The translations under genes and the position numbers were made by a program. The notes beneath the pieces are model-generated. The model was not told the DNA's origin. It was given only the letters and a program-made list of their open reading frames with translations, and searched no databases. From NCBI GenBank assembly GCA_000146465.1, contig CP001948.1: a stretch of DNA of 64,000 nt; one strand, written 5' to 3'. This document shows, one piece after another, positions 1-64,000 of this stretch; position 1 is the stretch's first letter, and every line of letters starts with the position of its first letter.

Positions 1-471
1 AGAAACTCCTCCAACTGCCCCTAACAGTTCTTCTTCCTCTTCTTATTTCTTTTCCTCTGCATCCTGTCTCTTTTGAACCATAGATCTTATCGACATCTTC
101 TTAACCCAACTACCATCATTAGTTAGGCTTCCAACCTCAAATGCCTACACTGCGAATGAAAGTTCTCTATTCCCAATAAACTCCCTAACTTTCCTTATGT
201 CTTGAGAATCCTTCTTCAGGTCGCTAAGCCTTCTTATATGTCATGCTATCGGAAATCCAATTCCTCTTTGAAGTTTTGCTTTCATTATACAATTCAATTC
301 CGTCTATAGTATTTACTCTCTTACCCTGTAGTATGAAAATGGCTTAGAATCTTTAAATTGGGGCTCTGTCTTGTTAAGGCCGAGAGATGGGAAATTATCC
401 ATAGTGTTTTATCAGCTATCTAAAATACATGTAAGGGATTTGAGGCAGTAATGTATTGTAAGACGATTTAA

Positions 472-1242
472 TTATAGGCCCTTACTCCTAGCGTACTCTC
501 CGATTTTTTCTTTAAGCTCTTTAACACTTTCGGAGATTTTTAAAACTTCGTTTACCTCCTTTCCTGTAAAAGACGGGCTATTAAAGCAGTCAACAAATAT
601 TGCAAATGCAACTTCTCCTCTCTCGATTTCATCTTTATCGTCTGAATCTAGCCCTATTTCCTTATTCTGAATCTCTATTTTCTCGATATACATAACTTCC
701 ATTCTGAAGAATTCAATTCTTATTCTGGTGCTTTTACTATTCATTCTAATGCCCTTGAGGAACATAGCTCTGGCACTTTCGATGTCTCCAACCTCAAACA
801 GCTTGAATGCACAATATATCCAAAGATCAACATCTAGTGGATTTCTTGTACAGCACTCTGCAAACACATTTTTCATTTCCCCATACATTTTCTTTCCCAT
901 GACATAAGCGGTAAACTGTGAAACTATTCTTGGGTCATTGAATCTATACAGAGCAGATCGATATAACTCCACTATTTTTTTTGATATGTTCATGTCATGG
1001 AGTGAAAACCCAACATTCTTTTTCTTTACTCTTTTGTCTCTTATTTTTTCTAATATGCACTCGCTTTTTATATAGCGCATGAAATCTAAAAGTTTTTTTT
1101 CTGGCCTTTGAAGTCGGAGCTCATACTTTTTCCTTGTCTCTACTATCTTTCTTAACTCGTGTGGGGAGAAGATTCCTCTAGTCTTGTAGTCTTCCAACTC
1201 CGATATCATTCTTTCCATGCCTAGCTGTATACTTTCTACCAT
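472..1242 (-). CDS. U3 snoRNP protein UTP6-like (HAT-repeat, SSU processome)
   Basis: N-terminus MVESIQLGMERMISELEDYKTRGIFSPHELRKIVETRKKYELRLQRPEKKLLDFMRYI follows the conserved UTP6 N-terminal domain pattern (LExxLPELEDLxxxGxFSxxEIRxIxxRRxxFEyRLqR...DFLxYIxYE). The downstream region is helical-repeat like. Confidence 0.55.
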   Translation of the reverse strand: MVESIQLGMERMISELEDYKTRGIFSPHELRKIVETRKKYELRLQRPEKKLLDFMRYIKSECILEKIRDKRVKKKNVGFSLHDMNISKKIVELYRSALYRFNDPRIVSQFTAYVMGKKMYGEMKNVFAECCTRNPLDVDLWIYCAFKLFEVGDIESARAMFLKGIRMNSKSTRIRIEFFRMEVMYIEKIEIQNKEIGLDSDDKDEIERGEVAFAIFVDCFNSPSFTGKEVNEVLKISESVKELKEKIGEYARSKGL

Positions 1243-1317
1243 GGGCCTTTCTTTTTATTCTCTTCTTATTTTGTCTTAAACCAAATTTTTCTGAATTCCC
1301 ATACTGGTCTCTCACCC

Positions 1318-4300
1318 ATGCTCAAAAGAGTCGAGGAAGATGAAGTGGATATAAGAATCAAAAGGATATCTTTTGGCTTGTTATCACCGCGGGATATTTC
1401 GGGACTATCGGTGCATGAGATTTCGAGCAAGGATCTGTATGACATAAACACGAGAGTGCCTTTACCGAATGGCCCCTTGGACTTGAGGTTAGGTGTTGGA
1501 AACAAGAAGGACAAGTGTGCAACATGTGGAGAAGGATTGGCTACGTGTATCGGACACTTTGGAGAGGTGAAGCTGGTTCTTCCGGTTTTCAATATAGGGC
1601 TAGTTAAGAACACGATTTCTACGCTAAATTGTCTTTGCAAGAGCTGTGGATCCATCCTTCTTGGAGAAAAAAAGAAGATATACTTCAAAAAGAAGTTACG
1701 AGAGAGTAGTGGTGGAAACGACACCAAGCTTATTTTAAGAAAGATTATTGCGGAATGTAAGAAGGCGAATGTTTGCTTTGTATGCTCCTCTAGGAATGGA
1801 CAAGTCAAGAAAACGTTTGGATTCAGAATGGTTCATGAGATTGAAGATCTTGAAAAGAGGAAAAAAGATAAAAATAAAGGATCGGGAGGAGTAAATTCTT
1901 CGGATTACGAAGAAATAAATCCTTTAATGGCGCTTAACATATTTAGGATGATGAAGGAAGACGACTACGAACTCCTTGGGTTTTCCGAGTCACCTGAACG
2001 ACTTATAATACAAAGCATCATAGTTCCACCATCCTGCATTCGTCCAAGTGTATCTATGGATGATGAGGGAACAAATGAAGATGACATAACAATTAAAATA
2101 AGCGAAATTGTCCATACTAACAAGGTGCTTAAGGAAGGAATAGAAAAGGGAAACCCGCTAAACCTTATAAACGAGGATTGGGATCATCTTCAGCTTCAAT
2201 GTGCACTACTCATCAATTCGGAGCTTCCCCAGGTAGGGATTCCCGGGCAGCCGATCCGAGGAATAGTTCAAAGGCTAAAGGGAAAGAATGGAAGATTTAG
2301 ATGCAATCTAAGTGGGAAGAGAGTTGATTTCAGTGGAAGGACGGTTATCTCACCTGATCCAAATCTAAGCATCGAGGAGGTGGGGATACCGGAAAGAATG
2401 GCCAAGATATTGACTATTTCCGAAAGGGTCACAAGCTTCAATAAGAAGAAGCTGCAGGCTCTAGTGTTAAATGGCCCTGAAAAGTATCCGGGGGCTAATT
2501 ATGTGGTTGGAGAGAAGTTCAAGAGGTTTTTGATGTATGGGAAGAAAGACACAGAACTCAAAGAAGGAGAGGTTGTCGAGCGACACTTACTGGATGGAGA
2601 TATGGTTTTATTTAACAGACAGCCTTCTCTTCATCGGATGAGTATTATGTCTCATAAGGTTAAGGTTCATGGGAATAAGACTCTCCGGTTCAATGAGTGT
2701 GTTTGTACACCATACAACGCAGACTTTGATGGGGATGAAATGAATGTTCATGTTCCTCAAACAGAGAAAGCACGAGCCGAATCATCCATTTTGATGTCTG
2801 TTTCAAATAACATTGTCACGCCAAGACATGGAGAGCCGATTGTAGCTGCCACCCAAGACTTTATTACTGGATTATATTTGATAACTGGAAAAGATACCTT
2901 TTTCGATCGAGAGAGATTTGGGCAGCTTGTAAGCTATTTTTCAGAGACAAGAATCAGTATGAAACCAGCGATAAAGAAGCCTGTGGAGCTATTTACTGGA
3001 AAACAATTGGTAGAGGCTCTTATCAAGGACTCATTTGCTGCAAGTAGGGAGGATTACCGAAGTCCTTATGGTGGGTGCATTTCTCTCGTAGGTAAGAACA
3101 GATCATTCAAGACTCATGATGATCCTAACGACGGAAGTGTGATAATATTGGACAACCTCTATTACTTCGGGCGCCTTGACAAATCGATAATAGGAGGAGA
3201 AAATAAAAAGGACAGCCTTATTTATGCAATAATGAAAGTGAGTAATAAGGCTGCAATAAGAGTCATGAATAGCATAACGAAGTTATGTTCAAGATATCTT
3301 GGAGAAGTTGGTTTCAGCATAGGCCTTGACGATGTACAACCAGGGCCGATATTACGGCAAAAGAAGGAGACAGTTGTCGGAAAAGGATATTTGGAGTGCG
3401 AAAACAAGATTTTGGAATATTCGAAAAAATCGGAGTCCAGTGAAGAAATGCTGGAAATGGAGATATCTTCAATTCTCAACAGAATTAGAGAGGAATGTGG
3501 ATCTATATGCATAAACGAGCTAAGTATCAGAAACTCTCCGAACACAATGCAAGCATGTGGATCCAAAGGCTCCAAAATTAATGTTTCTCAGATGGTAGCC
3601 TGTGTAGGGCAACAGATTGTGAGCGGAACCAGGATTCCAAATGGAATGGACGATAGATGTCTTCCCCATTTCCGTAAAGGATCGAGGACTCCTGAATCAA
3701 AAGGATTTGTACGGAACTCTTTCTTTGATGGACTAACGTCTCCAGAATTCTTTTTCCATGCAGTGAGTGGGCGGGAAGGGCTTGTTGATACAGCTGTGAA
3801 GACTGCAGAAACGGGATATATGCAAAGACGTCTTATGAAGGCTCTTGAGGATCTAAGTGTCCAGTACGACGGTAGTGTTAGGAATTCAAATATGGAGGTG
3901 GTCCAGTTTTCCTATGGTGAAGATCAGATCGACCCCGTAATCTCGGAAGGAGATGATCCTGTTAATCTTGAAAGGGTGTTTTTGCAAGCCAAGTCTGTTT
4001 TTTTGCATCAGCTCAATTCGGGTCGGTTCTCGCATTCTCTTCAACCAGAAAGTTGCGATGTGATTGATAGCCTCAGAGAACTAATACCTAAGGGATATCC
4101 CATTGAGCGCATGATTAACAAAAGATTTGTAAAAAGCCTTCAGGAGCTCATAAAATCTAAGAGTGAGGAAAGATTCTCTTTTGATGGGACTTCTTTCCCA
4201 TATTTTTCATCCAGGGACTTTGTAAGAACATTTTTCTTCATGGTATCGCAAAAAATGATGGATTTGATTATCGAGCCCGGAACAACAGTTGGAGCAATAG

Positions 4301-5265
4301 CTGGGCAGAGTATTGGAGAGCCGGGAACCCAGATGACACTGAAAACATTCCACTTTGCAGGAGTAGCCAGTATGAACATCACCCTTGGTGTTCCAAGGTT
4401 GAAGGAGATAATTAATGCTGTTTGTAACATTAGTACACCCATTATAAATGCAGAACTAAATGATTCACAGAATCTGTTTGCTGCTGAGGTTATAAAAGGT
4501 AGGATTGGCAGAATTTCCCTGAAGGATATATGTTCTTCGTTAACAGAGGTTGTTGATAAAGAAGAAATATTCCTCGACATTGCCATAGATTTGGAAAGCC
4601 TTTCTCGCCTAAAGTTAAATTTAGATATTCATAAAATTGAGAGGTTGTTAAGTCTTCATGACCAAATAAGGATTGTAGGTAATAATGTCCTCAGGGTATT
4701 TATCAAGAAGATCACTGACCAGAGCTACTTCAACCTTCAAAAGATCAAGAAGAAATTGCTGGGCACAAGAATATGTGGAGCACCCCAAATAAGCAGGGTG
4801 ATTATAAATAGCAATAAGGGACAGTATAGTCTGGTGATCGAGGGGACTGGACTCTTGAGTGTTATAAACACAGATGGAATAAGGTGCAGTAGTGTGACTA
4901 GCAACAGTGTAACGGAAGTAGAGGAAGTATTGGGGATTGAAGCGGCAAGGGCCCAGATAATCCACGAGATCGAATATACTATAAGCAACCATGGGATCAA
5001 AATAGATCCAAGGCATATAATGCTCCTGGCAGACACAATGACATATAGGGGAGAAGTATTTGGAATAACAAGGTTTGGAATCTCAAAGATGTCCAGATCT
5101 ACTCTTATGTTAGCATCTTTTGAGCAAACCAGTGATTATTTGTTTGAGGCAGCTGCACAAAACAAATCCGATGAGATATGCGGTGTCAGCGAGTCCATAA
5201 TTCTTGGAATTCCAATCTGCATTGGTACTGGGTCCATTGATCTGTACTGGAGGCGCGATTCTTAG
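1318..5265 (+). CDS. DNA-directed RNA polymerase largest subunit, most likely Pol III RPC1 (1315 aa, no CTD heptads)
   Basis: Universal active-site motif NADFDGDEMN is present. The N-terminal zinc motifs CATCGEGLATCIGHFGEVKLVLPVFNIGL and CKSCGSIL...CFVCSSRNGQVKK resemble RPC1 (CGxxNGxVKK) rather than RPB1 or RPA1. There are no C-terminal YSPTSPS repeats. Confidence 0.75.
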   Translation: MLKRVEEDEVDIRIKRISFGLLSPRDISGLSVHEISSKDLYDINTRVPLPNGPLDLRLGVGNKKDKCATCGEGLATCIGHFGEVKLVLPVFNIGLVKNTISTLNCLCKSCGSILLGEKKKIYFKKKLRESSGGNDTKLILRKIIAECKKANVCFVCSSRNGQVKKTFGFRMVHEIEDLEKRKKDKNKGSGGVNSSDYEEINPLMALNIFRMMKEDDYELLGFSESPERLIIQSIIVPPSCIRPSVSMDDEGTNEDDITIKISEIVHTNKVLKEGIEKGNPLNLINEDWDHLQLQCALLINSELPQVGIPGQPIRGIVQRLKGKNGRFRCNLSGKRVDFSGRTVISPDPNLSIEEVGIPERMAKILTISERVTSFNKKKLQALVLNGPEKYPGANYVVGEKFKRFLMYGKKDTELKEGEVVERHLLDGDMVLFNRQPSLHRMSIMSHKVKVHGNKTLRFNECVCTPYNADFDGDEMNVHVPQTEKARAESSILMSVSNNIVTPRHGEPIVAATQDFITGLYLITGKDTFFDRERFGQLVSYFSETRISMKPAIKKPVELFTGKQLVEALIKDSFAASREDYRSPYGGCISLVGKNRSFKTHDDPNDGSVIILDNLYYFGRLDKSIIGGENKKDSLIYAIMKVSNKAAIRVMNSITKLCSRYLGEVGFSIGLDDVQPGPILRQKKETVVGKGYLECENKILEYSKKSESSEEMLEMEISSILNRIREECGSICINELSIRNSPNTMQACGSKGSKINVSQMVACVGQQIVSGTRIPNGMDDRCLPHFRKGSRTPESKGFVRNSFFDGLTSPEFFFHAVSGREGLVDTAVKTAETGYMQRRLMKALEDLSVQYDGSVRNSNMEVVQFSYGEDQIDPVISEGDDPVNLERVFLQAKSVFLHQLNSGRFSHSLQPESCDVIDSLRELIPKGYPIERMINKRFVKSLQELIKSKSEERFSFDGTSFPYFSSRDFVRTFFFMVSQKMMDLIIEPGTTVGAIAGQSIGEPGTQMTLKTFHFAGVASMNITLGVPRLKEIINAVCNISTPIINAELNDSQNLFAAEVIKGRIGRISLKDICSSLTEVVDKEEIFLDIAIDLESLSRLKLNLDIHKIERLLSLHDQIRIVGNNVLRVFIKKITDQSYFNLQKIKKKLLGTRICGAPQISRVIINSNKGQYSLVIEGTGLLSVINTDGIRCSSVTSNSVTEVEEVLGIEAARAQIIHEIEYTISNHGIKIDPRHIMLLADTMTYRGEVFGITRFGISKMSRSTLMLASFEQTSDYLFEAAAQNKSDEICGVSESIILGIPICIGTGSIDLYWRRDS

Positions 5266-5316
5266 ACATTTTTTAAAAAAGAGCTCTTCTAATGTTTGTG
5301 TCTGTTATCCCATTAA

Positions 5317-6045
5317 ATGTCGATACATGAGATAGGCAAAGCCATCGGGAGATTTGCCTCTCTGCGAAGAGCTAAGACCGATTGGGACAATGTAGGTGTG
5401 ATAATAGACTCTGGAGTAGAAGACAATAAAGTACTCTTAACAATTGACCTGACAGAGCCTGTACTGGAAGAATCCATCGAGCTTGGTATTAAGAACATTA
5501 TTGCATATCATCCCATAATATTCAAGGCCATAAAGAAACTTGGGCCCAAGGAATCTATTGTTATTAGATGCATTAGCAATGGAATCAGCGTTTTCTCCCC
5601 ACACACTGCATTAGATCCATTGATGAACAACTATATATATAGCTTGATCAATAACGGGGCTTTTCTTTATAAAAAGAATTACGGACCTAATACTTCAACC
5701 ATAGAGAATGCTATTTCTATTCTCAAGGAGAAGAGCGGAATAAGGAATTTCCGGATATGCTTAGCAAGAGGGCATACAATGGAAAGTGTCCCGGAATCCA
5801 TGTATGTTGGTGTTGGAGCAACATTTCGCAACACACCTCTTAAAAACTCAATTGTTGTTACTGGAGAAATGTCCCACCACGACCTACTGTCGTGCATTGC
5901 AAACAATGCAACTGTTGTTCTGATGGAACACAGTAATAGTGAACGAATATGTCTGGAACACATTTCCGGCAAACTACAGGAGGAGCTCCCCGATTACAAG
6001 ATTTTTATTTCAACCAGAGACAAAGATCCCGTTACAATAATATGA
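5317..6045 (+). CDS. NIF3-like protein (NGG1-interacting factor 3 / DUF34 family)
   Basis: N-terminal signature TDWDNVGVIID followed by HPIIFKAIKKL matches the NIF3 family pattern (DWDNVGL...HHPlif). The C-terminal GEMSHHD is also typical. Confidence 0.6.
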   Translation: MSIHEIGKAIGRFASLRRAKTDWDNVGVIIDSGVEDNKVLLTIDLTEPVLEESIELGIKNIIAYHPIIFKAIKKLGPKESIVIRCISNGISVFSPHTALDPLMNNYIYSLINNGAFLYKKNYGPNTSTIENAISILKEKSGIRNFRICLARGHTMESVPESMYVGVGATFRNTPLKNSIVVTGEMSHHDLLSCIANNATVVLMEHSNSERICLEHISGKLQEELPDYKIFISTRDKDPVTII

Positions 6046-6101
6046 GTGCCCGATGGTGTGTGGATTGGAATCATATTTCCTAAAAAATTTTACCCTCGAA
6101 G

Positions 6102-6413
6102 ATGGAATATGTTGCAGCCTATGTCATGTTTGATAAGGTAGGGAAAGAGCTCAACGAGAAATCAATGATGGACCTGTTTGATGCGATAGGTGGTAAGGTT
6201 GAGCCTGAGACGATGCGCCTATTCCTTTCCAAAGTTGCTGGGAAAAGCATTGACGAAGTAATGTCAAAGGGAAAGGAGTTTATGGCATCCCTTGCAATTT
6301 CATCGGCCCGAGAGCAAGCGCCTGCTCAGTCTACAGATGCATCGGCACCATCTCAAGCCGCTGAAACCAAAGATGAGGAAGAAGAGGATTTCGATATCTT
6401 TGCTGCGTTTTAA
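6102..6413 (+). CDS. 60S acidic ribosomal stalk protein P2
   Basis: MEYVAAYVMF start, an alanine/serine-rich hinge and the acidic tail EEEEDFDIFAAF are the hallmark of P1/P2 stalk proteins. The length (103 aa) fits P2. Confidence 0.8.
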   Translation: MEYVAAYVMFDKVGKELNEKSMMDLFDAIGGKVEPETMRLFLSKVAGKSIDEVMSKGKEFMASLAISSAREQAPAQSTDASAPSQAAETKDEEEEDFDIFAAF

Positions 6414-6479
6414 TTAAAATGACCTTCCTAAATTTATTTTCTACATTCTTTCTGTATTTTTCTTTCCAACTGGGTTGAC

Positions 6480-7157
6480 TTGAAAATACAAGCGATCCCT
6501 TCTATGAGCGAATGCGAGTACTGTAAGTCTAGGAAGATGCTTCCTCTTAATGGAAAATACTACTGCGAGGAGTGTGAAATATACTACGTATACAAAGATG
6601 GAAGACAGCAATATTCCAATCTTCCTATTGAGGAAATAAGTCAAATATCTGTTGGAGACCATCTTTGCAAAAAATGTAGACTGAAGTACTCTGAGAAGAA
6701 GTCCATTGTGTGCACTACATTTCGTGAATACTTCAAGAAGCTTCCTTTATGTAGAAAATGTAAGCAAAACAATCAGAAATGCATAAAGAACACCTTCTTC
6801 CAAAACTTCATACTTTACAGAACTTACAGCAGGGTTTTTTCGGTCCAATCTGTTGTGTTCCACAGTATATGGCTTTATTTAATGGGAACCATGTTCCTTA
6901 GTAAGCTTATCATCACTAACTTAATTATTTACAAAAGAAAAGGACTCAAGCTTTTAGAATGTTTAATGAGCTCTATTCTCCTTATCCCTCTTGGATATTG
7001 GAGTTGGGGTACCACCGTTTTCTATTTATATTGCTTCCTTACAATGGTTTTTTCTAAAAGATGGTATTATAAGGTTCCTGTTAATCTAGATGGGCCTCCT
7101 CCAAACATTTTGAAGTATTTAGAACATCTCAACATAGGCCGAAAGAAAGACGGATAG
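6480..7157 (+). CDS. hypothetical protein with N-terminal Cys-rich (CxxC pairs) domain and C-terminal hydrophobic segments
   Basis: ORF only. It has several CxxC pairs (CEYC...CEEC...CKKC...CRKC) followed by predicted transmembrane stretches. I recognise no family, and the start is uncertain. Confidence 0.3.
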   Translation: MKIQAIPSMSECEYCKSRKMLPLNGKYYCEECEIYYVYKDGRQQYSNLPIEEISQISVGDHLCKKCRLKYSEKKSIVCTTFREYFKKLPLCRKCKQNNQKCIKNTFFQNFILYRTYSRVFSVQSVVFHSIWLYLMGTMFLSKLIITNLIIYKRKGLKLLECLMSSILLIPLGYWSWGTTVFYLYCFLTMVFSKRWYYKVPVNLDGPPPNILKYLEHLNIGRKKDG

Positions 7158-7210
7158 GAATGCCCTTGCAAAGTTCAATAGAAATGTCCAATGATAAATA
7201 TAGTTAGGAT

Positions 7211-8080
7211 TTATTCAACTTTTTGCTTCTTCACAGGAGCTTCATCGCTATCCTTAGACTTCTCCTTATCAAAAGTTTCTTCCTCCCATTCTATCTCAAA
7301 TAGATTGATTACGGGAGGATCCATAAGCTTCACCTCGATTTGCTTCTTATCGATCTTGTAGCCACAGTATTCGATTATATCTTTATCTTCATCATCTTTT
7401 TCTGTTTCTTCCGCTACACCTTTATTAAGTTCTCTGTTAATCTCCGAGTAGGAATCCGACTCTACTTTTTCATTTTTCTCTTCTTCTTTTCCTTCGGATT
7501 CAAACACCCTTTCCTTTCCTTCTTTAACTACTTCTTCTACAGCTTCCATAAATGTTCTCGGCTCTGTCTCTTCTTCTTTCTCTTCATCCTTGTCCAAATA
7601 ACTTGAGTCATCGGTCTCTGTTTCTCCTTCAGAACTTTCTTCTCCTTCTTCTTCTTCCTCCTTATCTCCAATCTCTTCTGATGGCTCCTCAACGTCATTC
7701 TTCACAAGCTTACTGCTAGGAATTCCCGGGTAGCTTACATCGACAATATAGCCGATTCTAATAAACTGCCGTCCTTGGTACTTCCCAATTATGAGAATAG
7801 ACGTCAATCCAAACAGTTCGTCAAGCGGTATTCTATCTACATCAGGGGCATTTGCATCAATGCTAAACTCGATCTTCCCCTTAGGTATAGGTGCAACTTC
7901 GATTTCTGCGAGTACCTGGTCATTTTCGTCTGAGTGTACATCCATGTTGTACAAAACGACAAACTCGACTCCACGCTTTATTTCATTAGAACATGCAAAC
8001 CGAAAGTTGAATTTGAGAGGGTCCATCAATCTCCTTACGGTGTTATCAACTTCAACGCTTTTGAGCTTCAAGTATCCCAT
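7211..8080 (-). CDS. ASF1: histone chaperone ASF1 (anti-silencing function 1) with acidic C-terminal tail
   Basis: MGYLKLKSVEV...FRFACSNEIKRGVEFVVLYNMDV...GKYQGRQFIRIGYIVDVSYPG matches the conserved ASF1 core (LEWKLTYVGS...YxGxEFVRVGYYVNNEY), followed by a long D/E-rich tail. The start is set at the internal Met that aligns with the ASF1 N-terminus; the ORF extends upstream to 8143. Confidence 0.8.
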   Translation of the reverse strand: MGYLKLKSVEVDNTVRRLMDPLKFNFRFACSNEIKRGVEFVVLYNMDVHSDENDQVLAEIEVAPIPKGKIEFSIDANAPDVDRIPLDELFGLTSILIIGKYQGRQFIRIGYIVDVSYPGIPSSKLVKNDVEEPSEEIGDKEEEEEGEESSEGETETDDSSYLDKDEEKEEETEPRTFMEAVEEVVKEGKERVFESEGKEEEKNEKVESDSYSEINRELNKGVAEETEKDDEDKDIIEYCGYKIDKKQIEVKLMDPPVINLFEIEWEEETFDKEKSKDSDEAPVKKQKVE

Positions 8081-8169
8081 TGTTCCTGAAAGAAGGATCA
8101 AATTTTTAAGCTTAAAAACGAAAACACAGTGAAAGGCAAACATAAAAAATTTCTGGCCATGGGCTAATT

Positions 8170-11100
8170 ATGCCAGAAAAGGTTGAAAAGAAGGACTATA
8201 ACTATCATTCTTCGAAACTTGAGGATTTGCTTCTCCGTCTCCCTTCCGAGAATAAAGGGGAAAGAATCAATCTTGAGGGCTGCATCCTGCAGGCTTTGGA
8301 AATCTTGTTTGGCAAGTCAACAGACTATCTAATCCTTGGACTAAAAGCATGCAAAGCCCACAAGCTCGGCCTCTTTCATAAAGAATCCATCAAAGACTTC
8401 ATGAAGAAAAACGAGCTAGTAAACGGGTATGTGGGGTCTTTCTTTGCCTGGTTGGTGGATTTCTTTCCAATAAGTTTTGTTGAAATACTTTTTGAGGAAG
8501 AGGCTACAATCTTTAAGCACTACACAAAGGTTCTTATGAAGCTTTATAAGAGTCCGAAAGTTACAGAATCTAGATTGGCGACTGAAAGACAGGATTTTAA
8601 CACTTTAAGTTGCATTACAAAACCTAAGATAGCTGGGTTGATTAGATATCCAGGGGTTGTGACCTATTTAACTAAGAATTTGATGTATATGAACGAGGAG
8701 GAAAGATTGTTTTTAATCAAAAGATATTTGAAGCGGGAAGACTTCGAATACTATCTTAATACGCTCATTGATAGGTCCCAAACTCCAGAAAAATATAGAG
8801 CAGATCTTGATGAATATCTTAAAAATGGAATTCTTGAAGACAGATCTGGAAAATATTCCGTGTTTATGAGAGTCTACAATTTCATAAAGAAAAACAATCA
8901 TAAAACTATCGAAGATGTTGGAGTAGTTGAAAGAGTGTTTGACGGGTATAGCGTAGAGGAGTTCCTTCAAAGTGACATTGGTTTAATCTTTGTTACTCAA
9001 ACCATAGAATATATAGGAATATATTCTGGAAGTGTGCAAAAGTGTAGGGACATCATATCTAGAGCCCTGAAATCCGATATTCCAAGAGATATAAGCAAGA
9101 CCTTATGGAATACCTTAATCACAAATAGAAGAGTATTTTTGGAATGCATAGAAAAGTTCAAGATCTTTGAAGATGAGGATTTGGCGAGAATTCTTATTTA
9201 TAGAAGAAGTACTTCCAAAGAAGAAGGCCCATCGATCTACAAATCGATAAGCTATGGAGATGGCATTTATAGAAAAGAGGCCGTAGAATATGTAGTGGAA
9301 TCTTTTTCAACACAGGAAATAACAAATGTGATGCTTAAACAAGATAGCGACGAAAGAAGTTTTTTGTTGGAATGCATTTACAGAAAGGCTCTTCTAGGTG
9401 AGTTTGATTTTAGAATATTTGAAATCGAAGACGAAGTATGGGTGGAAAAGACCTACGATGAAATATTCAAGACCTTAAGCCACAATATCTATGACTCCTT
9501 GGTTGAGAAAAGACCGGAATTACTGTTTGATTATTGCTTTAGACATAGAGACCTTCGTAGAAAGTACTTTGAAGAAATAGATAAAGAAAACTGCACAATC
9601 GAAGAGGGTATATGCATCCATAAGATCCTAAGACACGAGTCAAAAATGCTAAAAAGTTTGAAATCCAACAAATCATATGCAGAAGCAGTCTATGGAGATA
9701 CCAATGAAGGGAATGAAATATACATGATGAGTACTCTCATGGATCCCATACCTTCTTCGAATATTGTTGAGTTCATTTATCTCCTTACATTAATACGTCC
9801 CGAAGATGCAAAGTATTATATGTGTGAATATTTTGAAGAGATATGTGAGCAGGCTACAAACTGTTTAAAGGAAGAAAGCTCTTTCGATAGTACAGACTAT
9901 TCAAAGGTTCTTAGCCTTGGAGATCTGAGCTTAATGTACTTGGTTCCGTTCCATCAGATGATTGAAACAATGTTTTCGGTTCATCTAAGGAATAGGTATC
10001 TGGTCTATACAATCATGGACTCACTCCTTGAATCCATAGTTGGGGGAGTCCAAAATCTCCGATTGATCATTTTGAAAAGTATGGACTCCAACAGCGTTAC
10101 ATCCCATCACATTGTCAAGTACATTGACACTCTCACACCTCTTCTCCACAATTCCAACATCCAGATATGCAATGAAAGTAGAAGGCTTCTTATGGAGATC
10201 CCCATCATAACTCCAGAGCTGGTCTGTCTTAAATCCCAGATGGTTCAATCAATAATAGATAAGATGTATGCCAAGTCCTTCTTCAAATCGATTAGAAGAC
10301 AGCAGTTTAACCATTATCTTTGCTTTAATACCTTGAACATGCTTGTTCAGACTCTTACCATGCATATCAAGGAACTTAAAGAGGATGTTTTTCCGATCCT
10401 CTCCAGTTTGGAGTTTATTGCCCATCCTCAGGACCTAAAGCTAGTATTCCCTGTTATATTCGAAAGCCTATCTTCATTCGTTATTGAAAATGCATTTTAT
10501 TTGGACGAATGCTGTAGCGTTGTAGCATCTCTTATGAAATTTGGAGGGGATATTTCCTTTGATCGATTGATTGATAATATGGGGCTTTCTCTTCGAGTTA
10601 ATAAGTTTTTAGTAAGGTGTCTTAAAGCTTCCAATAATGAAATTGCCGAGAGTGTTATTAACAGAATAATAAGAAAAGGATCTGGTGATGTAGACATTAG
10701 AGAAGATACAGGGGAGGGTTCTCTCTATGTAGAGCCTTTCTTTCTTGCCTATGCACCCGAGCTTCCTATTTTCAAGGAATATCTCCCAATCTTCAAACCT
10801 CTTCTCAAGAGACTATTTCTTAGCTCTGACACTATGAAGCAAGAAATAGCGTCAAAGGCCTTTGAGTCGATGGACATTCTAGAATTTCTTCTAACTTGTT
10901 GTATTATCGGGCAATGGAAAACAAGGCTTCTTTGCATAGAGCTGTTTGACAAGAAGGGTGGAGAAGATAGCCGAGTGCTGGCAATGCTGTTTATCTTAAG
11001 AAATGATACACACTCAGCACTTCGGAAAAAAGCTCTAGACATATGGAAGTCCAAAGTGGTGAACACTAACTCGGCATTAAAGGATATTTACAGGACCATT

Positions 11101-12135
11101 CTTGGATCCTTAGGATACAAGGAAAGCTCCAGTCCATTTCGTGATTCTATCATGGGTGCTCTAAGTGATTTAATCACAAAATATAGTGGATATGTTGAGA
11201 AATATCTAGAAGATGCCATGAATGAAGAGCATGTCGGGAGTAATGACAATTCCATATCCAATCCACTAGGGCTGAACAAGTGCGAGGAAGGGCTAAAGAT
11301 TATCTCGAAGAAGGAGGTACTTGAAGTAATACTAATGGAATGCGTTAAGTCAGGTAAGTATATGAACCAAGCATTGGATTTCAGCATCCAAAACTCGTCG
11401 ACGGATATTTTCCGGTTGCTCCTCCAAATCCCATCGTACAGAGAAAAGGTAATTGAAATAGTGGGAAATAGAATAGATGACCTGGTAATGTCTGATCTAT
11501 TTACCGGAGATAGCCATTTAGGAATTGATCTGTTTAAAATGACAGGAAAAACCTCCTTGTTCAAGTTTTTGAAGAATTCCGATAAGATGAGTCTCCTTGA
11601 GTCTATGCTTATCGAAAAGGAGCCAAATACGGCCCATATAAAAAAGCTTTTGAAATGCATGAAGCCGTCTGAAAAGCTGGAGAAATGTCTTTTAGTGTCT
11701 GATCCTTTATACACATCAATATTTTACGGATCTGGAGAAAAAATGGATGATCAAGGCCATCAAAGAGAGTTATTCATCAGGGCGTTTAACACCCTGAATT
11801 ATCAAGAGTTGAAGCCTTTGATCATTCCCGACTACCTAAATCTCCTTCTGGATGTTTCATATAAGAATGTCAACGATTCTCAATCGCTAATCAAAATCCT
11901 CTGCACCACAAATTCCCTGAGGGCATTGGAAAGGCTAAACTACGTTGTTTCCGACATGGAAATTGAAGACTCGCTCTTTGTTTTGAGTGGCCATCTTCTT
12001 CGAAACTATCTTTCCTATGAGAAAAGAGAGGCAGTTCTTCCATCCCTCAATCTTCTATACAAAAGATACAGTGCCAAGCTTGGGGTCTTCGGTCTGATGA
12101 TTAGGCGTCTTCTTGATGATAGCGGATATCTTTGA
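8170..12135 (+). CDS. large hypothetical protein, alpha-helical (HEAT/ARM-like) repeat architecture, 1321 aa
   Basis: Long uninterrupted ORF. It shows amphipathic helical-repeat character and has no enzymatic motifs I can name. Confidence 0.4.
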   Translation: MPEKVEKKDYNYHSSKLEDLLLRLPSENKGERINLEGCILQALEILFGKSTDYLILGLKACKAHKLGLFHKESIKDFMKKNELVNGYVGSFFAWLVDFFPISFVEILFEEEATIFKHYTKVLMKLYKSPKVTESRLATERQDFNTLSCITKPKIAGLIRYPGVVTYLTKNLMYMNEEERLFLIKRYLKREDFEYYLNTLIDRSQTPEKYRADLDEYLKNGILEDRSGKYSVFMRVYNFIKKNNHKTIEDVGVVERVFDGYSVEEFLQSDIGLIFVTQTIEYIGIYSGSVQKCRDIISRALKSDIPRDISKTLWNTLITNRRVFLECIEKFKIFEDEDLARILIYRRSTSKEEGPSIYKSISYGDGIYRKEAVEYVVESFSTQEITNVMLKQDSDERSFLLECIYRKALLGEFDFRIFEIEDEVWVEKTYDEIFKTLSHNIYDSLVEKRPELLFDYCFRHRDLRRKYFEEIDKENCTIEEGICIHKILRHESKMLKSLKSNKSYAEAVYGDTNEGNEIYMMSTLMDPIPSSNIVEFIYLLTLIRPEDAKYYMCEYFEEICEQATNCLKEESSFDSTDYSKVLSLGDLSLMYLVPFHQMIETMFSVHLRNRYLVYTIMDSLLESIVGGVQNLRLIILKSMDSNSVTSHHIVKYIDTLTPLLHNSNIQICNESRRLLMEIPIITPELVCLKSQMVQSIIDKMYAKSFFKSIRRQQFNHYLCFNTLNMLVQTLTMHIKELKEDVFPILSSLEFIAHPQDLKLVFPVIFESLSSFVIENAFYLDECCSVVASLMKFGGDISFDRLIDNMGLSLRVNKFLVRCLKASNNEIAESVINRIIRKGSGDVDIREDTGEGSLYVEPFFLAYAPELPIFKEYLPIFKPLLKRLFLSSDTMKQEIASKAFESMDILEFLLTCCIIGQWKTRLLCIELFDKKGGEDSRVLAMLFILRNDTHSALRKKALDIWKSKVVNTNSALKDIYRTILGSLGYKESSSPFRDSIMGALSDLITKYSGYVEKYLEDAMNEEHVGSNDNSISNPLGLNKCEEGLKIISKKEVLEVILMECVKSGKYMNQALDFSIQNSSTDIFRLLLQIPSYREKVIEIVGNRIDDLVMSDLFTGDSHLGIDLFKMTGKTSLFKFLKNSDKMSLLESMLIEKEPNTAHIKKLLKCMKPSEKLEKCLLVSDPLYTSIFYGSGEKMDDQGHQRELFIRAFNTLNYQELKPLIIPDYLNLLLDVSYKNVNDSQSLIKILCTTNSLRALERLNYVVSDMEIEDSLFVLSGHLLRNYLSYEKREAVLPSLNLLYKRYSAKLGVFGLMIRRLLDDSGYL

Positions 12136-12150
12136 ATAGGAATTCTATCG

Positions 12151-13080
12151 GTGTTTTCAACCGTACAAATAAAAATTTATGATCCCAGCCATAAGATGAT
12201 TCTTACAAAGATGGCTGAAAGAAAACTAGACTCTACGCCTACGTCTCTGTACTTGAGAAATGGTAAAATATATGTAGGTCTTAAGAAGAAATATGCTATT
12301 GAAACCGAATACGATGTTCTTATCCTTAAGAAAATACCCGTGGAAGAAAACATTAGAGCTATAGTTGGACACGAAGAAGGCCTTCTTTTCTTTCTGGACA
12401 AGGGTGGTCTCTATGGTCTTTCGTGGGGTGATGATAATGCTGCAAATAGAATTTTATTCCGGAAAAAGATTATAAATACCGGACTTTATGATCAGTCTTC
12501 AGGACGTGTTGTTATTGGCACAAGCAAAGGAAAAGTCCTAGTACTTAACCAGTCTCTTGAAATAAGTAAGACTTTCTATGAATCGCCGTCGGGGATCATT
12601 AACCTTTCTGTGTCCGATTTGGGTAAGGTGGCCTGCATCTATGAGGTTGACTCTTCTGTGAAGGTGTTCGACTTAAAACATCCTGAGGTCAAGTCCGTAA
12701 GCCTATCCAATGGATTTCCGCAAGCTATTGCGTTTGTTGGTAGCACTCATTTGGTAGTTGGAGGAGATTCTGGAGAACTTTGTGTTGTCGATACAACTGT
12801 TATGAGCATTGTATCCTCCTTAAAGATTCCTCAGGCAGTCACTGTTCTCCTTTGGAAGGACGGATATCTACTCATTGGGGGAGAAAACATATTATACCTG
12901 TCTTCTGTTACAGAAGACCACATTGAGATTATAGATAGTTATGAATGTAATGGATTTGTGAATGCAGTCACTCTTGAAGACGGGTACGCTGTAGTTGGTA
13001 TTGGAAAAGAGCCAAGGCTTGGAAGATGGAAGGTAAAAAAGAATGGAGAGCACAAGCTGATTGTTCTGAAAGTAGGGTAG
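12151..13080 (+). CDS. hypothetical beta-propeller (WD40-like) protein
   Basis: Repeated short beta-strand blocks ending in GxxxGxV/LxxD-like turns (e.g. VVIGTSKGKVLVLN, LVVGGDSGELCVVD, YLLIGGENILYLSSV) are typical of WD/propeller blades. An alternative start is at 12196. Confidence 0.35.
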   Translation: MFSTVQIKIYDPSHKMILTKMAERKLDSTPTSLYLRNGKIYVGLKKKYAIETEYDVLILKKIPVEENIRAIVGHEEGLLFFLDKGGLYGLSWGDDNAANRILFRKKIINTGLYDQSSGRVVIGTSKGKVLVLNQSLEISKTFYESPSGIINLSVSDLGKVACIYEVDSSVKVFDLKHPEVKSVSLSNGFPQAIAFVGSTHLVVGGDSGELCVVDTTVMSIVSSLKIPQAVTVLLWKDGYLLIGGENILYLSSVTEDHIEIIDSYECNGFVNAVTLEDGYAVVGIGKEPRLGRWKVKKNGEHKLIVLKVG

Positions 13081-13133
13081 TTATCCGAATGGAGGATTAG
13101 TAGGACTTCAAACAAGAACTTGGGGATACCCTA

Positions 13134-14129
13134 ATGAAGATATCGTATATAGAAGGTGGGCTTCTTGTTGTTGAGCATGGAGAAATAGACAAGTGCCTAA
13201 ATAAGCTGATTATGTTTGATCTTGACATGACACTGATCTCAAAAAATACTGGTCAAACTTCTAAAGACTGGGAATACCTGTTTCCGCAAGTGCCTATGAA
13301 GATCAGAGAACTAAGTAAGCAAGGCTATTTTATTGGAATAGCTTCGAACCAGTCTCAGCTTATTCGTCTCAATGTTCTAGAGGAGTTTGTGGAGAAGGTA
13401 TGCAATATCTTAGCCGATCTAGATGCTCCAATTGTCTTTCTAGCAGCATTGGAAAGGAATGAATATAGAAAGCCGTCGACAGGGATGTATGAATACATAT
13501 GCCGAGAATATGTTGATGAATCAAAGATAACTAAGAAAATTTATGTTGGAGATGCCGTGAATTCCTCTCTTGGTCCTGGGCACACAAACTCATGCGATAG
13601 TAAATTTGCACACAATGCAGGAATGGAATTTAAGCATCCAGACGAGTTCTTCCGGGGAACTAAGTTAGTGTATTTTCATGAGAATTTTGACATTAGAAAA
13701 TATAGAGAAGGAAGCTTCGAAACCGATGGCGAAAAGAAAATAATATTTGTTTTTGGAAGGAAAAAGCATTGTGGAAAGAGGTTCTTTGCCAAAAAGTATT
13801 TCCCAAACCATAGGATCATTAATGAAAAAGCATTTTCCAACATTCAGGAGAACTGTATACTGATTAACTGTGGAGACAGGCATTTAATTGAAACAATTAT
13901 GGCCAGATATCCCGAACAGTATTCGATGTACTACCTAAACTATCCAAACGAGGTAATGAATTATCTAAAAACCCTGGCAGTTCTTTCTGGGGAAAAGGAA
14001 GAAGAGTTTGTTCCACTAGATGCTTGTACATTCAGTATAATTGAGAAGTACGGGGTAAAGGTCCCCTTTATATTTGATAGCTCCGGATTTGATGAGAAAA
14101 AGACAAAATTATCTAGGATGCAGCTGTAG
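13134..14129 (+). CDS. polynucleotide kinase 3'-phosphatase (PNKP)-like protein; HAD phosphatase domain intact, kinase P-loop atypical
   Basis: HAD motif I LIMFDLDMTLI (DxDxT) and YVGDAVNS...FKHPDEFF match the PNKP phosphatase module. The C-terminal region IIFVFGRKKHCGKRFF sits where the kinase Walker A lies, but it departs from GxxxxGK[ST]. Confidence 0.55.
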   Translation: MKISYIEGGLLVVEHGEIDKCLNKLIMFDLDMTLISKNTGQTSKDWEYLFPQVPMKIRELSKQGYFIGIASNQSQLIRLNVLEEFVEKVCNILADLDAPIVFLAALERNEYRKPSTGMYEYICREYVDESKITKKIYVGDAVNSSLGPGHTNSCDSKFAHNAGMEFKHPDEFFRGTKLVYFHENFDIRKYREGSFETDGEKKIIFVFGRKKHCGKRFFAKKYFPNHRIINEKAFSNIQENCILINCGDRHLIETIMARYPEQYSMYYLNYPNEVMNYLKTLAVLSGEKEEEFVPLDACTFSIIEKYGVKVPFIFDSSGFDEKKTKLSRMQL

Positions 14130-14152
14130 TAATGCTTTATCCATTGCTCCTC

Positions 14153-14500
14153 TTAAATCTCCTCCCTGGCTATGGCGTTTTCTAGTATTTTTACTCTCTC
14201 TCGAACACTTGGAATTAAACTATAAAACTTCTTTTTCACCCTTTCACTTTTGTTACAAAAAACATTCTTTTCATAGAAATCTCTAAGGAATTTTACTCTG
14301 CCTGGCTCTATCAAACCTTCACAGTGATATCTTTCTTCTCTTTTGGAGTTTTTATAGAGCCCCAGACCCCAGGTAGAAGATGGTTTACTTCTTTTTGATC
14401 GATCTTCTTGGCTTGAAACATCCACTTCTTTGTTTTCGGATAAGAAAAAGCCGAGAGTATTCATTCTACCTTTGTTCTCCTCCAAGATATGTTTAATCAA
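14153..14500 (-). CDS. hypothetical small basic protein (115 aa)
   Basis: ORF is bounded by neighbouring genes and I recognise no family. Confidence 0.25.
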   Translation of the reverse strand: MIKHILEENKGRMNTLGFFLSENKEVDVSSQEDRSKRSKPSSTWGLGLYKNSKREERYHCEGLIEPGRVKFLRDFYEKNVFCNKSERVKKKFYSLIPSVRERVKILENAIAREEI

Positions 14501-14622
14501 ACCCAGTAGACCAATTACAAGAAATATACAAATTTCTTAAGTTAGATTGGACACTCCGCTGTTTTGTCTTCATACCTAAAACATCTCTGAGGTTCAAATT
14601 AGAGAAGAGAAAGAAAAGAAGG

Positions 14623-15786
14623 ATGATCAAGGTCCTTCTTGGAATAAGCTTTCTGTTAAGAAGTGTAAGGAGTACAAAAAATATAGCCCTTGAGAAGAGT
14701 TTAACACCATTTCGTAGATACTGCCAATCGGGATATAAATTCCCCGAAAAAGCAGAAAACTACAACCTCGAAAAGTTGTTTGTAATATTTAGACATGGTG
14801 CTAGAGCTCCGGTGCGAAATCTCACCAGGGAATGGGACAACCAGGAATGCATGCCCTGCAACTTCAATGATAATGTAATATCAGATTGTAAAAGAAAGAA
14901 GTGCTCTGAAGGAGACCTAACTCATAGAGGATTTGCCCAGATGATCACTCTTGGAAAATTCATAAAGAAAATTTATAAGCCACTTCTTTTCGATAAGCAG
15001 GTAAAGATGGAAAATATAAAGATGAGAGCTACAAAGATACCTAGAACGCATTCTTCTCTAGCTGGAGTTATAAGAGGCCTTACAGGAGACACCGAAATAG
15101 GAAATGTAGAAGTGCCTCAGAAAGACGATTCCCTTCTGAACACCCTGGGATGTGCTTCTACAAAGGAGAGAGAAGATGTCACAAGGCTCTTTGACAAGCC
15201 GAGTATAGTTCAAGACAATCAGACCTTCTCTCGGCATCCAAAACCACAGGAAAGGGCAGATCATTACTACACAAGTTTATGCAGTAGGGTAAACGTGGAT
15301 TGTGCGGAGTTAAACTGTAATATAAAAAATGTGGAAGACCATATGAAGTCTGCAAACGATGCCTGGACATATATGGCAACAATTGGATCGAAAAACGTAG
15401 AGAATAGAAAACGTCTATTTGGAAGGTTTGCAAGGGATCTACTCATCGACATCGGAGAGGAAAAACAGATACTCCTTTATTCTGCTCATGATTCCTCTAT
15501 GAGTGCAATACTTGTGGGCCTTGAAACAGACGTATTAGAATGGCCTTCATATGCATCTGCACTATTTATCGAAATATGGTGTAACACAGGAAAGCAGTAT
15601 GTTAGAATGGTGTTTAACAACAGAGTTGTAAAGCCAAAGTCTTTTCTAGATGATTATATCCCAATAAGAGATTTCATGGAATTGATAAAGAGTAGTTCTG
15701 CTTCCAATCCTCAAGAAAAGACTTCCGAAAGCTCAAACATTGAGGAAAACAAAAATGCAGAAGAAGATAGATCTGAGAAGAGATGA
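14623..15786 (+). CDS. histidine acid phosphatase (branch 2 histidine phosphatase), with N-terminal signal peptide
   Basis: The catalytic RHGxRxP motif appears as FRHGARAP. A downstream YSAHDSSM matches the HD proton-donor motif. The N-terminus MIKVLLGISFLLRSV is hydrophobic. Confidence 0.7.
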   Translation: MIKVLLGISFLLRSVRSTKNIALEKSLTPFRRYCQSGYKFPEKAENYNLEKLFVIFRHGARAPVRNLTREWDNQECMPCNFNDNVISDCKRKKCSEGDLTHRGFAQMITLGKFIKKIYKPLLFDKQVKMENIKMRATKIPRTHSSLAGVIRGLTGDTEIGNVEVPQKDDSLLNTLGCASTKEREDVTRLFDKPSIVQDNQTFSRHPKPQERADHYYTSLCSRVNVDCAELNCNIKNVEDHMKSANDAWTYMATIGSKNVENRKRLFGRFARDLLIDIGEEKQILLYSAHDSSMSAILVGLETDVLEWPSYASALFIEIWCNTGKQYVRMVFNNRVVKPKSFLDDYIPIRDFMELIKSSSASNPQEKTSESSNIEENKNAEEDRSEKR

Positions 15787-15845
15787 ACTTAGTATCATCA
15801 ATAATTTTGTAAAATAAAACAATATCAACCAATAAAACAACTCAT

Positions 15846-17066
15846 TTACTTCTTCCTATAGTCCAATCTAGTTTCTAGTTTCTTTGCATCTGCTATTTTC
15901 CTAACAGACTTAACAAAATCTTCATGTTTTACATAGTCTCTTTCGTCCTTCAAGGCAATCATACCTGCCTCCGTACATACATTTCTTAGATCTGCTCCGT
16001 TGAATCCTGCAGTTAGCTTCACCAATGAATCGTAATCAATTTCTTCAATAGCATTCATGAGTTTAGAATGAATCTTTAACACCTCCTTCCTCCCTTGTTC
16101 GTTAGGAAGTGGGATTTCAATCTTTCTGTCAAGTCTTCCAGGGCGAAGAAGTGCTGGGTCGAGTATGTCTGGCCTGTTTGTTGCCATAATAACCTTGACA
16201 TTGTCGAGCTCATTAAACCCATCCAGTTGGTTGAGAAGCTCCATCAGAGTTCTTTGGACTTCCCTGTCCGAGGAACTGGACTCTCTGGATCTTTTTCCTC
16301 CAATAGCATCGATCTCGTCCATGAATATTATGCACGGCGCCTTCCTTTTCGCATAGGCAAACATCTCTCTAATCATACGCGAAGACTCTCCAATGTACTT
16401 CTCAATTAACGCAGAAGACACTACCTTCAAAAAATTCACATCCATTGTGGCTGCAACTATCCTTGCTAGTAAGGTCTTTCCTGTTCCAGGAGGTCCATAC
16501 AGAAGAACCCCCTTAGGAGCTCGTACTCCAATTCTTTTGAATATATCTGGATTTTTCAAAGGGAGTTCTATCACCTCCCGAAGCTCTCTTATCTGGTCCT
16601 TAAGGCCTCCAACAGATTCAAAGGAAATGTTGTCTCCAGGGCTTTCTTCCCCCATCGAATGGATCATTGGATCCACTTCTCTGGGAAGTACCACCATAAT
16701 CGTAAGAGTTGTGATGTCCAATGCCACCCTTGTTCCTGCTGTTATGTTCCTTCTGTCTATTGCCTTCATGCATCCGACAACGTATCTTGGCCCCTGGCTA
16801 CTTTTGACGATGAACTTCTCGTCACTTAATTTTTCTAACACTTCGCCTATTATATGTCCCACTGTTTGTAGGGCCTTGACGTCATTTTCACTCTTCAGGT
16901 AATGTTTGTGAGTTTGCTTATATACCTCCTGCTCCATTTTCAATGCCTTGTATGCTTTTTCATTACTAAGCAAGGCTTGTGTATATTCTTCATAAAGCTT
17001 GTTTTTATCCTCCTGAAACATTAAAGGGCTCCACCTAACATGATTTACACATACATTTGACCCCAC
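15846..17066 (-). CDS. RPT4: 26S proteasome regulatory ATPase subunit RPT4 (S10B/PSMC6 orthologue)
   Basis: Near-colinear match to PSMC6 along the whole length: ...[31 protein letters not shown]..., Walker [27 protein letters not shown], and the C-terminal [21 protein letters not shown]. The start may be at an internal Met (17021). Confidence 0.85.
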
Positions 17067-18896
17067 ATGGAGGAGTATGAAATTTTGGAGATATACAGAG
17101 AAATATCGTCAAAAGGCACCTATGACTTCAAGATGTTTTTGTTTGATGGGAAAAAGATCTCGGTCAAGAAGGTTTCCGACGAAATGAAATCCAGGGTAAG
17201 AAAAGGAATGTGTTACAAAAACGACTGGATCTTGATTCAGGAAGATGAGGATGGAATAGTTTTCAAGGTTATTGAGCCAAGAGCTTATTCCTATGCATCT
17301 CTTTTTAAAAAGAAATTTGACTCAGATGCTTATCTCACCATCAGAGGAAATGAAGGCCCGGTTGGTTCGGGACTTTCCGAGAAAACAATTCCGAAGGACC
17401 CCAGTAAGCCAGAGCAATCTCCTGCTTCTGTAGTTCCAGAGGAACTTCCAGAAAGAATTCTTCTCCCGTTTCTGAACGATACCCTTCCCTATAGTGTCCT
17501 TGAAATACCTGTAATGAACAAGGATCTACTTAATGGACAAAAGGTTAAATCCAATGAACTTGTTTTGCCTGATTCCTTCAATCCCGTTGACGTGAACAGA
17601 TGGAATAACCGGAGTTCTCGCCTCTCTCCAATAATTGGAAGGGTCATATACAAAACTAGAATGAGCTCTGTAACTTATACCCGAAAATATCCCTATTATT
17701 TTTTTATTCTTCAGACTTCCAGACTAAACATCATCAAAGTGTTTGTTTGGGGAGAAGACCTCCCATATTCCTCCATGAAAGTTGGAGATAAAATCTGTTT
17801 GTCCAAGTGTAGGAAGAAACCTAACATTGAAGGCCCTTCTATTGTCGAGCATAACAGATTTACAGAGGCAAGGTATTTTCGATGTAAGGAGGTTAGTGCT
17901 AAGGAGATATTTAGAATTGAGTTGAACGAACCGAAGGAAGCATTTAAGTCAATATTTTCCGATGCATCGGGAAAGGTCGAATACCTAAGTGTTTTGAATA
18001 GGAGATGTTCAGGGTTTCTCGAAGAATACTATTTGATCCGAATGGGGAAACATAAGATCCTTTTGTTCTACAATTCATCTAAGGAATTCCATGAGATCGA
18101 GGTTGGAAAACATGTTAGAATCACCAATCTGAGGATTTCAAGGCGTGGAAGATCGGAGTTTTATATTTCTACGATCTATACACAGATCGAATTCAGCGAT
18201 GGCATTTCTTCTCCTCTTGTGATACAGGACGGGGATATTGTCTCAAAGCTTGATGACGAGGGGAAAGATACCAGAAAAAGAAGCAAGATGGCAACGAATT
18301 TTGAGGAGTCTGAAGACGAAGACAACTTCTTGGAAAAAAAAGAGAATAGTTCCTTTCAATGTAACCTTATATTTGGAGCCATGGGGTATGTTCCGGACGA
18401 CTTCTCGAATATTGAGGAGATGTATCTGTCTAGGAAAGAGGAGATATCTGGAGAGATGTGCGAGATAGTTCCTTTCATGCCGCCTTTGGAAATAAATCTG
18501 AAGGACATTTACGACGAAGCGGAAAAGCTGATGCTAAATGAGTCGAAGAAATTCATAGTTGATGGAATGCTGGTTGATGTTGATTTTTCAAACTTCATAT
18601 TTGATGAACCACCAACTCTCATGGATGGTACATCTGTAACCTATTTCTGTAACGGAGCCTTAACCCACCAACTCCCGGGATATGTAAGTATATGCAACGA
18701 GATAACGATTGTTGTTTACTTGTTCAACAACTTCTGGATGGACGAGTTTGACTTAGAATCATTGTATAAGCTGGGTGGATGCTCCTCACTTGAAGAGTTA
18801 AAGAGCATGAGAGGAAGAGAAATGAAATTTGTGATTGATGCCTTTCGAGCTTCAGAAGAAACTGTGATATTTTGTTTAACTAAGGTTTTTAAATAG
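17067..18896 (+). CDS. hypothetical protein with several OB-fold-like segments (candidate ssDNA/telomere-binding protein)
   Basis: Segments such as [63 protein letters not shown] and [28 protein letters not shown] follow the RPA/POT1-type OB pattern (IxGrVxxk...F.L.D.sg.I.v..w...vGd.v). I found no zinc ribbon and recognise no family. Confidence 0.4.
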
Positions 18897-18936
18897 AAAC
18901 AAAGGAGACTTTTGAGTTTTGGGTCTATGAAATTTC

Positions 18937-19389
18937 GTGAGATTTCCCTCCCTATCGATGGCCGAATTTCATCCAAGCCTATTCAGGAGAAAGAATCGGC
19001 CCGAAGACATTTCTGAGGCAGTGACAGAGGTCAAGTCTACATCAATACCACAGAACACACTTTATGAAGAACCCTTAGTCTCACAGCATCGGGCAAAGAA
19101 AAAGTATGTGACAGTGTACGGATTCACAGCAGGAAACCTCGATGCAGTGATGGATACTGTTAAGTCCTGTGGAGAAGTTCTAGAAGTTGAATATGGAAGG
19201 AACTGGATAAATGTTTTGTTCGATAACGAAGACAGTATAAAGAGATGTCTGAGACTAAACACTACGATGATCGAGGACGAGATTGTGGGGACTTTCAGAC
19301 AAGGAGGAGGAATTATTGATTCCAGCGATATTTTTGTAAGGAAGAAGGGGGTTTTTACGTCTATAATGGAATATCTGTTTGGAGATTAA
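18937..19389 (+). CDS. nucleoporin Nup35/Nup53-like (RRM-like MPPN domain)
   Basis: KKYVTVYGFTAGNLDAVMDTVKSCGEVLEVEYGRNWINVLFDNEDSIKRCLRLN aligns with the NUP35 RRM-like domain (WVTVFGFP...ILLQFAQYGNILKHV...NWMHIRYQSKLQARKAL). Confidence 0.6.
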   Translation: MRFPSLSMAEFHPSLFRRKNRPEDISEAVTEVKSTSIPQNTLYEEPLVSQHRAKKKYVTVYGFTAGNLDAVMDTVKSCGEVLEVEYGRNWINVLFDNEDSIKRCLRLNTTMIEDEIVGTFRQGGGIIDSSDIFVRKKGVFTSIMEYLFGD

Positions 19390-19485
19390 ATCTGCTTCTT
19401 TAGAGCTTCTTGCCAACGATGTTGTTCAATTACTGAATGGTTTCCGAAGGATATTTGAAATTCCCTCCGGTTTCACCCAGGAAGA

Positions 19486-20358
19486 ATGGATTATGAGCCT
19501 GTAATGAACAAGCTCATAAAAAAAGTAGTAAGGAAGTTTTACGAGCCCCAACATGTAGTTATTACTGACATTCTGCTTCATAAGACTCTTCTCTACGATG
19601 CGGAGCTCTGCGGGAGGATGAAGATGCTTTCGAAGGAAGTTAATCGTCTGATAATAAGACTGAAGGAAGATAAGATTGTTAAGTATGAGACAAAGGTGGA
19701 AAATAGAGAGGACAATGGACAAGTTCTTCGCACTGTGTATTACATAAACTATGCAGAGGTCCGAGACGTCATCAAGTATAAGATATTTAAAATGACAAAG
19801 AATCTAGAGAACAATATAAAGATGGCACAGACAGAAGGATATATATGCATGGAATGTGGGCGGGAGTACAGTTCTTTGGATGCTCAGAGTCTTATGGAGA
19901 ACTATGTGTTCAAATGCGAGGATTGTAAAGGAGATCTTGCGGAAAACAAGAAGGATAGGAGCGCCGACTGCACGATGTATTCCAACTTGATGTCCGAGCT
20001 GGATGATATTATTCTCCTCCTGAAGGAAACAGACAAGTTCAGCATCCCGTCTTTGGACTATTTCCAAGTTCTTCAGATGAAGAAAGAAAAGGAAACCAAA
20101 CAAATGCCTAGCAAAAAGGAAGAGCAGGTGTCTGAGATGGCGCTTCCTGTTGTGGAGGAGTTTGAGATGGGAGAGTCCTACACTGCTAGTGATAGGGAAG
20201 ATCAAAAAAAGGAAGTGAAGATAGAAGAATACGTTACAGTGAACGGAACCAAGAAACTGTTCTCCGATGTTACTGAGGAAGACAAAGAGATGATGAACGA
20301 GGCTGAATATGAAGAATATTATGATATCTATTCTAAATACTATGACAATGGAAACTGA
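19486..20358 (+). CDS. transcription initiation factor TFIIE alpha subunit
   Basis: The N-terminal winged helix LIKKVVRKFYEPQHVVITDILL...VYYINYAEVRDVIKYKIFKM aligns with GTF2E1 ([20 protein letters not shown]...YYFINYRTLVNVVKYKL). The zinc ribbon CMECGREYSSLDAQSL...FKCEDC follows, then an acidic tail. Confidence 0.8.
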   Translation: MDYEPVMNKLIKKVVRKFYEPQHVVITDILLHKTLLYDAELCGRMKMLSKEVNRLIIRLKEDKIVKYETKVENREDNGQVLRTVYYINYAEVRDVIKYKIFKMTKNLENNIKMAQTEGYICMECGREYSSLDAQSLMENYVFKCEDCKGDLAENKKDRSADCTMYSNLMSELDDIILLLKETDKFSIPSLDYFQVLQMKKEKETKQMPSKKEEQVSEMALPVVEEFEMGESYTASDREDQKKEVKIEEYVTVNGTKKLFSDVTEEDKEMMNEAEYEEYYDIYSKYYDNGN

Positions 20359-20413
20359 TAGTAAATGTGAAGTAAACTCTAACTTATTATTTTTGAAATA
20401 TTTTAGGAGAAGG

Positions 20414-23107
20414 ATGGGACTTTCTATGGATGAAAACAGCAGGATGAAGGTAGAATCTTTTGAAAGGTTGGATGAGGAGAGAAGAAGTGTTGAGGAATAC
20501 TTTCCGGCAGAAAATATCTCGAACTTGGAAGTGAACAGGATTATGGAGACTATCGACATGGTAAAAAGAGAAGCGGCCAAAGATTCAGAAACTCTTTCCA
20601 AGGCTATTCACGAAGCTACTGAATGTTTAGATCTACTCCAGGGACTTTTAAGGTGGGGTGCGCAATCACTAGAAGAAGGATCAGACCTTATGAGGAATAT
20701 ACTTATTTGGCTTAGAATCCGAAGGTCTCGTTTTAGCATTGCCACTGTTGAGATTTTAGAAGGGTTTTTGAAGCTAGGCTCTAACCAAATTGATGAAGAC
20801 TTGAGCCAAGAGGAAGAAGAATATCTTGTTAGAATACTTGAGGAAATCAGAGAATACATAGAAGAGAATATATTGGGATGCAATAGAGATTCCATCCGTA
20901 TGTTTCTCTTCCGAATCTTTCTTAAGTCAAGCAAGGCTGGAGACACCACGAAAGTGTTTGCCTTTGAGTTATATTCCCGAGTTGCCATACCTGCCCAGCA
21001 CGAGGAGTTTGGGGTCATTATTCATGAAATAGACAGCTTAGACCTATTTAGTATTGGAGAAATGAATTTCAGAGACTACACTATTCTGAAGATATACAGA
21101 AATGTAGTGTTCCGAGAGTCGAAGATAATTGAAGAGAGCCATGACCGTTTGGTCAATATTCTGTTCGAAAAGCTCCTTTCTTATCTTCCTAGCCGTAGCT
21201 CCGAGCGCGCCTTTTCACTAATTAGCTATTCTTCTTCTTGTTCTCAGATCCTATGTGTATCTCTATCACTCTGCTACTTGAAAGAGCTGAGTGAAAACAG
21301 AAAGAGCCTTGACTCCAAACTTCTGATTCTTTTTATTGAAAACATGGTGAGGATTGGGAGGAAAAAAGAGTATGGGGAGGAGGAAATTGCATATTTCAAA
21401 TGTAAGTTTGGAAGCCTTGAGCCTCGGGTGGCTGTGCTCAGAGTTATAAAGTCCTTTGTGATTTTACTACTACGGATAATAGATCAAAAAGAACATAAAT
21501 CCCGAATAAAAGCAGCCAAGGTTCTTTGTGGAATTCAGCTCCATGGAATGGCAATTGGAAGAAAAATGTTTCTGAAAATCTTGAGGATTGCAAGAAAGTA
21601 CATGGAAGACAGACGGGTTACCATTATGAAGGGAGTGATAAACATTATTGGCCAGTTTGATCTGGCTGCTTTGGCTAAGGAAATGCAAAGAATACACTCT
21701 ATCTTGGCAAAGAAGGAAATGTTTGATAAAGTTAAAGATTCCTTTCAAACTGAAACATGCTATAGAGCATACATAGACCTGCTTAGCAACAAAGATACAA
21801 GGGATATTGAATACCGAATTGAAGACATCAAGCTACTTGCAAGGATCTTTTACTCTTATGAGAATAAGAGTGTTTGTAAGTTCATGAGAATTACCGTGTT
21901 TTCTATTGAGGATGTGTTTGTTGCGGAATTTGCTGCTTTGTACTCTGAGTTTCATCCGAACAGTATTGATGAGGTTTATGCAGCTTCAATCCTCTTGGAC
22001 TCCAGAGAAGAAATAACAAGAGGCAAAAATGTCTTGTTCTATAACAATGTCTTGAGGATACTTATGAATCTAAGATCAAGATTTTCTTCGGAGTTAAGGA
22101 GAAGGCTGGTAGTATTTCTTCGAAAACTTGTTTTCTATAGTCCATACACAAGGAATGCTGGAATGCTTATAAACCTCTTAGGATATGGGGGGATTGAATT
22201 TCCTAGAAGAACCGACTACTTTGTAGCAATACTTGGTTCTTGTGGGAGTCCATACATGAGAGACTACTTCCCTGGATATTCATGGTCTCCAAACAAAGAG
22301 CTTGGACTTGTATACAACCTTCGGTTCGACCCGGCATTTGGAACAGCATATAAGTGGAAGCTGGAAGAGATTTTATCTAGAATGAATTGCAGCCTTGATG
22401 GAAAGGAGGCATTGGTGTGTGCTGAGCTTCTCTTATTCCTGAGCGAGACGATCGAACTTAATGAAGGAGCCAAATCCTATACTCTTGCCTTTGAACTGGT
22501 GGCAAACAACAGCAACTTTATAGTCTGGGGAGCTAAGTCAAATTGTATAAGTGTATCTAAGGAAGCCAATGTTTTACTAAAGAAAGCGACAAAGGCAGGA
22601 GCCATTCTCCCCCACATTTCTATTCCAATAGTGTTTTCCTACTATCTTGTTTCTCCAGAGATGGTCTACACATACTTCGAAACGACTTTAAGTGTTATTC
22701 GAGAGGCAATTGAGAACAAAAGATTGATGTTTAAGGAAAAAGGTCAAATTCTTGAGTTCCAAATGGTATATGATATTTATGTCCATTCTAAGCACAAGTC
22801 CAGGCTTGTAGACAAATTACTGGAGGTATTTGATGAATGCCCCATCAAAACATATTATCTCATGAGCCAGGCAGTAAAATTTGAAAAAAAGGATCGTTTT
22901 AAAATCATGAAATGTGTAGATGGTATGGTTCACTCCTATGACCCAGACAAAAGCAGAGTGCTTCTAAAGCTGCACTCCCTATTTTCCGAAGTTTTTATTT
23001 CAAGTAGGTCAAAAAAGGAAATGAGGATCTCTAACGAGAATGTTCTCTTTGAAGAGAATGCATCACTGGATGACATAGATAATCTGAGGCTGCTTAGAGT
23101 TAAATAA
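20414..23107 (+). CDS. hypothetical large alpha-helical repeat protein (about 898 aa from Met at 20414)
   Basis: Long ORF; the upstream part of the computed ORF overlaps TFIIE, so the start is set at the first Met after the TFIIE stop. I recognise no motifs. Confidence 0.4.
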   Translation: MGLSMDENSRMKVESFERLDEERRSVEEYFPAENISNLEVNRIMETIDMVKREAAKDSETLSKAIHEATECLDLLQGLLRWGAQSLEEGSDLMRNILIWLRIRRSRFSIATVEILEGFLKLGSNQIDEDLSQEEEEYLVRILEEIREYIEENILGCNRDSIRMFLFRIFLKSSKAGDTTKVFAFELYSRVAIPAQHEEFGVIIHEIDSLDLFSIGEMNFRDYTILKIYRNVVFRESKIIEESHDRLVNILFEKLLSYLPSRSSERAFSLISYSSSCSQILCVSLSLCYLKELSENRKSLDSKLLILFIENMVRIGRKKEYGEEEIAYFKCKFGSLEPRVAVLRVIKSFVILLLRIIDQKEHKSRIKAAKVLCGIQLHGMAIGRKMFLKILRIARKYMEDRRVTIMKGVINIIGQFDLAALAKEMQRIHSILAKKEMFDKVKDSFQTETCYRAYIDLLSNKDTRDIEYRIEDIKLLARIFYSYENKSVCKFMRITVFSIEDVFVAEFAALYSEFHPNSIDEVYAASILLDSREEITRGKNVLFYNNVLRILMNLRSRFSSELRRRLVVFLRKLVFYSPYTRNAGMLINLLGYGGIEFPRRTDYFVAILGSCGSPYMRDYFPGYSWSPNKELGLVYNLRFDPAFGTAYKWKLEEILSRMNCSLDGKEALVCAELLLFLSETIELNEGAKSYTLAFELVANNSNFIVWGAKSNCISVSKEANVLLKKATKAGAILPHISIPIVFSYYLVSPEMVYTYFETTLSVIREAIENKRLMFKEKGQILEFQMVYDIYVHSKHKSRLVDKLLEVFDECPIKTYYLMSQAVKFEKKDRFKIMKCVDGMVHSYDPDKSRVLLKLHSLFSEVFISSRSKKEMRISNENVLFEENASLDDIDNLRLLRVK

Positions 23108-23151
23108 ATACATTGAATATGGATTCACCATTAAAGATTCGACAAGAAATC

Positions 23152-23223
23152 TGGTTCCACCGAGATTCGAACTCAGATTACTGGATTCAAAGTCCAGGGT
23201 GCTAACCATTACACTATGGAACC
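23152..23223 (-). tRNA. tRNA-Gln (anticodon UUG)
   Basis: Reverse complement reads GGTTCCATAGTGTAATGGTTAGCACCCTGGACTTTGAATCCAGTAATCTGAGTTCGAATCTCGGTGGAACCA. It has a 7-bp acceptor stem (GGTTCCA/TGGAACC), a D arm, an anticodon stem CTGGA/TCCAG with loop CTTTGAA (anticodon TTG), and a T arm CTGAG-TTCGAAT-CTCGG. It is near-identical to typical eukaryotic tRNA-Gln(UUG), and CCA is not encoded. Confidence 0.85.
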
Positions 23224-23320
23224 TTAAGGTGCCTTGCAAAGAGACTCCTTGCAGATAATTCCCGGCTTTAGACTGTAGAGGATGATCCCTAATAATTTTT
23301 AAGAGAATTATCTCCCCAAC

Positions 23321-23695
23321 ATGAACATGAAATGCATTCGAGAGAAGATAGAAAAGGCCAAACCCCATTTTGTGAAAGCAGCCTCAGATACTCTTCAGGG
23401 ATATATTTTTGGGTGCATGGTAGGCGTGTTTTCCTCATCGGAGAGGCCATCTTTCAAGAATATTCACGAGTCTGGAAAGTCGTTTGCAAAGATTAGTATG
23501 GTATACTCCACAACAGAATCAGCTCTTCAGCTTTATGGATCAGAAAACGCACCGCTTAACAGCCTTATAAGCGGTATGGTTGCCGGAGGCCTTGGGGTGA
23601 GGGACAAGTCCAAAAAATCTATTTTAACTGGAGCAGCATCTTTTGGGCTATACACAGGAATGTCCAGTGTTTTTCCCACGAAGGGACAGAAGTAA
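23321..23695 (+). CDS. Tim17/Tim22/Tim23-family inner-membrane translocase subunit (likely mitosomal or mitochondrial)
   Basis: A small membrane protein with G/A-rich helices (GCMVGVFSS, GMVAGGLGV, GAASFGLYTG) typical of the Tim17 family fold. Confidence 0.5.
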   Translation: MNMKCIREKIEKAKPHFVKAASDTLQGYIFGCMVGVFSSSERPSFKNIHESGKSFAKISMVYSTTESALQLYGSENAPLNSLISGMVAGGLGVRDKSKKSILTGAASFGLYTGMSSVFPTKGQK

Positions 23696-24084
23696 GATGA
23701 GGGCTTAAATCTTTCTTATGTTATAGGAAAATAAAAGCCGATAGGGCGACTGGACATATGTAAGGAACAAATGGATATGTCTGAGAAGGTTTTCCGATTG
23801 AAAGACATCTCCAAGGATGGTTCTTCTTCATCATAACGAAAAGTAGGTTTGAAGAGAGAAATGAGACTGAATGCAAATTAAAATTAAATTATTTAGCAAT
23901 ATGGACTTATTTATTAGGCCCCGATGAGCCGATTTAAATGATGGAATCTAAAATCTATTATCATGATAAACAAAATGATACCAAACGCCTAAATTGATTA
24001 ATATTAGCAATGAATAGATATATTGGCTGGAAACAAACGGGAATTACTATAAATGGACAAACATTAATTATCGGTCCCTTGTAA

Positions 24085-24804
24085 ATGAACAAAATTTTTG
24101 GGTATATAAAAACATATGAGGAGGCTTGTTTAGTAGTGCATGCCGTGAGATTAGGATACTTCAGTACGATAGAAGGAAGGTTAGCTCCCGAGGAGCGAGA
24201 AAAAATCAGGTCGGGAGACATATTCTGCTTTGTGGAGTCACCAAACGGCATCAAAAGATGGACAGACGGAAAGACATGGTCTCCATCTAAGATCCATGGG
24301 CAGTTTCTTTTGTATCAGGAGGTTCCCAAGCATATGAACAAAAGTGCAATTGGGAAAAGAAACCGCCAAAAGTCCCTTCTAGGGATAAGTAAGAGAGGAA
24401 GAACACGGGAAAAGATCATCAACTGGGACGACAAACTTTCTCTTAACAAGAAAACGATTTCAATCTGCCTGCAGAATAAAACCTACCATGTGATAGCATA
24501 CTTCAGACCGATGTTCTTTAGGATGTCTCTGATAAAAGTCCCTCTTTTCAGCCATATGGATATGGCACTGAAGATATACCCAGAATTGCTCTCCGACGAG
24601 TTTCTTAGGACTATGACTACCAAAAAAGACCTTTATTCGAAATTCAAGCTACCATTTCCTTCCAAACAGATGATATTTCCAGAAGTCAAGAGACATTCCT
24701 TAGAAGAAATAGCAAGTAGTGTATTAACGGAATGGATGCAAGAGAAGATCAAAAGCAGCGATGTAGAGAAGAAATATATTTACTTGTGCAATAGTAATAA
24801 ATGA
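24085..24804 (+). CDS. Gti1/Pac2 (WOPR-domain) family transcriptional regulator
   Basis: FGYIKTYEEACLVVHAVRLGYFS...RLAPEEREKIRSGDIFCFVE...IKRWTDGKTWSPSKIHGQFLLYQE matches the WOPR domain consensus (GyVeT..DAlliFeAcRlG....RRL...ER..I.SGsVFVW.E...KRWTDG..WSpSR..G.FL.Y.E). Confidence 0.7.
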   Translation: MNKIFGYIKTYEEACLVVHAVRLGYFSTIEGRLAPEEREKIRSGDIFCFVESPNGIKRWTDGKTWSPSKIHGQFLLYQEVPKHMNKSAIGKRNRQKSLLGISKRGRTREKIINWDDKLSLNKKTISICLQNKTYHVIAYFRPMFFRMSLIKVPLFSHMDMALKIYPELLSDEFLRTMTTKKDLYSKFKLPFPSKQMIFPEVKRHSLEEIASSVLTEWMQEKIKSSDVEKKYIYLCNSNK

Positions 24805-24852
24805 TAGTCTCATTTGTTTGTACTTTTCAAATTAGAAATCACCAATCCCCAC

Positions 24853-26982
24853 ATGAACGAGGTGGATGCATTGCTTAGAGAGATTAGAATAGATTGGGAA
24901 ACCCTCATCACAGAGGACTTCAATCCTCTGAGACAGGCCCTGAAGAATAAAAACAATTCTGTAGAGGCTTCAAATTTCAGGAATCTCTTCCACAAGGTTG
25001 AAAAGGCAATGGAAGAGATCATAGAAGGAAACTACAAGGGATTTAGTGACTCGGTTCTCTCGTATATGGAGTCCTATTACCTCAACAAGAAGTGCTATGA
25101 TAGCATCCAAGAGATATTTAGAACGACAAAGGAGTTGTCTGAGATGAAGATAGAGGTGAAAGATATGATTAAGGAATATGAAGACGTGGTGGTTTTTGAG
25201 GCCAAGGAGAAGATTTGCCTCACACTTCTTGAGGTTAGAAGAAACTTCAGGGAGTTTTGTGAAATCAGAGACAAGATTGAAAACAACATAAAGAGAAATA
25301 TCGAAGATCCGGATATGAGTCTTAGACTTCTTGAGGCTTCCAAGAAGATCAGAGACATATTCGATCTAATAAATGAAAACAGATTGATAGACCTAGATTG
25401 CATCAGGAAGTTTAGAAACGACGTAAACTCAGAGGCCGAAGACCTAATGAGATTGATTTACAGTAGGATCAACAAGTTTGTTTTCCAGAACGAATGCAAG
25501 TATCAGGAGGATTTTAGATGCATTGTAGTTTTGAATGCCTTGCAAGGCCTTGAGAAGTATCAAGCGGACAATCTTGAGAAAGAGTACTTCAAGGTGGTAG
25601 AATCGGCAATTGAAGAGGTAGAGAAAAGTAAGGTAGAGAATAAAGCAGAAGTGCTAGCAAAGGTTATTATGGGAAGAACCAAGGTGATTATTCGTAATTT
25701 CAAGACGTTGTTTGAGATGGCAGATACTTCTTTTGAGGGTCTTCATGAAAAGTTGAAGAACTTTTTTGGGGAGGAGGAACCTGTGCTGAGGATCTACAGC
25801 CCAAGATGCCAGGAAACTGTTGAGTTGGCTATAAACAAGGTGATTCGAAGGTTTGTTCTGGAGTACATAGAGGATCCCGAAAAGCGTTGCTATGAAGAGA
25901 TGTTTCGGGCGGAAAACTTTGTTGATGATATCGATTACGGCTCTGTGTTTGAAAGCAAATATCTTATCCATGAAAAAATGACTAGGGCCACAAAGCTCCA
26001 GACAGTATTTTCCGAGAATTTTAGGAGGATCCTCTCTTCAAGTGTAGAGATAGCAATCTACATGGAAAAGTATGCCGTTAGTTCTGAGATGAAGAAGTAT
26101 CTAAGAAATGTTCTGAACGAGAAGTATGTGAAGGAGAAGGAGAACTGGGCGGAAAGGCAAATAATTTGTATATTTAACAACGATGAGTGGCATGGAAACG
26201 ACTACATCAATTATCGGTTGTCTTTTTACACAAAATACCAAGAGATCATTGCAGACATTTCTTCTCATCCAGATCTTTGCAATATTTCCACAATCTCAGG
26301 CTTTTTGGACGACTTTCTTGAGAAAAGATTTGATGAGTATTTTAGCAACATTTTCAGGTCCGATTTGATCAGAGAATGTCTCTCGAACGGAAACACCAAG
26401 GAAGAGGCTGTGGAAGCCTTCAAAAACTCCTTGCTTACAAGGGACATAGACAGGAATTTCCTATTTTTTCAAAAACGATGCTACGAAAATATGTTTTTTG
26501 GTTTAGAAACATTGAAAGACATCAACAAATCCATCAAGGGAAGGAAGTTGGAGGCCTTACTCTCCTCGGCACTTACAAGATCGAAGTTCCAGGTTGTTTT
26601 GGAAATACTGTATTTTTTCGATCTGTTCTATCGTGAAGGTAATTACGCCAACAAAAACGATTACTATTTGCATAGAATATTAGGAGTGGTTGAAAACCTA
26701 TATGGACCGGCCTCCTGCTTAGGTGTTCAATCTGAGTACTTCAGCTTTGTATTTGAATGCCTGAACTTTTACATACAAAAGAATGTTATAAGATTGAATG
26801 TAAGATCTGTAGAAGAGTTAAAGTCTTTTCTTGAGAAATTGAGACTATTGGATGAAATCTTGGGGTTTATCGGTGGAGAGGATAGCCTGAATGGAACGGT
26901 TGCCTTCATCGAAGGAGTTATATCTGGTAACTGTAAAAGCGAAAGTGGAAGAAAGTTAAGAACCAAGATTGTAAAGAAATGA
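24853..26982 (+). CDS. hypothetical alpha-helical protein (possible vesicle-tethering or other helical-bundle complex subunit), about 709 aa
   Basis: ORF only. It is helical and coiled-coil rich. The start is set at the Met after the upstream stop context (the ORF begins at 24814). Confidence 0.35.
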   Translation: MNEVDALLREIRIDWETLITEDFNPLRQALKNKNNSVEASNFRNLFHKVEKAMEEIIEGNYKGFSDSVLSYMESYYLNKKCYDSIQEIFRTTKELSEMKIEVKDMIKEYEDVVVFEAKEKICLTLLEVRRNFREFCEIRDKIENNIKRNIEDPDMSLRLLEASKKIRDIFDLINENRLIDLDCIRKFRNDVNSEAEDLMRLIYSRINKFVFQNECKYQEDFRCIVVLNALQGLEKYQADNLEKEYFKVVESAIEEVEKSKVENKAEVLAKVIMGRTKVIIRNFKTLFEMADTSFEGLHEKLKNFFGEEEPVLRIYSPRCQETVELAINKVIRRFVLEYIEDPEKRCYEEMFRAENFVDDIDYGSVFESKYLIHEKMTRATKLQTVFSENFRRILSSSVEIAIYMEKYAVSSEMKKYLRNVLNEKYVKEKENWAERQIICIFNNDEWHGNDYINYRLSFYTKYQEIIADISSHPDLCNISTISGFLDDFLEKRFDEYFSNIFRSDLIRECLSNGNTKEEAVEAFKNSLLTRDIDRNFLFFQKRCYENMFFGLETLKDINKSIKGRKLEALLSSALTRSKFQVVLEILYFFDLFYREGNYANKNDYYLHRILGVVENLYGPASCLGVQSEYFSFVFECLNFYIQKNVIRLNVRSVEELKSFLEKLRLLDEILGFIGGEDSLNGTVAFIEGVISGNCKSESGRKLRTKIVKK

Positions 26983-27035
26983 TGTAAAACGATGTTTCGT
27001 CAGTTTACAAACAATAGGCCGATAGATTTTGCTGG

Positions 27036-27971
27036 TTGGTTTTTAAGATATATGTTGGGGAAAAAGCAACTCTGATGAGTTCCCGAGAACTAGCAACGTT
27101 TATTCCAGGATATTCTAACGGAGACTTATCCGAAAGCTCCTTTGGTGACAAGATAATTGTCAGGGATCAAAGTAATGTCTGTGATGAGAACATGGATATA
27201 GAGGATGTATGGAGTGCAGATATATTGCCCCATTCATGGTATCAAGAACGAATTCTTGGCAATTATAAAGAAGGAAAAAGGTATGCAGACAAGATGATAA
27301 AGGCTGAAGCTAAAGACATATATAGGATATCTCCTGGGAAACTCTCGAAGGCTTTGACTTCCATCGATTTATCAATTCTCCGAAGAATCACACCTAATGA
27401 ATTGGTTGATTACGATGGAACTGGAGACATCAAATGTAGAAATATAAGACATATGAGATCGAAGAACGCAGGTCTGACAAACTTCGTCTCTCACGAATTA
27501 CTGAAAGAAGGAAATTACAAATACTTCTTCCGGGTCTTGAAACATCTGAAAAAGATAGGAAATTACAACTCGTTTTACTGTGTTGTGAGAGCATTTCAAA
27601 TGCAGAAGCTGGATACAAAAAGATTGGATACTTTGTCTAGGCATATCGAGAAAAGCGCAAGTTATTTTGATATGAGACAAGTCCTGGATGACCTGACCAC
27701 AACTGATATGTTTCTTATATGTCCCATGGATGTCTATATAAGAGATGTAGAGGAATCCAACAGAACCAAAAACAATGAGGTGGCGTCGATGAGGTTCTGT
27801 AGACTCGTGGAAATACTGATAAAGCTACAGGGTCAAGCCTCCAATGTTCGAATCTCGTACGCAAATGAACACTTCCTACTTAGTAAGTTTTGGTATCATC
27901 TTCAAAAGGAGATGGCTTCTGATAGAGAGTTTGGCATAAAAAGATACGAAGGGCAATTTTTACTTATATGA
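27036..27971 (+). CDS. RasGEF (CDC25-homology) domain protein
   Basis: Blocks ISPGKLSKALTSIDLSILRRITPNEL, GLTNFVSHELLKE, NYNSFYCVVRAFQMQKL...RLDTLSRHIE and MFLICPMDVYIRDV follow the order and spacing of RasGEF catalytic-domain conserved regions (A.QLTLiE..lF..I.P.E; NfNS.maI..aL.s..I.RL..TW; PciPflG.yL.D). Confidence 0.45.
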   Translation: MVFKIYVGEKATLMSSRELATFIPGYSNGDLSESSFGDKIIVRDQSNVCDENMDIEDVWSADILPHSWYQERILGNYKEGKRYADKMIKAEAKDIYRISPGKLSKALTSIDLSILRRITPNELVDYDGTGDIKCRNIRHMRSKNAGLTNFVSHELLKEGNYKYFFRVLKHLKKIGNYNSFYCVVRAFQMQKLDTKRLDTLSRHIEKSASYFDMRQVLDDLTTTDMFLICPMDVYIRDVEESNRTKNNEVASMRFCRLVEILIKLQGQASNVRISYANEHFLLSKFWYHLQKEMASDREFGIKRYEGQFLLI

Positions 27972-28029
27972 GAAAAGCTACGAGCGTTGGGTCTGTTAAA
28001 TAAAAGCTTGAATATTTCTTCGGGGTTTT

Positions 28030-28887
28030 ATGGAGGAATTTGAAGCACAGATTCCTATAGACTGTCTGTGTTGTACATCCTCGGCCTTAATTGCAGGGGG
28101 ATATCTATTTCATGAGGAAACAAGAAGTGGGAAGATATATTTCTACGATCTTGAAAGCATGGAGATTCAAGACGAATTTGAGACATCAGGAACTCTTGAC
28201 ATTAAGATTAATGCCCAGACCCTATATTCTGCGAATTCTAGAGACGTTTCTGCAATAAATATCGGTAGTAAAAGTATCATCAAAACAGACACAAGGGATA
28301 TTAACACATATCTGGAGATTAATGGAGACGAAGTATTTGTTTCCGACATTGGAGGAAGAGTTAGTGTTTATGATAAAGACATTACTGTGAGAAAGGTTGT
28401 AAAGCTTGGTGAGGCGCCAATCTGGGTGCTTAAAGGAAGATGTAAGGAGTTGATGTGCGGGTCGGAGGATGGAGAGCTCAGATTTGTAGACATGAGAACG
28501 TGGTCCGAACACCACCGAATGAAAAGAGCTTCCGGGGTTATATCAATATATGAACACTTGGAATATTTATATGTAGGGTCATATGATGAGCATATAGAAA
28601 TTGTTGATAAAAGAATGTATGAGGTTGTGAGGAAGGTAAAAGTTGGAGGAGGTGTATGGAGGATCTTTGAGAAAGACAAGACATTCTTTCTGTCTTGTAT
28701 GTATGAAGGGCTGAAGGTTTGCGATGGTGACTTAAATATTGTGAAAGAGTTTCCGACGAACTCAATTGCATATGGACTAGCTTCCTCAGACAAGGAGCTT
28801 TTCTTTACATCGTTTTATGATAAGAAAATATGCAAACTTAGGTTCCAGGACCTAAAAGATATTGTGGAGGGAGAAGACTATTTTTGA
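28030..28887 (+). CDS. WD-repeat protein, possibly DPH7/WDR85-like (diphthamide biosynthesis)
   Basis: Propeller-like repeats are present. The N-terminal DCLCCTSSALIAGGYLFHEETRSGKIYFYDLE resembles the DPH7 start (VEWCP...LACGTYQL.E...R.GrLYLFD). This is a weak call. Confidence 0.3.
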   Translation: MEEFEAQIPIDCLCCTSSALIAGGYLFHEETRSGKIYFYDLESMEIQDEFETSGTLDIKINAQTLYSANSRDVSAINIGSKSIIKTDTRDINTYLEINGDEVFVSDIGGRVSVYDKDITVRKVVKLGEAPIWVLKGRCKELMCGSEDGELRFVDMRTWSEHHRMKRASGVISIYEHLEYLYVGSYDEHIEIVDKRMYEVVRKVKVGGGVWRIFEKDKTFFLSCMYEGLKVCDGDLNIVKEFPTNSIAYGLASSDKELFFTSFYDKKICKLRFQDLKDIVEGEDYF

Positions 28888-28953
28888 AGCAAGGGTTGGA
28901 TTCGGCTGATAGGATGTCCAAGGTTTTAAAAAGTTGATTTGTTTACCCTCAAC

Positions 28954-30063
28954 ATGAAGATAAACATTCAGCATCTGAAGAACAAGTTTGTTGTCGAGGT
29001 GGACAACCTGGATATTACAATAGAAGAGCTTAAGAAAAAACTTGAAGAGAACATGGGGGAGTCTGTCCGAATTCCTGCTGGAGAACAAACCTTGATTTTT
29101 GAGCGCGAAAAGCTTGAGGATGGAAAGAAACTCAGCGATTATGTAAAAGGATCGACTGAGGAGATAAAGTTATTTGTTATCAAGCAGCACAGGAATCCAA
29201 ATCCCATATCAAAGCCGGGGAACATTTATCAAAATGCAAGTAACCCATCCGATGCTCAGTCACAACCACAAGGAGGAAACCACTATGGAGGACATGGACA
29301 ATCAACACCTAATCCATATACGGCCTTTGTACCTCCGTATGGTGGATATGGATCTCCCCAGCAGATGTACGGCCAAATGCCTTATGGATATGGATCTCCT
29401 CATCAGATGTACAGCCAAATGCCTTATGGATATGGATCTCCTCATCAGATGTACAGCCAAATGCCCTACGGATACGGGTTCCCCCAAGGAAGTGGATCTC
29501 CAGGACAAGGGGATGGATACAATGAAGCATTTTCAAATGCAATGATGCAGCAGATGGAGCAGATGCTTAACAACCCAACCTTATTGGAACAAGTGTTAAG
29601 TATACAGAACCCAAACATGACTCCTGAACAGAAGGAAGAGCAAAAGAAAATGCTAAAAGAAGCCTTGAATATGATGAAGGCCAATCCATCTCTGTTCCAA
29701 CAGGCACTTACACCAGAAAGGTTGAATTGGGCACTGAGCACAATGAACGGCGGAGGATATGGAGGGATGTTTCCATCATTTCCTCCAGGAAACATGGGGA
29801 ACTTCAACCAAAGAGATCCACGTGCGCCATGGATGTATGGATACCCCCCTCCAGGATACGGAAGCCCAAGACCAGACCCCCAAGCCGACGAACAAATACA
29901 TCTGGTACAGCTAGAGCAACTCAAAGCAATGGGGTTTGAAGACGAGGAAGCTGGAAAGGCCCTAAGGGAGGCGAAGGGTGATATAAACAAGGCCCTGGAC
30001 ATTCTTCATGAAAGTAAAAAAAAGAAGAGCCAAGAAAACGCTGAGCCCCCTTCGAAGAATTAA
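28954..30063 (+). CDS. ubiquilin / Dsk2-like UBL-UBA shuttle protein
   Basis: N-terminal ubiquitin-like fold (MKINIQHLKNKFVVEVDNLDITIEELKKKLEE...IKLFVIKQH). The middle is Q/M/P/Y/G-rich with STI1-like LLEQVLSIQNPNMTPEQKEE. The C-terminal UBA is LVQLEQLKAMGFEDEEAGKALREAKGDINKALDILHE. The ORF extends upstream to 28939. Confidence 0.75.
   Translation: MKINIQHLKNKFVVEVDNLDITIEELKKKLEENMGESVRIPAGEQTLIFEREKLEDGKKLSDYVKGSTEEIKLFVIKQHRNPNPISKPGNIYQNASNPSDAQSQPQGGNHYGGHGQSTPNPYTAFVPPYGGYGSPQQMYGQMPYGYGSPHQMYSQMPYGYGSPHQMYSQMPYGYGFPQGSGSPGQGDGYNEAFSNAMMQQMEQMLNNPTLLEQVLSIQNPNMTPEQKEEQKKMLKEALNMMKANPSLFQQALTPERLNWALSTMNGGGYGGMFPSFPPGNMGNFNQRDPRAPWMYGYPPPGYGSPRPDPQADEQIHLVQLEQLKAMGFEDEEAGKALREAKGDINKALDILHESKKKKSQENAEPPSKN
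29338..29478 (+). repeat. three tandem 42-nt coding repeats (QMY[G/S]QMPYGYGSPH) inside the ubiquilin-like gene
   Basis: The nucleotide stretch cagatgtacagccaaatgccttatggatatggatctcct occurs in three near-identical, in-frame tandem copies. Confidence 0.8.
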
Positions 30064-30165
30064 ATGTTCTGCAGCACATTCCTTCTTCCTAATCTATGGT
30101 CTTATCTGTGTATCCTTGGCGAAGGTTCATAGAAGGGTCGGAAGGGAGAACGGTTTATTATTAAA

Positions 30166-30945
30166 TTAATGGTTTCTAGTGACCTTGTCAAATTGCTCAT
30201 CAAGACGCTCTTTGTCACTCAATAAGGTCTTATTTTGAAGAAAAACCCTTCTAATATCGCCATTGGAAATCTCAAGGTCATAATCTATAGCCGACAAAAC
30301 CAACTTCTCTATTTGAAAGATTTCTCTAGGATTCATCTCCTGGAGGAATCGGATACTAGGACTTGGACCATCAAAAATAAATTTCAATCCCATGAAGCAG
30401 CAAACAAAAAAAAACTTAATTAGCCTTTTACAATTACTAAATGCAATCCCAATCTTTTTGACATACTTCTCGAGATAAATATATCCCGAAATTAAAACCA
30501 AAGGCAGTTCTTGAGCAACCTTGAATATTGATTCTATTAACAGGATAGATCCCACGTTTCTATGGTCCAGAAATCGGAGTATTACAGAGTTGATAAGGCC
30601 GAAGTTGAATCTTATTCCTCTTTCTTGGCCGAAGATGGACACAAGAAATACGTCCATTGGAAAGCCAGCATATGATCTTAGGGATGCATTGGATCCAGGA
30701 GATGAAGCACTGTTGTAACCAGGTGTTTTTTTGTTTATTGCGCCATCCACCCCGCCACTTTTTTTTCTGATTCTACTGGTGGATTGTTTAAGCTCATTCC
30801 TGGAGTCCGCCTTATATGAAGGTATGACTGGCATCCACATATCTTCCGCTACTTTCCTTTCTATTCCAATGGTCCTTATGCATCTCTTTCTGAGCAAGGA
30901 ATACAGATGGCTTTTCCCCCTCATTACAAAACACTCTACCGGCAA
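30166..30945 (-). CDS. PHO85/PHO80-type cyclin-like protein
   Basis: Region VILRFLDHRNVGSILLIESIFKVAQE...LVLISGYIYLEKYVKK...RLIKFFFVCCFMGLKFIFDGP...EMNPREIFQIEKLVLSAIDYDLEI fits the PHO80-like cyclin box (I..FL.RI....LIA.IYLDR...RL.L...MLA.K...D...N..WA...G....ElN.LE..FL..ldf.L.I). The start is uncertain. Confidence 0.45.
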   Translation of the reverse strand: MPVECFVMRGKSHLYSLLRKRCIRTIGIERKVAEDMWMPVIPSYKADSRNELKQSTSRIRKKSGGVDGAINKKTPGYNSASSPGSNASLRSYAGFPMDVFLVSIFGQERGIRFNFGLINSVILRFLDHRNVGSILLIESIFKVAQELPLVLISGYIYLEKYVKKIGIAFSNCKRLIKFFFVCCFMGLKFIFDGPSPSIRFLQEMNPREIFQIEKLVLSAIDYDLEISNGDIRRVFLQNKTLLSDKERLDEQFDKVTRNH

Positions 30946-31137
30946 TCTTCCCTTTTATAATTGTTCAGAATTATTTTGTTTAATATATTCACTAATCATT
31001 AATTTATGATTATTTTTACTCTTTCCTCTATCCAATTGCTTGTGGGAGACTTTACAGACTCCTATTTATATTCTATCTTAATTAAATGCTATAAATAACC
31101 AAATTATAAAACTTCAAAATTAACATTGATTTAAAGC

Positions 31138-33378
31138 TTGATGTGTAGATTTAACTTATTAACCCCTGGATTTTGCCCTTCTGAAATGATCCTCGGACTC
31201 CTTGGAATAATCAATATATACCTTTTTCTTACTGGACTGTTCAGGACTGTAAACCTGCCTGCTGATTCCTCGATGGAGTCTCCCGGCTCTAAAGAATACA
31301 GTAAAATCGTGTATCTTCTGATCGATGGGCTTCGTTTTGACTCTTCCGTAAATACATCCAAAGAAGGACATATATTTAATAAGATGAAACATCTACGATC
31401 AATCAAAAGCAAATTCCACGCTCTGAGCGTCAGTGGAATCCCGACAGAGACAGGGTCTAGGGTCATAGGGCTTGTGACAGGAACACCCAGCAATTTCTTG
31501 ACCAGTGTTGGAAATCTCCAAGGATGCTCAATCCATTGGGACAACATGGTGAGGCAGCTTCTCCAGGATGGGAGGTCTTGTGCTTTTTTTGGAGACTGCC
31601 AATGGATTAAGTATTTTCCAGAACTCAAGAATGGGCCTTGCCATACAGTAGATCCATATGGAAGATACGAGTTAAGGAAACAAGAAAACGAGATAATAGA
31701 AAGAATCCTACAGAGTATAAACAACTACGATGTCATTATTGCACATCTGATAAATCTTGATTCCTACGGTCACATCCATGAGACTATATATCACAAAGAT
31801 ATGGAACATCAGTTGATGATATATGATAATCTCATAAATGATATATATGAGAAGATGTCAGAAGACACATTGTTTGTAATATGTAGCGATCATGGCGTAG
31901 ATGATAACGGAGCTCATGGAGGAGTCTCCACATTGGAGATGTCTTCTGTTGGAATTTTCATATCAAAAGACGGGAGATTCACTAATCTTTCTCCAGTTAA
32001 CGAAGAAATAGAAGAACTAAGGAAAAAGCACATCTTAAGAATGTACGACGACAATCCTCTTGAAATACAAGCCAAAGAGCCTTATCCGACTATTCATCAG
32101 GACGACATCCTCCCAACACTCTGCTATTTGATGGGTGTTCCAATTCCAAAGATGTCTTGTGGTAACTTCATACACGAGCTTGTACACGATGTAAATGCAT
32201 ATCAAACCTACTACAAGCAAAAATGCAGTGTGCTTGGAATTGAGCCACGAGAAGTTCCCAAAGAAACTAATGAATATGCCAAGCTGAACTATAAGTTAAG
32301 CGAGGAAATATCTCGGAAATTTGCAGGGAGAAATTATTTCAGGTTAATTATTTCTGCAATACTTTCTGTGGTAATAGCACTAGCCGTTATATTCAAGCTT
32401 TTCAGCTCGAAGTTCTACAAGTTCAACGACATTCTTCTGTTGTTTGTTTTCATAATGACTGCACATTCTGTACTATCCATAGTTCATGAGGATTTGTTCT
32501 GGGCTGTTACGTTCTTTATTTCGAATCCTTCGGCTAAGAATCTTCTTGGTGTGGTAATTCTTTTACAGATGGTAAGACCTCCATCAAATGCAGATCCTTT
32601 TTATGTCCTGGTTATGGAGAGACTCAAGCTTTCTCCGATATTCAATGGAAATCTTCTCTTTATCCTTGAGTTGTGCTTGTTTGGAATCCTCAACAGCACA
32701 GCACACTTTGAGCTAGCTCCCCGGTTTTTCTCTAGCAGTATTTTCGAGATTTTCAATAGTCATCCGCATATCTTTATTTCTCTCCTCAGATATCTGTTTG
32801 GAAGTGGATTGGATTCTGCATCATGGAGACTCAGCTTATTTCTATCATCCCCCAGCATTGATACCTTAATAGCCCTGGTATTCAGGCCGATGGAGTCCAT
32901 ATATCTTATCTATATCATCAGAAATTTAGATATTGAAAACAGCGTTACCGCTTACTTCTCGCTTACGAATATGGCCTTCTTCTCATCAGGACTACAGAAA
33001 TTGTTTCAATCTATTAACTACAGTGTATTCTTCACGTTTTCAGGTAACTTCCTTACTTTGCCTGTCGCCTTGATTGCCATACTATACTTTGTGTGTCCAA
33101 GACTCCGGGCCATACAGTTGTTTATGTCCCATCGAGATAAGACAGGCTCTTCAAAAGGGAAGAAAAGACATCTAAGAGATTTTCAGTCCTCCGTAAAGGA
33201 AATATTCATGTTTCATAGCCTCAATTTATTACTAGTGATGTGGTCAGGATATACCATTTGTGAGTCGCTTTCATTCTACAAATTCCTTGGAATTCGTGCA
33301 TTCTTTGAGTATATCTACTATTTTATAGATATCGCTTTGTTCTCCGTTCTTGGAATAATTAAAAGAAGGCTTAATTGA
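31138..33378 (+). CDS. GPI ethanolamine-phosphate transferase (PIG-O/GPI13 or PIG-N/MCD4 family), multi-pass C-terminal membrane domain
   Basis: An N-terminal TM helix is followed by the alkaline-phosphatase-like catalytic domain: YLLIDGLRFD, and HLINLDSYGHIHE...LFVICSDHGVDDNGAHGG matching HflGvDhaGH...TllvvmGDHGMtd.GdHGG. The C-terminal half is strongly hydrophobic. Confidence 0.65.
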   Translation: MMCRFNLLTPGFCPSEMILGLLGIINIYLFLTGLFRTVNLPADSSMESPGSKEYSKIVYLLIDGLRFDSSVNTSKEGHIFNKMKHLRSIKSKFHALSVSGIPTETGSRVIGLVTGTPSNFLTSVGNLQGCSIHWDNMVRQLLQDGRSCAFFGDCQWIKYFPELKNGPCHTVDPYGRYELRKQENEIIERILQSINNYDVIIAHLINLDSYGHIHETIYHKDMEHQLMIYDNLINDIYEKMSEDTLFVICSDHGVDDNGAHGGVSTLEMSSVGIFISKDGRFTNLSPVNEEIEELRKKHILRMYDDNPLEIQAKEPYPTIHQDDILPTLCYLMGVPIPKMSCGNFIHELVHDVNAYQTYYKQKCSVLGIEPREVPKETNEYAKLNYKLSEEISRKFAGRNYFRLIISAILSVVIALAVIFKLFSSKFYKFNDILLLFVFIMTAHSVLSIVHEDLFWAVTFFISNPSAKNLLGVVILLQMVRPPSNADPFYVLVMERLKLSPIFNGNLLFILELCLFGILNSTAHFELAPRFFSSSIFEIFNSHPHIFISLLRYLFGSGLDSASWRLSLFLSSPSIDTLIALVFRPMESIYLIYIIRNLDIENSVTAYFSLTNMAFFSSGLQKLFQSINYSVFFTFSGNFLTLPVALIAILYFVCPRLRAIQLFMSHRDKTGSSKGKKRHLRDFQSSVKEIFMFHSLNLLLVMWSGYTICESLSFYKFLGIRAFFEYIYYFIDIALFSVLGIIKRRLN

Positions 33379-33396
33379 TGTAATCCCATCCAAAGT

Positions 33397-34509
33397 CTAT
33401 TTCTTTCTTCTAAAAAGAGCTATGAAGAACCCGGTGGCTCCATTGTCGTCTCTCCTGCATCTTATTACATTCCGACTAAATGGAAACTCTGAAGGACAGC
33501 TAGGGCCCCAGAACATGCTTATATCTTCTAGCTCATATTCAGAATCCTTTAGGATTTCTTCCACCACTTCCTCTCCTTCTTCTTTGTGGTTGGAACATAC
33601 AGAGTACATAAGCTTTTCAGGCTTGAATTTTAAAGCATGCTTAACAATGCCCACTTGAAATGATTTAAGGCCTTCTATTCGCTCCTTGTCCATTTTATAC
33701 CCAAAATGCATTCCAGATCCTGAACAACTTGGATCACATAGAATATATCGGATGTCTTTGAAATCTTCCGGATTGGTCTTCATAAAGTCCTCTTCTATAA
33801 CATCCGTATTGTTTACTCCTAATCTTTCTAATCGGATTTTAAGTGTCTTTGCCCTAGCTTTATCTCTCTCAAAAGCGTATATCTTACCTGTATTCTTCAT
33901 GATCATTGCCAACTGCGATGTTTTGTTTCCGGGTGCAGAGCATGTATCTATAACTCTGGATCCTTCATCGGGATTAAGTATGTGTGCAGGAAGGCAAGAC
34001 GAAATATTTTGGATCAAAAACTTACCATTCTTATATTCCTCAGAGAAAACAATATCTTTAGAGTCCAGGATTTTATACACTCCATCAATACATGTCTTTT
34101 CGTGTTTTAGAAAATCTATGTCCTTCTCTGTACCATTCTTTAATGGATTGATCCTTATAAACACAGATGGCTTCGTCAACTTTAGCTTTCTTCCATCGAG
34201 AGCTTTTTTAAACTTCTTGTACATCCTGGTATTTTTCAATCGCCTGTCTAATATCTCGAAACATTTCACCACTCCTAATTCCTGATCTTCTTCCATGTAC
34301 TTACATTTCTTTATCACCTCAAGCAACAAGTCATAATTCTCAACCACCATATGCACCAGTCTGTGGTACATCTTCGGGTCCTTTGTCTTATAAACTTCAC
34401 TCTTAATCGTCGATCGGCCTTCTAGTACGTTTCTTACCATTTCAACACATTTTTCATCGAACTTCGACTTGCTATTTTCTTTCTTTTCCATCCCTAGGAT
34501 CCAATCCAA
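33397..34509 (-). CDS. NOL1/NOP2/Sun-family RNA (cytosine-5) methyltransferase (NSUN5/Rcm1-like by size)
   Basis: SAM-binding motif VIDTCSAPGNKTSQLA (D.CAAPGGKT) is present. The catalytic region ILCDPSCSGSGM contains the conserved DxPCSG motif. Confidence 0.7.
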   Translation of the reverse strand: MDWILGMEKKENSKSKFDEKCVEMVRNVLEGRSTIKSEVYKTKDPKMYHRLVHMVVENYDLLLEVIKKCKYMEEDQELGVVKCFEILDRRLKNTRMYKKFKKALDGRKLKLTKPSVFIRINPLKNGTEKDIDFLKHEKTCIDGVYKILDSKDIVFSEEYKNGKFLIQNISSCLPAHILNPDEGSRVIDTCSAPGNKTSQLAMIMKNTGKIYAFERDKARAKTLKIRLERLGVNNTDVIEEDFMKTNPEDFKDIRYILCDPSCSGSGMHFGYKMDKERIEGLKSFQVGIVKHALKFKPEKLMYSVCSNHKEEGEEVVEEILKDSEYELEDISMFWGPSCPSEFPFSRNVIRCRRDDNGATGFFIALFRRKK

Positions 34510-34586
34510 AAATAATTAAGACCTAAGAGAAATTATTTATTTAATCCTGATGTCATAACTCTAGTGTACATCCACTACGGTTCTTT

Positions 34587-35522
<936 letters not shown>

Positions 35523-35631
35523 TTATTTTGGCCATCATCTCGAAAACTCTAGAAACCAACAGATTTTCCAGAAAGGAAAGGAGAAATTACTATGATACAA
35601 CCAGGACAGCTTAAGAATTTAATGTTTGGAG

Positions 35632-36675
35632 TTACAAAATCTGCTTGCAAGCAGAAATAGTTTCGGAATTCTCACAAGGGAAACTTTCCACATGACATTT
35701 CCGCGCGCGAATTCTTCTTCCTCCAAAAAAACGTCCATTAAGAATGTTAAAAGCGTGCCTGGCTTCATCTTCCGTGGAATAAAGGCAGTATACGGCAACT
35801 TCCTCTTTCTTATGTACTCCAAATTCTACAACATCTCCATACTTTTTCATCTCATTCTCCATTTCTTGATCAAAATCGTCATCTGCATCATTTATGTCTA
35901 TCAGGTTTCTCAAAACAACCATTTTTCCTTTGCCAAATATAGCACTTTCAATTCTCTTCTTTATCTCAAACACCTCCTTGGGAATTGCAAAGTAGTTTTT
36001 TTCTGGTAGCTCCATTTTGGTCACACAAGGCCCTATTCTTATTCTTTTTCCATAGAGAATAATCTTGTTACTGTATCCCAAAGCTCTTTTTGCATCGATC
36101 CGTCTCAGAAACTCCACATATCCATATCCTTTGTGAATAAATGAAGATCCATAGGCAAGTCTTACTTCCTTAATTTCCCCCATCTTTCCAAAGATATCTT
36201 CTAGTTGTTCCTCTTCAATATCCAGGTCTATGTTTGATATATAAACAATGACTTCATTTGGAGGCCCAAGTTCCTTTGGGATCTCCGATGGAAACGTAGA
36301 GGTTCTTCCGGCCTTTAGGGTTTTCCCATTAAAGCTTACTCCATTGATCTCCGCTATGCACAAATAAGCTGCATGTGGATTGTCGAAGTCTGCAAACACA
36401 CATTCCTTGTTTCCTATGCATGTCACAGATACTGGCCCAAAAACGCTGAGAAGATCCTGGATAGAGCTTCTGGATCCTGTAAAATTTCCTATGTACACTT
36501 TGTTAAGGAGTCTACTGTCGAACTTTGAAGCCTTGATGCCCTCGTTTGGGATAACCCATCTATTGTATTCTACTACACTTCTGTATGCTGTGTCCAGTTT
36601 CCCAAGCTCGTTCTTTTTGGTATTGGATACTTCTTCTATGTCTTGGAGGAGCTTCTCGTCCTTTACAATTATCAT
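35632..36675 (-). CDS. three-RRM splicing factor with C-terminal UHM (U2AF large subunit / PUF60-like)
   Basis: RRM blocks are KVYIGNF..., VIVYISNIDLD...HKGYGYVEF and a C-terminal UHM-type RRM MVVLRNLIDINDADDDFDQEMENEMKKYGDVVEF...ILNGRFFGGRRIRA (acidic helix plus the R-F-F-G-G-R motif). The start is set at the Met that avoids overlap with the divergent gene at 36703; the ORF runs to 36933. Confidence 0.5.
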   Translation of the reverse strand: MIIVKDEKLLQDIEEVSNTKKNELGKLDTAYRSVVEYNRWVIPNEGIKASKFDSRLLNKVYIGNFTGSRSSIQDLLSVFGPVSVTCIGNKECVFADFDNPHAAYLCIAEINGVSFNGKTLKAGRTSTFPSEIPKELGPPNEVIVYISNIDLDIEEEQLEDIFGKMGEIKEVRLAYGSSFIHKGYGYVEFLRRIDAKRALGYSNKIILYGKRIRIGPCVTKMELPEKNYFAIPKEVFEIKKRIESAIFGKGKMVVLRNLIDINDADDDFDQEMENEMKKYGDVVEFGVHKKEEVAVYCLYSTEDEARHAFNILNGRFFGGRRIRARKCHVESFPCENSETISACKQIL

Positions 36676-36702
36676 TCTGGGCCTGAGGCCGTATAGCTTT
36701 CT

Positions 36703-39066
36703 ATGAAAATGAATAAATTCAAGTTCCAACTCCTTGGCATAATGCTGAGCAACCATCAAGAAGAGTTCCTTGAGAAAATTAGATTTAAAGGCAAGGGAAA
36801 TCCTCGTCGAGCTACATGGATAAAAAGAGGAACAGAGGCAATAAAAGCGATTAACAGCATACTCAGAGCACCTACACATGACTTGGCCCTCTTTGGGTTG
36901 GAAATAGTCAAATGTCTGTATATGTACGAACATATCCTTGGGATTCCAAGATACTCATTAGACAAGGCTCTTGTAAGCCTCTGCAGTAAAGTGTTTTTAG
37001 AAGAGATTTATAATGAAATTGAAAGAAGGATCCAGTTACATCTTGAAAAGATGCTCAATAAGGAAATACACTCAATCGACGAGTGCATGAGTTACCTAAG
37101 TAGTCACAGGTCCTCACTGGATGAAATAATTGTTGGGTATCTCATGATAAGATACAGGGTGTATAAGGAATATAAAAAAGAGACATATTGCATTGTTGAA
37201 AGAGTTGATTCAAAGCTAAAAGTTAAGGCAAGGAAGGCATTCGGCTTTTTAGTTGATGGATGTAGAACTTGCTTTTTAGAGTCTAAGGTTAAAGAGCTTC
37301 TAGCTCAAAGAATACACACAGAATTTATAATTGCAAAGAGAGAAGAGATCTCCCATGACCTTACCAAAGATGAGATAGAGTACATAAGAGAAAACTATCC
37401 CCTTGTATCTTGCTTTTACAATATTCCAGAAGATATAGGTGTGCCCTATCTACGCTTAAGAAAGAGCTTTGACGTCAGATACTTTGTAGATGTTTTTTGC
37501 TGGAATGGATTTGTTGAAAGCATCGAGACCTTCTACGGAGCACACGAGGAAAAGCTCCTCGACACAGCTTTTTTAAGGGGTCTGTGCTTCCAGATGTGCA
37601 TAGATAGAAAGTACAATCTGAACTTGATGGAGAAGTTTATAGATAGATCTACATCTTTTGAGAAAGCATTTATGGAAGGCTATAGAAAAGTGGTGTTCCA
37701 GGAATACAAAACTGCCAAGGAAAGATTCAGAATGGTTCTAGAAATTATCAGGGACTTAAGACTAGGCATTGTTCCGGAGATTCAACTCTGGGTGTACGAT
37801 CTTCTTTCCATGTGCCACATGTTTTGTGGGGAATACTTCGAAAGTGTGTTCTATCTGAACAAGGGAATTGAACTGTCTCACAGGTATCAGCTAGGATTCG
37901 TTTCTTTGCATTTTCTCAATTGCAAATTCATAGTGGAGAGAATAGGAGGCATACAAGGGCCCTTCCCAAAAATTAGACTGGACCTGGAAGAAACAATCAA
38001 CTCTCGGTTTGTTATTGAAAGCGAGCAGAAAGCGATAAATAACAGGATTCTTACAAACCTTCTGCTCAAAGATGACATGAGTAATCTCAGAGAAATGAGA
38101 ACTCTCGAAATATTTGCAATGTTCAAGCCTTCCACTCTTTATAAAGACATAGAAAGAACACTAAGCCGTTTAAAAAAGTTCACGGTTGTATCTCTATATT
38201 CGATAGATGGATGCCTGTTTATCAATGACTTTAGAGGATTTGTAAAGGTAGATAGGGGGTTTGGAGACACTAAGGTAAAGATGAATGAGATATTGGCCAA
38301 ATCCAGAAACGTTCTCAAGGGAAATGTAACTAGCGACCTAGACAAGGCAAGATGGTGGATGGAAAGAATGGAACTGGACACACAATTGGGAGAAATCCTC
38401 CGCAGCGTAGGAGATAAGTTTGATAGGCTCTCAATTGGAAAGGATGTAATTCTGGTTTTGGATGAAACCACAACAGAGTTTCCATTTGAATCAATCCCTG
38501 CTTTTAAGGGTAAAAGTGTGTACAGAGTTCCCTCTCTAGAATACTTAGAGGATGTTCCTGGACTTGAGATAGATAGGAAGTCATTTTTCTACCTTTTGGA
38601 TCCGGAAAACAACCTCTTCAAGACTCGGGAAAGAATATCCGGCTTTCTTAGATCTTCGGGAATAAAAAATGGAATCACAGGAAGGCCTCCTTCAGACCTA
38701 GAATGCAAAGAAGCCGATGGTTACGACGTACTGCTTTATTTTGGACACGGAAGCGGACTTAAATATCTGAAGGTTTCTGGAGAGGGGAAGATTATGTTTT
38801 TATTTGGATGTAACAGTGCCAAGCTTTTGTGTGTAGAGAATTATAAGAGAAATGGGTCCATTCTAAAACATCTTAGGAGGAATTCAATGATAGTCGGATG
38901 TCTCTGGGAAGTCACCGATAAAGACATCGACAATTTTAGTGTCAAGGTTATTGAGAGCCTGATAAACGGGTCTACTAATATTGGCGAGGTAGTTTCTAGG
39001 TTTCGTGATGAATTTAAGCTGAGGTATCTGAACGGTGCCTCTGTAGTTATTTATGGCTTTCGCTAA
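36703..39066 (+). CDS. separase (peptidase C50), strongly shortened (787 aa)
   Basis: C-terminal catalytic domain DVLLYFGHGSGLKYL (catalytic His in GHG), FLFGCNSAKL (catalytic Cys) and MIVGCLWEVTDKDIDNFS match the separase C50 signature (vLlYfGHGsG / LfGCsS / lvGnLWdVTDkDiDrF). Confidence 0.6.
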   Translation: MKMNKFKFQLLGIMLSNHQEEFLEKIRFKGKGNPRRATWIKRGTEAIKAINSILRAPTHDLALFGLEIVKCLYMYEHILGIPRYSLDKALVSLCSKVFLEEIYNEIERRIQLHLEKMLNKEIHSIDECMSYLSSHRSSLDEIIVGYLMIRYRVYKEYKKETYCIVERVDSKLKVKARKAFGFLVDGCRTCFLESKVKELLAQRIHTEFIIAKREEISHDLTKDEIEYIRENYPLVSCFYNIPEDIGVPYLRLRKSFDVRYFVDVFCWNGFVESIETFYGAHEEKLLDTAFLRGLCFQMCIDRKYNLNLMEKFIDRSTSFEKAFMEGYRKVVFQEYKTAKERFRMVLEIIRDLRLGIVPEIQLWVYDLLSMCHMFCGEYFESVFYLNKGIELSHRYQLGFVSLHFLNCKFIVERIGGIQGPFPKIRLDLEETINSRFVIESEQKAINNRILTNLLLKDDMSNLREMRTLEIFAMFKPSTLYKDIERTLSRLKKFTVVSLYSIDGCLFINDFRGFVKVDRGFGDTKVKMNEILAKSRNVLKGNVTSDLDKARWWMERMELDTQLGEILRSVGDKFDRLSIGKDVILVLDETTTEFPFESIPAFKGKSVYRVPSLEYLEDVPGLEIDRKSFFYLLDPENNLFKTRERISGFLRSSGIKNGITGRPPSDLECKEADGYDVLLYFGHGSGLKYLKVSGEGKIMFLFGCNSAKLLCVENYKRNGSILKHLRRNSMIVGCLWEVTDKDIDNFSVKVIESLINGSTNIGEVVSRFRDEFKLRYLNGASVVIYGFR

Positions 39067-39442
39067 AGCTCAAACCCTCAAGGAAGCTATTAATTCTTGC
39101 AGTAAAGAACCCAAGATGTCTTGGTATCATATTCAGGACAAAAGGCTTAAGCTGGCGATTAAGGCCAAGCCAAATGCTAGATGCACTCAAGTAAGAGAAA
39201 TAACAGATACGGAGATTGTTGTAAATGTAAGGTGATCAAATTAATTTTAGGTAAATGCACCACCGACAGATAATAAAGCTAATAAGGAGCTGGTAGAGTT
39301 TGTTGGTAAGATGCTTAAAGTCCCGAAGTCTTCGGTTAAGGTAGTGGTAGGTGCTAGTAGTACCAATAAAACTATTGTGGTGAGCGCTTGGGAAGGAGAT
39401 GAAGAGAATCTGAAAGCAGCTGTGAATAAAATGCTAGAGTAG
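39053..39442 (+). CDS. DUF167 / YggU (UPF0235) family protein, encoded in two exons: join(39053..39226, 39251..39442); an alternative Met start is at 39116
   Basis: Exon 1 ends ...LKLAIKAKPNARCTQVREITDTEIVVNV. Exon 2 begins VNAPPTDNKANKELVEFVGKMLKVPKSSVKVVVGASSTNKTIVVS. Together they align with E. coli YggU ([72 protein letters not shown]). Without splicing, the ORF stops at 39235 before the APPxDGxAN core. Confidence 0.6.
39227..39250 (+). other. spliceosomal intron, 24 nt (gtaaggtgatcaaattaattttag), GT-AG, phase 0
   Basis: The 5' site GTAAGG follows codon AAT. TTAAT lies 5 nt upstream of the terminal TTTTAG. Removal keeps the frame and restores the family's conserved motif. Confidence 0.6.
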
Positions 39443-39484
39443 AGATCTGCCATGAATCCATATGGTACTTTAATTTGGATAAAA

Positions 39485-40303
39485 TCAATCGTCTGGCCTT
39501 CCATGATGCTTTACAATAAATGGATGATTTAAAGCTTCGGCAAGCCTCATTCTGTCACTGGGATTTAACATAAGAAGCTTAGAGATAAAGTCCGAGGCAT
39601 TGGAGCTGATTGTTTCTGGAATCGAGTATTTCAATGAGTTGATTTTCTTGTAAGCCTCTCTCATGTTCCTGTTCTTGCTTTCAAATGGTGTTTTCCCTAT
39701 GAGGAACTCGTATGTTAAGATTCCCAAGCACCACAAGTCTATTCCAGAGTCGTGTATGCTGTTGTTGACCATTTCTGGCGCAAGATACTCCATTGTACCG
39801 CAGAAGGTCATTCTCCTCTTATCGGCATTGTAGACCGCCCATCCAAAGTCTCCTATCTTGAGGAGGTTATCCGATCCAAGAAGTAAGTTCTCTGGCTTTA
39901 TGTCTCTGTGTATCACATTGCATTCCTTCATGTACATCAGAGCCAGTATCACCTGTCTTATGTATAGGGAGGCCTCTTTCTCTCCAAACTTGCCTCCCTT
40001 CTCGCTCAGGAACTTGAAGAACTCCCCCTTTCCTGCATACTCTAATATCAGGTATATGTTATCCTTGTCGTGGAAGTGTCCATACATCCTAAGGATGTTC
40101 GGATGCTTCAGATTGGAATGTATTTCTATTTCTCTCCGGATTTGCCTTGCTGTCTCAGCCGTTTGGATCTCCTTAATTGGAATGATTTTCAAAGCAACTA
40201 TAAACCCTTTTTCTTTCTCTCTTGCAAGCCACACCTGCCCGAACTTTCCACGCCCAAGTAACCTTCCTATTTCAAACTTATCCAGAGTCCAATATTCTAC
40301 CAT
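39485..40303 (-). CDS. Aurora-family Ser/Thr protein kinase (Ipl1/Aurora orthologue)
   Basis: Colinear with Aurora kinases: [66 protein letters not shown] and LIGKTPFE (Aurora: [21 protein letters not shown]...[26 protein letters not shown]). Confidence 0.85.
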   Translation of the reverse strand: [272 protein letters not shown]

Positions 40304-40345
40304 CCCAGGGTCTTCAAGGGAAATATTTATAAGAACTTGCGTTTG

Positions 40346-41062
40346 TCACGAGCTCAGAAGAGCATTAAGGACAGAATATATGATTGTCTCTCGTCTAGAT
40401 CCATATGTTCTTTTAACCATGTATTTCTCTTTTATCCTGCTTATATGGGCACTAGATGCCGCTGCCTCCTTCTCTGTCATGCAGATGAGTATACTGTCTA
40501 TTGCCGAGCAAAATGTTAGGCACACAACAAGAGCTTCTGCTCTGTAGTCTATCTCTTTGCTACAGGTTAGATATTCCTTTATGTAATTTATCAACTCTAT
40601 CCTTATGTTGTAATCACTCATAGTAATCTTATTGAATATCAAGTTCTTATTTTCGACTCTACATATCCGTCTTTCTTCAAGATCCTTATAAACTCTTAGT
40701 CTGACATTTTTCATATGAACACTTCCTCCTCTTTTTTCTCCGTTGAGCCTGTACATGAGTTCGTCAGGAGGTAGCTGGACCTGATAAATCTTGCTCATCG
40801 CCTCTAGCAGAAGTGAATTGTTTAATGTATTGTCTTTCCCCACCACTCTGCCTTCTTTTAAGCCTATTGCTCCGCAAAGGGCAAGCTCAATCACTATGCA
40901 GGCCCTCAAAGACAAGGAAACGCGGTTGCATAGGAACTTAATCTCACTTCTTGTCCGAAGTAAAATTACAAGTTGCTCATATAGTCTAAGAGAGCCTTTT
41001 GTTTCTATATGTTGAGAATGCTCACGTTTCCGTGTTGACATTGATTCCATCCAGGGCCCCAT
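40346..41062 (-). CDS. GOLPH3/Vps74 (GPP34) family Golgi phosphoprotein
   Basis: LRLYEQLVILLRT...LRACIVIELALCGAIGL...LLLEAMSKIYQ follows GOLPH3 blocks (LTLMEEVLLLGLKD...LRGCMLIELaLrGRi...LLDEALKhi). Confidence 0.6.
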   Translation of the reverse strand: MGPWMESMSTRKREHSQHIETKGSLRLYEQLVILLRTRSEIKFLCNRVSLSLRACIVIELALCGAIGLKEGRVVGKDNTLNNSLLLEAMSKIYQVQLPPDELMYRLNGEKRGGSVHMKNVRLRVYKDLEERRICRVENKNLIFNKITMSDYNIRIELINYIKEYLTCSKEIDYRAEALVVCLTFCSAIDSILICMTEKEAAASSAHISRIKEKYMVKRTYGSRRETIIYSVLNALLSS

Positions 41063-41182
41063 TGGTTGTGATTATTGTTGTAGACTGGTTGGTTTTGAAG
41101 TAGCCAATTGCAATGCTTCTAAACACCATTAGGCACAGAACCTTATCCTTGAAATTCCTTTTGCTCTACGAGCTCCTTAGAA

Positions 41183-42295
41183 ATGCCAAAGACCCCAGAG
41201 CTCAAAAGATTGACTGTGTATGATATCCAGAGGATCTTATGCTGGGCATTTAATCTGGCCAAGAGACCTTCATTTCTCCCCTTAAAGGCAAGCGATCGCC
41301 CAAGCACAATAAATATCATTAAACTAGAAGAGACTCCAGAAAGCATCTCAAAGCTTTTGTCAAAACTCAAGATAGAGCATATTGCACTTGTGAACGAGCG
41401 GTTGCCATTGAATAGCATTGTAGAATGTATTCAAAGAGATGGAGGATACGATAGTATTGTCCCATCTCTTGAATATGTAAGAATGGAGAATCTAAAGTTC
41501 ATTCCTATGGTAAGATTTGAAGACATATGTTCCTCAGGAATATTCGTCGATGATAAGAGATCCTTGCTGGAAATCGATCCAAGTAAATATAGAAGGGCTC
41601 GTATACCTAGCTCCTATGATATAATCGCACTGGATATAGAAAAGGTCAAAACACAGAGGGGAAAGGATCCAGGAAGAATAACAATGGTTGATTCTAATGG
41701 AAACGCTGTCTACGACAAAATAATCAAGCCAAAAGAACCTATACTAGATTATCTAACCAGATACAGTGGTTTGACAAAAGAGATAATCGATAAGGGAATT
41801 GATGTTGAAGTTGTCCGAAACGAAATTTTCGACTTTATTGGTACAAACACTGTGATTGTAGGGCATGGGATTGAAAACGACTTGAGTTCCCTAGAGTTGT
41901 ATCACAACAAAATAATAGATACGGCACATCTGTTCCTGAATCCATCTGGAAGAAAGATATCTCTTGCACAACTAGCAAAAATATATCTTTCCAAGGACAT
42001 CCACGCAGAAACACATGACTCAAGGATAGATGCAACCACTTGTCTTGAACTTCTTTCGATGAAAGTACAATACATGCTCAGGATAACAGATCCAGAAAGT
42101 CCAAAACTAAAACTACAGGCAAAAACAAAAAGAAGATGCATTCTCGACATCTTAAAGCATAACAGAGGATATCTTAACATAACAGCTTGTAGCTACCGGG
42201 ACTTGGCCAAATCCTTGAGATCCTACAAGAAGACCAAAGAATGTCTCTGGATGTTAATCTACGAGATTGATAATAATGTCTACCTAAGCTTCTAA
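41183..42295 (+). CDS. DEDDh 3'-5' RNA exonuclease (REX1/REX3/REX4-like)
   Basis: Exo I is IIALDIEKV. The next block is RITMVDSNGNAVYDKIIKP...DYLTRYSGLTKEI. Exo II/III is TVIVGHGIENDLSSLELYHNKIIDTAHLF. These match the REX family (ALDCEMV...DY.T..SGIT...tILVGHSLENDL.AL...H..VIDT). Confidence 0.6.
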   Translation: MPKTPELKRLTVYDIQRILCWAFNLAKRPSFLPLKASDRPSTINIIKLEETPESISKLLSKLKIEHIALVNERLPLNSIVECIQRDGGYDSIVPSLEYVRMENLKFIPMVRFEDICSSGIFVDDKRSLLEIDPSKYRRARIPSSYDIIALDIEKVKTQRGKDPGRITMVDSNGNAVYDKIIKPKEPILDYLTRYSGLTKEIIDKGIDVEVVRNEIFDFIGTNTVIVGHGIENDLSSLELYHNKIIDTAHLFLNPSGRKISLAQLAKIYLSKDIHAETHDSRIDATTCLELLSMKVQYMLRITDPESPKLKLQAKTKRRCILDILKHNRGYLNITACSYRDLAKSLRSYKKTKECLWMLIYEIDNNVYLSF

Positions 42296-42309
42296 TACAT
42301 CTTTATTTA

Positions 42310-45252
42310 TCATCTCTCTACCCATTCACCTTTACCAGGTTTGTCCAATACGATAACATCACAAAAGTCTTCAAAGAGGTCCTCTACCCCCAGAGGAGTT
42401 ATCAGGATACCTTGGAACCCACTTTCTTGGAAAAAATCCAGAAGTAGTCTTATGGCTTGTTTTCTATTTAGATCATCCATGAACACATCGAACTCATCAA
42501 GGATCTTAATGGGACATGAAAGTGAAGGCCAAAGGGAGAGAAGCAACGAAACACATGCGAAAGATCTTTCTCCACCTGAAAGCATGCTTCTAGATCCTAC
42601 CGAGGTCTCTCCATCAACCTTCATCTTTACATCCAGTCTTTTCTTATCGTGATTAAATTCCAGAACTCCTTCATATCCCCTAGCTTTCGTTACCCTAGAA
42701 AACTCCTTGGCTGCATTATTGGCAATCTCTTTCCGCATAAAATCTCTTTTGGCTATTCTCGCTGTGATGTTTTCAAGAGTCTTTTCTATTTTTCCATTAT
42801 GTTCAGAAAGAAGGTCTTCTTTTCCCTTTTTGGCTTTCTTTAGATGAGCCACAGTAGCTAATGCCTTTTCTTCATCATCGATTCCTTTGCACATGTCGAT
42901 TTGTGCTTGGATCGAAACTATCTCTCTTCTGACTTCGTCTTCTGTCCTTGATTCTATTTCCTTCTTTCCACTCTTGAGGAGTATGCCTTTTTCTGCATTG
43001 TAAAGATCCACCTGCTTTAAATGTTCTTCTTTTAGCTTAACAACTTCCCCTCGTGACACTCCCATCTTTCTCTCAATGCTTGAGACTTCTGCGCTCTTCC
43101 TGTAAATCTCCTGTCTTAGCTTTTCTGTGTTTTCCACCTTATGCTCTTTGATCTCCTTGTACTCTTTTTCCAAAATTTCAATCTCCTTGTTAATTTCATA
43201 TTGCTTCTTTTCTAACAATGAGATTTGATTCTCAAGGCTTTTCGTTTCTTCATAAAGGTCATCGTTCTGTACAACTTCCATTTGTGCATTATATATCTGT
43301 TTTTCCTGGTTCATCTCAATCTCCAGAGTCTTGCAAGTCCTTTGAAGACCTTCTATCTTCTCTCGGACTTTCTCCATCTCATTGCTTATCTCCTCCAGCT
43401 TCTTCCCCCAGCTTTTCTCAATCCTCCCCTCCACTAGGTTCTTCATCTCTGCCCTACACCTTTCAAGCTTTTCACGTGTGTTCTCAAAATAAAACCTGTC
43501 TACTCCCCTTGTAACAAAATCAGACATACTTCCCCCAACTAGCCTAATCTTGTCTCCGTTCTTTGTATATGCACACTCTACAGATGCAGGTCTTGATCTT
43601 ATTATTTCATAAGCTTCCTTCCGATCCTCAACCAGAATCGTCTGCTCAATAGAGGCTGTTATTATCAGATAATTTATCACAAACGGGCTTCTTACCTCAA
43701 GGATATCAAGCACTGTCTTGTATTTCTCGTTTGCCCGGTATTTTATAACATTTGGTTCCTTGCTTGAGAGTGTCGAAATTGGAAAGTCTACTTTATGCTT
43801 CCTAAAGATTCGGAGCAAAATGTCTTTGTCTCTTTTATCCATTATAATAAAGGTTGACAAGAAGTTATTTAGTACAATGCTAACAGCCTTACTCCACTTC
43901 TGTTCCTTGAGTTTTACCTCAAATCCAATCGGACCGATAATCTTTCCATTGAACCTGGTTTTTGAGATCTCATCTATAACATTAGGGAAGTTGGGCCCAA
44001 AAAAACTATTCTTATCATTCTTGGAGTAAAATTCAATCTGCCTCCTAAGATGGAAAATACGGCCTTGCCTTTCGGAAATCATTTCCTCTTCCTCTCTCGC
44101 CTTCGCTCTGCATTCCTTAGCTCTTTCCTCAAGACTTTCCAGTATCCCATTCTGAGACTCAATTTCAGATGCCGCTTCCTTGTGCTTTTCCTCAAGTTGG
44201 GGAAGTAAGTTTTTCACCGTTCCGTCTTGTTTCTCAAAATCAGAAATAATTCTCTTCTTAAAGTCCCTTGCTTCTTTCAATTCCTCGCAGTCATTTCCTA
44301 TTTCTCTGTGCTTCATTCTTAGTTTACCAATCGTCTCATCAATCTCTTCCCTTCTTTTATCCTTGCTCTTTTTCTTTTCTCCTTCCGAGATTTCAATACT
44401 GACTAGTTTCTCCTGGGCATCCTTAACAACTCGAGTAAGCTCTTCCATTCTTTCACTATCTCTGTCCATCTCCTCTTGTTTGCTTTGGAACTTCTCAAAA
44501 CACTTCTCCATCTGTGCCTTTCTTTCATTTACCTTTGCCCACAATATTTCTTCCTCTAATTCAAGAATGGCTTTTTCCATGGCTTTAACACTCTTGATCC
44601 CCTCAAGCCTTCCTTCCTCATCCTTTATCTGTTTGTCGATGCCTTTCAGTTCCTCATCAACAAGGTTTATTCTTTTTCTCATCGCATCTACACTGCTCAT
44701 CGACTCATCATTCAGCTTGCATATCTCGGCAATCTCCGTCCCTTCCATAAACAGTTCATAAAGTGTCTCTGCGTTCGTCATATTCAAGAACTTCTTGGCT
44801 TGCTCTTGTGAAAGGAAGTTCAGAGGATTCTCAAATCTTAACGAAAAAAATTCCAGAACTAGCTCCAGATCCTCTTTTCTTGTCGACCAGACTTTTCTTT
44901 CCCCATTTACGATACTGCTAGTGGCCGACTTCAATCCAATTCTCTTCTCAATAATGATTGTTCCTCCAAAGAACTCCCTTTTGAATCCCCTATGATTCTC
45001 CAATACAACTCTTACAACAGCATTGGACTCCCCACTCTTGATCATATCTCTGAAACAACTTCCTCGTTCCAGATTGTATGCTCTCTGCCCAAGCACCAAT
45101 CCAATTGCAACCATTATTGCACTCTTTCCCGATCCGTTACATCCTGTCACTATCGTTAGAGGCTTTCTTAGATTAATGAGAAGATGGTCATGGCACATGA
45201 ATTTTATGAGTTCGATAGAGGCTATTGTTTTCTTAAACTTCTCGCAACTCAT
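42310..45252 (-). CDS. SMC6: structural maintenance of chromosomes protein SMC6
   Basis: N-terminal Walker A TIVTGCNGSGKSAIMVAIGLVLGQRAYNLERGSCFRDMIKSGE (SMC6: [22 protein letters not shown]...RGSSLKGFVKDG). Long coiled coils follow. The C-terminal signature LSGGERSFACVSLLLSLWPSLSCPIKILDEFDVFMD matches SMC6 LSGGERSFSTVCFILSLW...FRCLDEFDVYMD. Confidence 0.8.
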   Translation of the reverse strand: MSCEKFKKTIASIELIKFMCHDHLLINLRKPLTIVTGCNGSGKSAIMVAIGLVLGQRAYNLERGSCFRDMIKSGESNAVVRVVLENHRGFKREFFGGTIIIEKRIGLKSATSSIVNGERKVWSTRKEDLELVLEFFSLRFENPLNFLSQEQAKKFLNMTNAETLYELFMEGTEIAEICKLNDESMSSVDAMRKRINLVDEELKGIDKQIKDEEGRLEGIKSVKAMEKAILELEEEILWAKVNERKAQMEKCFEKFQSKQEEMDRDSERMEELTRVVKDAQEKLVSIEISEGEKKKSKDKRREEIDETIGKLRMKHREIGNDCEELKEARDFKKRIISDFEKQDGTVKNLLPQLEEKHKEAASEIESQNGILESLEERAKECRAKAREEEEMISERQGRIFHLRRQIEFYSKNDKNSFFGPNFPNVIDEISKTRFNGKIIGPIGFEVKLKEQKWSKAVSIVLNNFLSTFIIMDKRDKDILLRIFRKHKVDFPISTLSSKEPNVIKYRANEKYKTVLDILEVRSPFVINYLIITASIEQTILVEDRKEAYEIIRSRPASVECAYTKNGDKIRLVGGSMSDFVTRGVDRFYFENTREKLERCRAEMKNLVEGRIEKSWGKKLEEISNEMEKVREKIEGLQRTCKTLEIEMNQEKQIYNAQMEVVQNDDLYEETKSLENQISLLEKKQYEINKEIEILEKEYKEIKEHKVENTEKLRQEIYRKSAEVSSIERKMGVSRGEVVKLKEEHLKQVDLYNAEKGILLKSGKKEIESRTEDEVRREIVSIQAQIDMCKGIDDEEKALATVAHLKKAKKGKEDLLSEHNGKIEKTLENITARIAKRDFMRKEIANNAAKEFSRVTKARGYEGVLEFNHDKKRLDVKMKVDGETSVGSRSMLSGGERSFACVSLLLSLWPSLSCPIKILDEFDVFMDDLNRKQAIRLLLDFFQESGFQGILITPLGVEDLFEDFCDVIVLDKPGKGEWVER

Positions 45253-45403
45253 TCCTAAGGCCTTTTCTTTTCCAGCCTAAATCCAGCCTCGAAAGTTCCA
45301 AATAACATTGAAAAAGATAAAGTATCCGAAGAATGATGGATGGACTTTACTTATATTAGGAGTAGGGTGTTGATGATTAAACAGGAATTTAATAGCATCA
45401 TAT

Positions 45404-46045
45404 TTAAGCCAGGGACGAGTACTTTCCAAAAGATGGTCTCATGTAGGATCCCCCACTAGGGAAGAACCCAGCTTTCTCAGATGACTTGGATGCATTGTCT
45501 TTCTCCATTCCATTCTCTCCCTCAGCCTGTTCTTGGCCTCCTTCTAATCCAGAGTCTTCTCCTCCCTTGGCCTCTTCGCTTGCCTTTTCATCCTCAGGAG
45601 TGGTTGGCTTCTCCTTACCCTTTGCGCCCTCTTTGCTTTCAGGTGTCTTAGCATTAGCATTACCTGCTTTCTTTGTCATATTATTGTATCCCTCCATGTA
45701 GGAGAAGTCGGGCTTTGGAATGAATTTGTTGGAAGCCCCAAACCTTTCCGATGCAAATGCCACCCTATCAAGGCTCTCAAGGACTGGCCCTGGGACAAAC
45801 TTGACCTCATAGGGGTTGACATAGGTTGTTGTTTCACGTACAATGGCCAAACCGTTCTCAAGTACCATCTTTCTAGTCATCTCTGGAGTAAAAGTATCTT
45901 TCATGGTCGTCCTGGTAACTAGATATTCATTCTGATAGTTACTGTCACTATCCCCAGCGAACTCTTCCTTTCCAGAAGTGGTCTTTTCCGAGGCAGCAAC
46001 CTTGTACAGGTAACAGGCGGCCAGCTTGAATGTGGTAAACTTCAT
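45404..46045 (-). CDS. hypothetical secreted protein: N-terminal signal peptide, C-terminal K/E/G-rich low-complexity tail
   Basis: From the internal Met, MKFTTFKLAACYLYKVAASEK is a typical cleavable signal peptide. The tail is ...KAGNANAKTPESKEGAKGKEKPTTPEDEKASEEAKGGEDSGLEGGQEQAEGENG. I recognise no family. The ORF extends to 46114. Confidence 0.4.
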   Translation of the reverse strand: MKFTTFKLAACYLYKVAASEKTTSGKEEFAGDSDSNYQNEYLVTRTTMKDTFTPEMTRKMVLENGLAIVRETTTYVNPYEVKFVPGPVLESLDRVAFASERFGASNKFIPKPDFSYMEGYNNMTKKAGNANAKTPESKEGAKGKEKPTTPEDEKASEEAKGGEDSGLEGGQEQAEGENGMEKDNASKSSEKAGFFPSGGSYMRPSFGKYSSLA

Positions 46046-46290
46046 AGTCTTGAGATTATGAAAATCGTGGTTTAAATAGTTTTTCTTGCTCTTACAATGT
46101 TTTGGATCTACCAATAGTCCACGGGCCTATGCCTGAAACACTTCTCAGATTGATCCACCTATTCTTCTTGCAGTGTCTGTTATGGAGTCTTAATGGATAC
46201 AGATCACATAGACCAAGCTTTTCTTCTGGCCCTGTTAAGCAGACCGGGCTTATATCATGGATTTTATACTTGGAAATTAAGGCCCTTGAA

Positions 46291-47178
46291 ATGGTAGTAC
46301 AGGAGAGGAAAGACAACCTTCCTCCAAAGGGACTAAGAAATAGAGGGAACACTTGTTTCTTCAACTCGGCAATGCAATGCATTCTATCGATCGGCGAGCT
46401 CAACACCTTCTACAAGAACACGGATTTCCCAAAAGAAAAAGTAATATCTAATGCATTTAAACAATTCATATCGGAGTATGAAAGTCGGGGACACAACGAC
46501 CCAAAGAGTCTTATCGATAAGCTTAGTACAAAGATAAAGCTGTTCAACGGGATGCAGCAGGATTCCCATGAGTTTCTTATTCAATTCATTGATCTGTTGT
46601 ATACGGAATCGGATAGAAACAAAGGTAGATTTGAATCAAGAGAAGAGTTTGAGGAGGTTCGGAAACACAATCTGATTGCAAAGACTTTGTTTTCGATGGA
46701 TAGACAGGTATTAACATGCGAAGCATGCAGTTATTCCTCTGTGACACTTGCTATAAACAGCACGATTCTTGTAGAGCCCCGTGAGACTATCCAACTAGGA
46801 ATAGACCAGTGTTACGAAGAGGTGAAGCTTGAGGGAAAGGATGCCTGGAAATGCGACAAGTGTGGAAAAAAGAAGAGCTCTAAAAAGAAGATAGAGATTC
46901 TTGTTCATCCCGAAGTTCTAATAATTCATATCTCAAGATTCCATCCACAAGGGTGGAAGAATACAGCAAGTGTCAATATTGATGACACATTGTTTTTCAA
47001 CAATAGAAAATACAGTCTTTTTGGGGTTGTTTGCCAGAATGGAACTCTGAGCGGAGGACATTATTTTGCAGAGGCCAAAAGATCTGGTACATGGAATGTG
47101 TACAATGACGAGCAGGTGACAAAAGGCTCCAAGACCTACAGTGGAGCACATCCTTACATAGTTTTCTATGCTCTTTAA
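46291..47178 (+). CDS. ubiquitin carboxyl-terminal hydrolase (USP/UBP, peptidase C19), catalytic core only
   Basis: Cys box is GLRNRGNTCFFNSAMQCI. His box is GGHYFAEAKRSGTWNVYNDEQV. A zinc-ribbon-like CEAC...CDKC lies between them. The ORF extends upstream to 46102, and the start is set at Met 46291. Confidence 0.75.
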   Translation: MVVQERKDNLPPKGLRNRGNTCFFNSAMQCILSIGELNTFYKNTDFPKEKVISNAFKQFISEYESRGHNDPKSLIDKLSTKIKLFNGMQQDSHEFLIQFIDLLYTESDRNKGRFESREEFEEVRKHNLIAKTLFSMDRQVLTCEACSYSSVTLAINSTILVEPRETIQLGIDQCYEEVKLEGKDAWKCDKCGKKKSSKKKIEILVHPEVLIIHISRFHPQGWKNTASVNIDDTLFFNNRKYSLFGVVCQNGTLSGGHYFAEAKRSGTWNVYNDEQVTKGSKTYSGAHPYIVFYAL

Positions 47179-47335
47179 CAATGGCGACAAATACCTTACT
47201 ATCCTCTCCCGCTTGGAAGTTGCTCATTTGATTTGTCTTTCCTTGTCTTCAAAGACCTGGAGTGATTTGCCAAGAGATGGTAGTCTTATTGGTGTTCTGG
47301 GGGTACAAAAGCAATGATTCCGGATTCCAAAGCCG

Positions 47336-48142
47336 ATGGTATTTTGTATGGAAAACTTCTGGAGCATAGTTCCATGCAGGAGTAAAAGAGAGGAGAAGGT
47401 TATTAAAAGTACCTATCTAAAGAGCTATGAGGCAACTCAAAGTGAATGTGAATCGGATTTTTTTTCCGATAGCGGTGGACTTGACGAAGCACGTGGGAAG
47501 GACAACTCCCGACGGATGAAAAGAAATGAAAGAAATATTTCTAAAAAAATCCGGAAAACAAGTTCTAGCATGGTTTCAGAGCCAAGAATCGATGAAAAGA
47601 AGAAACAAAAGCCAAGGACCAATAGTACTGTGAGTAGCGAGGAACTTTGGAGTGGTGAGGATGAAGAAATAGTTGATCAAACAGAGTCTTTCAGCGGATT
47701 CAAAGAAAGGAAAAGAGATAGGAATAGAAGAGGGAAGTCGGAAGGTAATAGAGAAGTCTCTTCAGAGGATTCACACTTTGAAGACATCCAGGGCCCGAGG
47801 AGATCTTCTAGGACAATAGATGCATCTGCCAAGAAGACCGAGATACTTGAGAAGTATAGAAGTAGGATATATCGTGACAACAAAAAATCCCGCGATCCCG
47901 AGGATATTTCAAGGGAATCTGGAATCGAATCAAACGATTATGGAAAAGAGGAAAGGTTTTCTAAGTCGCAAGGGCTTAATAGATTTGGAGACTCCAAAGT
48001 AAATGAAAGAGATGCCCGCAACTTTGATGATAGCGAAAGCGAAATCAACTTTATAATGGACGTATACGACAAATCATCACTGAATAATAGCTTGAGAGAA
48101 AAGATGTTTGAATACCTTAACCAAATAGGGAGGAAAGGATAA
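47336..48142 (+). CDS. hypothetical highly charged (K/R/E/S-rich) low-complexity protein
   Basis: ORF only. Its composition resembles nucleolar or chromatin-associated disordered proteins. Confidence 0.3.
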   Translation: MVFCMENFWSIVPCRSKREEKVIKSTYLKSYEATQSECESDFFSDSGGLDEARGKDNSRRMKRNERNISKKIRKTSSSMVSEPRIDEKKKQKPRTNSTVSSEELWSGEDEEIVDQTESFSGFKERKRDRNRRGKSEGNREVSSEDSHFEDIQGPRRSSRTIDASAKKTEILEKYRSRIYRDNKKSRDPEDISRESGIESNDYGKEERFSKSQGLNRFGDSKVNERDARNFDDSESEINFIMDVYDKSSLNNSLREKMFEYLNQIGRKG

Positions 48143-48186
48143 GATATATTACATCCATTAAACCTAGTCTCTAAAATCTGCTTCTT

Positions 48187-49152
48187 TTAATTCTGTTCCA
48201 TCTGAACAGGATGGACAAGCCTTTCCTGATTTCCAACAAATATATTTCTTATTTTATCGCTCTGCTTCTCGCCTAAAGGTCTGGAATTCTTTCCATCGGA
48301 GTCCCAGACTTTAAATTCCTTTAGCAATCCGCTGTTGTCCCCTTTAAGAAATGAATGGAGATTACTAATGCTTTGGAAGTGAAGAGATAGGCTACGGGCT
48401 GCATTTATTCCTATTCCCGGAATGTTCTGTAAAACATTTTGGAGATGCTCAATCTTTTGATTTGAAGAAAATGTCTTTGTTTTTGGTACGTGGACGCTCT
48501 CTGAATACAGATGCCTTACTATGGCTTTCAGTTCTCGAGGAAGATCCTCAGGATCATCGATAAAGACAAAGTTTCTACCGTTCTTGATTTGTGTGAGATA
48601 GATTTCCTCCATCTTTTTTTCATATTCATTTTTCTTCCTGACGTATTTTTTTCCTTCTTCCAATGCTTTTCTATATTCCTTGTCTTCTCTCGCTTTTACA
48701 GAACTCCGATATTTGTTTCTGTTCACTACAAAAGAGATGTTGCGGCCACAAGCCTCAATTCCATCCTTTTCCAAATCGATAACTCCTAGAGAATATACTG
48801 TCTTATGGTTATTACATTCAACTATCTCTAAGGACTGGTCCGCGGAAAACTTGTAAACAAATTTCCGGTCCTTTATCTTGTTTACAAACCTCTCTAAGGT
48901 TTGAGGAAAGACAAAGTAATGGTTTGCAAAGGCCGAGTCAAGATTCTTCGGAAATGAATTCTGCTGTGTTTCTGAGGATGCCTTTAGCTGAGGAGCATTA
49001 GATATGGAGAGTGGAATGTCGAGAATGGTAATCGAACTGTCGGTATCGGGGACGTTTCCTGAAGATCTTTCATTCCCTACACTGCTCCTTTCCAAATATT
49101 CCATGAGATTTACATGCTGGCTGTTCATCAAAAGCCCCCAAAAACTTCTCAA
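48187..49152 (-). CDS. HhH2-containing protein, candidate Eme1/Mms4-like partner of a structure-specific endonuclease
   Basis: C-terminal LQNVLQNIPGIGINAARSLSLHFQSISNLHSFLKGDNSGLLKEFKVWDSDGKNSRPLGEKQSDKIRNIF resembles the EME1 tandem helix-hairpin-helix tail (L..IPGVSEEIAQAI...YPTMRSL...LLAELKVRRGEG...RRIGPELSRRIY). Confidence 0.4.
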   Translation of the reverse strand: MRSFWGLLMNSQHVNLMEYLERSSVGNERSSGNVPDTDSSITILDIPLSISNAPQLKASSETQQNSFPKNLDSAFANHYFVFPQTLERFVNKIKDRKFVYKFSADQSLEIVECNNHKTVYSLGVIDLEKDGIEACGRNISFVVNRNKYRSSVKAREDKEYRKALEEGKKYVRKKNEYEKKMEEIYLTQIKNGRNFVFIDDPEDLPRELKAIVRHLYSESVHVPKTKTFSSNQKIEHLQNVLQNIPGIGINAARSLSLHFQSISNLHSFLKGDNSGLLKEFKVWDSDGKNSRPLGEKQSDKIRNIFVGNQERLVHPVQMEQN

Positions 49153-49159
49153 TTTATCT

Positions 49160-50701
49160 CTACCCTCTCTTTGGATTCTCAGGAAGAAGCTTAATATACC
49201 CTCTTCTATTAGTATTAAGGTGAAGCTCCTTGGATCTCGAAGGATTTAGATAAAACATCCGAATGGCCTGTCCAACTTTGATGTCTGGGGAAGGATTCCA
49301 CCATGTCACTGTGCATTCTCCGCTACTATCTCTGACCAGTAGCTTGGTATACATAGTGATCCTTACATCATGCGACGAAAAGACTCTTTCTGCTTTCCTT
49401 GCGAGATCTTCTATTCTATCCAGTTCGGGTTCGAGATCATCAGTTGTATTGCTATAATTCTCCACTTTTACAAAATACTTTGTTTCGATGATCTTTATAA
49501 CAACCCCTTCAATGCAGCAGACAGGGCCTCCATTGCTAAGGATTTCCGATATCTTAAGTCTGAACCCTATTCTTTTTCTATATCCAAGTCTTCTCTTGGA
49601 ATGGACTACTCGGACTCCATTGTAATGCAGCTTAAGACGGACATTCTCACAATCAAAAATGGATATTGGCGTGCTTCCCTCAAGATCTGCCCCAAAGACC
49701 TTAAGTCTAAATCCAACTCGGATCTCCTTCTTTTCTATCTTTTTTTGGAGAGCCTCGTCATATGATGCATAGAGACTGTGATATCCATCAAATACCTCAA
49801 TCTTTTCTCCATCTATTCCAACAACCAAGAGGATCATATATCTCCAAGGGACATCGTCCCCCTCCAGAATTCTCCGAAGTACAGAATACTCATTCTCTAG
49901 TCTTATCCTAACCTGCTCTTCTATTCTATCTACAAAATCATTAAACTCCAGCCGTCTCCTCCCAAGGAAAAAATAAATCCACGCCCATGTAAACTGAGCA
50001 AAAACTCGGTTCGTATCTTCTGCAGGAAACCTCTTTTTCATCTCCCTATAAACCCTCTCAGGATCTATTTCTACTTCTTCCCTCTCCACTCTTCGAGATA
50101 AATTGTCCTGCGCTTCTCCATTTGTATCTACTTTTTCCATTCCATCTTCGAATATTTTATATGCTGAGCGAATACTCTCCCTTCGCACCTGGATCTTCTT
50201 TTTAGATCCTGTTGTAAACCCTGAAAACATCATATCTTCATTGGTGTTCCCTCCTTCGCCAAGATCTATATCCAAGATATGATCAGAATCCAAAGATAAG
50301 CGCTTTTGAGGAAAAGTATTGGGATTGTTTTCATCAGTGCTTGTTACACCGATGCTGTTTGTAGAATTAGCATTCATGGCTTTGCATCCATCTTCAGGAC
50401 TCTCAGGAATCCGAGATGAGTCCGAGTTGAAGTCGTAGAATGTTTGATTTTCCTGTTCTAAGGACTCGGATACATCGGGTTCCTCCCCTGCAGTGTTATC
50501 TTTACGGCAAGCATTGTCTGAGCTAAAAAAAATCATATCATCACAACTTACTTGGATTGAATCAAGGACGCTGAAAGAGTCTTCTGTCTCTTCTTCGCTG
50601 TTGCTACTGCTTTGGAAGAAACTTTCAAATTCAACCTCCGAGCCTGCATCCATGGGCAGAATGCAGGAGGGATGCTGTCGGAATAAAATACAAAATAACA
50701 A
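49160..50701 (-). CDS. BRCA2 homologue (minimal: one BRC repeat + helical domain + OB1)
   Basis: BRC repeat [28 protein letters not shown] matches BRC4 [26 protein letters not shown]. The DNA-binding domain blocks align in order with human BRCA2 helical domain and OB1: [30 protein letters not shown] matches [79 protein letters not shown] matches [64 protein letters not shown] matches [21 protein letters not shown]; and [16 protein letters not shown] matches SDGGNVGCVDVIIQR. Confidence 0.8.
   Translation of the reverse strand: [513 protein letters not shown]
50144..50230 (-). other. BRC repeat (RAD51-binding motif) within the BRCA2-like CDS
   Basis: [28 protein letters not shown] follows the FxTASGK...ESL...LF consensus. 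Confidence 0.7.
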
Positions 50702-50702
50702 T

Positions 50703-53393
50703 TTATTCTGTTCTCAATCCGAACAGATTGTTTCTATCGTTGTTCACTAGAAACCAAACAGTTTTGAAGAAGTGTTCGGGAAGGATGAGGGATGAGTTTG
50801 ACTTGGCTGTGTTTGGGTCGTTGTAGTATGATTCCTTCTCAATCTCCTTGGTATCCTTGATTCCTAGCTCAGACAGCGGAAGAATATCGACATCTGGCCC
50901 TCCTCCCATTTCAGACCAGCTTTCTAGAAGATTGACTCTTTCCACAAGAACCCTCTCTGTAAAGGTGTCCAAATACTCCTCTTCCTTGATGTTTAGAGGA
51001 TAGAAGTGGCAGGACTTGTAGAACATCTTCTTAAGGCTACTGCGGAATATAAATGTGATCAGAATAATGGGAAGAAGAAACATCGAGAGGTAAAATCTCT
51101 TGTCCGAAGACATCTTTGCAAAGGTTGCCACCTGGAAAAATATAAGCGAAAACATTATGTTCTGGCATGCAGAGTCCCAATATCCCCCTCCGGACTCATA
51201 CTGGTTTCTAGAAGCATACAAAAACTCCGACTTAAACGTTAAGTAGTTGCATAAGTAGAAAAACGCTCCGAGTAGAAGGATTGGCGGGCATATGACTGCG
51301 TAGACAATAGACATCGAAAATACAGTCAGACACGACGGGAATATGGTCCCGAAGTCAAATGGAGGAGAGAACTCGGCATCGAATCTTTCCCTCCTTGTCT
51401 TTCTCCCCGTAAATGGAAAGATAATGTAATTTATCAGCAACGGAGCAGGCTTCAGCAGTGTTAATGCAGTTCCCACTAAGGTCCTTTGGATAATTGTATT
51501 TGCGAAAAATACAGACGATTCTAGGGACTCATTACTGAACGCCTTGATGACATTGTATATTCTTTCATTTCGGAACAGAACATCTGCAAAGAGCCTATAG
51601 AAGCTTGATGCAAAGAACACCGAGACAAACCCGTTGAAGAACAGGAAGTTGGAGAGTTTGTCCATCAGCTTCTGTTGGAAAGTTGAGTATGAGTAGATTC
51701 CTTCCATGTTCACAAGTGCGGTTATGATCGTAGGGACAAACACCATCATGGAGTTGTAAATAAGTGGGAATAAGATTCCTCGCAAGGAGTCGGTGATAGT
51801 CTCATGCTTGTCCAGAAACGAGGATATAAGCTTGTTTTCTCTAAACATCTCGGTGCTTACTAGCAAAGTAACAATGTTGGCAACTATCGACGAGAATAGG
51901 ATGATAAAAAGAATGAAAAACACCGCCCCAAAGACACTGTACATGTAGTTTTCGACCTCGCTGTTTGTTATGTTCTCCCAGATGACGTCGTTCGGTGCCG
52001 GGGCATCTTCCGATGCGACCGAAAATATTCTTGATCCTATTTGTGACTGCTTCACTATATTTGCACTTCTCTGGTCCTTGAACGTAACAAATCCTCTTTT
52101 GGTTTTTGAGGGGAGGTCTAGAGTAAAGTACATCTTGTAGTTGCTGTAATTGAGTATGTGATGAAACGAAAAGAAGCTTGCATCCTGCGATATGTCACCT
52201 TGCAGGAAAAGAGTGTTATTGTGTGAAACTAGCTCGACAATCCTAACGTCCTTATTCCTTGCTTCCTCATTTTTTATGATCTCCTTTTCCTTGCTAATTC
52301 TGCCATTCACGTTATTCAGTTTTTCCAAATAGAAGTTTACCTTTGGGATATCTTCCTTGAGTGTGTTTTCGAACTGCTTGGCTCCGTCCAAAAATAGAAC
52401 AATAAGTTGTCTCTTCTGTGAAGAATCAAAAACACCCTCTATGTTGGCCTCCTCAACAGTTTTGAGGATGCTCTCTTTAAATCCAGATATACTTTCTGCA
52501 CATGCTTCCTGATTCTTTTCCGACCAGTCTTGCATCTTTGCAAACTTTTCATTGATTTCTTTCTCGATGTTATAGATGTAGCTGTCCTTCTCACTATAAA
52601 GACTCTGCAAAGTATTGGTATCATATACGAGTACACAGTCATCAATCTCTCCAACTCCGAGGGAATCAATAAACTCAAAGAGATCTATATCGTTATTCAC
52701 ATAGCTTGGTAGTCTCGAGAGAATTAGCGTTCTGTTTGGAAGGTTGACATACTCTGTAGACTTCTCGGCACTTCCAAGGTTGTTTGAGAGTCTCTTCAGT
52801 GTTATTATGGACGTCATTATTGCTGGGTTGCGTAGATATGCTTGCCTTAGAACGATATATCTTTTGTAGTATATAAAGATAGAGTACATTATAAAGGCAG
52901 ATATAAGGTACACAACAGGTATTATGAATCCATAACTTTCGGACTTTGGGTCCAAGCTTCCTAGAGAAAGTCTAACAAGCCATTGATCAGAATTCTCGAC
53001 GTTCTCCCGCTGGTTTGTCCAGAACAAATATCCCAGAGATGGGATAACAAAGAAAGATAGGACAAAGAGAATTCTGTACAGCATCTTCAATGTCTGCAGC
53101 ATCATAAATGCATCTAATCCTATGATTGATAAGAGTATTGTGTCGCTTACCGTCACAACAGGAATGATCCAGCTAAGAAACCCGGTGTAGTTATAGCACG
53201 GATGGCAAGGTCTGTCTTTGACGTTGGGTGAATAAAGCCATCTTGCCCTCTTTCTGAAGATGATGTACACTATTAGGATACAGACTGTGATAAATCCCTG
53301 GGACACTATGTTTGTCAACACAGCATTGTCAGCCCCCTTCAGAGGAGGCTTTTCTACTGCCTTCCCCATGTTTTCCTTGTCAGCATCGGCCAT
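50703..53393 (-). CDS. CSC1/OSCA/TMEM63-family calcium-permeable stress-gated cation channel (DUF221 / RSN1_7TM)
   Basis: N-terminal TM FITVCILIVYIIFRKRARWLYSPN, then FLSWIIPVVTVSDTILLSIIGLDAFMMLQTLKM (the family's conserved f.sWi...d.e.l...GlDa..fLrfl block). A cytosolic middle domain follows. The C-terminal multi-pass region contains many aromatic or Gly TM helices. Confidence 0.7.
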   Translation of the reverse strand: MADADKENMGKAVEKPPLKGADNAVLTNIVSQGFITVCILIVYIIFRKRARWLYSPNVKDRPCHPCYNYTGFLSWIIPVVTVSDTILLSIIGLDAFMMLQTLKMLYRILFVLSFFVIPSLGYLFWTNQRENVENSDQWLVRLSLGSLDPKSESYGFIIPVVYLISAFIMYSIFIYYKRYIVLRQAYLRNPAIMTSIITLKRLSNNLGSAEKSTEYVNLPNRTLILSRLPSYVNNDIDLFEFIDSLGVGEIDDCVLVYDTNTLQSLYSEKDSYIYNIEKEINEKFAKMQDWSEKNQEACAESISGFKESILKTVEEANIEGVFDSSQKRQLIVLFLDGAKQFENTLKEDIPKVNFYLEKLNNVNGRISKEKEIIKNEEARNKDVRIVELVSHNNTLFLQGDISQDASFFSFHHILNYSNYKMYFTLDLPSKTKRGFVTFKDQRSANIVKQSQIGSRIFSVASEDAPAPNDVIWENITNSEVENYMYSVFGAVFFILFIILFSSIVANIVTLLVSTEMFRENKLISSFLDKHETITDSLRGILFPLIYNSMMVFVPTIITALVNMEGIYSYSTFQQKLMDKLSNFLFFNGFVSVFFASSFYRLFADVLFRNERIYNVIKAFSNESLESSVFFANTIIQRTLVGTALTLLKPAPLLINYIIFPFTGRKTRRERFDAEFSPPFDFGTIFPSCLTVFSMSIVYAVICPPILLLGAFFYLCNYLTFKSEFLYASRNQYESGGGYWDSACQNIMFSLIFFQVATFAKMSSDKRFYLSMFLLPIILITFIFRSSLKKMFYKSCHFYPLNIKEEEYLDTFTERVLVERVNLLESWSEMGGGPDVDILPLSELGIKDTKEIEKESYYNDPNTAKSNSSLILPEHFFKTVWFLVNNDRNNLFGLRTE

Positions 53394-53578
53394 CCTTGCT
53401 TAGGGACTAAAAATTTTATCTTTGTAGCAACCAATAAAAATATACACACATCCGTTTGCCAGTGAAAGTCTTCTCTTAAGGAGAACCTTCCCATCCATTT
53501 GGATGCACTGTTTTTATGATACAAAATAAAGATGGGTGTTGGGGTCGTTTTAATCCGAAGGGCCTGTGAGGGTAAATA

Positions 53579-53872
53579 ATGCGGATGAAATTTGTGGCAG
53601 AGAAGTCAACGAGTCTTCAAGATGTCGAAGACGAGAAGCAAGCTAATGTTGCCACTTTAAGAGAGAACGAGAAGATCTTGATTCTGTCCGTTGAAGAGGA
53701 GATTGCTCTGAACAAACAAAATATTGGAAACGATGTATATTATGGTGCGAAAAGGGCGTTTTTGTCGGGGGGAAAGAAAAAGCTGGATGAGAAACTTGTA
53801 TCCCTTGGCCTGGACGATGAACAACAACTAATAGTGTCTAACTTGATAATGAGTAAAGAAATAAAAAGATGA
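53579..53872 (+). CDS. hypothetical small protein (97 aa)
   Basis: ORF in an otherwise empty 500-bp interval. I recognise no family. Confidence 0.25.
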   Translation: MRMKFVAEKSTSLQDVEDEKQANVATLRENEKILILSVEEEIALNKQNIGNDVYYGAKRAFLSGGKKKLDEKLVSLGLDDEQQLIVSNLIMSKEIKR

Positions 53873-53924
53873 GCTTTGGTTTTTTAATCACAGGCAATGG
53901 TGAAAACACACCCCTATCTATAAT

Positions 53925-54287
53925 CTACTGGAGAGCCTCTTTAATTTTCTCCTCTAGACGCAAGGACTCGGATCCCTTTGGCAAGTAAATGGTGCATGCA
54001 GCAATTGGCCTATGGATTCCGCATGCTACACCCAGGGCACTCTTGGAAGGAATGTGAACAAAGGGAACACCCTTATCTTCACATATTATGGGCAGAAAGG
54101 CCGTTATTTCCTGCGGCTCTGCATCACATGCTATGACAACAAGGAGGGCGGTCCCCTTATTAAGACACTTTGTCGACTCATTTATGCCTTTTCTAACGTT
54201 CTTTGATCTTGTGGCTCCTTGGATTAGCTTCAGTATGTTCTGTACTTTTGAGTCGGAGACCGGAGAGTATGTCTGGGTCATTGTCAT
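53925..54287 (-). CDS. SNU13: L7Ae-family RNA-binding protein Snu13 (15.5K; U4 snRNP and box C/D snoRNP component)
   Basis: Colinear with SNU13/NHP2L1 over the full length: KNVRKGINESTKCLNKGTALLVVIACDAEPQEITAFLPIICEDKGVPFVHIPSKSALGVACGIHRPIAAC aligns with [70 protein letters not shown]. Confidence 0.8.
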   Translation of the reverse strand: MTMTQTYSPVSDSKVQNILKLIQGATRSKNVRKGINESTKCLNKGTALLVVIACDAEPQEITAFLPIICEDKGVPFVHIPSKSALGVACGIHRPIAACTIYLPKGSESLRLEEKIKEALQ

Positions 54288-54323
54288 TGAAGGGGCAAAA
54301 ATTTTGGTGTTTAGAGCCCTTGG

Positions 54324-54710
54324 ATGAATATCAAGTCTAAGTATGACAAGGTGGTGAAAGCTCTATCTATCCGCCAGGTAGATCTATGGGCTGTGCCGAA
54401 GCTGATGACTCCTCTTGAAAACAGCTTTCAGACCGAAGCCATTGGAGACGAAGAGATCTGTATTGTACCCAAGGAAGCCAATTTCCAGCTCCCTAATATC
54501 TTCCTGAGGACCAGGCTGAATCCCGAATGCCAGAAGCTGATCGACAGTAGCAAGAGTAGTGAAAACTGGAACGACATTATCGAAGGGGTGATAGAAATGC
54601 TTGAGGAGGCCGACCTAACTACGGGTGAACACAGCCCTACAACTAGAAAATGCCCTGTGGATCAGGACACCCTGAACAAACTGGTATTTGAGAGATATGG
54701 GCACATCTGA
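54324..54710 (+). CDS. hypothetical protein (128 aa)
   Basis: ORF only. Confidence 0.25.
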   Translation: MNIKSKYDKVVKALSIRQVDLWAVPKLMTPLENSFQTEAIGDEEICIVPKEANFQLPNIFLRTRLNPECQKLIDSSKSSENWNDIIEGVIEMLEEADLTTGEHSPTTRKCPVDQDTLNKLVFERYGHI

Positions 54711-54899
54711 TTGGAAGAGATGATAGACATACTATTTATATATGTTTGGACTCCATTGGATGAATTAGGGATATCAGCTTAAACCTATTGGTGGGAAGCA
54801 ATACTTCATTTGTCCTTATGATTAGATTGCTTGGTCGAGCAATCACTTTCGATGATGGATACATTTTAAAGATATAAAGACAAACAGTCCATCGTCTAC

Positions 54900-56246
54900 A
54901 TGAACCTTACAGTAGAGGAACCTTCGAAGGTAATAAAAATGAGGGTGAATGGAGGTAAACACCATAAGGAGCCGAGATACAAAAAAACGGTTTCTGGGGA
55001 AGAAGGGGAACTTTATCCGTCTATCTATGGCCAGAAATCCGAGGAAAAAAGGGTTCTTCAGAAAAGGGCTCTTTTTGAGTTGTATGATGATGAGAATTGT
55101 CCAGATGGAGCGATGTTCAATACAAAGGAGGTTTCTATTGATTTCTTTGATTTGAATCCGATGAAAAGGAAACAGCAAAAAGAAGGAAATCCCAAGAGTG
55201 GCGGAGTTAGAGAAGTGGAAAACCCATGGGGTGGGAAGGACAAGGGTATGATACTGGAAAGGAGCTTTATAGAGAGTATGCTAGAAAACGACATCCGGGT
55301 CAAAGATATAAAGTATGGAGAGGACCTTGTATTTATATATTTTTTCACAGTGGAAGATTCTATATCGTTTTACAAGCAGTTCTTACCATATGCAGAAGTA
55401 CACTTCTCCGAAGCATATGACTTTGAGCAAGCTTTATCTCTTTCTTCAGAGGAATGGGCCAGTATTGCACTACTGAACATGTGTTGCGATTCTTCAAAGA
55501 TCAAGGAAAACTCTGTTCAGCCTCCAGATGAAAAAATACATTTGGAAACAAGCAATGCATTAGAAAATGGATTCCAAGCAGATGAACGGAGTGAAAGCAT
55601 AAAAGATGAGGAGACATCCTTATTTAGATGCACGGGATTTGGTAGTAGCGGATGGGACTGTGAGTTGTCCCAAGAAGAAATCTTCACAAGAAAAATTGAG
55701 CACTTCACACATCTCAGGAATTTCTTCTCGAAGAGCGAGGTAAAAGCCATGTCCCAGAGCTTGGAGATGGGAAATGTTGATTTTGTGTTTAAAAACACCA
55801 AAGAACTGGCCGTTGGAAACCAGTCAAACAAGGTGATGCAGGAGGCAATAGGCCTTCTCCCCGAGACTGGAATTGCTCGAATTATTCAGAATCTTGGACA
55901 TGACATTGCTCCTATAGCAGCAAACAAGCATGGAGCATATACTATCCAGATGCTGATTTCGATGTCAAAGACATCGCTAACCCAGAATCTACTATCGAAA
56001 TACTTTAGGAGGTTTGGAGAGTTCTTAATAACCCATGAGATCGGGAACTATACTATCCAGAAGATACTTAGGTTTGATGCGAATCTTGTATTTGAGCTTT
56101 TTATCTCAAGAATCGGAGATGTCGTAAAAAACGAGCTTGGTATAAAGGTTTTGAAGAGATGTATAGAGTTCTTTCCCGATAAAAAAGGCTTCTTGGCCCA
56201 AAAGGCTAAAGAGCATGGAAAGAACTTGACCACTCTGCTATTTTAG
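54900..56246 (+). CDS. Pumilio-family (PUF repeat) RNA-binding protein
   Basis: The C-terminal half carries repeated PUF-like units KHGAYTIQMLI, HEIGNYTIQKIL and NELGIKVLKRCIE, which match the ...G..VIQ.../...GNYVIQ... repeat signature. The N-terminal part is acidic. Confidence 0.5.
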   Translation: MNLTVEEPSKVIKMRVNGGKHHKEPRYKKTVSGEEGELYPSIYGQKSEEKRVLQKRALFELYDDENCPDGAMFNTKEVSIDFFDLNPMKRKQQKEGNPKSGGVREVENPWGGKDKGMILERSFIESMLENDIRVKDIKYGEDLVFIYFFTVEDSISFYKQFLPYAEVHFSEAYDFEQALSLSSEEWASIALLNMCCDSSKIKENSVQPPDEKIHLETSNALENGFQADERSESIKDEETSLFRCTGFGSSGWDCELSQEEIFTRKIEHFTHLRNFFSKSEVKAMSQSLEMGNVDFVFKNTKELAVGNQSNKVMQEAIGLLPETGIARIIQNLGHDIAPIAANKHGAYTIQMLISMSKTSLTQNLLSKYFRRFGEFLITHEIGNYTIQKILRFDANLVFELFISRIGDVVKNELGIKVLKRCIEFFPDKKGFLAQKAKEHGKNLTTLLF

Positions 56247-56259
56247 GATTGTATTAAAT

Positions 56260-57948
56260 TTATTTTTCATATTCAACCAGTCCAACCTTTGCCTTCAAAT
56301 CGGAAATCACTTTGTTATGGTAGGCTTCGTCAACAAATACTCTACAGGGATCAAATTCCACAAGGGGTTTTGTGCCTAGTGTTGTTTCTAGAAGTAGGAT
56401 TGCCCCATACACATCATTTTCCGATGGTTTTCCGGAATTCAGCAGCTTGGAATGTGCTTCTGTAAGCCTTGCAAGGCTCTCTAGCATTCTAACGGTGTTG
56501 AATTCATTAGCTCCCTCGGCTTTTCTTTTATAGTGGTAGTAGCTCATCAGAACAGAGTTAAGGCTGTCGGGAATGACTGTACTTTTTTTTCTTACAGTTC
56601 CTATGTAGCTCTTTAAAATCCCACTGCCCCAGTACTTTGTTTCTTGTTTCTTCTCGGAAAGTCTCTTCTCAGGATTTCTACCAAGGATCTTATCTACAAT
56701 CATCAAGTCATTACTGTGGCTATTCCCATCAAATAATCCAAAAATAAGATCAAACCTGCTGGCTAAGGGGGTTGCAATCATGGTGTTTTCCGAGACACTT
56801 TTGTCAAAGTTGTATTTATGTCTCGTGTTCACCACTGCAATGACAGAACATCTGGTATTCAATGAAGAAACAATCCCTGCCTTTGCTATGCTGAGTGTTT
56901 GCTGCTCCATTGCTTCCAGAAGTCCGTTTTTTTCATTAACCTTAAGTTTGTTAAACTCATCTATACAGCAAATCCCTGTATCTGCAAGTACTAGAGCCCC
57001 TGCTTCCAGAACCCACTCTTTTCCTTGCCTCACTGCACATGCCGTGAGCCCAGCTTGCGAGGTTCCTACTCCATTGGTCAGAACTGCTGGGGACAGAAGC
57101 TTAGTGCATGTCTTGAGGAGATGGGATTTTCCCGTCCCAGAATCTCCAACCAAGAGTACATGGGAATTTGACCTTGTACATCCCTTTTGCTCTTCATGGA
57201 ATCCGCTTACAAGAGCCAGCAGAAGTCCAAGCTTGACATTCTCGAGTCCTTGTATCTCCTCTCCAAATGAATTAATAAGAAACAGTCTTCTTTGGAAGCA
57301 TTCAAGCCCATCCAATCTGCTTATAAATGCTCTTCCAAGTGGGTCTCCCATAGATTCATCGTCTTGCTTATGAACTGCAAGTGCATGCATGTATATGGAG
57401 CTTGCCATTGGTTCCCCTATCTTGAATGGCTTCCATCTCACAAGAATTACTCCTGTTACAAGTATCTTATCTCCGGGAAAAAACTTTCCTGCAAGATCCT
57501 CCTCGAGAACAACTTCTAGCGTCTCCGACATTGAGTTGGGATTTCCTATGTCCTGGATCCTTATCTTTTGACTCGGAATGGCCTCCCCAAAGCACCTTCG
57601 ATCCTTCAGAAGAGACGATCCACAGGATTCACACAGCATTTTACCCTTTCTTTTTCCCGAAGAGCATTGGTATGCCTTAGAATTGCACTTCAGACACACC
57701 AACTCACTCGTGACATTTCTTATCAAAGTTTCATAGGCTCGGATAAGTGTTCCACTCACAGTGATGATCCGATTGATGTTCTTGCTGTAGCATGCTTTAT
57801 CTGTGAACAATGCATATGGAATCCCTTTAAGAGTCCTCTTGTATATGTAGTGATGGGCAGAAACCTCCAGTGCAATACTATTTGCCAATTCTGGATTCTT
57901 CGAGCAAAGTTCAATTAAGTCGAGTTCCTTTTCCTCTTCCAAAACCAT
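56260..57948 (-). CDS. MCM9: MCM9-like DNA helicase (MCM-family AAA+ ATPase with N-terminal zinc finger; short, 562 aa)
   Basis: N-terminus ITVSGTLIRAYETLIRN...CLKCNSKAY...SQKIRIQDIGNPNSMSETLEVVLEEDLAGKFFPGDKILVTGVILVRWKPF aligns with MCM9 LSVTGTVIRTSLVKVLE...CNKCKHVF...[53 protein letters not shown]. Walker A LLVGDSGTGKSHLLK (G rather than A, as in MCM8/9). TNGVGTSQAGLT matches TTGIGSTSAGLT. EAGALVLADTGICCIDEFNKLK...LEAMEQQTLSIAKAGIV and arginine finger SRFDLIF are present. Confidence 0.8.
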   Translation of the reverse strand: MVLEEEKELDLIELCSKNPELANSIALEVSAHHYIYKRTLKGIPYALFTDKACYSKNINRIITVSGTLIRAYETLIRNVTSELVCLKCNSKAYQCSSGKRKGKMLCESCGSSLLKDRRCFGEAIPSQKIRIQDIGNPNSMSETLEVVLEEDLAGKFFPGDKILVTGVILVRWKPFKIGEPMASSIYMHALAVHKQDDESMGDPLGRAFISRLDGLECFQRRLFLINSFGEEIQGLENVKLGLLLALVSGFHEEQKGCTRSNSHVLLVGDSGTGKSHLLKTCTKLLSPAVLTNGVGTSQAGLTACAVRQGKEWVLEAGALVLADTGICCIDEFNKLKVNEKNGLLEAMEQQTLSIAKAGIVSSLNTRCSVIAVVNTRHKYNFDKSVSENTMIATPLASRFDLIFGLFDGNSHSNDLMIVDKILGRNPEKRLSEKKQETKYWGSGILKSYIGTVRKKSTVIPDSLNSVLMSYYHYKRKAEGANEFNTVRMLESLARLTEAHSKLLNSGKPSENDVYGAILLLETTLGTKPLVEFDPCRVFVDEAYHNKVISDLKAKVGLVEYEK

Positions 57949-58163
57949 ATCCCCACAAGCTCTTTCGCTCTTTCAACAACAAAATTTTAAGGCTTCCCTA
58001 AAGAGAGAGGAGGAGCTACATCTCCTTGTGGACAAAGAGTAGATTTACTTTGGATCCCAGAAAAACCCGCAGGCCTAAATAAGGAGAAAACACAAAAAGG
58101 GGAAAAGGAGTTAACTCCAATTGATGAATTCAAGCATAAAACAAAATAGACAGAGAATAGTCA

Positions 58164-58730
58164 ATGATGGAAGATAAGCAGGAAAAGGTACTTGATGCAG
58201 CAAATGTTGTGGAAGCAAAGGCAATGAATGCAATAGATAATGTTGAGAAGTCGAGCATTGGAAACTCCATTCCACTTGAGGTGAGTCTCCCCCTCCGTGA
58301 GCTAACGAAGTACCTAATGTTCTTCACTATATTTGAGTCGATTCCCATATACTTGATTACTTGCGAAGGAAACAAAAACGAGTTTCTTCATTGGATTTCA
58401 AAAGCAACTGGGTTTGTTTTTCTTATCATAGCCATCACGGCAGCAGTATTAGACCTGGTTACATTTTACGGCAAGCTGTTCTATTTGTACAAGTTCGTTG
58501 TGCCTGTAACTCTTGTAAAATCCGCCATAGCATTTGTTGTTGTAGTCTTTTCCAACATCAGCTCGATGTACGTTGTGATTCTTGCTATATTATATTCCCT
58601 GAGAATCACCGTATTTGATGCACTGTTTCTATACTACCTTGCAATCCTTCTGAGAAGAATAGAGTCCGACGATTACGACAACGACGGAGAGCGGCTCAAA
58701 GCAAAGGAATCAAAGGGAGAGAAAGTATGA
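58164..58730 (+). CDS. hypothetical multi-pass membrane protein (188 aa)
   Basis: Several hydrophobic helices (FVFLIIAITAAVLDLV, IAFVVVVFSNISSMYVVILAILY) and no recognisable family. Confidence 0.3.
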   Translation: MMEDKQEKVLDAANVVEAKAMNAIDNVEKSSIGNSIPLEVSLPLRELTKYLMFFTIFESIPIYLITCEGNKNEFLHWISKATGFVFLIIAITAAVLDLVTFYGKLFYLYKFVVPVTLVKSAIAFVVVVFSNISSMYVVILAILYSLRITVFDALFLYYLAILLRRIESDDYDNDGERLKAKESKGEKV

Positions 58731-58841
58731 TTAAAGACTTTGAACTATGTACAAAAAATCATTTTCAACTCTCCTTGTGCGCCCCAAAGTACAAGCTTGA
58801 CTAAATACATTTTTTAATCACTATGGTAAGTAAGGCCGGCC

Positions 58842-60026
58842 TCATTGTGCCTTTATCAGCCCGGTTATCATCCCATCCTCAAAATCAAACTGCTCCTTGC
58901 CTTCATCTTCGTCAGGGATCACTATCTTTATTCTTTCAACCAGAGGATTCCCTTGGTTCACTCCAAACTCCTCTGCTATTCTACTCCACCAGAGGGCCAA
59001 GAGAGCATTTTTCTTGACTCCTATCCCCTGCTTGTAGCATTCAGAGACTAAATATGCTGCAAAAACATTCTCTCTTGTAGCCGCCTTGAGGCCAAGCCGA
59101 AATCCCAGCTTAATATTCTTCTCAACCACTCCATCCAGTCCGTTTAGAAATAGAGCCGAAAGCCTTGTCTGTGCATCAGACTGCCCAAGATCTGCTGCCT
59201 TTATATACCATTCTATGCTCCTTCTCATGTCCTTCTCATGTCCCATTTCTCCGTTCTCAAAGCATTTTCCCACTCTGAACTGACAGTTGGGGCAGTCTAG
59301 AGACGCCCCTTTTAGATAAAGCTTGAATGCATACAAGTCATCTGGGGATATAATGTCCGGCCCCTTGCCCTTCTCATGGCATCTTCCGAGGTCGTACAGG
59401 GCATATGGATAGGTATATGTTGCCTTCTTTGCAGCTAGCCTCAAGTAGAAGTACCCTATCTTAAGATCGCAGTCTCTTTCCATCCTTTCAAATAGCACAA
59501 TTACGCCATAGGTGTGCATTGCATCAATCAAACCTAGTTTGGCTGCACACCTATAAAAATACACCGCCTTTTCGATGTTTCTCGCCTTTCCTATTCCCTT
59601 TTCATAACACTGTGCAACTCGGAAGGTTCCAACAGCACTTCCCAGCTGGGCAGCTACTATATAGTTTTCAAATGCTTTTCTATCGTCCCTCTTTATCCCA
59701 AAGAGGCCCTTTTCATACGAAAGACCCAAGTAGTAATATACCTCTGCCCGCGACATTGGATTCAAGGCCTGGATCAAGTGGCTGGAGATGGATTTCCTCA
59801 GTAGTTTCTTTATAGATAGACGCTGTTTTTCATTAAGGTGCCTAAGGGTCTTCTCCAGCGGCAATGGATCTCCCGGGAAAATTCTCTTCGTATCTCCTCT
59901 CTCGTCCTCCATCTTCCTAGCATAGTGTCCAAGTATGACTAGCACATCACCTACATCTTCTTCAATGTCATCTTGCAGCCCCTCTGCCAACTCTTCCCCA
60001 ACTCCGCCCATCAACACCGGCTTCAT
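58842..60026 (-). CDS. Sel1-repeat (TPR-like) protein, possibly Skt5/Chs4-like chitin-synthase regulator or Hrd3-like
   Basis: Multiple Sel1 units: YYYLGLSYEKGLFGIKRDDRKAFENYIVAAQLG, FRVAQCYEKGIGKARNIEKAVYFYRCAAKLG, LYDLGRCHEKGKG...AFKLYLKGA, FRVGKCFENGEMGHEKDMRRSIEWYIKAADLG. Confidence 0.6.
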   Translation of the reverse strand: MKPVLMGGVGEELAEGLQDDIEEDVGDVLVILGHYARKMEDERGDTKRIFPGDPLPLEKTLRHLNEKQRLSIKKLLRKSISSHLIQALNPMSRAEVYYYLGLSYEKGLFGIKRDDRKAFENYIVAAQLGSAVGTFRVAQCYEKGIGKARNIEKAVYFYRCAAKLGLIDAMHTYGVIVLFERMERDCDLKIGYFYLRLAAKKATYTYPYALYDLGRCHEKGKGPDIISPDDLYAFKLYLKGASLDCPNCQFRVGKCFENGEMGHEKDMRRSIEWYIKAADLGQSDAQTRLSALFLNGLDGVVEKNIKLGFRLGLKAATRENVFAAYLVSECYKQGIGVKKNALLALWWSRIAEEFGVNQGNPLVERIKIVIPDEDEGKEQFDFEDGMITGLIKAQ

Positions 60027-60224
60027 CTCTGTTCGATATGCTTTATTCCTTTTGCAGGAACCAATAGCTTCCCTAAGGAGAGATTCATTACTGATGGAGT
60101 TAGAGCAATGGTCAAATGGTATTTGATTGTCTAGAGAAATTCCGAGCTGTTGGTAAGGGCCTTGCGAAAAGTTCCAAGGCCGTCTGAGGACTGAGATTAA
60201 CCTTTTTGTGCTTTTCTTCTGTCG

Positions 60225-61229
60225 TTGATTTTATCCCGGACAAAAGAGCCCGGGATGTTGAAGATTCAAGACTTTGACTTTGTAAAAGTCGTAGGAGAAG
60301 GAGCCTTTGGGAAGGTGTATCTGGTGAGACCTAAGAGAAATCCAATGCTTATTTTTGCAATGAAGATACTTGACTTTGGGGAAATCCTTAAGCAGAGGTT
60401 AGCTGACCAGCTCGAAAACGAAATTTCTATTTTGAAAAGACTTTATGGATGTCCATTTGTTGCAAAGCTGTATTCAACAGACTTCCATCGTGGAAAGGTG
60501 GGACTAACTCTGGAGTATGTTGGAGGAGGCGAGCTGTTTTATTGGCTCAAAAAGTGTGGGAGATTTGATGAGAAGATGACTCGATTCTATGCAGCAGAAA
60601 TCGTTTTGGCTTTGAAGTTTATACATGGAAAAGGGATTCTCTACAGAGACTTGAAGCCCGAGAACATACTGATTACGTCTACAGGACACATAAAGCTGAT
60701 TGACTTTGGATTTGCAGTCTACGAAAACGAGAGTATATATATGATTTCGGGGACTCCGGAGTACATGTCACCGGAGAAGCTGCGGAGCGAAGATGATGGA
60801 CGTGCAAGCGATTATTGGGGGCTGGGAATTATAATCTACGAAATGCTATGCGGAGACCCTCCATTCTACGATGCAAGTGCTGACACCATTTATCACAAGA
60901 TACTCGAATGCCAGATCGTTTTCCCCCATTATGTAAGTCCTGTTGCAAGAAGCCTGATATCAGGACTATTGGACAAAAGTCGAACCACCAGACTAGGAGC
61001 CAAGGGAATATTCGAAATAATGAATCATCCCTTTTTCAAGGGATTGGACTGGGGAGAAATAGAAGATAGGACTGTAACACCACCGTTCATCCCAAGCCCG
61101 AGCTCTGTCCTCGGATTTTCAGGAAGCAGCTCGGAATACAGTAGCATAGATTATGGAGAAACAGCTGTTTTTAAGCCATACAAGTATGTTAAACACTTTC
61201 GAAAGGACAAGATACCGAAGCGGATATAG
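60225..61229 (+). CDS. AGC-family Ser/Thr protein kinase (PKA catalytic-subunit-like)
   Basis: Glycine loop VGEGAFGKVYLV, then AMKIL, catalytic YRDLKPENILI, DFGFA, GTPEYMSPE, and DYWGLGIIIYEMLCGDPPF typical of PKA/AGC kinases. Confidence 0.8.
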   Translation: MILSRTKEPGMLKIQDFDFVKVVGEGAFGKVYLVRPKRNPMLIFAMKILDFGEILKQRLADQLENEISILKRLYGCPFVAKLYSTDFHRGKVGLTLEYVGGGELFYWLKKCGRFDEKMTRFYAAEIVLALKFIHGKGILYRDLKPENILITSTGHIKLIDFGFAVYENESIYMISGTPEYMSPEKLRSEDDGRASDYWGLGIIIYEMLCGDPPFYDASADTIYHKILECQIVFPHYVSPVARSLISGLLDKSRTTRLGAKGIFEIMNHPFFKGLDWGEIEDRTVTPPFIPSPSSVLGFSGSSSEYSSIDYGETAVFKPYKYVKHFRKDKIPKRI

Positions 61230-61431
61230 ATCCGATGCAAACCAAATAAATTCAGAGTATTTTCCTTTGAAGTAGTTAAGTACCAAATCTTGTATGGTTT
61301 TTTCTCTGTGGTGAGTTTACGGAGAATGTCCCTATGGACATCAATTGGCAAAGAGGAGATGAGGGAGCCGAATTTGGCAGGAAGAACTAATAAAATTTTG
61401 TTATAAATATTCTTTTGCTAAGAGGGGTAAG

Positions 61432-62583
61432 ATGAGAACAGAAAGCAACAGTGGATCGAAGGGAACCTTCAAGACGATGAAGCTAGGATTTCTAGGGCTG
61501 GTTGGAATGGTGGTTGTGTACTATGTGCTTCTGTTTATCTTTGGAATCAAGTACTTAGACCCGGAATACTATGGAAGTTATTTCTATGCTTGGAGAGTGA
61601 ACTTTGCAGACAAGATCATGACACATGGGAGATACAAGCTCATTAAGAAGAACGAGCACCCGGACACAGAGGACAGGAAGAAGTTCTACAAGATCTCTCA
61701 AGACGAGACAGGCCCATATCTTATTCGATTTGATCGACCGGAGCATTTCCCACGGGGACACGAGCATCAGTTCACATTGAACTTCCCTGGATATGAGGAC
61801 TTCCTAAAGATGCGGGAGAGGTTTATTGTTGAGTCTGAGGGATTGCAGTCTGAGATGGATCTGAGCCACTCTGATTTGATTGACCGGATGAAGAAGAAGA
61901 AGGAAGGAGGAGGACAGTTTCTGGCAGAGTACAAAGGCAAGTCTATTGAGGAAATGAAGAGCATTCTGTTTCCAAAGAACAATGAAGAAAAGAATCCATG
62001 GTTTGAGGTGAGTAACATACTGATCAATGCAATATCCAATATCATGTCCGACAAGGCTGAGGATAGAGAGGGATATCTGTTTGATGGGGAGAAGATTGGA
62101 GACAAGATGATGAAGGACATTCGAAGTGCTCTCGAGGAGCTCGACAGCCGTGCAGAAGACGAAGATGAAAAGCTTTCGGAGAAGATAAGCGATTCCGACA
62201 TCAACAACTTCTTCATCAACAATGGGAGAGTGTCTGCAACACCACATGAAACATTTGCTTACTCACGGATATACTACCTGTTCAACTTCTTGACAGCAGG
62301 GATTGAGTTCAAGTCTCAGAAGCTCGCAGATCTAAGGGAGGGGGAAGATGAAAACGAGTTCCGGGAAGAGCGAATGAATTATGTTGCAAATCTGTTTGCC
62401 AGGATATTTTCAAGCATATACCCTAACCAACACAGAAAAGATGTCAGTTCGATTGGGGTTCTTGAGAAGATAAGAAATTACTATAGCCCGAAGACGGTTG
62501 TTGAAGAGAAGAAGGAGGTGGATGAGGAGGATCTCAATCTCATCAAGGACAAATTCTCAACTTCGTCAAGAGTTCCTGCATGA
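61432..62583 (+). CDS. hypothetical protein with N-terminal transmembrane anchor (383 aa)
   Basis: N-terminal [22 protein letters not shown] is a signal-anchor or TM segment. The rest is acidic and coiled-coil rich. I recognise no family. Confidence 0.3.
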
Positions 62584-62619
62584 TCATAATAAAAAAGGTA
62601 TTTCCATCATACGTTTACT

Positions 62620-63378
62620 TTAATCGAAATCTTTTGTCTTGGGTTCGGCATCTTCGTAATATTGCACTGCATTATCTATGGAATAAAACAGCTCCTCAAC
62701 ACTTTCCTCCTTGTTCCAGTCCAGCGGATGGAAGTTCAGCATGCTATTCTCGGCAACAAAGCTCAACATTCTTTTACATATTCTAGAATACTTTCCCCTG
62801 CCAATTAGTGCCGAAAGTTCCTCTGTTGGCGTATAAAACATCTCAAGATCCTCACTCTTAACCAAATCCATTTTCGAAATAACATTGATACAAGGAATAT
62901 TCAACCTTGACATCGAGACAAGTGCACAAAAGCACCCGCTCACATACTTGTTGATATCCACTAAGTATTGGGACTCCATCATATAAACAACACCACATTT
63001 AAAATGCCGGCCTACATGATCGATAATCTTTGGCATTATCTCGGAGTGTGCAAACAATTCTATTTGCCCCGGGCAGTCGAAAACAAGAAAGGCGCCCTCA
63101 AAGTCCTCTAGCCTAAGCTCATCAATGTTTTCGTAGAGTTCCTCCAGTGCAAGCAGAAGCCCCCCATTTGGTCCATAGTCATACTCCTCCATAACATCCC
63201 CAACAGTGATGAAGTCCCGGAGATCCAAGGCATACCCTTCGCCAGGAGCTATCTGCGCAGGATCCAGGTTGATCACCTTGTAGGTTCTGCCTACACTCTC
63301 CCCATGCTCCTGTATATTTCTGCAGAATGTTGACTTCCCCGATCCAGCCGGTCCAAAGACAAAAATGGCATATCCCAT
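62620..63378 (-). CDS. GPN3: GPN-loop GTPase GPN3
   Basis: P-loop FVFGPAGSGKSTFC (GPN3-type GPAGSGKSTYC), VINLDPAQ, the eponymous GPN motif YDYGPNGGL, and FDCPGQIELF are present. Confidence 0.75.
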   Translation of the reverse strand: MGYAIFVFGPAGSGKSTFCRNIQEHGESVGRTYKVINLDPAQIAPGEGYALDLRDFITVGDVMEEYDYGPNGGLLLALEELYENIDELRLEDFEGAFLVFDCPGQIELFAHSEIMPKIIDHVGRHFKCGVVYMMESQYLVDINKYVSGCFCALVSMSRLNIPCINVISKMDLVKSEDLEMFYTPTEELSALIGRGKYSRICKRMLSFVAENSMLNFHPLDWNKEESVEELFYSIDNAVQYYEDAEPKTKDFD

Positions 63379-63389
63379 TCCAGCCCTCC

Positions 63390-63881
63390 ATGAGGAAAAT
63401 TAATAAAGCCGTCCATTCCGACCCGAATATTGAAGAGCTTCTACTCTCTCTCCAGATAGAGAATGAATCCCTTGAAGAGGGTGAAGCTTTCGAAAGCTCC
63501 TCTTCACTCATGGACGAACCAGAGTGCAGGCTCGCCGGAGACATAGTCCACAGAGATCTTCGTGCAACGGATGCCGACATGAAAGCCCTGATAGAAGGAG
63601 GAAAATGCAAGATCTCGGGGAACTCACTGCCTTTTTCACTATTCGAGGTGATCAAGAAAAAAGAAAGCACCGAAACAGCTGTTGTTTCCAATCAGAAGTT
63701 CCTTATCGAAGGCGGAAGGTATGACTATGGATTTACCCCCAAAGATCTGGAGAGGTACAGAATCAAGCGAAAAAGAAGAATAAAGGAGACATGTCCTAAC
63801 TGGGAAGACATTTCAGAAGAAAAAAGAAACGAGCCGAGAAAAGTTCACGTTAGGTCTTTGAAACTCCGAAACAAAAGATGA
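63390..63881 (+). CDS. hypothetical basic C-terminal protein (about 163 aa from Met 63390)
   Basis: ORF only. The upstream part of the computed ORF overlaps the GPN3 start on the other strand, so the internal Met was chosen. Confidence 0.3.
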   Translation: MRKINKAVHSDPNIEELLLSLQIENESLEEGEAFESSSSLMDEPECRLAGDIVHRDLRATDADMKALIEGGKCKISGNSLPFSLFEVIKKKESTETAVVSNQKFLIEGGRYDYGFTPKDLERYRIKRKRRIKETCPNWEDISEEKRNEPRKVHVRSLKLRNKR

Positions 63882-64000
63882 AAGCCCGAAACCACTATCT
63901 TCAATAAATCGATCTACAAGCTCAAATTATATGACATTCTTTGGTTTAATAACCTTCTTCATGGAAACAATACCAAAGATAAAGGACATAAGAGTGATGA

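Follow-up and report, generated by a model that had tools for sequence, protein, structure and literature searches.

To our knowledge, the nuclear genomes of Encephalitozoon are among the smallest known. The short-intron set of E. cuniculi is reportedly to be credited to Katinka (2001) and Lee et al. (2010) as well as to Grisdale et al. (2013). By RNA-seq of this species, Grisdale et al. confirmed 37 introns, which covered all those then annotated together with two from a four-species comparison (PMC3629993). The E. cuniculi consensus combines a (GT)AAGT donor with a TAAYTT branch hexamer, the latter being present in all 13 accepted introns analysed; in introns of the B. natans nucleomorph and of Paramecium, donor sites are weak and a branch-point signature is lacking (PMC2483917).

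In the 64-kb window of E. intestinalis DNA considered here (the whole stretch that was analysed), positions 39116 to 39442 of the plus strand very probably (about 95%) correspond to the gene for a 100-residue YggU/DUF167 (UPF0235) protein that is split after codon 37 by a 24-nt U2-type GT-AG spliceosomal intron (39227-39250). This reading is based on the sequence and its homology, on an intron position and splice signals that are conserved, on purifying selection acting on both exons, and on annotation already on record; the comparative evidence suggests that the 24 nt are removed from the RNA. The ORF begun at 39053 stops at TGA 39233-39235, after ...EIVVNVR, and the same frame is open again from 39251, with VNAPPTDNKANKEL... 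The stretch at 39227..39250 (GTAAGGTGATCAAATTAATTTTAG) contains three in-frame stops (TGA 39233-39235, TAA 39242-44, and TAG 39248-50), and its deletion fuses both gene halves in frame, the peptide across the exon-exon junction being ...EIVVNVNAPPTDNK... In describing a continuous ORF that ends at 39235, a frame that reopens past 24 nt, and a removal that restores it, the initial annotation was exact. No start codon is conserved within exon 2, whose earliest in-frame ATG (39311) lies 3' of the APPxDNKANKEL core. The features of the locus are listed in the table.

Features of the proposed split YggU/DUF167 gene (positions in the 64-kb window)
Feature	Position	Strand	Remarks
CCC motif, likely transcription-start signal	39110..39112	+	just 5' of the conserved start codon; putative function
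Exon 1, YggU/DUF167 gene	39116..39226	+	111 nt, codons 1-37, MSWYHIQ...EIVVN; matches annotated 100-aa P0001/AHL30123.1 from residue 1
GT-AG spliceosomal intron, phase 0, three in-frame stops	39227..39250	+	24 nt; conserved position, constrained signals, annotated span
5' splice site GTAAGG	39227..39232	+	GTA.G invariant, 8/8 taxa
Branch-point hexamer TAATTT (TAAYTT class)	39242..39247	+	TAA.TT.AG invariant, spacing to 3' end fixed, 8/8 taxa
3' splice site AG	39249..39250	+	invariant, 8/8 taxa
Exon 2	39251..39442	+	codons 38-100 plus TAG stop; family core APPxDNKANKEL (conserved)

The Pfam profile PF02594 matched the spliced product in its 121-aa version in one stretch spanning profile positions 2-75 of 76 (8.3e-22, 77.6 bits), i.e., the whole domain, and the 100-aa product over the same positions with 78.2 bits, the gathering threshold of the family being 30.9 bits. 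Exon 1 alone matched positions 2-32 (E 0.054) and exon 2 alone positions 32-75 (5.7e-15). Since the former ends and the latter begins at profile position 32, the halves adjoin each other precisely on the profile, and an unbroken full-length match was obtained only once the 24 nt were removed. The spliced product also aligned with the E. coli YggU structure 1N91 across the junction (7e-8) and with another solved member, PF1765 9UNT (8e-6). Both the assignment to the DUF167/YggU family and the likeness to bacterial YggU, initially read from the letters alone, are thereby borne out. An AlphaFold model of the spliced protein, made with a 5-sequence alignment, was of low confidence (pLDDT 53.5).

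The size given for the spliced product in the initial annotation, 121 aa, needs correction: translation most likely starts at 39116 and not at 39053, which gives a product of 100 aa. The upstream start was rejected because the 5' extension is not conserved and its ATG lies inside the 3' end of a separase ORF, with which it shares the final 14 nt (stop at 39064-66). In E. hellem, E. romaleae, and DRR353006, in-frame stops upstream of the conserved ATG exclude a longer N-terminus. In seven of the eight orthologous loci, a CCC motif precedes the conserved ATG by 0-5 nt; CCC/GGG-like signals adjoining transcription start sites have been described for Encephalitozoon genes (PMC5499648).

The gene and its intron are already public in GenBank for E. 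intestinalis and three sister species. The spliced protein is 100% identical to AHL30123.1 ("YggU-family protein" of E. intestinalis ATCC 50506, 100 aa), whose gene span of 327 nt (303 + 24), annotated for a 100-aa product, implies an intron. The protein is annotated in further E. intestinalis assemblies too (three KAL accessions), and the 327-nt span recurs in the annotated orthologues of E. hellem (EHEL_070320), E. cuniculi (ECU07_0355), and E. romaleae (EROM_070290). In another E. cuniculi record, UYI27192.1, the junction lies 3 nt away from the GT-AG borders. The expression table of the E. cuniculi RNA-seq study (PMC3629993) has no entry for ECU07_0355, and no mention of this gene was found in a literature search; none of the protein search matches was a protein derived from spliced transcript assembly.

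The same split gene was found in eight taxa, i.e., four Encephalitozoon species, Ordospora pajunii, and three further relatives, which together represent every orthologue that could be fetched and at least two genera. (The NCBI gene list of O. pajunii shows no gene at the orthologous place.) In all eight the intron lies after codon 37, always 111 nt past the conserved ATG, with an exon 1 of exactly 111 nt in each, which answers in the affirmative the matter of positional conservation in related genomes raised in the initial annotation. Intron length is 24 nt in five taxa, 22 nt in two, and 23 nt in one. One unique GT-AG removal restores the ORF in each taxon, and the unspliced sequence invariably ends prematurely or shifts frame; as three of the introns are 22 or 23 nt, the frame in these is regained only by removal at the RNA level. 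All eight introns start with GTA.G and end in TAA.TT.AG, and the sequence between these elements is variable. The orthologue donors are GTAAGG (three), GTAAGT (two), GTAAGC, and GTAGGT, and all eight taxa have TAAYTT at an equal distance from the AG, two of them in the form CTAATTT. Among the four Encephalitozoon species, 19 of 24 intron positions are invariant versus 4 of 19 four-fold degenerate sites (Fisher p = 1.8e-4). Judging from the substitution pattern, exons 1 and 2 are both under purifying selection, with pN values of 0.07-0.21 versus pS values of 0.46-0.78 in both exons between Encephalitozoon species. All spliced products tested matched PF02594 (6e-19 to 1e-22) and aligned without a gap.

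The donor GTAAGG matches the (GT)AAGT consensus at three of four positions, with G instead of T at +6, and a donor with at least three of these four positions is counted as strong (PMC2483917). Together with the invariance of GTA.G in the eight taxa, this agrees with the nearness to GTAAGT that had been pointed out for this site. Through its reported ACUUACC motif, the Encephalitozoon U1 snRNA is complementary to donor positions +1 to +5 (PMC5499648). The branch nucleotide is presumed, by analogy with CTAAY, to be the A at 39244. The branch region had been described as a TTAAT located 5 nt before the AG; the region itself stands, the hexamer at 39242-39247 being conserved, but the distance applies to the presumed branch A, since only 3 nt separate the end of TTAAT (39241-39245) from the terminal AG. 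An alternative donor at 39191 (GTAAGA) was rejected because conserved domain residues would be lost and the donor is not conserved in E. cuniculi, as were alternative acceptors at 39278, 39286, and 39289, each of which would delete conserved domain residues.

It is very unlikely that the locus is a pseudogene, in which a 24-nt stop-bearing insertion killed what had been a YggU gene and carries splice-like motifs by accident. The length of the insert, a multiple of three, is possible for an in-frame insertion, and the loose pattern GTAAG..TTAAT..AG should turn up by chance roughly once in 64 kb (1.03 expected versus 2 found in the window), so that the motif alone proves nothing and it is homology and conservation that carry the case. 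However, all eight taxa, with synonymous sites close to saturation (pS 0.46-0.78), have the interruption at one and the same codon boundary, pN in both halves is still much lower than pS, full-length Pfam matches are retained, and the length varies (22, 23, 24) while GTA.G and TAA.TT.AG remain fixed, which is unlike the evolution of a dead insertion.

The chances are slimmer still that the interruption is dealt with at translation, whether by stop-codon readthrough, ribosomal bypass, or frameshifting, or that the halves are separate peptides that assemble. An insert of 24 nt is in frame in five taxa, as translational handling would allow, but readthrough would have to pass three consecutive in-frame stops in E. 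intestinalis, the 22- or 23-nt inserts of three taxa would each call for a different recoding event, and conservation falls precisely on the nucleotides that form the known spliceosomal signals of Encephalitozoon. Separate peptides are at odds with an exon 2 that lacks a conserved start codon ahead of the essential APPxDNKANKEL. As to an assembly or sequencing artefact in the window, no point was found in its favour and its probability is practically negligible: 6.5-6.8 kb around the gene are 100% identical in GCA_051312775.1 and in an independent Logan assembly of ERR13302946, which means that the 24-nt interruption is not a read error, and the structure recurs in seven other taxa.

With a spliceosomal intron at 39227-39250 as the preferred reading, transcription would begin near the CCC at 39110-39112, and the reduced microsporidian spliceosome would read GUAAGG via U1 snRNA and then U6, while U2 would pair with the branch region UAAUUU, at a distance of only some 5 nt from the AG. 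Removal of the intron would link ...EIVVN to VNAPPTDNKANKEL..., resulting in a single complete domain, and an unspliced transcript, with a stop two codons into the intron, would give only a 39-residue fragment. By analogy with the short introns of E. cuniculi, for which on average <20% of transcripts are spliced, a large share of the YggU-gene transcripts may be unspliced.

Apart from junk, three motif-plus-ORF scans of the 64-kb window returned only switches of frame into long ORFs already present and no other credible intron, consistent with the view that the YggU intron is the sole convincing one in this DNA. A second match to the loose pattern (458-477) was rejected, there being no plus-strand ORF, as was a candidate intron at 6901-6970, which falls within an uninterrupted ORF. 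Both the Snu13-like and the PUF60-like gene to which attention had been drawn are present in the window, and an Rfam scan of it gave one tRNA only and no snRNA. A metagenome scan with the eight-protein alignment yielded 50 loci, all ≤48% identical to the query and none of them a new microsporidian YggU/DUF167 locus. All but two (48 loci) matched in a single segment across the junction. Of the remaining pair, L057, the sole metagenome locus whose DNA was examined, is by our own reading a continuous ORF with a zinc-ribbon ORF beside it, in surroundings that look prokaryotic; L056, as seen from the protein match alone, has a partial match like that of L057 (residues 36-79). In the more distant Vairimorpha bombi (L011) and JGI contig L010, reached by following synteny via the Aurora kinase gene, no DUF167 gene was found adjacent, synteny being broken.

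Outside the eight-taxon clade, the two closest relatives are the metagenomic proteins P0133 and P0154, which group beside the clade in a rough neighbor-joining tree and are both uninterrupted ORFs across the junction. If these were microsporidian, the intron would either have arisen in a genome that is otherwise losing introns or have been retained because it serves a function, conceivably that of throttling expression via inefficient splicing with mostly truncated transcripts. We regard it as unlikely that the Encephalitozoon/Ordospora lineage acquired the intron or selectively retained it.

Overall, the 24-nt interruption is very probably a real intron and is evolutionarily conserved, a correct but ordinary case. 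It has little weight as a discovery, the intron class being already known, with RNA-seq work on it in E. cuniculi. The value of the analysis is confirmatory, in that a reading of the raw sequence without tools correctly recovered one of the few dozen known introns (<50 per genome), and aligning the eight taxa shows clearly which intron positions are constrained (GTA.G ... TAA.TT.AG).

Compared with what has been described, the locus is the same gene with the same intron as that of E. intestinalis AHL30123.1, with no difference. The introns of ECU07_0355, EHEL_070320, and EROM_070290 are alike in location (after codon 37), length (24 nt), 5' end (GTAAGGTGAT), and 3' end (TTAAYTTTAG), and differ at 4-5 interior positions. 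With the set of 34-37 short introns of E. cuniculi, the YggU intron shares the GT-AG borders, a strict donor near GTAAGT, a TAAYTT hexamer a few nucleotides before the AG, the disruption of the ORF on retention, and a length (24 nt, 22-24 nt in orthologues) inside the published range of 22-76 nt (PMC3629993). The similarity to very short microsporidian introns proposed at the outset holds: the window is from E. intestinalis, the splice motifs agree with the E. cuniculi consensus in the literature, and an intron this short and this strongly constrained is typical of Encephalitozoon. The intron is located mid-gene in a non-ribosomal gene, as in the 20 introns added in 2010, whereas the original ribosomal-protein introns of E. 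cuniculi sit directly after the ATG (PMC6349667); the G at +6 of the YggU donor is a further difference from the E. cuniculi set. The family of ~76-nt introns in the poly(A)-binding and S23 genes is also spliceosomal and kept across microsporidia despite genome reduction, but its members are ~3x longer, contain a conserved internal stem-loop, show a hyper-extended pairing of branch point and U2, and are ~80% spliced (Whelan et al. 2018, PMC6349667); at 24 nt, the YggU intron has no space for internal structure. The introns of chlorarachniophyte nucleomorphs and mikrocytids (16-17 nt, PMC10245619) resemble it in their extreme shortness within a compacted eukaryotic genome. Those genomes, however, contain many introns, in contrast to Encephalitozoon, in which introns are few and carry strong donor and branch signals, as the YggU intron does.

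Read as a continuous frame, the ORF that opens at 39053 terminates at a TGA directly after ...EIVVNVR, as stated in the initial annotation, and TAA and TAG codons follow in frame within the same 24-nt stretch (39227-39250). From 39251 the frame reads on as VNAPPTDNKANKEL..., and deletion of the 24 nt fuses the two halves. The joined product matched PF02594 (DUF167/YggU; Pfam) in a single stretch from profile position 2 to 75 (of 76; 8.3e-22), thus bearing out the proposal that this removal restores both frame and family match. By themselves, exon 1 aligned to positions 2-32 (E 0.054) and exon 2 to positions 32-75 (5.7e-15), the latter segment hence being homologous to the family; the halves therefore abut in the profile without a residue lost or gained. 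The junction was also spanned in alignments to the solved structures of E. coli YggU (1N91, 7e-8) and P. furiosus PF1765. The predicted structure model of the spliced product was of low confidence.

Features of the window discussed in the text.
Feature	Position	Strand	Remark
Intron-like match GTAAGACGATTTAATTATAG	458-477	+	Rejected
Gene overlapped at its 3' end by this match	472-1242	-	
tRNA	23152-23223	-	
PUF60-like protein	35632-36933	-	RRMs and C-terminal UHM
Separase ORF	36703-39066	+	Stop 39064-39066; 787 aa from first ATG
Upstream ATG	39053	+	Rejected start
CCC motif	39110-39112	+	
YggU/DUF167 gene	39116-39442	+	
Exon 1	39116-39226	+	
Candidate intron	39227-39250	+	
First in-frame stop (TGA)	39233-39235	+	
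TAATTT	39242-39247	+	Two nucleotides, then AG
Exon 2	39251-39442	+	
Aurora-type kinase	39485-40303	-	Identical copy on chromosome-scale E. intestinalis contigs
Snu13-like L7Ae-family protein	53925-54287	-	Best PDB matches, human and yeast Snu13

Using the kinase, the orthologous region between separase and Aurora kinase was retrieved from further relatives, giving eight taxa with the split gene. In each of them exactly one removal of the form GTA[AG]G...AG restored a reading frame that carries the family motif and spans 90 codons or more, and the intron lies in the same place throughout, beginning 111 nt past the conserved ATG. Its length is 24 nt in five taxa, 22 in two and 23 in one. The 5' GTA.G and 3' TAA.TT.AG are invariant (8/8) at a fixed distance from the ends, with a variable interior. 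Across the four Encephalitozoon species, 19/24 intron positions are invariant versus 4/19 four-fold degenerate sites of the same gene (Fisher p = 1.8e-4). The junction was gap-free in the alignment of all eight spliced products, and the five run against Pfam, from E. intestinalis and the four relatives added here, matched PF02594 over its full length (6e-19 to 1e-22).

The split gene and its intron in eight taxa.
Taxon	Record or locus	Annotated product	Annotated span	Intron
E. intestinalis	AHL30123.1	100 aa	327 nt	GTAAGGTGATCAAATTAATTTTAG
E. hellem	EHEL_070320	100 aa	327 nt	GTAAGGTGATTGAATTAATTTTAG
E. cuniculi	ECU07_0355	100 aa	327 nt	GTAAGGTGATTGTGTTAATTTTAG
E. romaleae	EROM_070290	100 aa	327 nt	GTAAGGTGATTGGATTAACTTTAG
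Ordospora pajunii	L007 4817-5303 (-)			GTAAGCAAAATTGAATAATTTCAG
Relative in Logan assembly SRR21023573	L009			GTAAGTCCATCATTAATTTTAG
Relative in Logan assembly DRR353006	L013			GTAGGTGTGTTTCTAATTTTAG
Microsporidian contig in Biomphalaria pfeifferi assembly	L014			GTAAGTGAGCTGACTAATTTCAG

These data support the interpretation of the insert as an intron, judged from the DNA, over other ways of accounting for the interrupted frame. An assembly or sequencing artefact is excluded, since independent assemblies are identical: two others were 100% identical in DNA over 6.5-6.8 kb around the gene, which rules out sequencing error in the insert. The data contradict a dead insertion carrying stops: both halves are under purifying selection (pN 0.07-0.21 versus pS 0.46-0.78 in both exons), and precisely the splice signals are conserved among taxa whose synonymous sites are close to saturation. 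With translational readthrough or bypass, three stops would have to be ignored in the window gene, and taxa with 22-nt and 23-nt inserts would need frameshifts that differ; as the inserts of these three taxa shift the frame, the conserved protein can arise there only through removal at the RNA level. Production of the halves as separate peptides is unlikely, exon 2 being without a start codon ahead of its conserved motif.

The initial annotation derived a 121-aa product from the ATG at 39053. This start was rejected: it falls within the final separase codons, the 21-residue extension it adds is not conserved, and E. hellem, E. romaleae and DRR353006 have in-frame stops ahead of the conserved ATG. 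From the sequence, translation most likely starts at 39116, giving a product of 100 aa that matches the public annotation. A CCC motif, of a type described near transcription starts of Encephalitozoon genes (PMC5499648), lies 0-5 nt 5' of the conserved ATG in 7/8 taxa. The separase ORF, for which the public assembly uses another start and lists 774 aa, overlaps the ORF from the unconserved ATG by its last 14 nt.

The intron is already known, being annotated in E. intestinalis itself and belonging to a well-described class. The spliced product, used as query, retrieved a "YggU-family protein" from E. intestinalis ATCC 50506 (100 aa; 100% identical from residue 22 on), and the same protein under KAL accessions from further assemblies. 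Since the annotated span of 327 nt equals 303 coding nt plus 24, the public annotation includes exactly this intron; manual addition of introns to Encephalitozoon annotations is stated in genome papers (PMC10158259, PMC12697097). E. cuniculi UYI27192.1 (L004 1501-1827, GCA_027571585.1) is deposited as ..VVNVSAPP..; GT-AG splicing of that DNA and the GB-M1 record ECU07_0355 both give ..VVNISAPP.., and the deposited junction appears to be 3 nt off, onto non-canonical borders.

For O. pajunii (GCA_021821965.1), the NCBI gene list returned shows no gene between Aurora kinase and separase, where L007 (and L008, of the same sequence) carries a DUF167 gene divided by a 24-nt intron, its spliced product matching PF02594 at 1e-22; in the JGI copy a prokaryote-style caller placed separate ORFs of 56 and 42 aa. 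The gene was probably overlooked in annotation. L009, L013 and L014 are from microsporidian relatives whose Aurora kinases are 78-83% identical to that of the window. L009 and L013 keep the gene order SMC/RNase_T/GPP34/kinase/YggU/separase/RRM, as does L014, in which the GPP34-position gene and part of the separase-position gene lack a recorded Pfam hit. Contig JASAOG010000480.1 (L014), annotated as snail, is evidently microsporidian and came into the snail assembly from a contaminant or a parasite.

Among 1.84 billion representatives, a profile search picked out 7661 family members. The nearest beyond the eight-taxon clade were two metagenomic proteins, P0133 and P0154 (JGI/IMG contigs of 18.5 and 1.2 kb), which adjoin it in a rough NJ tree and whose ORFs run uninterrupted across the intron position; bacterial and kickxellomycete fungal members followed with similar scores. 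Both could be microsporidian proteins without this intron, and the intron may be ancestral, lost elsewhere, or gained.

Nothing else in the 64 kb passed as a credible intron in three motif-and-ORF scans, in agreement with the description of this intron as the sole convincing one; GTAAGACGATTTAATTATAG fits a loose intron pattern by chance, with no plus-strand ORF there. The Snu13 and PUF60-like UHM factors ascribed to the window were both located. The single tRNA was the only Rfam family at gathering score, and snRNA and snoRNA models had no match in the 64 kb.

The splice-like motif alone is not significant, GTAAG-N5-20-TTAAT-N0-6-AG occurring twice in the window versus 1.03 expected. The donor GTAAGG is complementary at +1 to +5 to U1, which bears an ACUUACC recognition motif in Encephalitozoon (PMC5499648). 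GTAA opens both intron and exon 2 (39227-39254), so the mRNA would be the same if the cuts moved by +1 to +4 nt, with GT-AG borders only in the unshifted cut. GTAAAT recurs at the end of exon 1 and the beginning of exon 2, probably by coincidence as the repeat is confined to E. intestinalis and E. romaleae. No spliced-transcript ORF of the gene was found in the protein collection searched, nor ECU07_0355 in the Grisdale expression table for E. cuniculi, a species with 37 confirmed introns.

For E. cuniculi introns the published donor is (GT)AAGT, and the 13 accepted cases all contain a TAAYTT hexamer, often as CTAAYTT (PMC2483917); donor, branch and AG motifs in this species are strict, and lengths run from 22 to 76 nt (PMC3629993). 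At the sequence level the candidate agrees with this short-intron class in every published respect, consistent with its initial reading as a very short, microsporidian-like intron with a near-consensus donor. Short introns of E. cuniculi are on average spliced in <20% of transcripts (PMC3629993, PMC6349667); by analogy, many transcripts of the YggU gene may be left unspliced, encoding just 39 residues. The intron resembles the twenty added in 2010, which are in non-ribosomal genes and non-5'-biased (PMC6349667).

What the first reader, a model, noticed from the sequence alone, without database searches (positions are those of the whole stretch)
48187..57948. Tight physical clustering of homologous-recombination and replication-stress genes (Eme1-like, BRCA2, MCM9; SMC6 nearby)
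An HhH2 protein resembling Eme1/Mms4 (48187..49152) ends 8 bp from the start region of a BRCA2 homologue (49160..50701). Both are on the minus strand. An MCM9-like helicase lies about 5.5 kb further on (56260..57948). SMC6 lies about 3 kb to the other side (42310..45252). MCM8/9, BRCA2, Mus81-Eme1 and SMC5/6 all act in homologous recombination or replication-fork repair. Eukaryotes rarely cluster functionally related genes, so four HR factors inside 16 kb is unusual. This is especially so in a reduced genome that has discarded many pathways. It could be chance, conserved synteny, or co-regulation through shared short promoters.
Basis: partly seen in the sequence, partly recalled or inferred. 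Interest (0 to 1): 0.55.

Follow-up and report, generated by a model that had tools for sequence, protein, structure and literature searches.

The report
Four repair genes on one syntenic block
Four real DNA-repair genes (SMC6, an Eme1-like protein, BRCA2 and MCM9) do lie within 16 kb of this tiny parasite chromosome, but they look like neighbours by inherited gene order rather than a functional cluster; the most useful result is that the "Eme1-like" gene is probably the Mus81 partner once reported as missing from these parasites.

Summary
The window is Encephalitozoon intestinalis chromosome VII. All four gene identities hold. 42310-45252(-) is SMC6. 49160-50653(-) is BRCA2, with one BRC repeat and OB1. 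56260-57948(-) is MCM9. 48187-49104/49128(-) is publicly named "vesicular transport protein", but it folds as a non-catalytic ERCC4-like domain plus (HhH)2, and its closest solved structures are EME1 and EME2. The four genes are 4 of 12 in 15.6 kb.

The clustering reading is not supported:
- The BRCA2-to-X gap is 31-55 bp, not 8, once ATG starts are used. The window median is 63.5 bp.
- The whole 18-gene stretch, unrelated genes included, is collinear in E. cuniculi and Ordospora.
- In eight more distant microsporidian loci, repair neighbours are kept no more often than unrelated ones (5/24 against 15/64).
- No shared MCB-like or E2F-like upstream motif was found.
- A placement simulation gives a genome-wide chance of 0.7-11% for a set of 25-50 such genes, before allowing for post hoc choice of category.

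Best reading: inherited collinearity in a slowly rearranging compact genome. The by-product is a candidate for the Mms4/Eme1 subunit that a 2007 survey reported absent from E. cuniculi.

The parts
42310..45252 (-). SMC6 (980 aa), with Walker A GCNGSGKS, signature LSGGERS and Walker B ILDEFDVF
   Evidence: Pfam AAA_23, SMC_hinge, SMC_N. PDB best hits are yeast and human SMC6 at 196-210 bits over residues 12-957; other SMC families score below 50 bits.
48187..49128 (-). X: Eme1/Mms4-like non-catalytic XPF/MUS81-family subunit. 313 aa from the ATG at 49128; the public model Eint_070370 starts at 49104 and is 305 aa, named 'putative vesicular transport protein'.
48505..48939 (-). X: ERCC4-like (nuclease-like, degenerate) domain, aa ~56-200 in 305-aa numbering
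   Evidence: Beta/alpha core in the model. 5 of 50 family members give weak Pfam ERCC4 hits. The position of the ERK motif reads N-R-N here, and only the R/K is conserved across the family.
48229..48465 (-). X: C-terminal (HhH)2 domain, aa ~214-292, including the IPGIG hairpin
   Evidence: The family profile hits the HhH regions of UvrC, archaeal XPF, Mus81 and FAAP24. G230 is invariant and I228/P229 are highly conserved. Weak single-sequence UvrC hit.
49160..50653 (-). BRCA2 orthologue (497 aa, Eint_070380)
   Evidence: Pfam BRCA-2_OB1 8.6e-18 and BRCA2 repeat 7.5e-7. 100% identical to Eint_070380.
50144..50227 (-). Single BRC repeat (FSGFTTGSKKKI...), the expected RAD51-binding element
   Evidence: Pfam PF00634 at residues 159-186 of the 513-aa ORF. 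G145, F146, T148 and G149 are invariant in 10 orthologues.
49577..49885 (-). BRCA2 OB1 fold
   Evidence: Pfam PF09103 at residues 273-375 of the 513-aa ORF.
56260..57948 (-). MCM9 (562 aa) with zinc finger, Walker A GDSGTGKS, Walker B CIDEFNK and arginine finger SRFDL; no long C-terminal extension
   Evidence: Pfam MCM, MCM_OB, MCM_lid. PDB best hit is human MCM9 at 256 bits, against MCM7 at 196 and MCM8 at 146. E. cuniculi MCM8 and MCM9 are already in the literature (PMC1231718, PMC2667178).
45404..48142 (.). Interleaved unrelated genes: g213 45404-46045(-), UCH ubiquitin hydrolase 46129-47178(+), g268 47336-48142(+)
   Evidence: Pfam UCH 2.3e-36; no hits for the other two. They are collinear with the repair genes in relatives.
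50703..56246 (.). Interleaved unrelated genes: RSN1/OSCA-type membrane channel 50703-53393(-), g97 53579-53872(+), L7Ae 53925-54287(-), DUF5100 54324-54710(+), PUF RNA-binding protein 54900-56246(+)
   Evidence: Pfam RSN1_7TM 6e-53. L7Ae and DUF5100 come from precomputed Pfam on the orthologues. PUF comes from PDB hits PUF3 and Pumilio, 3e-6.

Best explanation
A 15.6-kb, 12-gene stretch of Encephalitozoon intestinalis chromosome VII carries four genuine genome-maintenance genes: SMC6, an Eme1/Mms4-like subunit (X), BRCA2 and MCM9. They are independent genes. Each has its own very short upstream region, and eight unrelated genes lie among them.

Their proximity is best explained as inherited collinearity. 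They belong to an old microsporidian syntenic block that has simply not been broken up in the Encephalitozoon/Ordospora lineage. It is not a selected functional cluster or a co-regulated unit.

Expected function, inferred from the families:
- BRCA2 loads RAD51 through its single BRC repeat and OB fold.
- MCM9 acts with MCM8 as a repair helicase.
- SMC6 acts with SMC5.
- X is the non-catalytic partner that dimerises with Mus81 through its nuclease-like and (HhH)2 domains, forming the structure-specific endonuclease.

Shown here: gene identities, the fold of X, loss of the catalytic motif, and the synteny pattern. Inferred only: the X-Mus81 pairing, and the absence of co-regulation, because no expression data were available.
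For: Identities.

X:
- Confident model.
- The family is microsporidia-wide, and UniRef names some members 'ERCC4 domain-containing'.
- The ERK motif is not conserved.
- Gill & Fast 2007 list Mus81, Rad1 and Rad10 as present in E. cuniculi but Mms4 as absent (PMC1851970). That leaves Mus81 without a partner, and Rad10/ERCC1 is already accounted for.

Synteny:
- All 18 genes from separase to Sel1 are collinear in E. cuniculi and an unnamed relative, and 17 of them, from Kin1 to Kin2, in O. colligata; g213 fell below threshold there. This matches the genome-wide synteny reported for these genera (PMC4313915).
- In eight more distant loci, other repair genes of the set are retained in 5 of 24 possible cases and in-cluster unrelated genes in 15 of 64, that is 21% against 23%.

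Spacing is ordinary. No MCB-like or E2F-like motif lies upstream. The chance simulation gives 0.7-11% for plausible set sizes, for a single category chosen beforehand.
Against: - For a narrow definition of the set (25-35 genes) the genome-wide chance is only about 1-2%.
- Two distant lineages still keep three of the four within about 16 kb: L003 has MCM9, BRCA2 and SMC6; L014 has X, BRCA2 and MCM9.
- In L003 and L006 a different recombination gene, a HEI10/CCNB1IP1 orthologue, sits directly beside BRCA2. Recombination genes therefore recur around BRCA2 with different partners.
- No expression data were examined, so co-regulation is not excluded.
- The rest of the E. intestinalis genome could not be scanned, so the true size and distribution of the repair-gene set are assumed, not measured.
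Confidence: 0.72

Rival explanations
1. The proximity is maintained by selection. The repair and recombination genes form a loose co-regulated neighbourhood, for example induced together at a meiosis-like or sporogonial stage. Regulation would work through shared chromatin context or the overlapping, read-through transcription typical of compact microsporidian genomes.
For: Four of 12 genes belong to one pathway family, and nominal chance is 0.7-2.4% if the set has 25-35 genes. X, BRCA2 and RSN1 are tandem on one strand with 31-55 and 49 bp gaps, so read-through transcripts are plausible. L003 and L014 keep three of the four linked. A HEI10 orthologue neighbours BRCA2 in L003 and L006. A published survey claims non-random co-location of Fanconi-pathway genes in fungi, at the much coarser scale of 250 kb (PMC11061109).
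Against: Unrelated genes are interleaved and are conserved in position just as well (21% against 23% retention). X leaves BRCA2 in every lineage outside Encephalitozoon/Ordospora except L014, where a gene intervenes and the orientation is convergent. Vavraia, Hamiltosporidium, Spraguea, L008 and L006 show no cluster. No MCB-like or E2F-like upstream motif. The category was chosen post hoc. SMC6 and MCM9 have separate, differently oriented neighbours.
Confidence: 0.12
2. X is not the Mus81 partner. It would be another non-catalytic XPF-family protein, for example a Zip2/Spo16-type meiotic XPF-ERCC1-like subunit, a FAAP24-like partner of a FANCM/Mph1 helicase, or a lineage-specific DNA-binding protein. 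The 'cluster' would then hold only three classical HR factors.
Against: EME1 and EME2 are first in both structure searches, with full-length alignments of about 280 columns. E. cuniculi has Mus81 with no recognised partner, while Rad10/ERCC1 is separately present (PMC1851970). From general knowledge, FAAP24 is not known outside animals and fungal FANCM orthologues lack the ERCC4-like tail. Zip2/Spo16 chains are not among the top 50 Foldseek hits.
Confidence: 0.15

Closest known systems
Eme1/Mms4 (and vertebrate EME2), the non-catalytic subunit of the Mus81 structure-specific endonuclease
   Same: Two-domain build: a degenerate ERCC4 nuclease-like domain followed by a C-terminal (HhH)2. The ERK catalytic motif is lost. 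They are the best structural matches. X would fill the vacant partner slot for the Mus81 already reported in E. cuniculi.
   Different: X is much shorter: about 305 aa, against about 570-690 aa for human, fission-yeast and budding-yeast proteins (general knowledge). The N-terminal region is only about 55 aa. Sequence similarity is below Pfam detection. The interaction with Mus81 is untested.
Conserved collinear blocks of microsporidian genomes (Encephalitozoon-Ordospora synteny)
   Same: The whole 18-gene neighbourhood, repair genes and unrelated genes alike, keeps the same order and orientation in E. cuniculi and O. colligata. This matches the genome-wide pattern described in PMC4313915.
   Different: Nothing specific. 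This block merely happens to contain four repair genes.
Functional gene clusters of fungi (metabolic clusters; the reported co-location of Fanconi-pathway genes, PMC11061109)
   Same: Several genes of one broad pathway lie close together on a chromosome.
   Different: The genes are not contiguous: eight unrelated genes are interleaved. There is no shared regulator or motif, and repair genes are not preferentially kept together in evolution. The published claim concerns 250-kb distances, not a 16-kb cluster.
Small fungal BRCA2 orthologues such as Ustilago Brh2 (comparison from general knowledge)
   Same: A short protein with a single BRC repeat and an OB-fold DNA-binding region.
   Different: Only OB1 is detected. 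No helical domain, tower, OB2 or OB3 is detected by Pfam, and a Dss1 partner was not examined.

Membership tests
Eme1/Mms4 (Mus81 partner) | ERCC4-like domain followed by a C-terminal (HhH)2 domain | tested here: met
   The model at pLDDT 85.7 shows a beta/alpha core (aa 62-200) plus a five-helix HhH2 (aa 214-292). All significant Foldseek hits are XPF/MUS81-family two-domain chains.
Eme1/Mms4 (Mus81 partner) | Catalytic GDXnERKX3D motif degenerate (non-catalytic subunit) | tested here: met
   In 50 family members the ERK-equivalent position keeps only R/K (31 R, 17 K). No conserved acidic residue precedes it, and E. intestinalis reads N-R-N. The register of the motif was judged from the alignment and model, not from a structure superposition.
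Eme1/Mms4 (Mus81 partner) | Closer to Eme1/EME2 than to the other XPF-family members (Mus81, XPF, ERCC1, FANCM, FAAP24, Zip2/Spo16) | tested here: inconclusive
Eme1/Mms4 (Mus81 partner) | Forms a heterodimer with Mus81 and supports flap or junction cleavage | not testable with these tools
   No multimer prediction is available and no Mus81 sequence of this species was in hand. The only support is the literature report that Mus81 is present and Mms4 is 'absent' in E. cuniculi (PMC1851970).
BRCA2 | At least one BRC repeat (RAD51-binding FxTASGK-type motif) | tested here: met
   Pfam PF00634, 28.9 bits against a cut-off of 20.3. The sequence FSGFTTGSKKK is invariant at G, F, T and G in 10 orthologues.
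BRCA2 | BRCA2-type OB fold DNA-binding domain | tested here: met
   Pfam PF09103 OB1, 64.8 bits against a cut-off of 25.6.
MCM9 | MCM OB, AAA+ and lid domains with Walker A, Walker B and arginine finger | tested here: met
   Pfam MCM 230 bits, plus MCM_OB and MCM_lid. The motifs GDSGTGKS, CIDEFNK and SRFDL can be read in the translation.
MCM9 | Orthology to MCM9 rather than MCM2-8 | tested here: met
   Human MCM9 scores 256 bits, against MCM7 196, MCM4 186 and MCM8 146. Published trees place an E. cuniculi protein in MCM9 (PMC1231718, PMC2667178).
MCM9 | MCM8 partner present in the genome | not tested
The literature reports MCM8 in E. cuniculi.
SMC6 | SMC head, coiled-coil and hinge architecture, with SMC6-specific similarity | tested here: met
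   Pfam AAA_23, SMC_hinge, SMC_N. End-to-end match to yeast and human SMC6 (210 and 196 bits), while SMC5 scores 21 bits and SMC1-4 score 30 bits or less.
Functional (co-regulated or selected) gene cluster | Members contiguous or sharing regulatory elements | tested here: not met
   Eight unrelated genes are interleaved. No MCB-like or E2F-like motif lies upstream; only generic AAATTT/GGG-type start-proximal signals are seen.
Functional (co-regulated or selected) gene cluster | Linkage of members preserved preferentially over neighbours during evolution | tested here: not met
   Retention in eight distant loci is 5/24 for repair genes against 15/64 for unrelated in-cluster genes.
Functional (co-regulated or selected) gene cluster | Co-expression of members | not testable with these tools
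   No expression data were available. No paper in the library mentions these locus tags.

The most novel reading that the evidence does not exclude
Recombination genes are non-randomly gathered around BRCA2 in microsporidia. The neighbours are an Eme1-like subunit in Encephalitozoon/Ordospora and a HEI10 crossover ligase in other lineages, with MCM9 and SMC6 within a few kb in several. This would mark a co-expressed module for a cryptic meiotic or recombination stage, in organisms whose sexual cycle is still unresolved.
Probability: 0.1. Interest if true: 0.6.

Novelty: new member of a known kind. Interest (0 to 1): 0.27.

Why it matters
The cluster itself does not change anything: it is ordinary conserved gene order in a compact genome.

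Two smaller points are useful.
1. A gene publicly labelled "vesicular transport protein" is very probably the Eme1/Mms4 partner of Mus81. A much-cited inventory of E. cuniculi repair genes scored that subunit as lost. If confirmed, the Mus81 nuclease of these minimal eukaryotes is complete, and the picture of "stripped-down" recombination repair needs a correction. BRCA2, MCM8/9 and SMC5/6 were not in that yeast-based inventory either.
2. At about 300 aa, the microsporidian protein would be a near-minimal Eme1, useful for defining what the subunit actually needs.

Tried and rejected
- A scan of bacterial and archaeal genome contigs for BRCA2 relatives found nothing, as expected for a eukaryotic gene. 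It was a wasted call.
- A metagenome scan with a BRCA2 alignment also found nothing.
- The afdb50 fold library was unavailable.
- The profile-against-PDB sequence search reached only the HhH region (UvrC, XPF, Mus81, FAAP24) at E>=5e-4, so it could not assign a subfamily.
- The word-indexed search with the 50-sequence profile added no named relatives.
- The 341-aa gene next to BRCA2 in L003 was tested as a possible diverged X and rejected (hhalign probability 0.1%).
- The MCM gene near X in Vavraia was tested as a possible MCM9 and is MCM5.
- g448, beside MCM9, was checked as a possible hidden repair factor and is a PUF RNA-binding protein.
- MCB (ACGCGT) and E2F-like motifs were sought upstream of the four genes. 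None are there, and the window holds only two ACGCG and one match to each E2F-like pattern.
- Locus tags were searched in the literature with no hits.
- The reading 'vesicular transport protein' for X has no support in any search.
Full report
**Source and layout.** The window is Encephalitozoon intestinalis ATCC 50506, chromosome VII. The two central ORFs are 100% identical to the public protein Eint_070380 and to its neighbour, which is named 'putative vesicular transport protein'. The sequence is about 40% G+C and 92% coding by ATG-started ORFs. The median intergenic gap is 63.5 bp.

**Check of the observation.** All four named genes are real and lie at the stated places on the minus strand.
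- 42310-45252 is SMC6. It has Pfam AAA_23, SMC_hinge and SMC_N. It matches yeast and human SMC6 structures end to end at 196-210 bits, while every other SMC scores below 50 bits.
- 49160-50653 is BRCA2. It has one BRC repeat (28.9 bits) and the OB1 fold (64.8 bits).
- 56260-57948 is MCM9. It has the MCM OB, AAA+ and lid domains. Human MCM9 is the best hit at 256 bits, against 196 for MCM7 and 146 for MCM8. E. cuniculi MCM8 and MCM9 were already described (PMC1231718, PMC2667178).
- The fourth gene, X (48187-49104 or 49128), has no Pfam hit and only a faint UvrC helix-hairpin-helix match.

With ATG starts, BRCA2 is 497 aa and X is 305 or 313 aa. The gap between the BRCA2 stop and the X start is then 55 or 31 bp, not 8. 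Seventeen of the 44 gaps in the window are 55 bp or shorter, and the unrelated RSN1 gene sits 49 bp upstream of BRCA2 on the same strand.

**What X is.**
- A profile search of 1.8 billion representative proteins found 60 relatives, mostly 250-350 aa. The named ones come from Ordospora, Hamiltosporidium, Vavraia, Spraguea and Conglomerata, so the family is spread across microsporidia. UniRef calls a few of them 'ERCC4 domain-containing protein'.
- Five of 50 members give weak Pfam ERCC4 hits, and several give HhH hits.
- A first model from six orthologues was poor. A model from the 50-sequence alignment reached pLDDT 85.7. It shows a beta/alpha core followed by a helical (HhH)2 domain.
- The first five Foldseek hits are all EME2/EME1 chains (E 3.8e-8 to 4.7e-6, about 280 aligned columns). 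All 19 hits with E<=1e-3 belong to the XPF/MUS81 family.
- Across the family, the position of the ERK catalytic motif keeps only the basic residue (N-R-N in E. intestinalis), and no conserved acidic residues stand where a metal site would be.

So X is a non-catalytic XPF-family subunit closest to Eme1. Gill & Fast (2007) found Mus81, Rad1 and Rad10 in E. cuniculi but scored Mms4 as absent (PMC1851970). An orphan Mus81, together with ERCC1 already being accounted for, makes X the obvious candidate partner. I put this at about 0.75-0.8. The pairing itself is inferred, not shown.

**Is the proximity meaningful?**

*Composition.* The 15.6-kb interval holds 12 genes. The other eight are a UCH ubiquitin hydrolase, an RSN1/OSCA-type channel, an L7Ae protein, DUF5100, a PUF RNA-binding protein and three small unknowns.

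*Chance.* I simulated an assumed 1,850-gene genome. The probability that some 12-gene run contains four members of one pre-named set is 0.7% for a set of 25, 2.4% for 35, 11% for 50 and 34% for 70. The category was defined after the fact. I could not count the true set in this genome.

*Synteny in close relatives.* In E. cuniculi and an unnamed close relative, all 18 genes from separase to the Sel1-repeat gene have the same order and orientation. Ordospora colligata keeps the same order over the 17 genes its locus covers, from Kin1 to Kin2. This matches the genome-wide synteny reported for these genera (PMC4313915).

*Synteny further out.*
- L003-5 (25% G+C) keeps MCM9, PUF, DUF5100, L7Ae and RSN1, then an inserted gene, BRCA2, an unknown gene, an inverted SMC6, and UCH. 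It has no X.
- L014 keeps UCH, two unknown genes, X, one gene, BRCA2, RSN1, L7Ae, DUF5100, PUF and MCM9.
- L013 keeps GPP34, REX, SMC6, g213, UCH, g268, one gene and X, with no BRCA2 next to X.
- L006 has BRCA2 with none of the others.
- L008 and Spraguea keep only UCH near X. Vavraia and Hamiltosporidium keep nothing.

Counting over these eight loci, other repair genes of the set are retained in 5 of 24 possible cases. In-cluster unrelated genes are retained in 15 of 64. The repair genes are therefore not held together preferentially.

*Regulatory signals.* No MCB or E2F-like motif occurs upstream of the four genes. The upstream stretches show only the generic AAATTT-like and GGG-like start-proximal signals also seen before RSN1 and L7Ae.

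**Conclusion.** The best reading is inherited collinearity in a slowly rearranging compact genome (confidence about 0.7).

The rival, a selection-maintained and co-expressed recombination neighbourhood, is not excluded, because I had no expression data. One side observation gives it some life. In L003-5 and L006 the gene directly beside BRCA2 is an orthologue of the meiotic crossover ligase HEI10/CCNB1IP1 (PDB 9ges_A, E 9.8e-15). The two copies are 49% identical, and the gene is absent from the Encephalitozoon/Ordospora block. I give that rival about 0.1.

**Novelty and value.** The cluster is ordinary. MCM9 was already in the literature; BRCA2 and SMC6 are recognisable from their domains, and UniRef already names the BRCA2 orthologues by their OB1 domain. 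The part not found in the annotation or in the papers searched is the assignment of Eint_070370/ECU07_0380 to the Eme1/Mms4 family. That makes it a new member of a known kind and a small correction to the published repair-gene inventory of these parasites.

Noticed in passing
L003 9321-9893(+) (also in L004 and L005); L006 9060-9629(-): A 190-aa RING plus coiled-coil gene directly beside BRCA2 in two non-Encephalitozoon microsporidian contigs is an orthologue of the meiotic crossover E3 ligase HEI10/CCNB1IP1 (PDB 9ges_A, E 9.8e-15). It is absent from the window and from the Encephalitozoon/Ordospora block. HEI10 in microsporidia bears on whether they have meiosis.
   Followed up: partly
L008 3619-4617 and 13762-14617; L011 10001-11143 and 14372-16291: In two distant microsporidia (an unnamed contig and Vavraia culicis), the X (Eme1-like) gene lies 3-9 kb from MCM5. 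The Vavraia gene was confirmed as MCM5 by PDB search; the L008 gene rests on precomputed Pfam MCM5_C. This may be a trace of a different ancestral neighbourhood, or chance.
   Followed up: partly
window 48187-49104; P0004, P0010, P0013: Public names look wrong. X is 'putative vesicular transport protein' in E. intestinalis and E. romaleae. The BRCA2 orthologue is 'putative integral membrane protein' in E. romaleae. A 51%-identical BRCA2 is filed under the snail Biomphalaria pfeifferi, probably from a microsporidian contig in that assembly.
   Followed up: no
window 7211-8143(-), 13134-14129(+), 36703-39066(+), 41183-42295(+): Other chromosome-biology genes lie in the same window outside the finding: the ASF1 histone chaperone, polynucleotide kinase 3'-phosphatase (PNKP), separase, and a REX/RNase T-type exonuclease immediately beside SMC6.
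   Followed up: no
window about 49009-49044 (X residues 21-32 of the 305-aa protein): The N-terminus of X is disordered in the model but carries a near-invariant DTDSS(I/V)(T/S)(I/L)L(D/E)(I/L)P motif across Encephalitozoon-type orthologues. It looks like a SUMO-interacting or partner-docking motif. Not tested.
   Followed up: no
window 23108-24084, 35496-36702, 20309-20358: Two unusually long stretches, about 1 kb and 1.2 kb, contain at most short ORFs (101-124 aa and 96-105 aa) in an otherwise 92%-coding window. Two plus-strand ORFs also overlap by 50 bp. These could be small genes, RNA genes or a frameshift. Not examined.
   Followed up: no
L006 10001-13494: In this contig (53% G+C) BRCA2 is followed on the same strand by the RFC1 clamp-loader large subunit, so a different DNA-metabolism neighbour appears in another lineage.
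   Followed up: no
P0029 (Conglomerata obtusa KAM0687033.1): The X domain occupies residues 625-895 of an 895-aa predicted protein. The N-terminal 620 residues have no Pfam hit. This is either a long N-terminal extension, as in canonical Eme1/Mms4, or a gene-model fusion.
   Followed up: partly

Follow-up and report, generated by a model that had tools for sequence, protein, structure and literature searches.

Gene content of the locus

The window, by which we mean the whole 64,000-nucleotide stretch of DNA that was analyzed, derives from Encephalitozoon intestinalis chromosome VII. Its minus strand carries an uninterrupted open reading frame (ORF) at 49160..50701, and the product of this ORF is Eint_070380 of E. 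intestinalis ATCC 50506 (100% identity and coverage, 497 aa). The coding sequence of this BRCA2 homologue occupies 49160..50653 on the minus strand and comprises 497 aa and a stop. Judged from sequence comparison, the ATG at 50653 is almost certainly the real start, because the deposited 497-aa protein is identical and all 14 aligned orthologues begin at the Met of MD..SEVEFE. The TTG at 50701 is the mechanical start of the ORF only, and lies 2 nt past the stop codon of the upstream gene.

That upstream gene (50703..53393, minus strand) codes for a membrane protein of 896 aa that has RSN1_TM, PHM7_cyt and RSN1_7TM domains, of which Pfam describes the last as a region of calcium-dependent channels. 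The stop codon of this gene and the BRCA2-like ATG are 49 nt apart, which reflects an extreme gene density; compact loci of this kind are typical of microsporidia. On the other side, a 321-aa ORF (305 aa as annotated; 48187..49152, minus strand) begins 8 nt past the BRCA2-like stop, belongs to no Pfam family and has orthologues only in Encephalitozoon and Enteropsectra. Its name in E. intestinalis, "putative vesicular transport protein", looks unsupported. The C-terminal part of its product (…LQNIPGIGINAARSL…) weakly matches the C-terminus of UvrC in a helix-hairpin-helix-like region (E 0.14). This protein was considered as a repair partner and set aside, as no link was established beyond that weak match and the orthologues, which carry the annotation "vesicular transport protein", are clade-restricted. 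Farther along, a plus-strand ORF at 47336..48142 encodes a highly charged, Lys/Arg/Glu/Ser-rich protein of 268 aa with no Pfam match at E<=1, and sits between a UCH deubiquitinase gene (46102..47178) and the 321-aa ORF. According to the locus tags M970_070380 and M970_070390, gene order is conserved in E. cuniculi.

Domain architecture of Eint_070380

The N-terminus of the protein (aa 1-138; 50240..50653, minus strand) is acidic, rich in Ser and Thr and predicted to be disordered. It contains 32 Asp/Glu residues against 6 Lys/Arg, for a net charge of -26, as well as 10 aromatic residues, and a full-length AlphaFold model built with 14 orthologues assigned it pLDDT values of 24-38. The first 20 residues (50594..50653, minus strand) include the motif M-x-DSEVEFExFFQSS, a strongly conserved segment inside an otherwise variable disordered region. 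Conservation of the motif is confined to the Encephalitozoon/Ordospora clade, with no detection by HMM in microsporidian homologues outside it, and it may serve as a short linear motif through which some partner is bound. The N-terminus was also compared to DSS1 as a possible fused copy of that protein, and homology was rejected: BLASTP against human DSS1 returned E 29, and Pfam DSS1_SEM1 did not match.

A single BRC repeat follows at aa 143-170 (50144..50227, minus strand), matching Pfam PF00634 at E 7.5e-07 and 28.9 bits against a curated cut-off of 20.3. Its FxxA-type module is F146-T-T-G149 and its LFDE-type module is I-F-E-D at aa 167-170; a gap-free alignment with human BRC4 places F-T-T-G on FHTA and I-F-E-D on LFDE. 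The 14-orthologue profile matched the BRC4 peptide of structure 1n0w_B at E 0.033. Residues G145, F146, T148 and G149 are invariant across the 14 orthologues; in the second module the LF-type core alone is conserved, and only partly, with variable acidic residues. A preliminary description made from the sequence had recognized one clear BRC repeat, and the peptide it quoted is the PF00634 match; its acidic or Ser-rich, disordered N-terminus is likewise borne out by composition and by pLDDT values below 50.

The whole-DBD alignment and the structural model place a helical-domain remnant at aa 196-256 (49886..50068, minus strand; model helices extend to aa 263). OB1 occupies aa 257-372 (49538..49885, minus strand), where it matches BRCA-2_OB1 (PF09103) at E 8.6e-18 with 64.8 bits against a curated cut-off of 25.6, matches the canonical DBD profile by hhalign when taken alone (E 5.5e-29), and forms a beta-barrel in the model. 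The remnant, of ~60 residues, is colinear in the whole-DBD hhalign comparison with the final ~75 of the ~180-190 residues that make up the canonical helical domain, and in the model it forms four helices packed on OB1. Tested alone by profile-profile comparison it was not significant (E 1.2e-3, probability 19%), and Pfam BRCA-2_helical (PF09169, ~187 positions) gave no match to Eint_070380 at E<=1. Going by the alignment, the helical domain keeps roughly its last third, and the other two thirds are predicted to be lost. Three long canonical homologues with multiple BRC repeats (P0069, P0127 and P0129) likewise match the Pfam helical-domain model over no more than its final ~50 positions. This pattern suggests that the OB1-proximal helices are the conserved core of the helical domain across eukaryotes, and that the microsporidian stub is that core.

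Directly after OB1, a tower-less OB2 was identified by profile-profile comparison and by the model at aa 373-492 (49178..49537, minus strand), beginning at the SNGGPVCC block. When solved structures were searched with phmmer, the significant matches were BRCA2 DNA-binding-domain entries only. The match to the tower-deleted construct 1mje_A (E 4e-09) aligned ORF residues 299-492 with chain residues 261-473 and continued past the SNGGPVCC block to the C-terminus; the 14-orthologue profile matched the same chain at E 3.9e-13, likewise through OB2. For profile-profile comparison, 62 compact homologues and 34 canonical BRCA2 DBDs were drawn from the HMMER relatives described below. The two profiles aligned with a probability of 100% (E 8e-40), colinearly from residues ~196 to 492 with the tower skipped. 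On the canonical reference P0120 this span covers 768-1196: from a point within the helical domain (665-844) it passes through OB1 (847-955) and the first OB2 strands, skips ~107 columns that include the tower (991-1028), resumes over Pfam BRCA2DBD_OB2 (1140-1191), and stops just before the start of OB3 (1208). Taken alone against canonical BRCA2, the OB2 segment scored E 2.3e-11 and its post-tower part E 1.8e-9; Pfam BRCA2DBD_OB2 itself gave no match to Eint_070380 at E<=1.

The canonical tower is an insertion of more than 100 residues in OB2, and it is there that hhalign skipped the ~107 template columns. At this site the model has a single 14-residue helix (aa 407-420; 49394..49435, minus strand; helix 218-231 in model numbering), and the segment from Y400 to D442 that spans it measures 41-50 residues in 62/62 compact homologues. 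Neither Tower (PF09121) nor OB3 (PF09104) had a Pfam match in Eint_070380, and the protein ends 5 residues past OB2.

The full-length AlphaFold model from 14 orthologues was poor overall (pLDDT 59, pTM 0.36), and Foldseek TM-scores derived from it were uninformative. Modeling of residues 190-497 with a 75-sequence alignment yielded pLDDT 95.1 and pTM 0.89, with four helices, two beta-barrels and the one helix at the tower site; query-normalised Foldseek TM-scores of this DBD model were 0.65-0.71 to BRCA2 and <=0.29 to all else. Taken together, the alignments and the model indicate that Eint_070380 has two OB folds, OB1 and a tower-less OB2, with no tower and no OB3.

These results agree with the preliminary description in the presence of OB1 and in the absence of tower and OB3, and overturn its view that nothing resembles OB2 and that the protein has one OB fold: aa 373-492 form a second, giving the same OB count as Ustilago Brh2. 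The helices and OB topology it anticipated are seen in the model, with two barrels rather than one. Its block-by-block match to the helical domain holds for the ~60 residues that align with the last third; among the Pfam families it had named, the BRC repeat and OB1 score above their curated cut-offs and BRCA-2_helical does not match.

OB3 is found in animals and plants only. Fungal BRCA2 homologues also lack it (PMC10684384), so its loss is no bar to membership of the BRCA2/Brh2 family. The tower is not universal in the family either, as C. elegans BRC-2 has none (PMC3240595).

Distribution, probable function and DSS1

An exhaustive HMMER search with the 14-orthologue profile recovered 1291 relatives. 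Among the 157 best representatives of these, a compact layout was found in ~62 clusters (444-1162 aa), consisting of 1-4 BRC repeats, a helical stub of ~60 residues, OB1, and a contiguous OB2 of ~118 residues at the C-terminus. All named members of this group are microsporidian and include Encephalitozoon, Ordospora, Astathelohania, Conglomerata and the early-branching Nematocida. The recurrence of the same plan in ~62 clusters from Encephalitozoon to Nematocida indicates that the reduced architecture characterizes the phylum rather than a single unusual genome. Identity in the four closest orthologues is 71-76% in the DBD and 65-68% over the full length.

Eint_070380 is thus very probably a BRCA2/Brh2 orthologue in a reduced form common to microsporidia, and by homology a RAD51 loader. 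From knowledge of the family we infer RAD51 binding, single-stranded DNA (ssDNA) binding and mediator activity. The BRC repeat would hold monomeric RAD51 by imitating the motif through which RAD51 itself oligomerises, with FTTG in place of FxxA and IFED in place of LFDE, and the OB1-OB2 module would bind ssDNA. In this way the protein would bring RAD51 to resected, RPA-covered ssDNA and nucleate the recombinase filament. The tower and three-helix bundle are the dsDNA-binding part of BRCA2. With these missing, along with OB3, a PALB2-type N-terminus and a C-terminal RAD51-filament site, the microsporidian protein probably loads RAD51 directly on ssDNA and not at ds/ss junctions; the combined loss of tower and OB3 makes its DNA-binding mode uncertain. 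The sister species E. cuniculi encodes Rad51 (PMC1851970).

The reduction of the protein could also be read as decay, with a BRCA2 remnant retained that no longer works in recombination. The parasite is reported to lack more than half of the yeast homologous recombination (HR) gene set, and Rad54, Rdh54, Srs2 and further HR proteins are reported missing from E. cuniculi (PMC1851970); the protein itself has no tower or OB3, has lost the greater part of the helical domain, and has replacements at the DSS1-contact residues discussed below. Against decay, the ORF is intact and occurs phylum-wide, the 62 compact clusters keep constant domain lengths with a tower-site segment of 41-50 aa in all, and conservation is stronger in the DBD than in the N-terminus, as shown by the identities of the four closest orthologues given above (71-76% in the DBD, 65-68% overall). 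The BRC core does not vary, and so confident a model would be unusual for a degenerating sequence. A non-functional relic is accordingly improbable in our assessment. It is still less credible that the protein has one BRC repeat, a full helical domain and OB1 only, followed by ~120 C-terminal residues of non-OB character. Pfam gives only the BRC repeat and OB1 and nothing for BRCA2DBD_OB2, Tower or OB3, as this arrangement would have it, yet the second beta-barrel in the model and the score of OB2 alone (E 2.3e-11) already refute it. That Eint_070380 is no BRCA2 orthologue, and instead a generic RPA-like tandem-OB ssDNA-binding protein with a chance BRC-like motif, we regard as nearly negligible.

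For the reduced BRCA2 orthologue, a further question is its relation to DSS1, the partner that in the BRCA2/Brh2 family attaches to the helical domain and OB1. In human BRCA2, K2630 contacts D17 of DSS1 and the K2630D substitution abolishes HR; in mammals and in Ustilago, a BRCA2 that bears the DBD requires DSS1 (PMC3240595). The position equivalent to K2630 is Lys in 34/34 canonical sequences and Leu, Ile, Met, Phe, Val or Ala in 62/62 compact homologues. The tryptophan of the DGWY motif (W2725), which we take to be a DSS1 contact, is present in 34/34 canonical sequences against 2/62 compact ones. DSS1 is acidic, only ~70 residues long and easily missed. No small, acidic, aromatic-rich DSS1-like ORF was found within the 64-kb window, a fraction of the genome. 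Sem1/DSS1 was not found in any microsporidian examined in two independent papers (PMC8615682; bioRxiv 10.1101/2022.07.11.499521).

The replacement of K2630, the failure to find Sem1/DSS1 and a helical domain shortened by two thirds together suggest a DSS1-independent DBD, in which the contacts for DSS1 may have been lost. We propose tentatively, and with more doubt than confidence, that microsporidian BRCA2 is naturally DSS1-independent throughout the phylum, having mostly dropped the helical domain and replaced the lysine. A compact helical-OB1 unit would then be intrinsically stable and RPA-displacing without the acidic partner that mimics DNA, or the acidic, aromatic-rich N-terminus would act in cis; mimicry of DSS1 by the N-terminus is speculation. 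If the protein is DSS1-free, it would offer a direct test of DSS1's contribution.

Relation to known BRCA2 systems and to existing annotation

The layout is that of Brh2, with one BRC repeat and two OB folds, except that the tower is missing and the helical domain is largely gone. The Brh2 proteins of Ustilago maydis and Naganishia liquefaciens likewise have a helical region, OB1 and OB2 with no OB3 (PMC10684384), and Ustilago Brh2 shares with Eint_070380 the single BRC repeat and a presumed role as the main RAD51 mediator. The fungal proteins differ in being ~1000-1200 aa long, with the helical domain complete and a tower that projects from OB2 (PMC10684384), whereas Eint_070380 has 497 aa and neither feature; they also depend on Dss1, while Eint_070380 does not have the canonical DSS1-contacting lysine. 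Mammalian BRCA2 (PDB 1MIU, 1IYJ, 1MJE) is farther removed, at 3418 aa with 8 BRC repeats, a full helical domain, a tower with three-helix bundle, OB3, an N-terminal PALB2 site and a C-terminal RAD51 site. These extras are absent in Eint_070380.

C. elegans BRC-2 is also a very small mediator that has one BRC repeat and lacks a tower, and probably delivers RAD51 directly to ssDNA (PMC3240595). Its single OB fold is described as resembling those of RPA more than those of BRCA2 (PMC3240595), in contrast to the OB folds of Eint_070380, which by sequence are BRCA2 OB1 and OB2. The preliminary description was correct in giving a length of about 500 aa; the protein is not the smallest of the BRCA2 type, given BRC-2, with one OB fold, and compact homologues of 444-463 aa.

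The closest parallels by design are the engineered mini-BRCA2 and BRC-RPA fusions (Siaud et al. 2011, PMC3240595), in which a BRC repeat and an ssDNA-binding OB module suffice for substantial HR. Engineered tower deletions keep partial activity (PMC3240595), and the natural microsporidian protein resembles these constructs. A difference is that mini- and midi-BRCA2 need DSS1 binding through K2630 when the DBD is present (PMC3240595), whereas the microsporidian position is hydrophobic in 62/62 sequences. The microsporidian proteins would represent a natural minimal BRCA2 kept phylum-wide, with ~300 folded residues (helical stub, OB1 and tower-less OB2) and one BRC repeat. If such a protein works without DSS1, tower, OB3, PALB2 site and C-terminal RAD51 site, it would set a lower bound for a DBD-containing RAD51 loader. 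BRCA2 is hard to study for its size, and the microsporidian protein is of a size that suits it to recombinant expression and to structural studies.

Assignment of this protein to the BRCA2 family is not new, as databases already have it by automated annotation. Eint_070380 is itself labeled "uncharacterized protein", its UniRef entry reads "BRCA2 OB1 domain-containing protein", and several microsporidian orthologues already carry the latter name or "Breast cancer type 2 susceptibility like protein". The last is the name used in Astathelohania, and the Conglomerata protein is called "Breast cancer 2". No open-access paper on a protein of the Eint_070380 type turned up when the literature was searched for BRCA2 together with Encephalitozoon, microsporidia or Nosema. 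BRC fingerprints were reportedly treated by Lo et al. in 2003, and E. cuniculi may already be included there. A survey of repair genes in E. cuniculi records Rad51 and Rad52 and never mentions BRCA2 (PMC1851970). To the "stripped-down" picture of recombination in microsporidia, from which that survey omits BRCA2, a RAD51 mediator should be added.

Two related entries, homologues P0004 and P0007, carry other names. The E. romaleae orthologue is deposited as "putative integral membrane protein", a name probably carried over from the adjacent RSN1_7TM gene. The snail Biomphalaria pfeifferi is given as the source of a 485-aa homologue (47-51% identity) that is called "integral membrane protein" and probably represents microsporidian DNA in the snail assembly.
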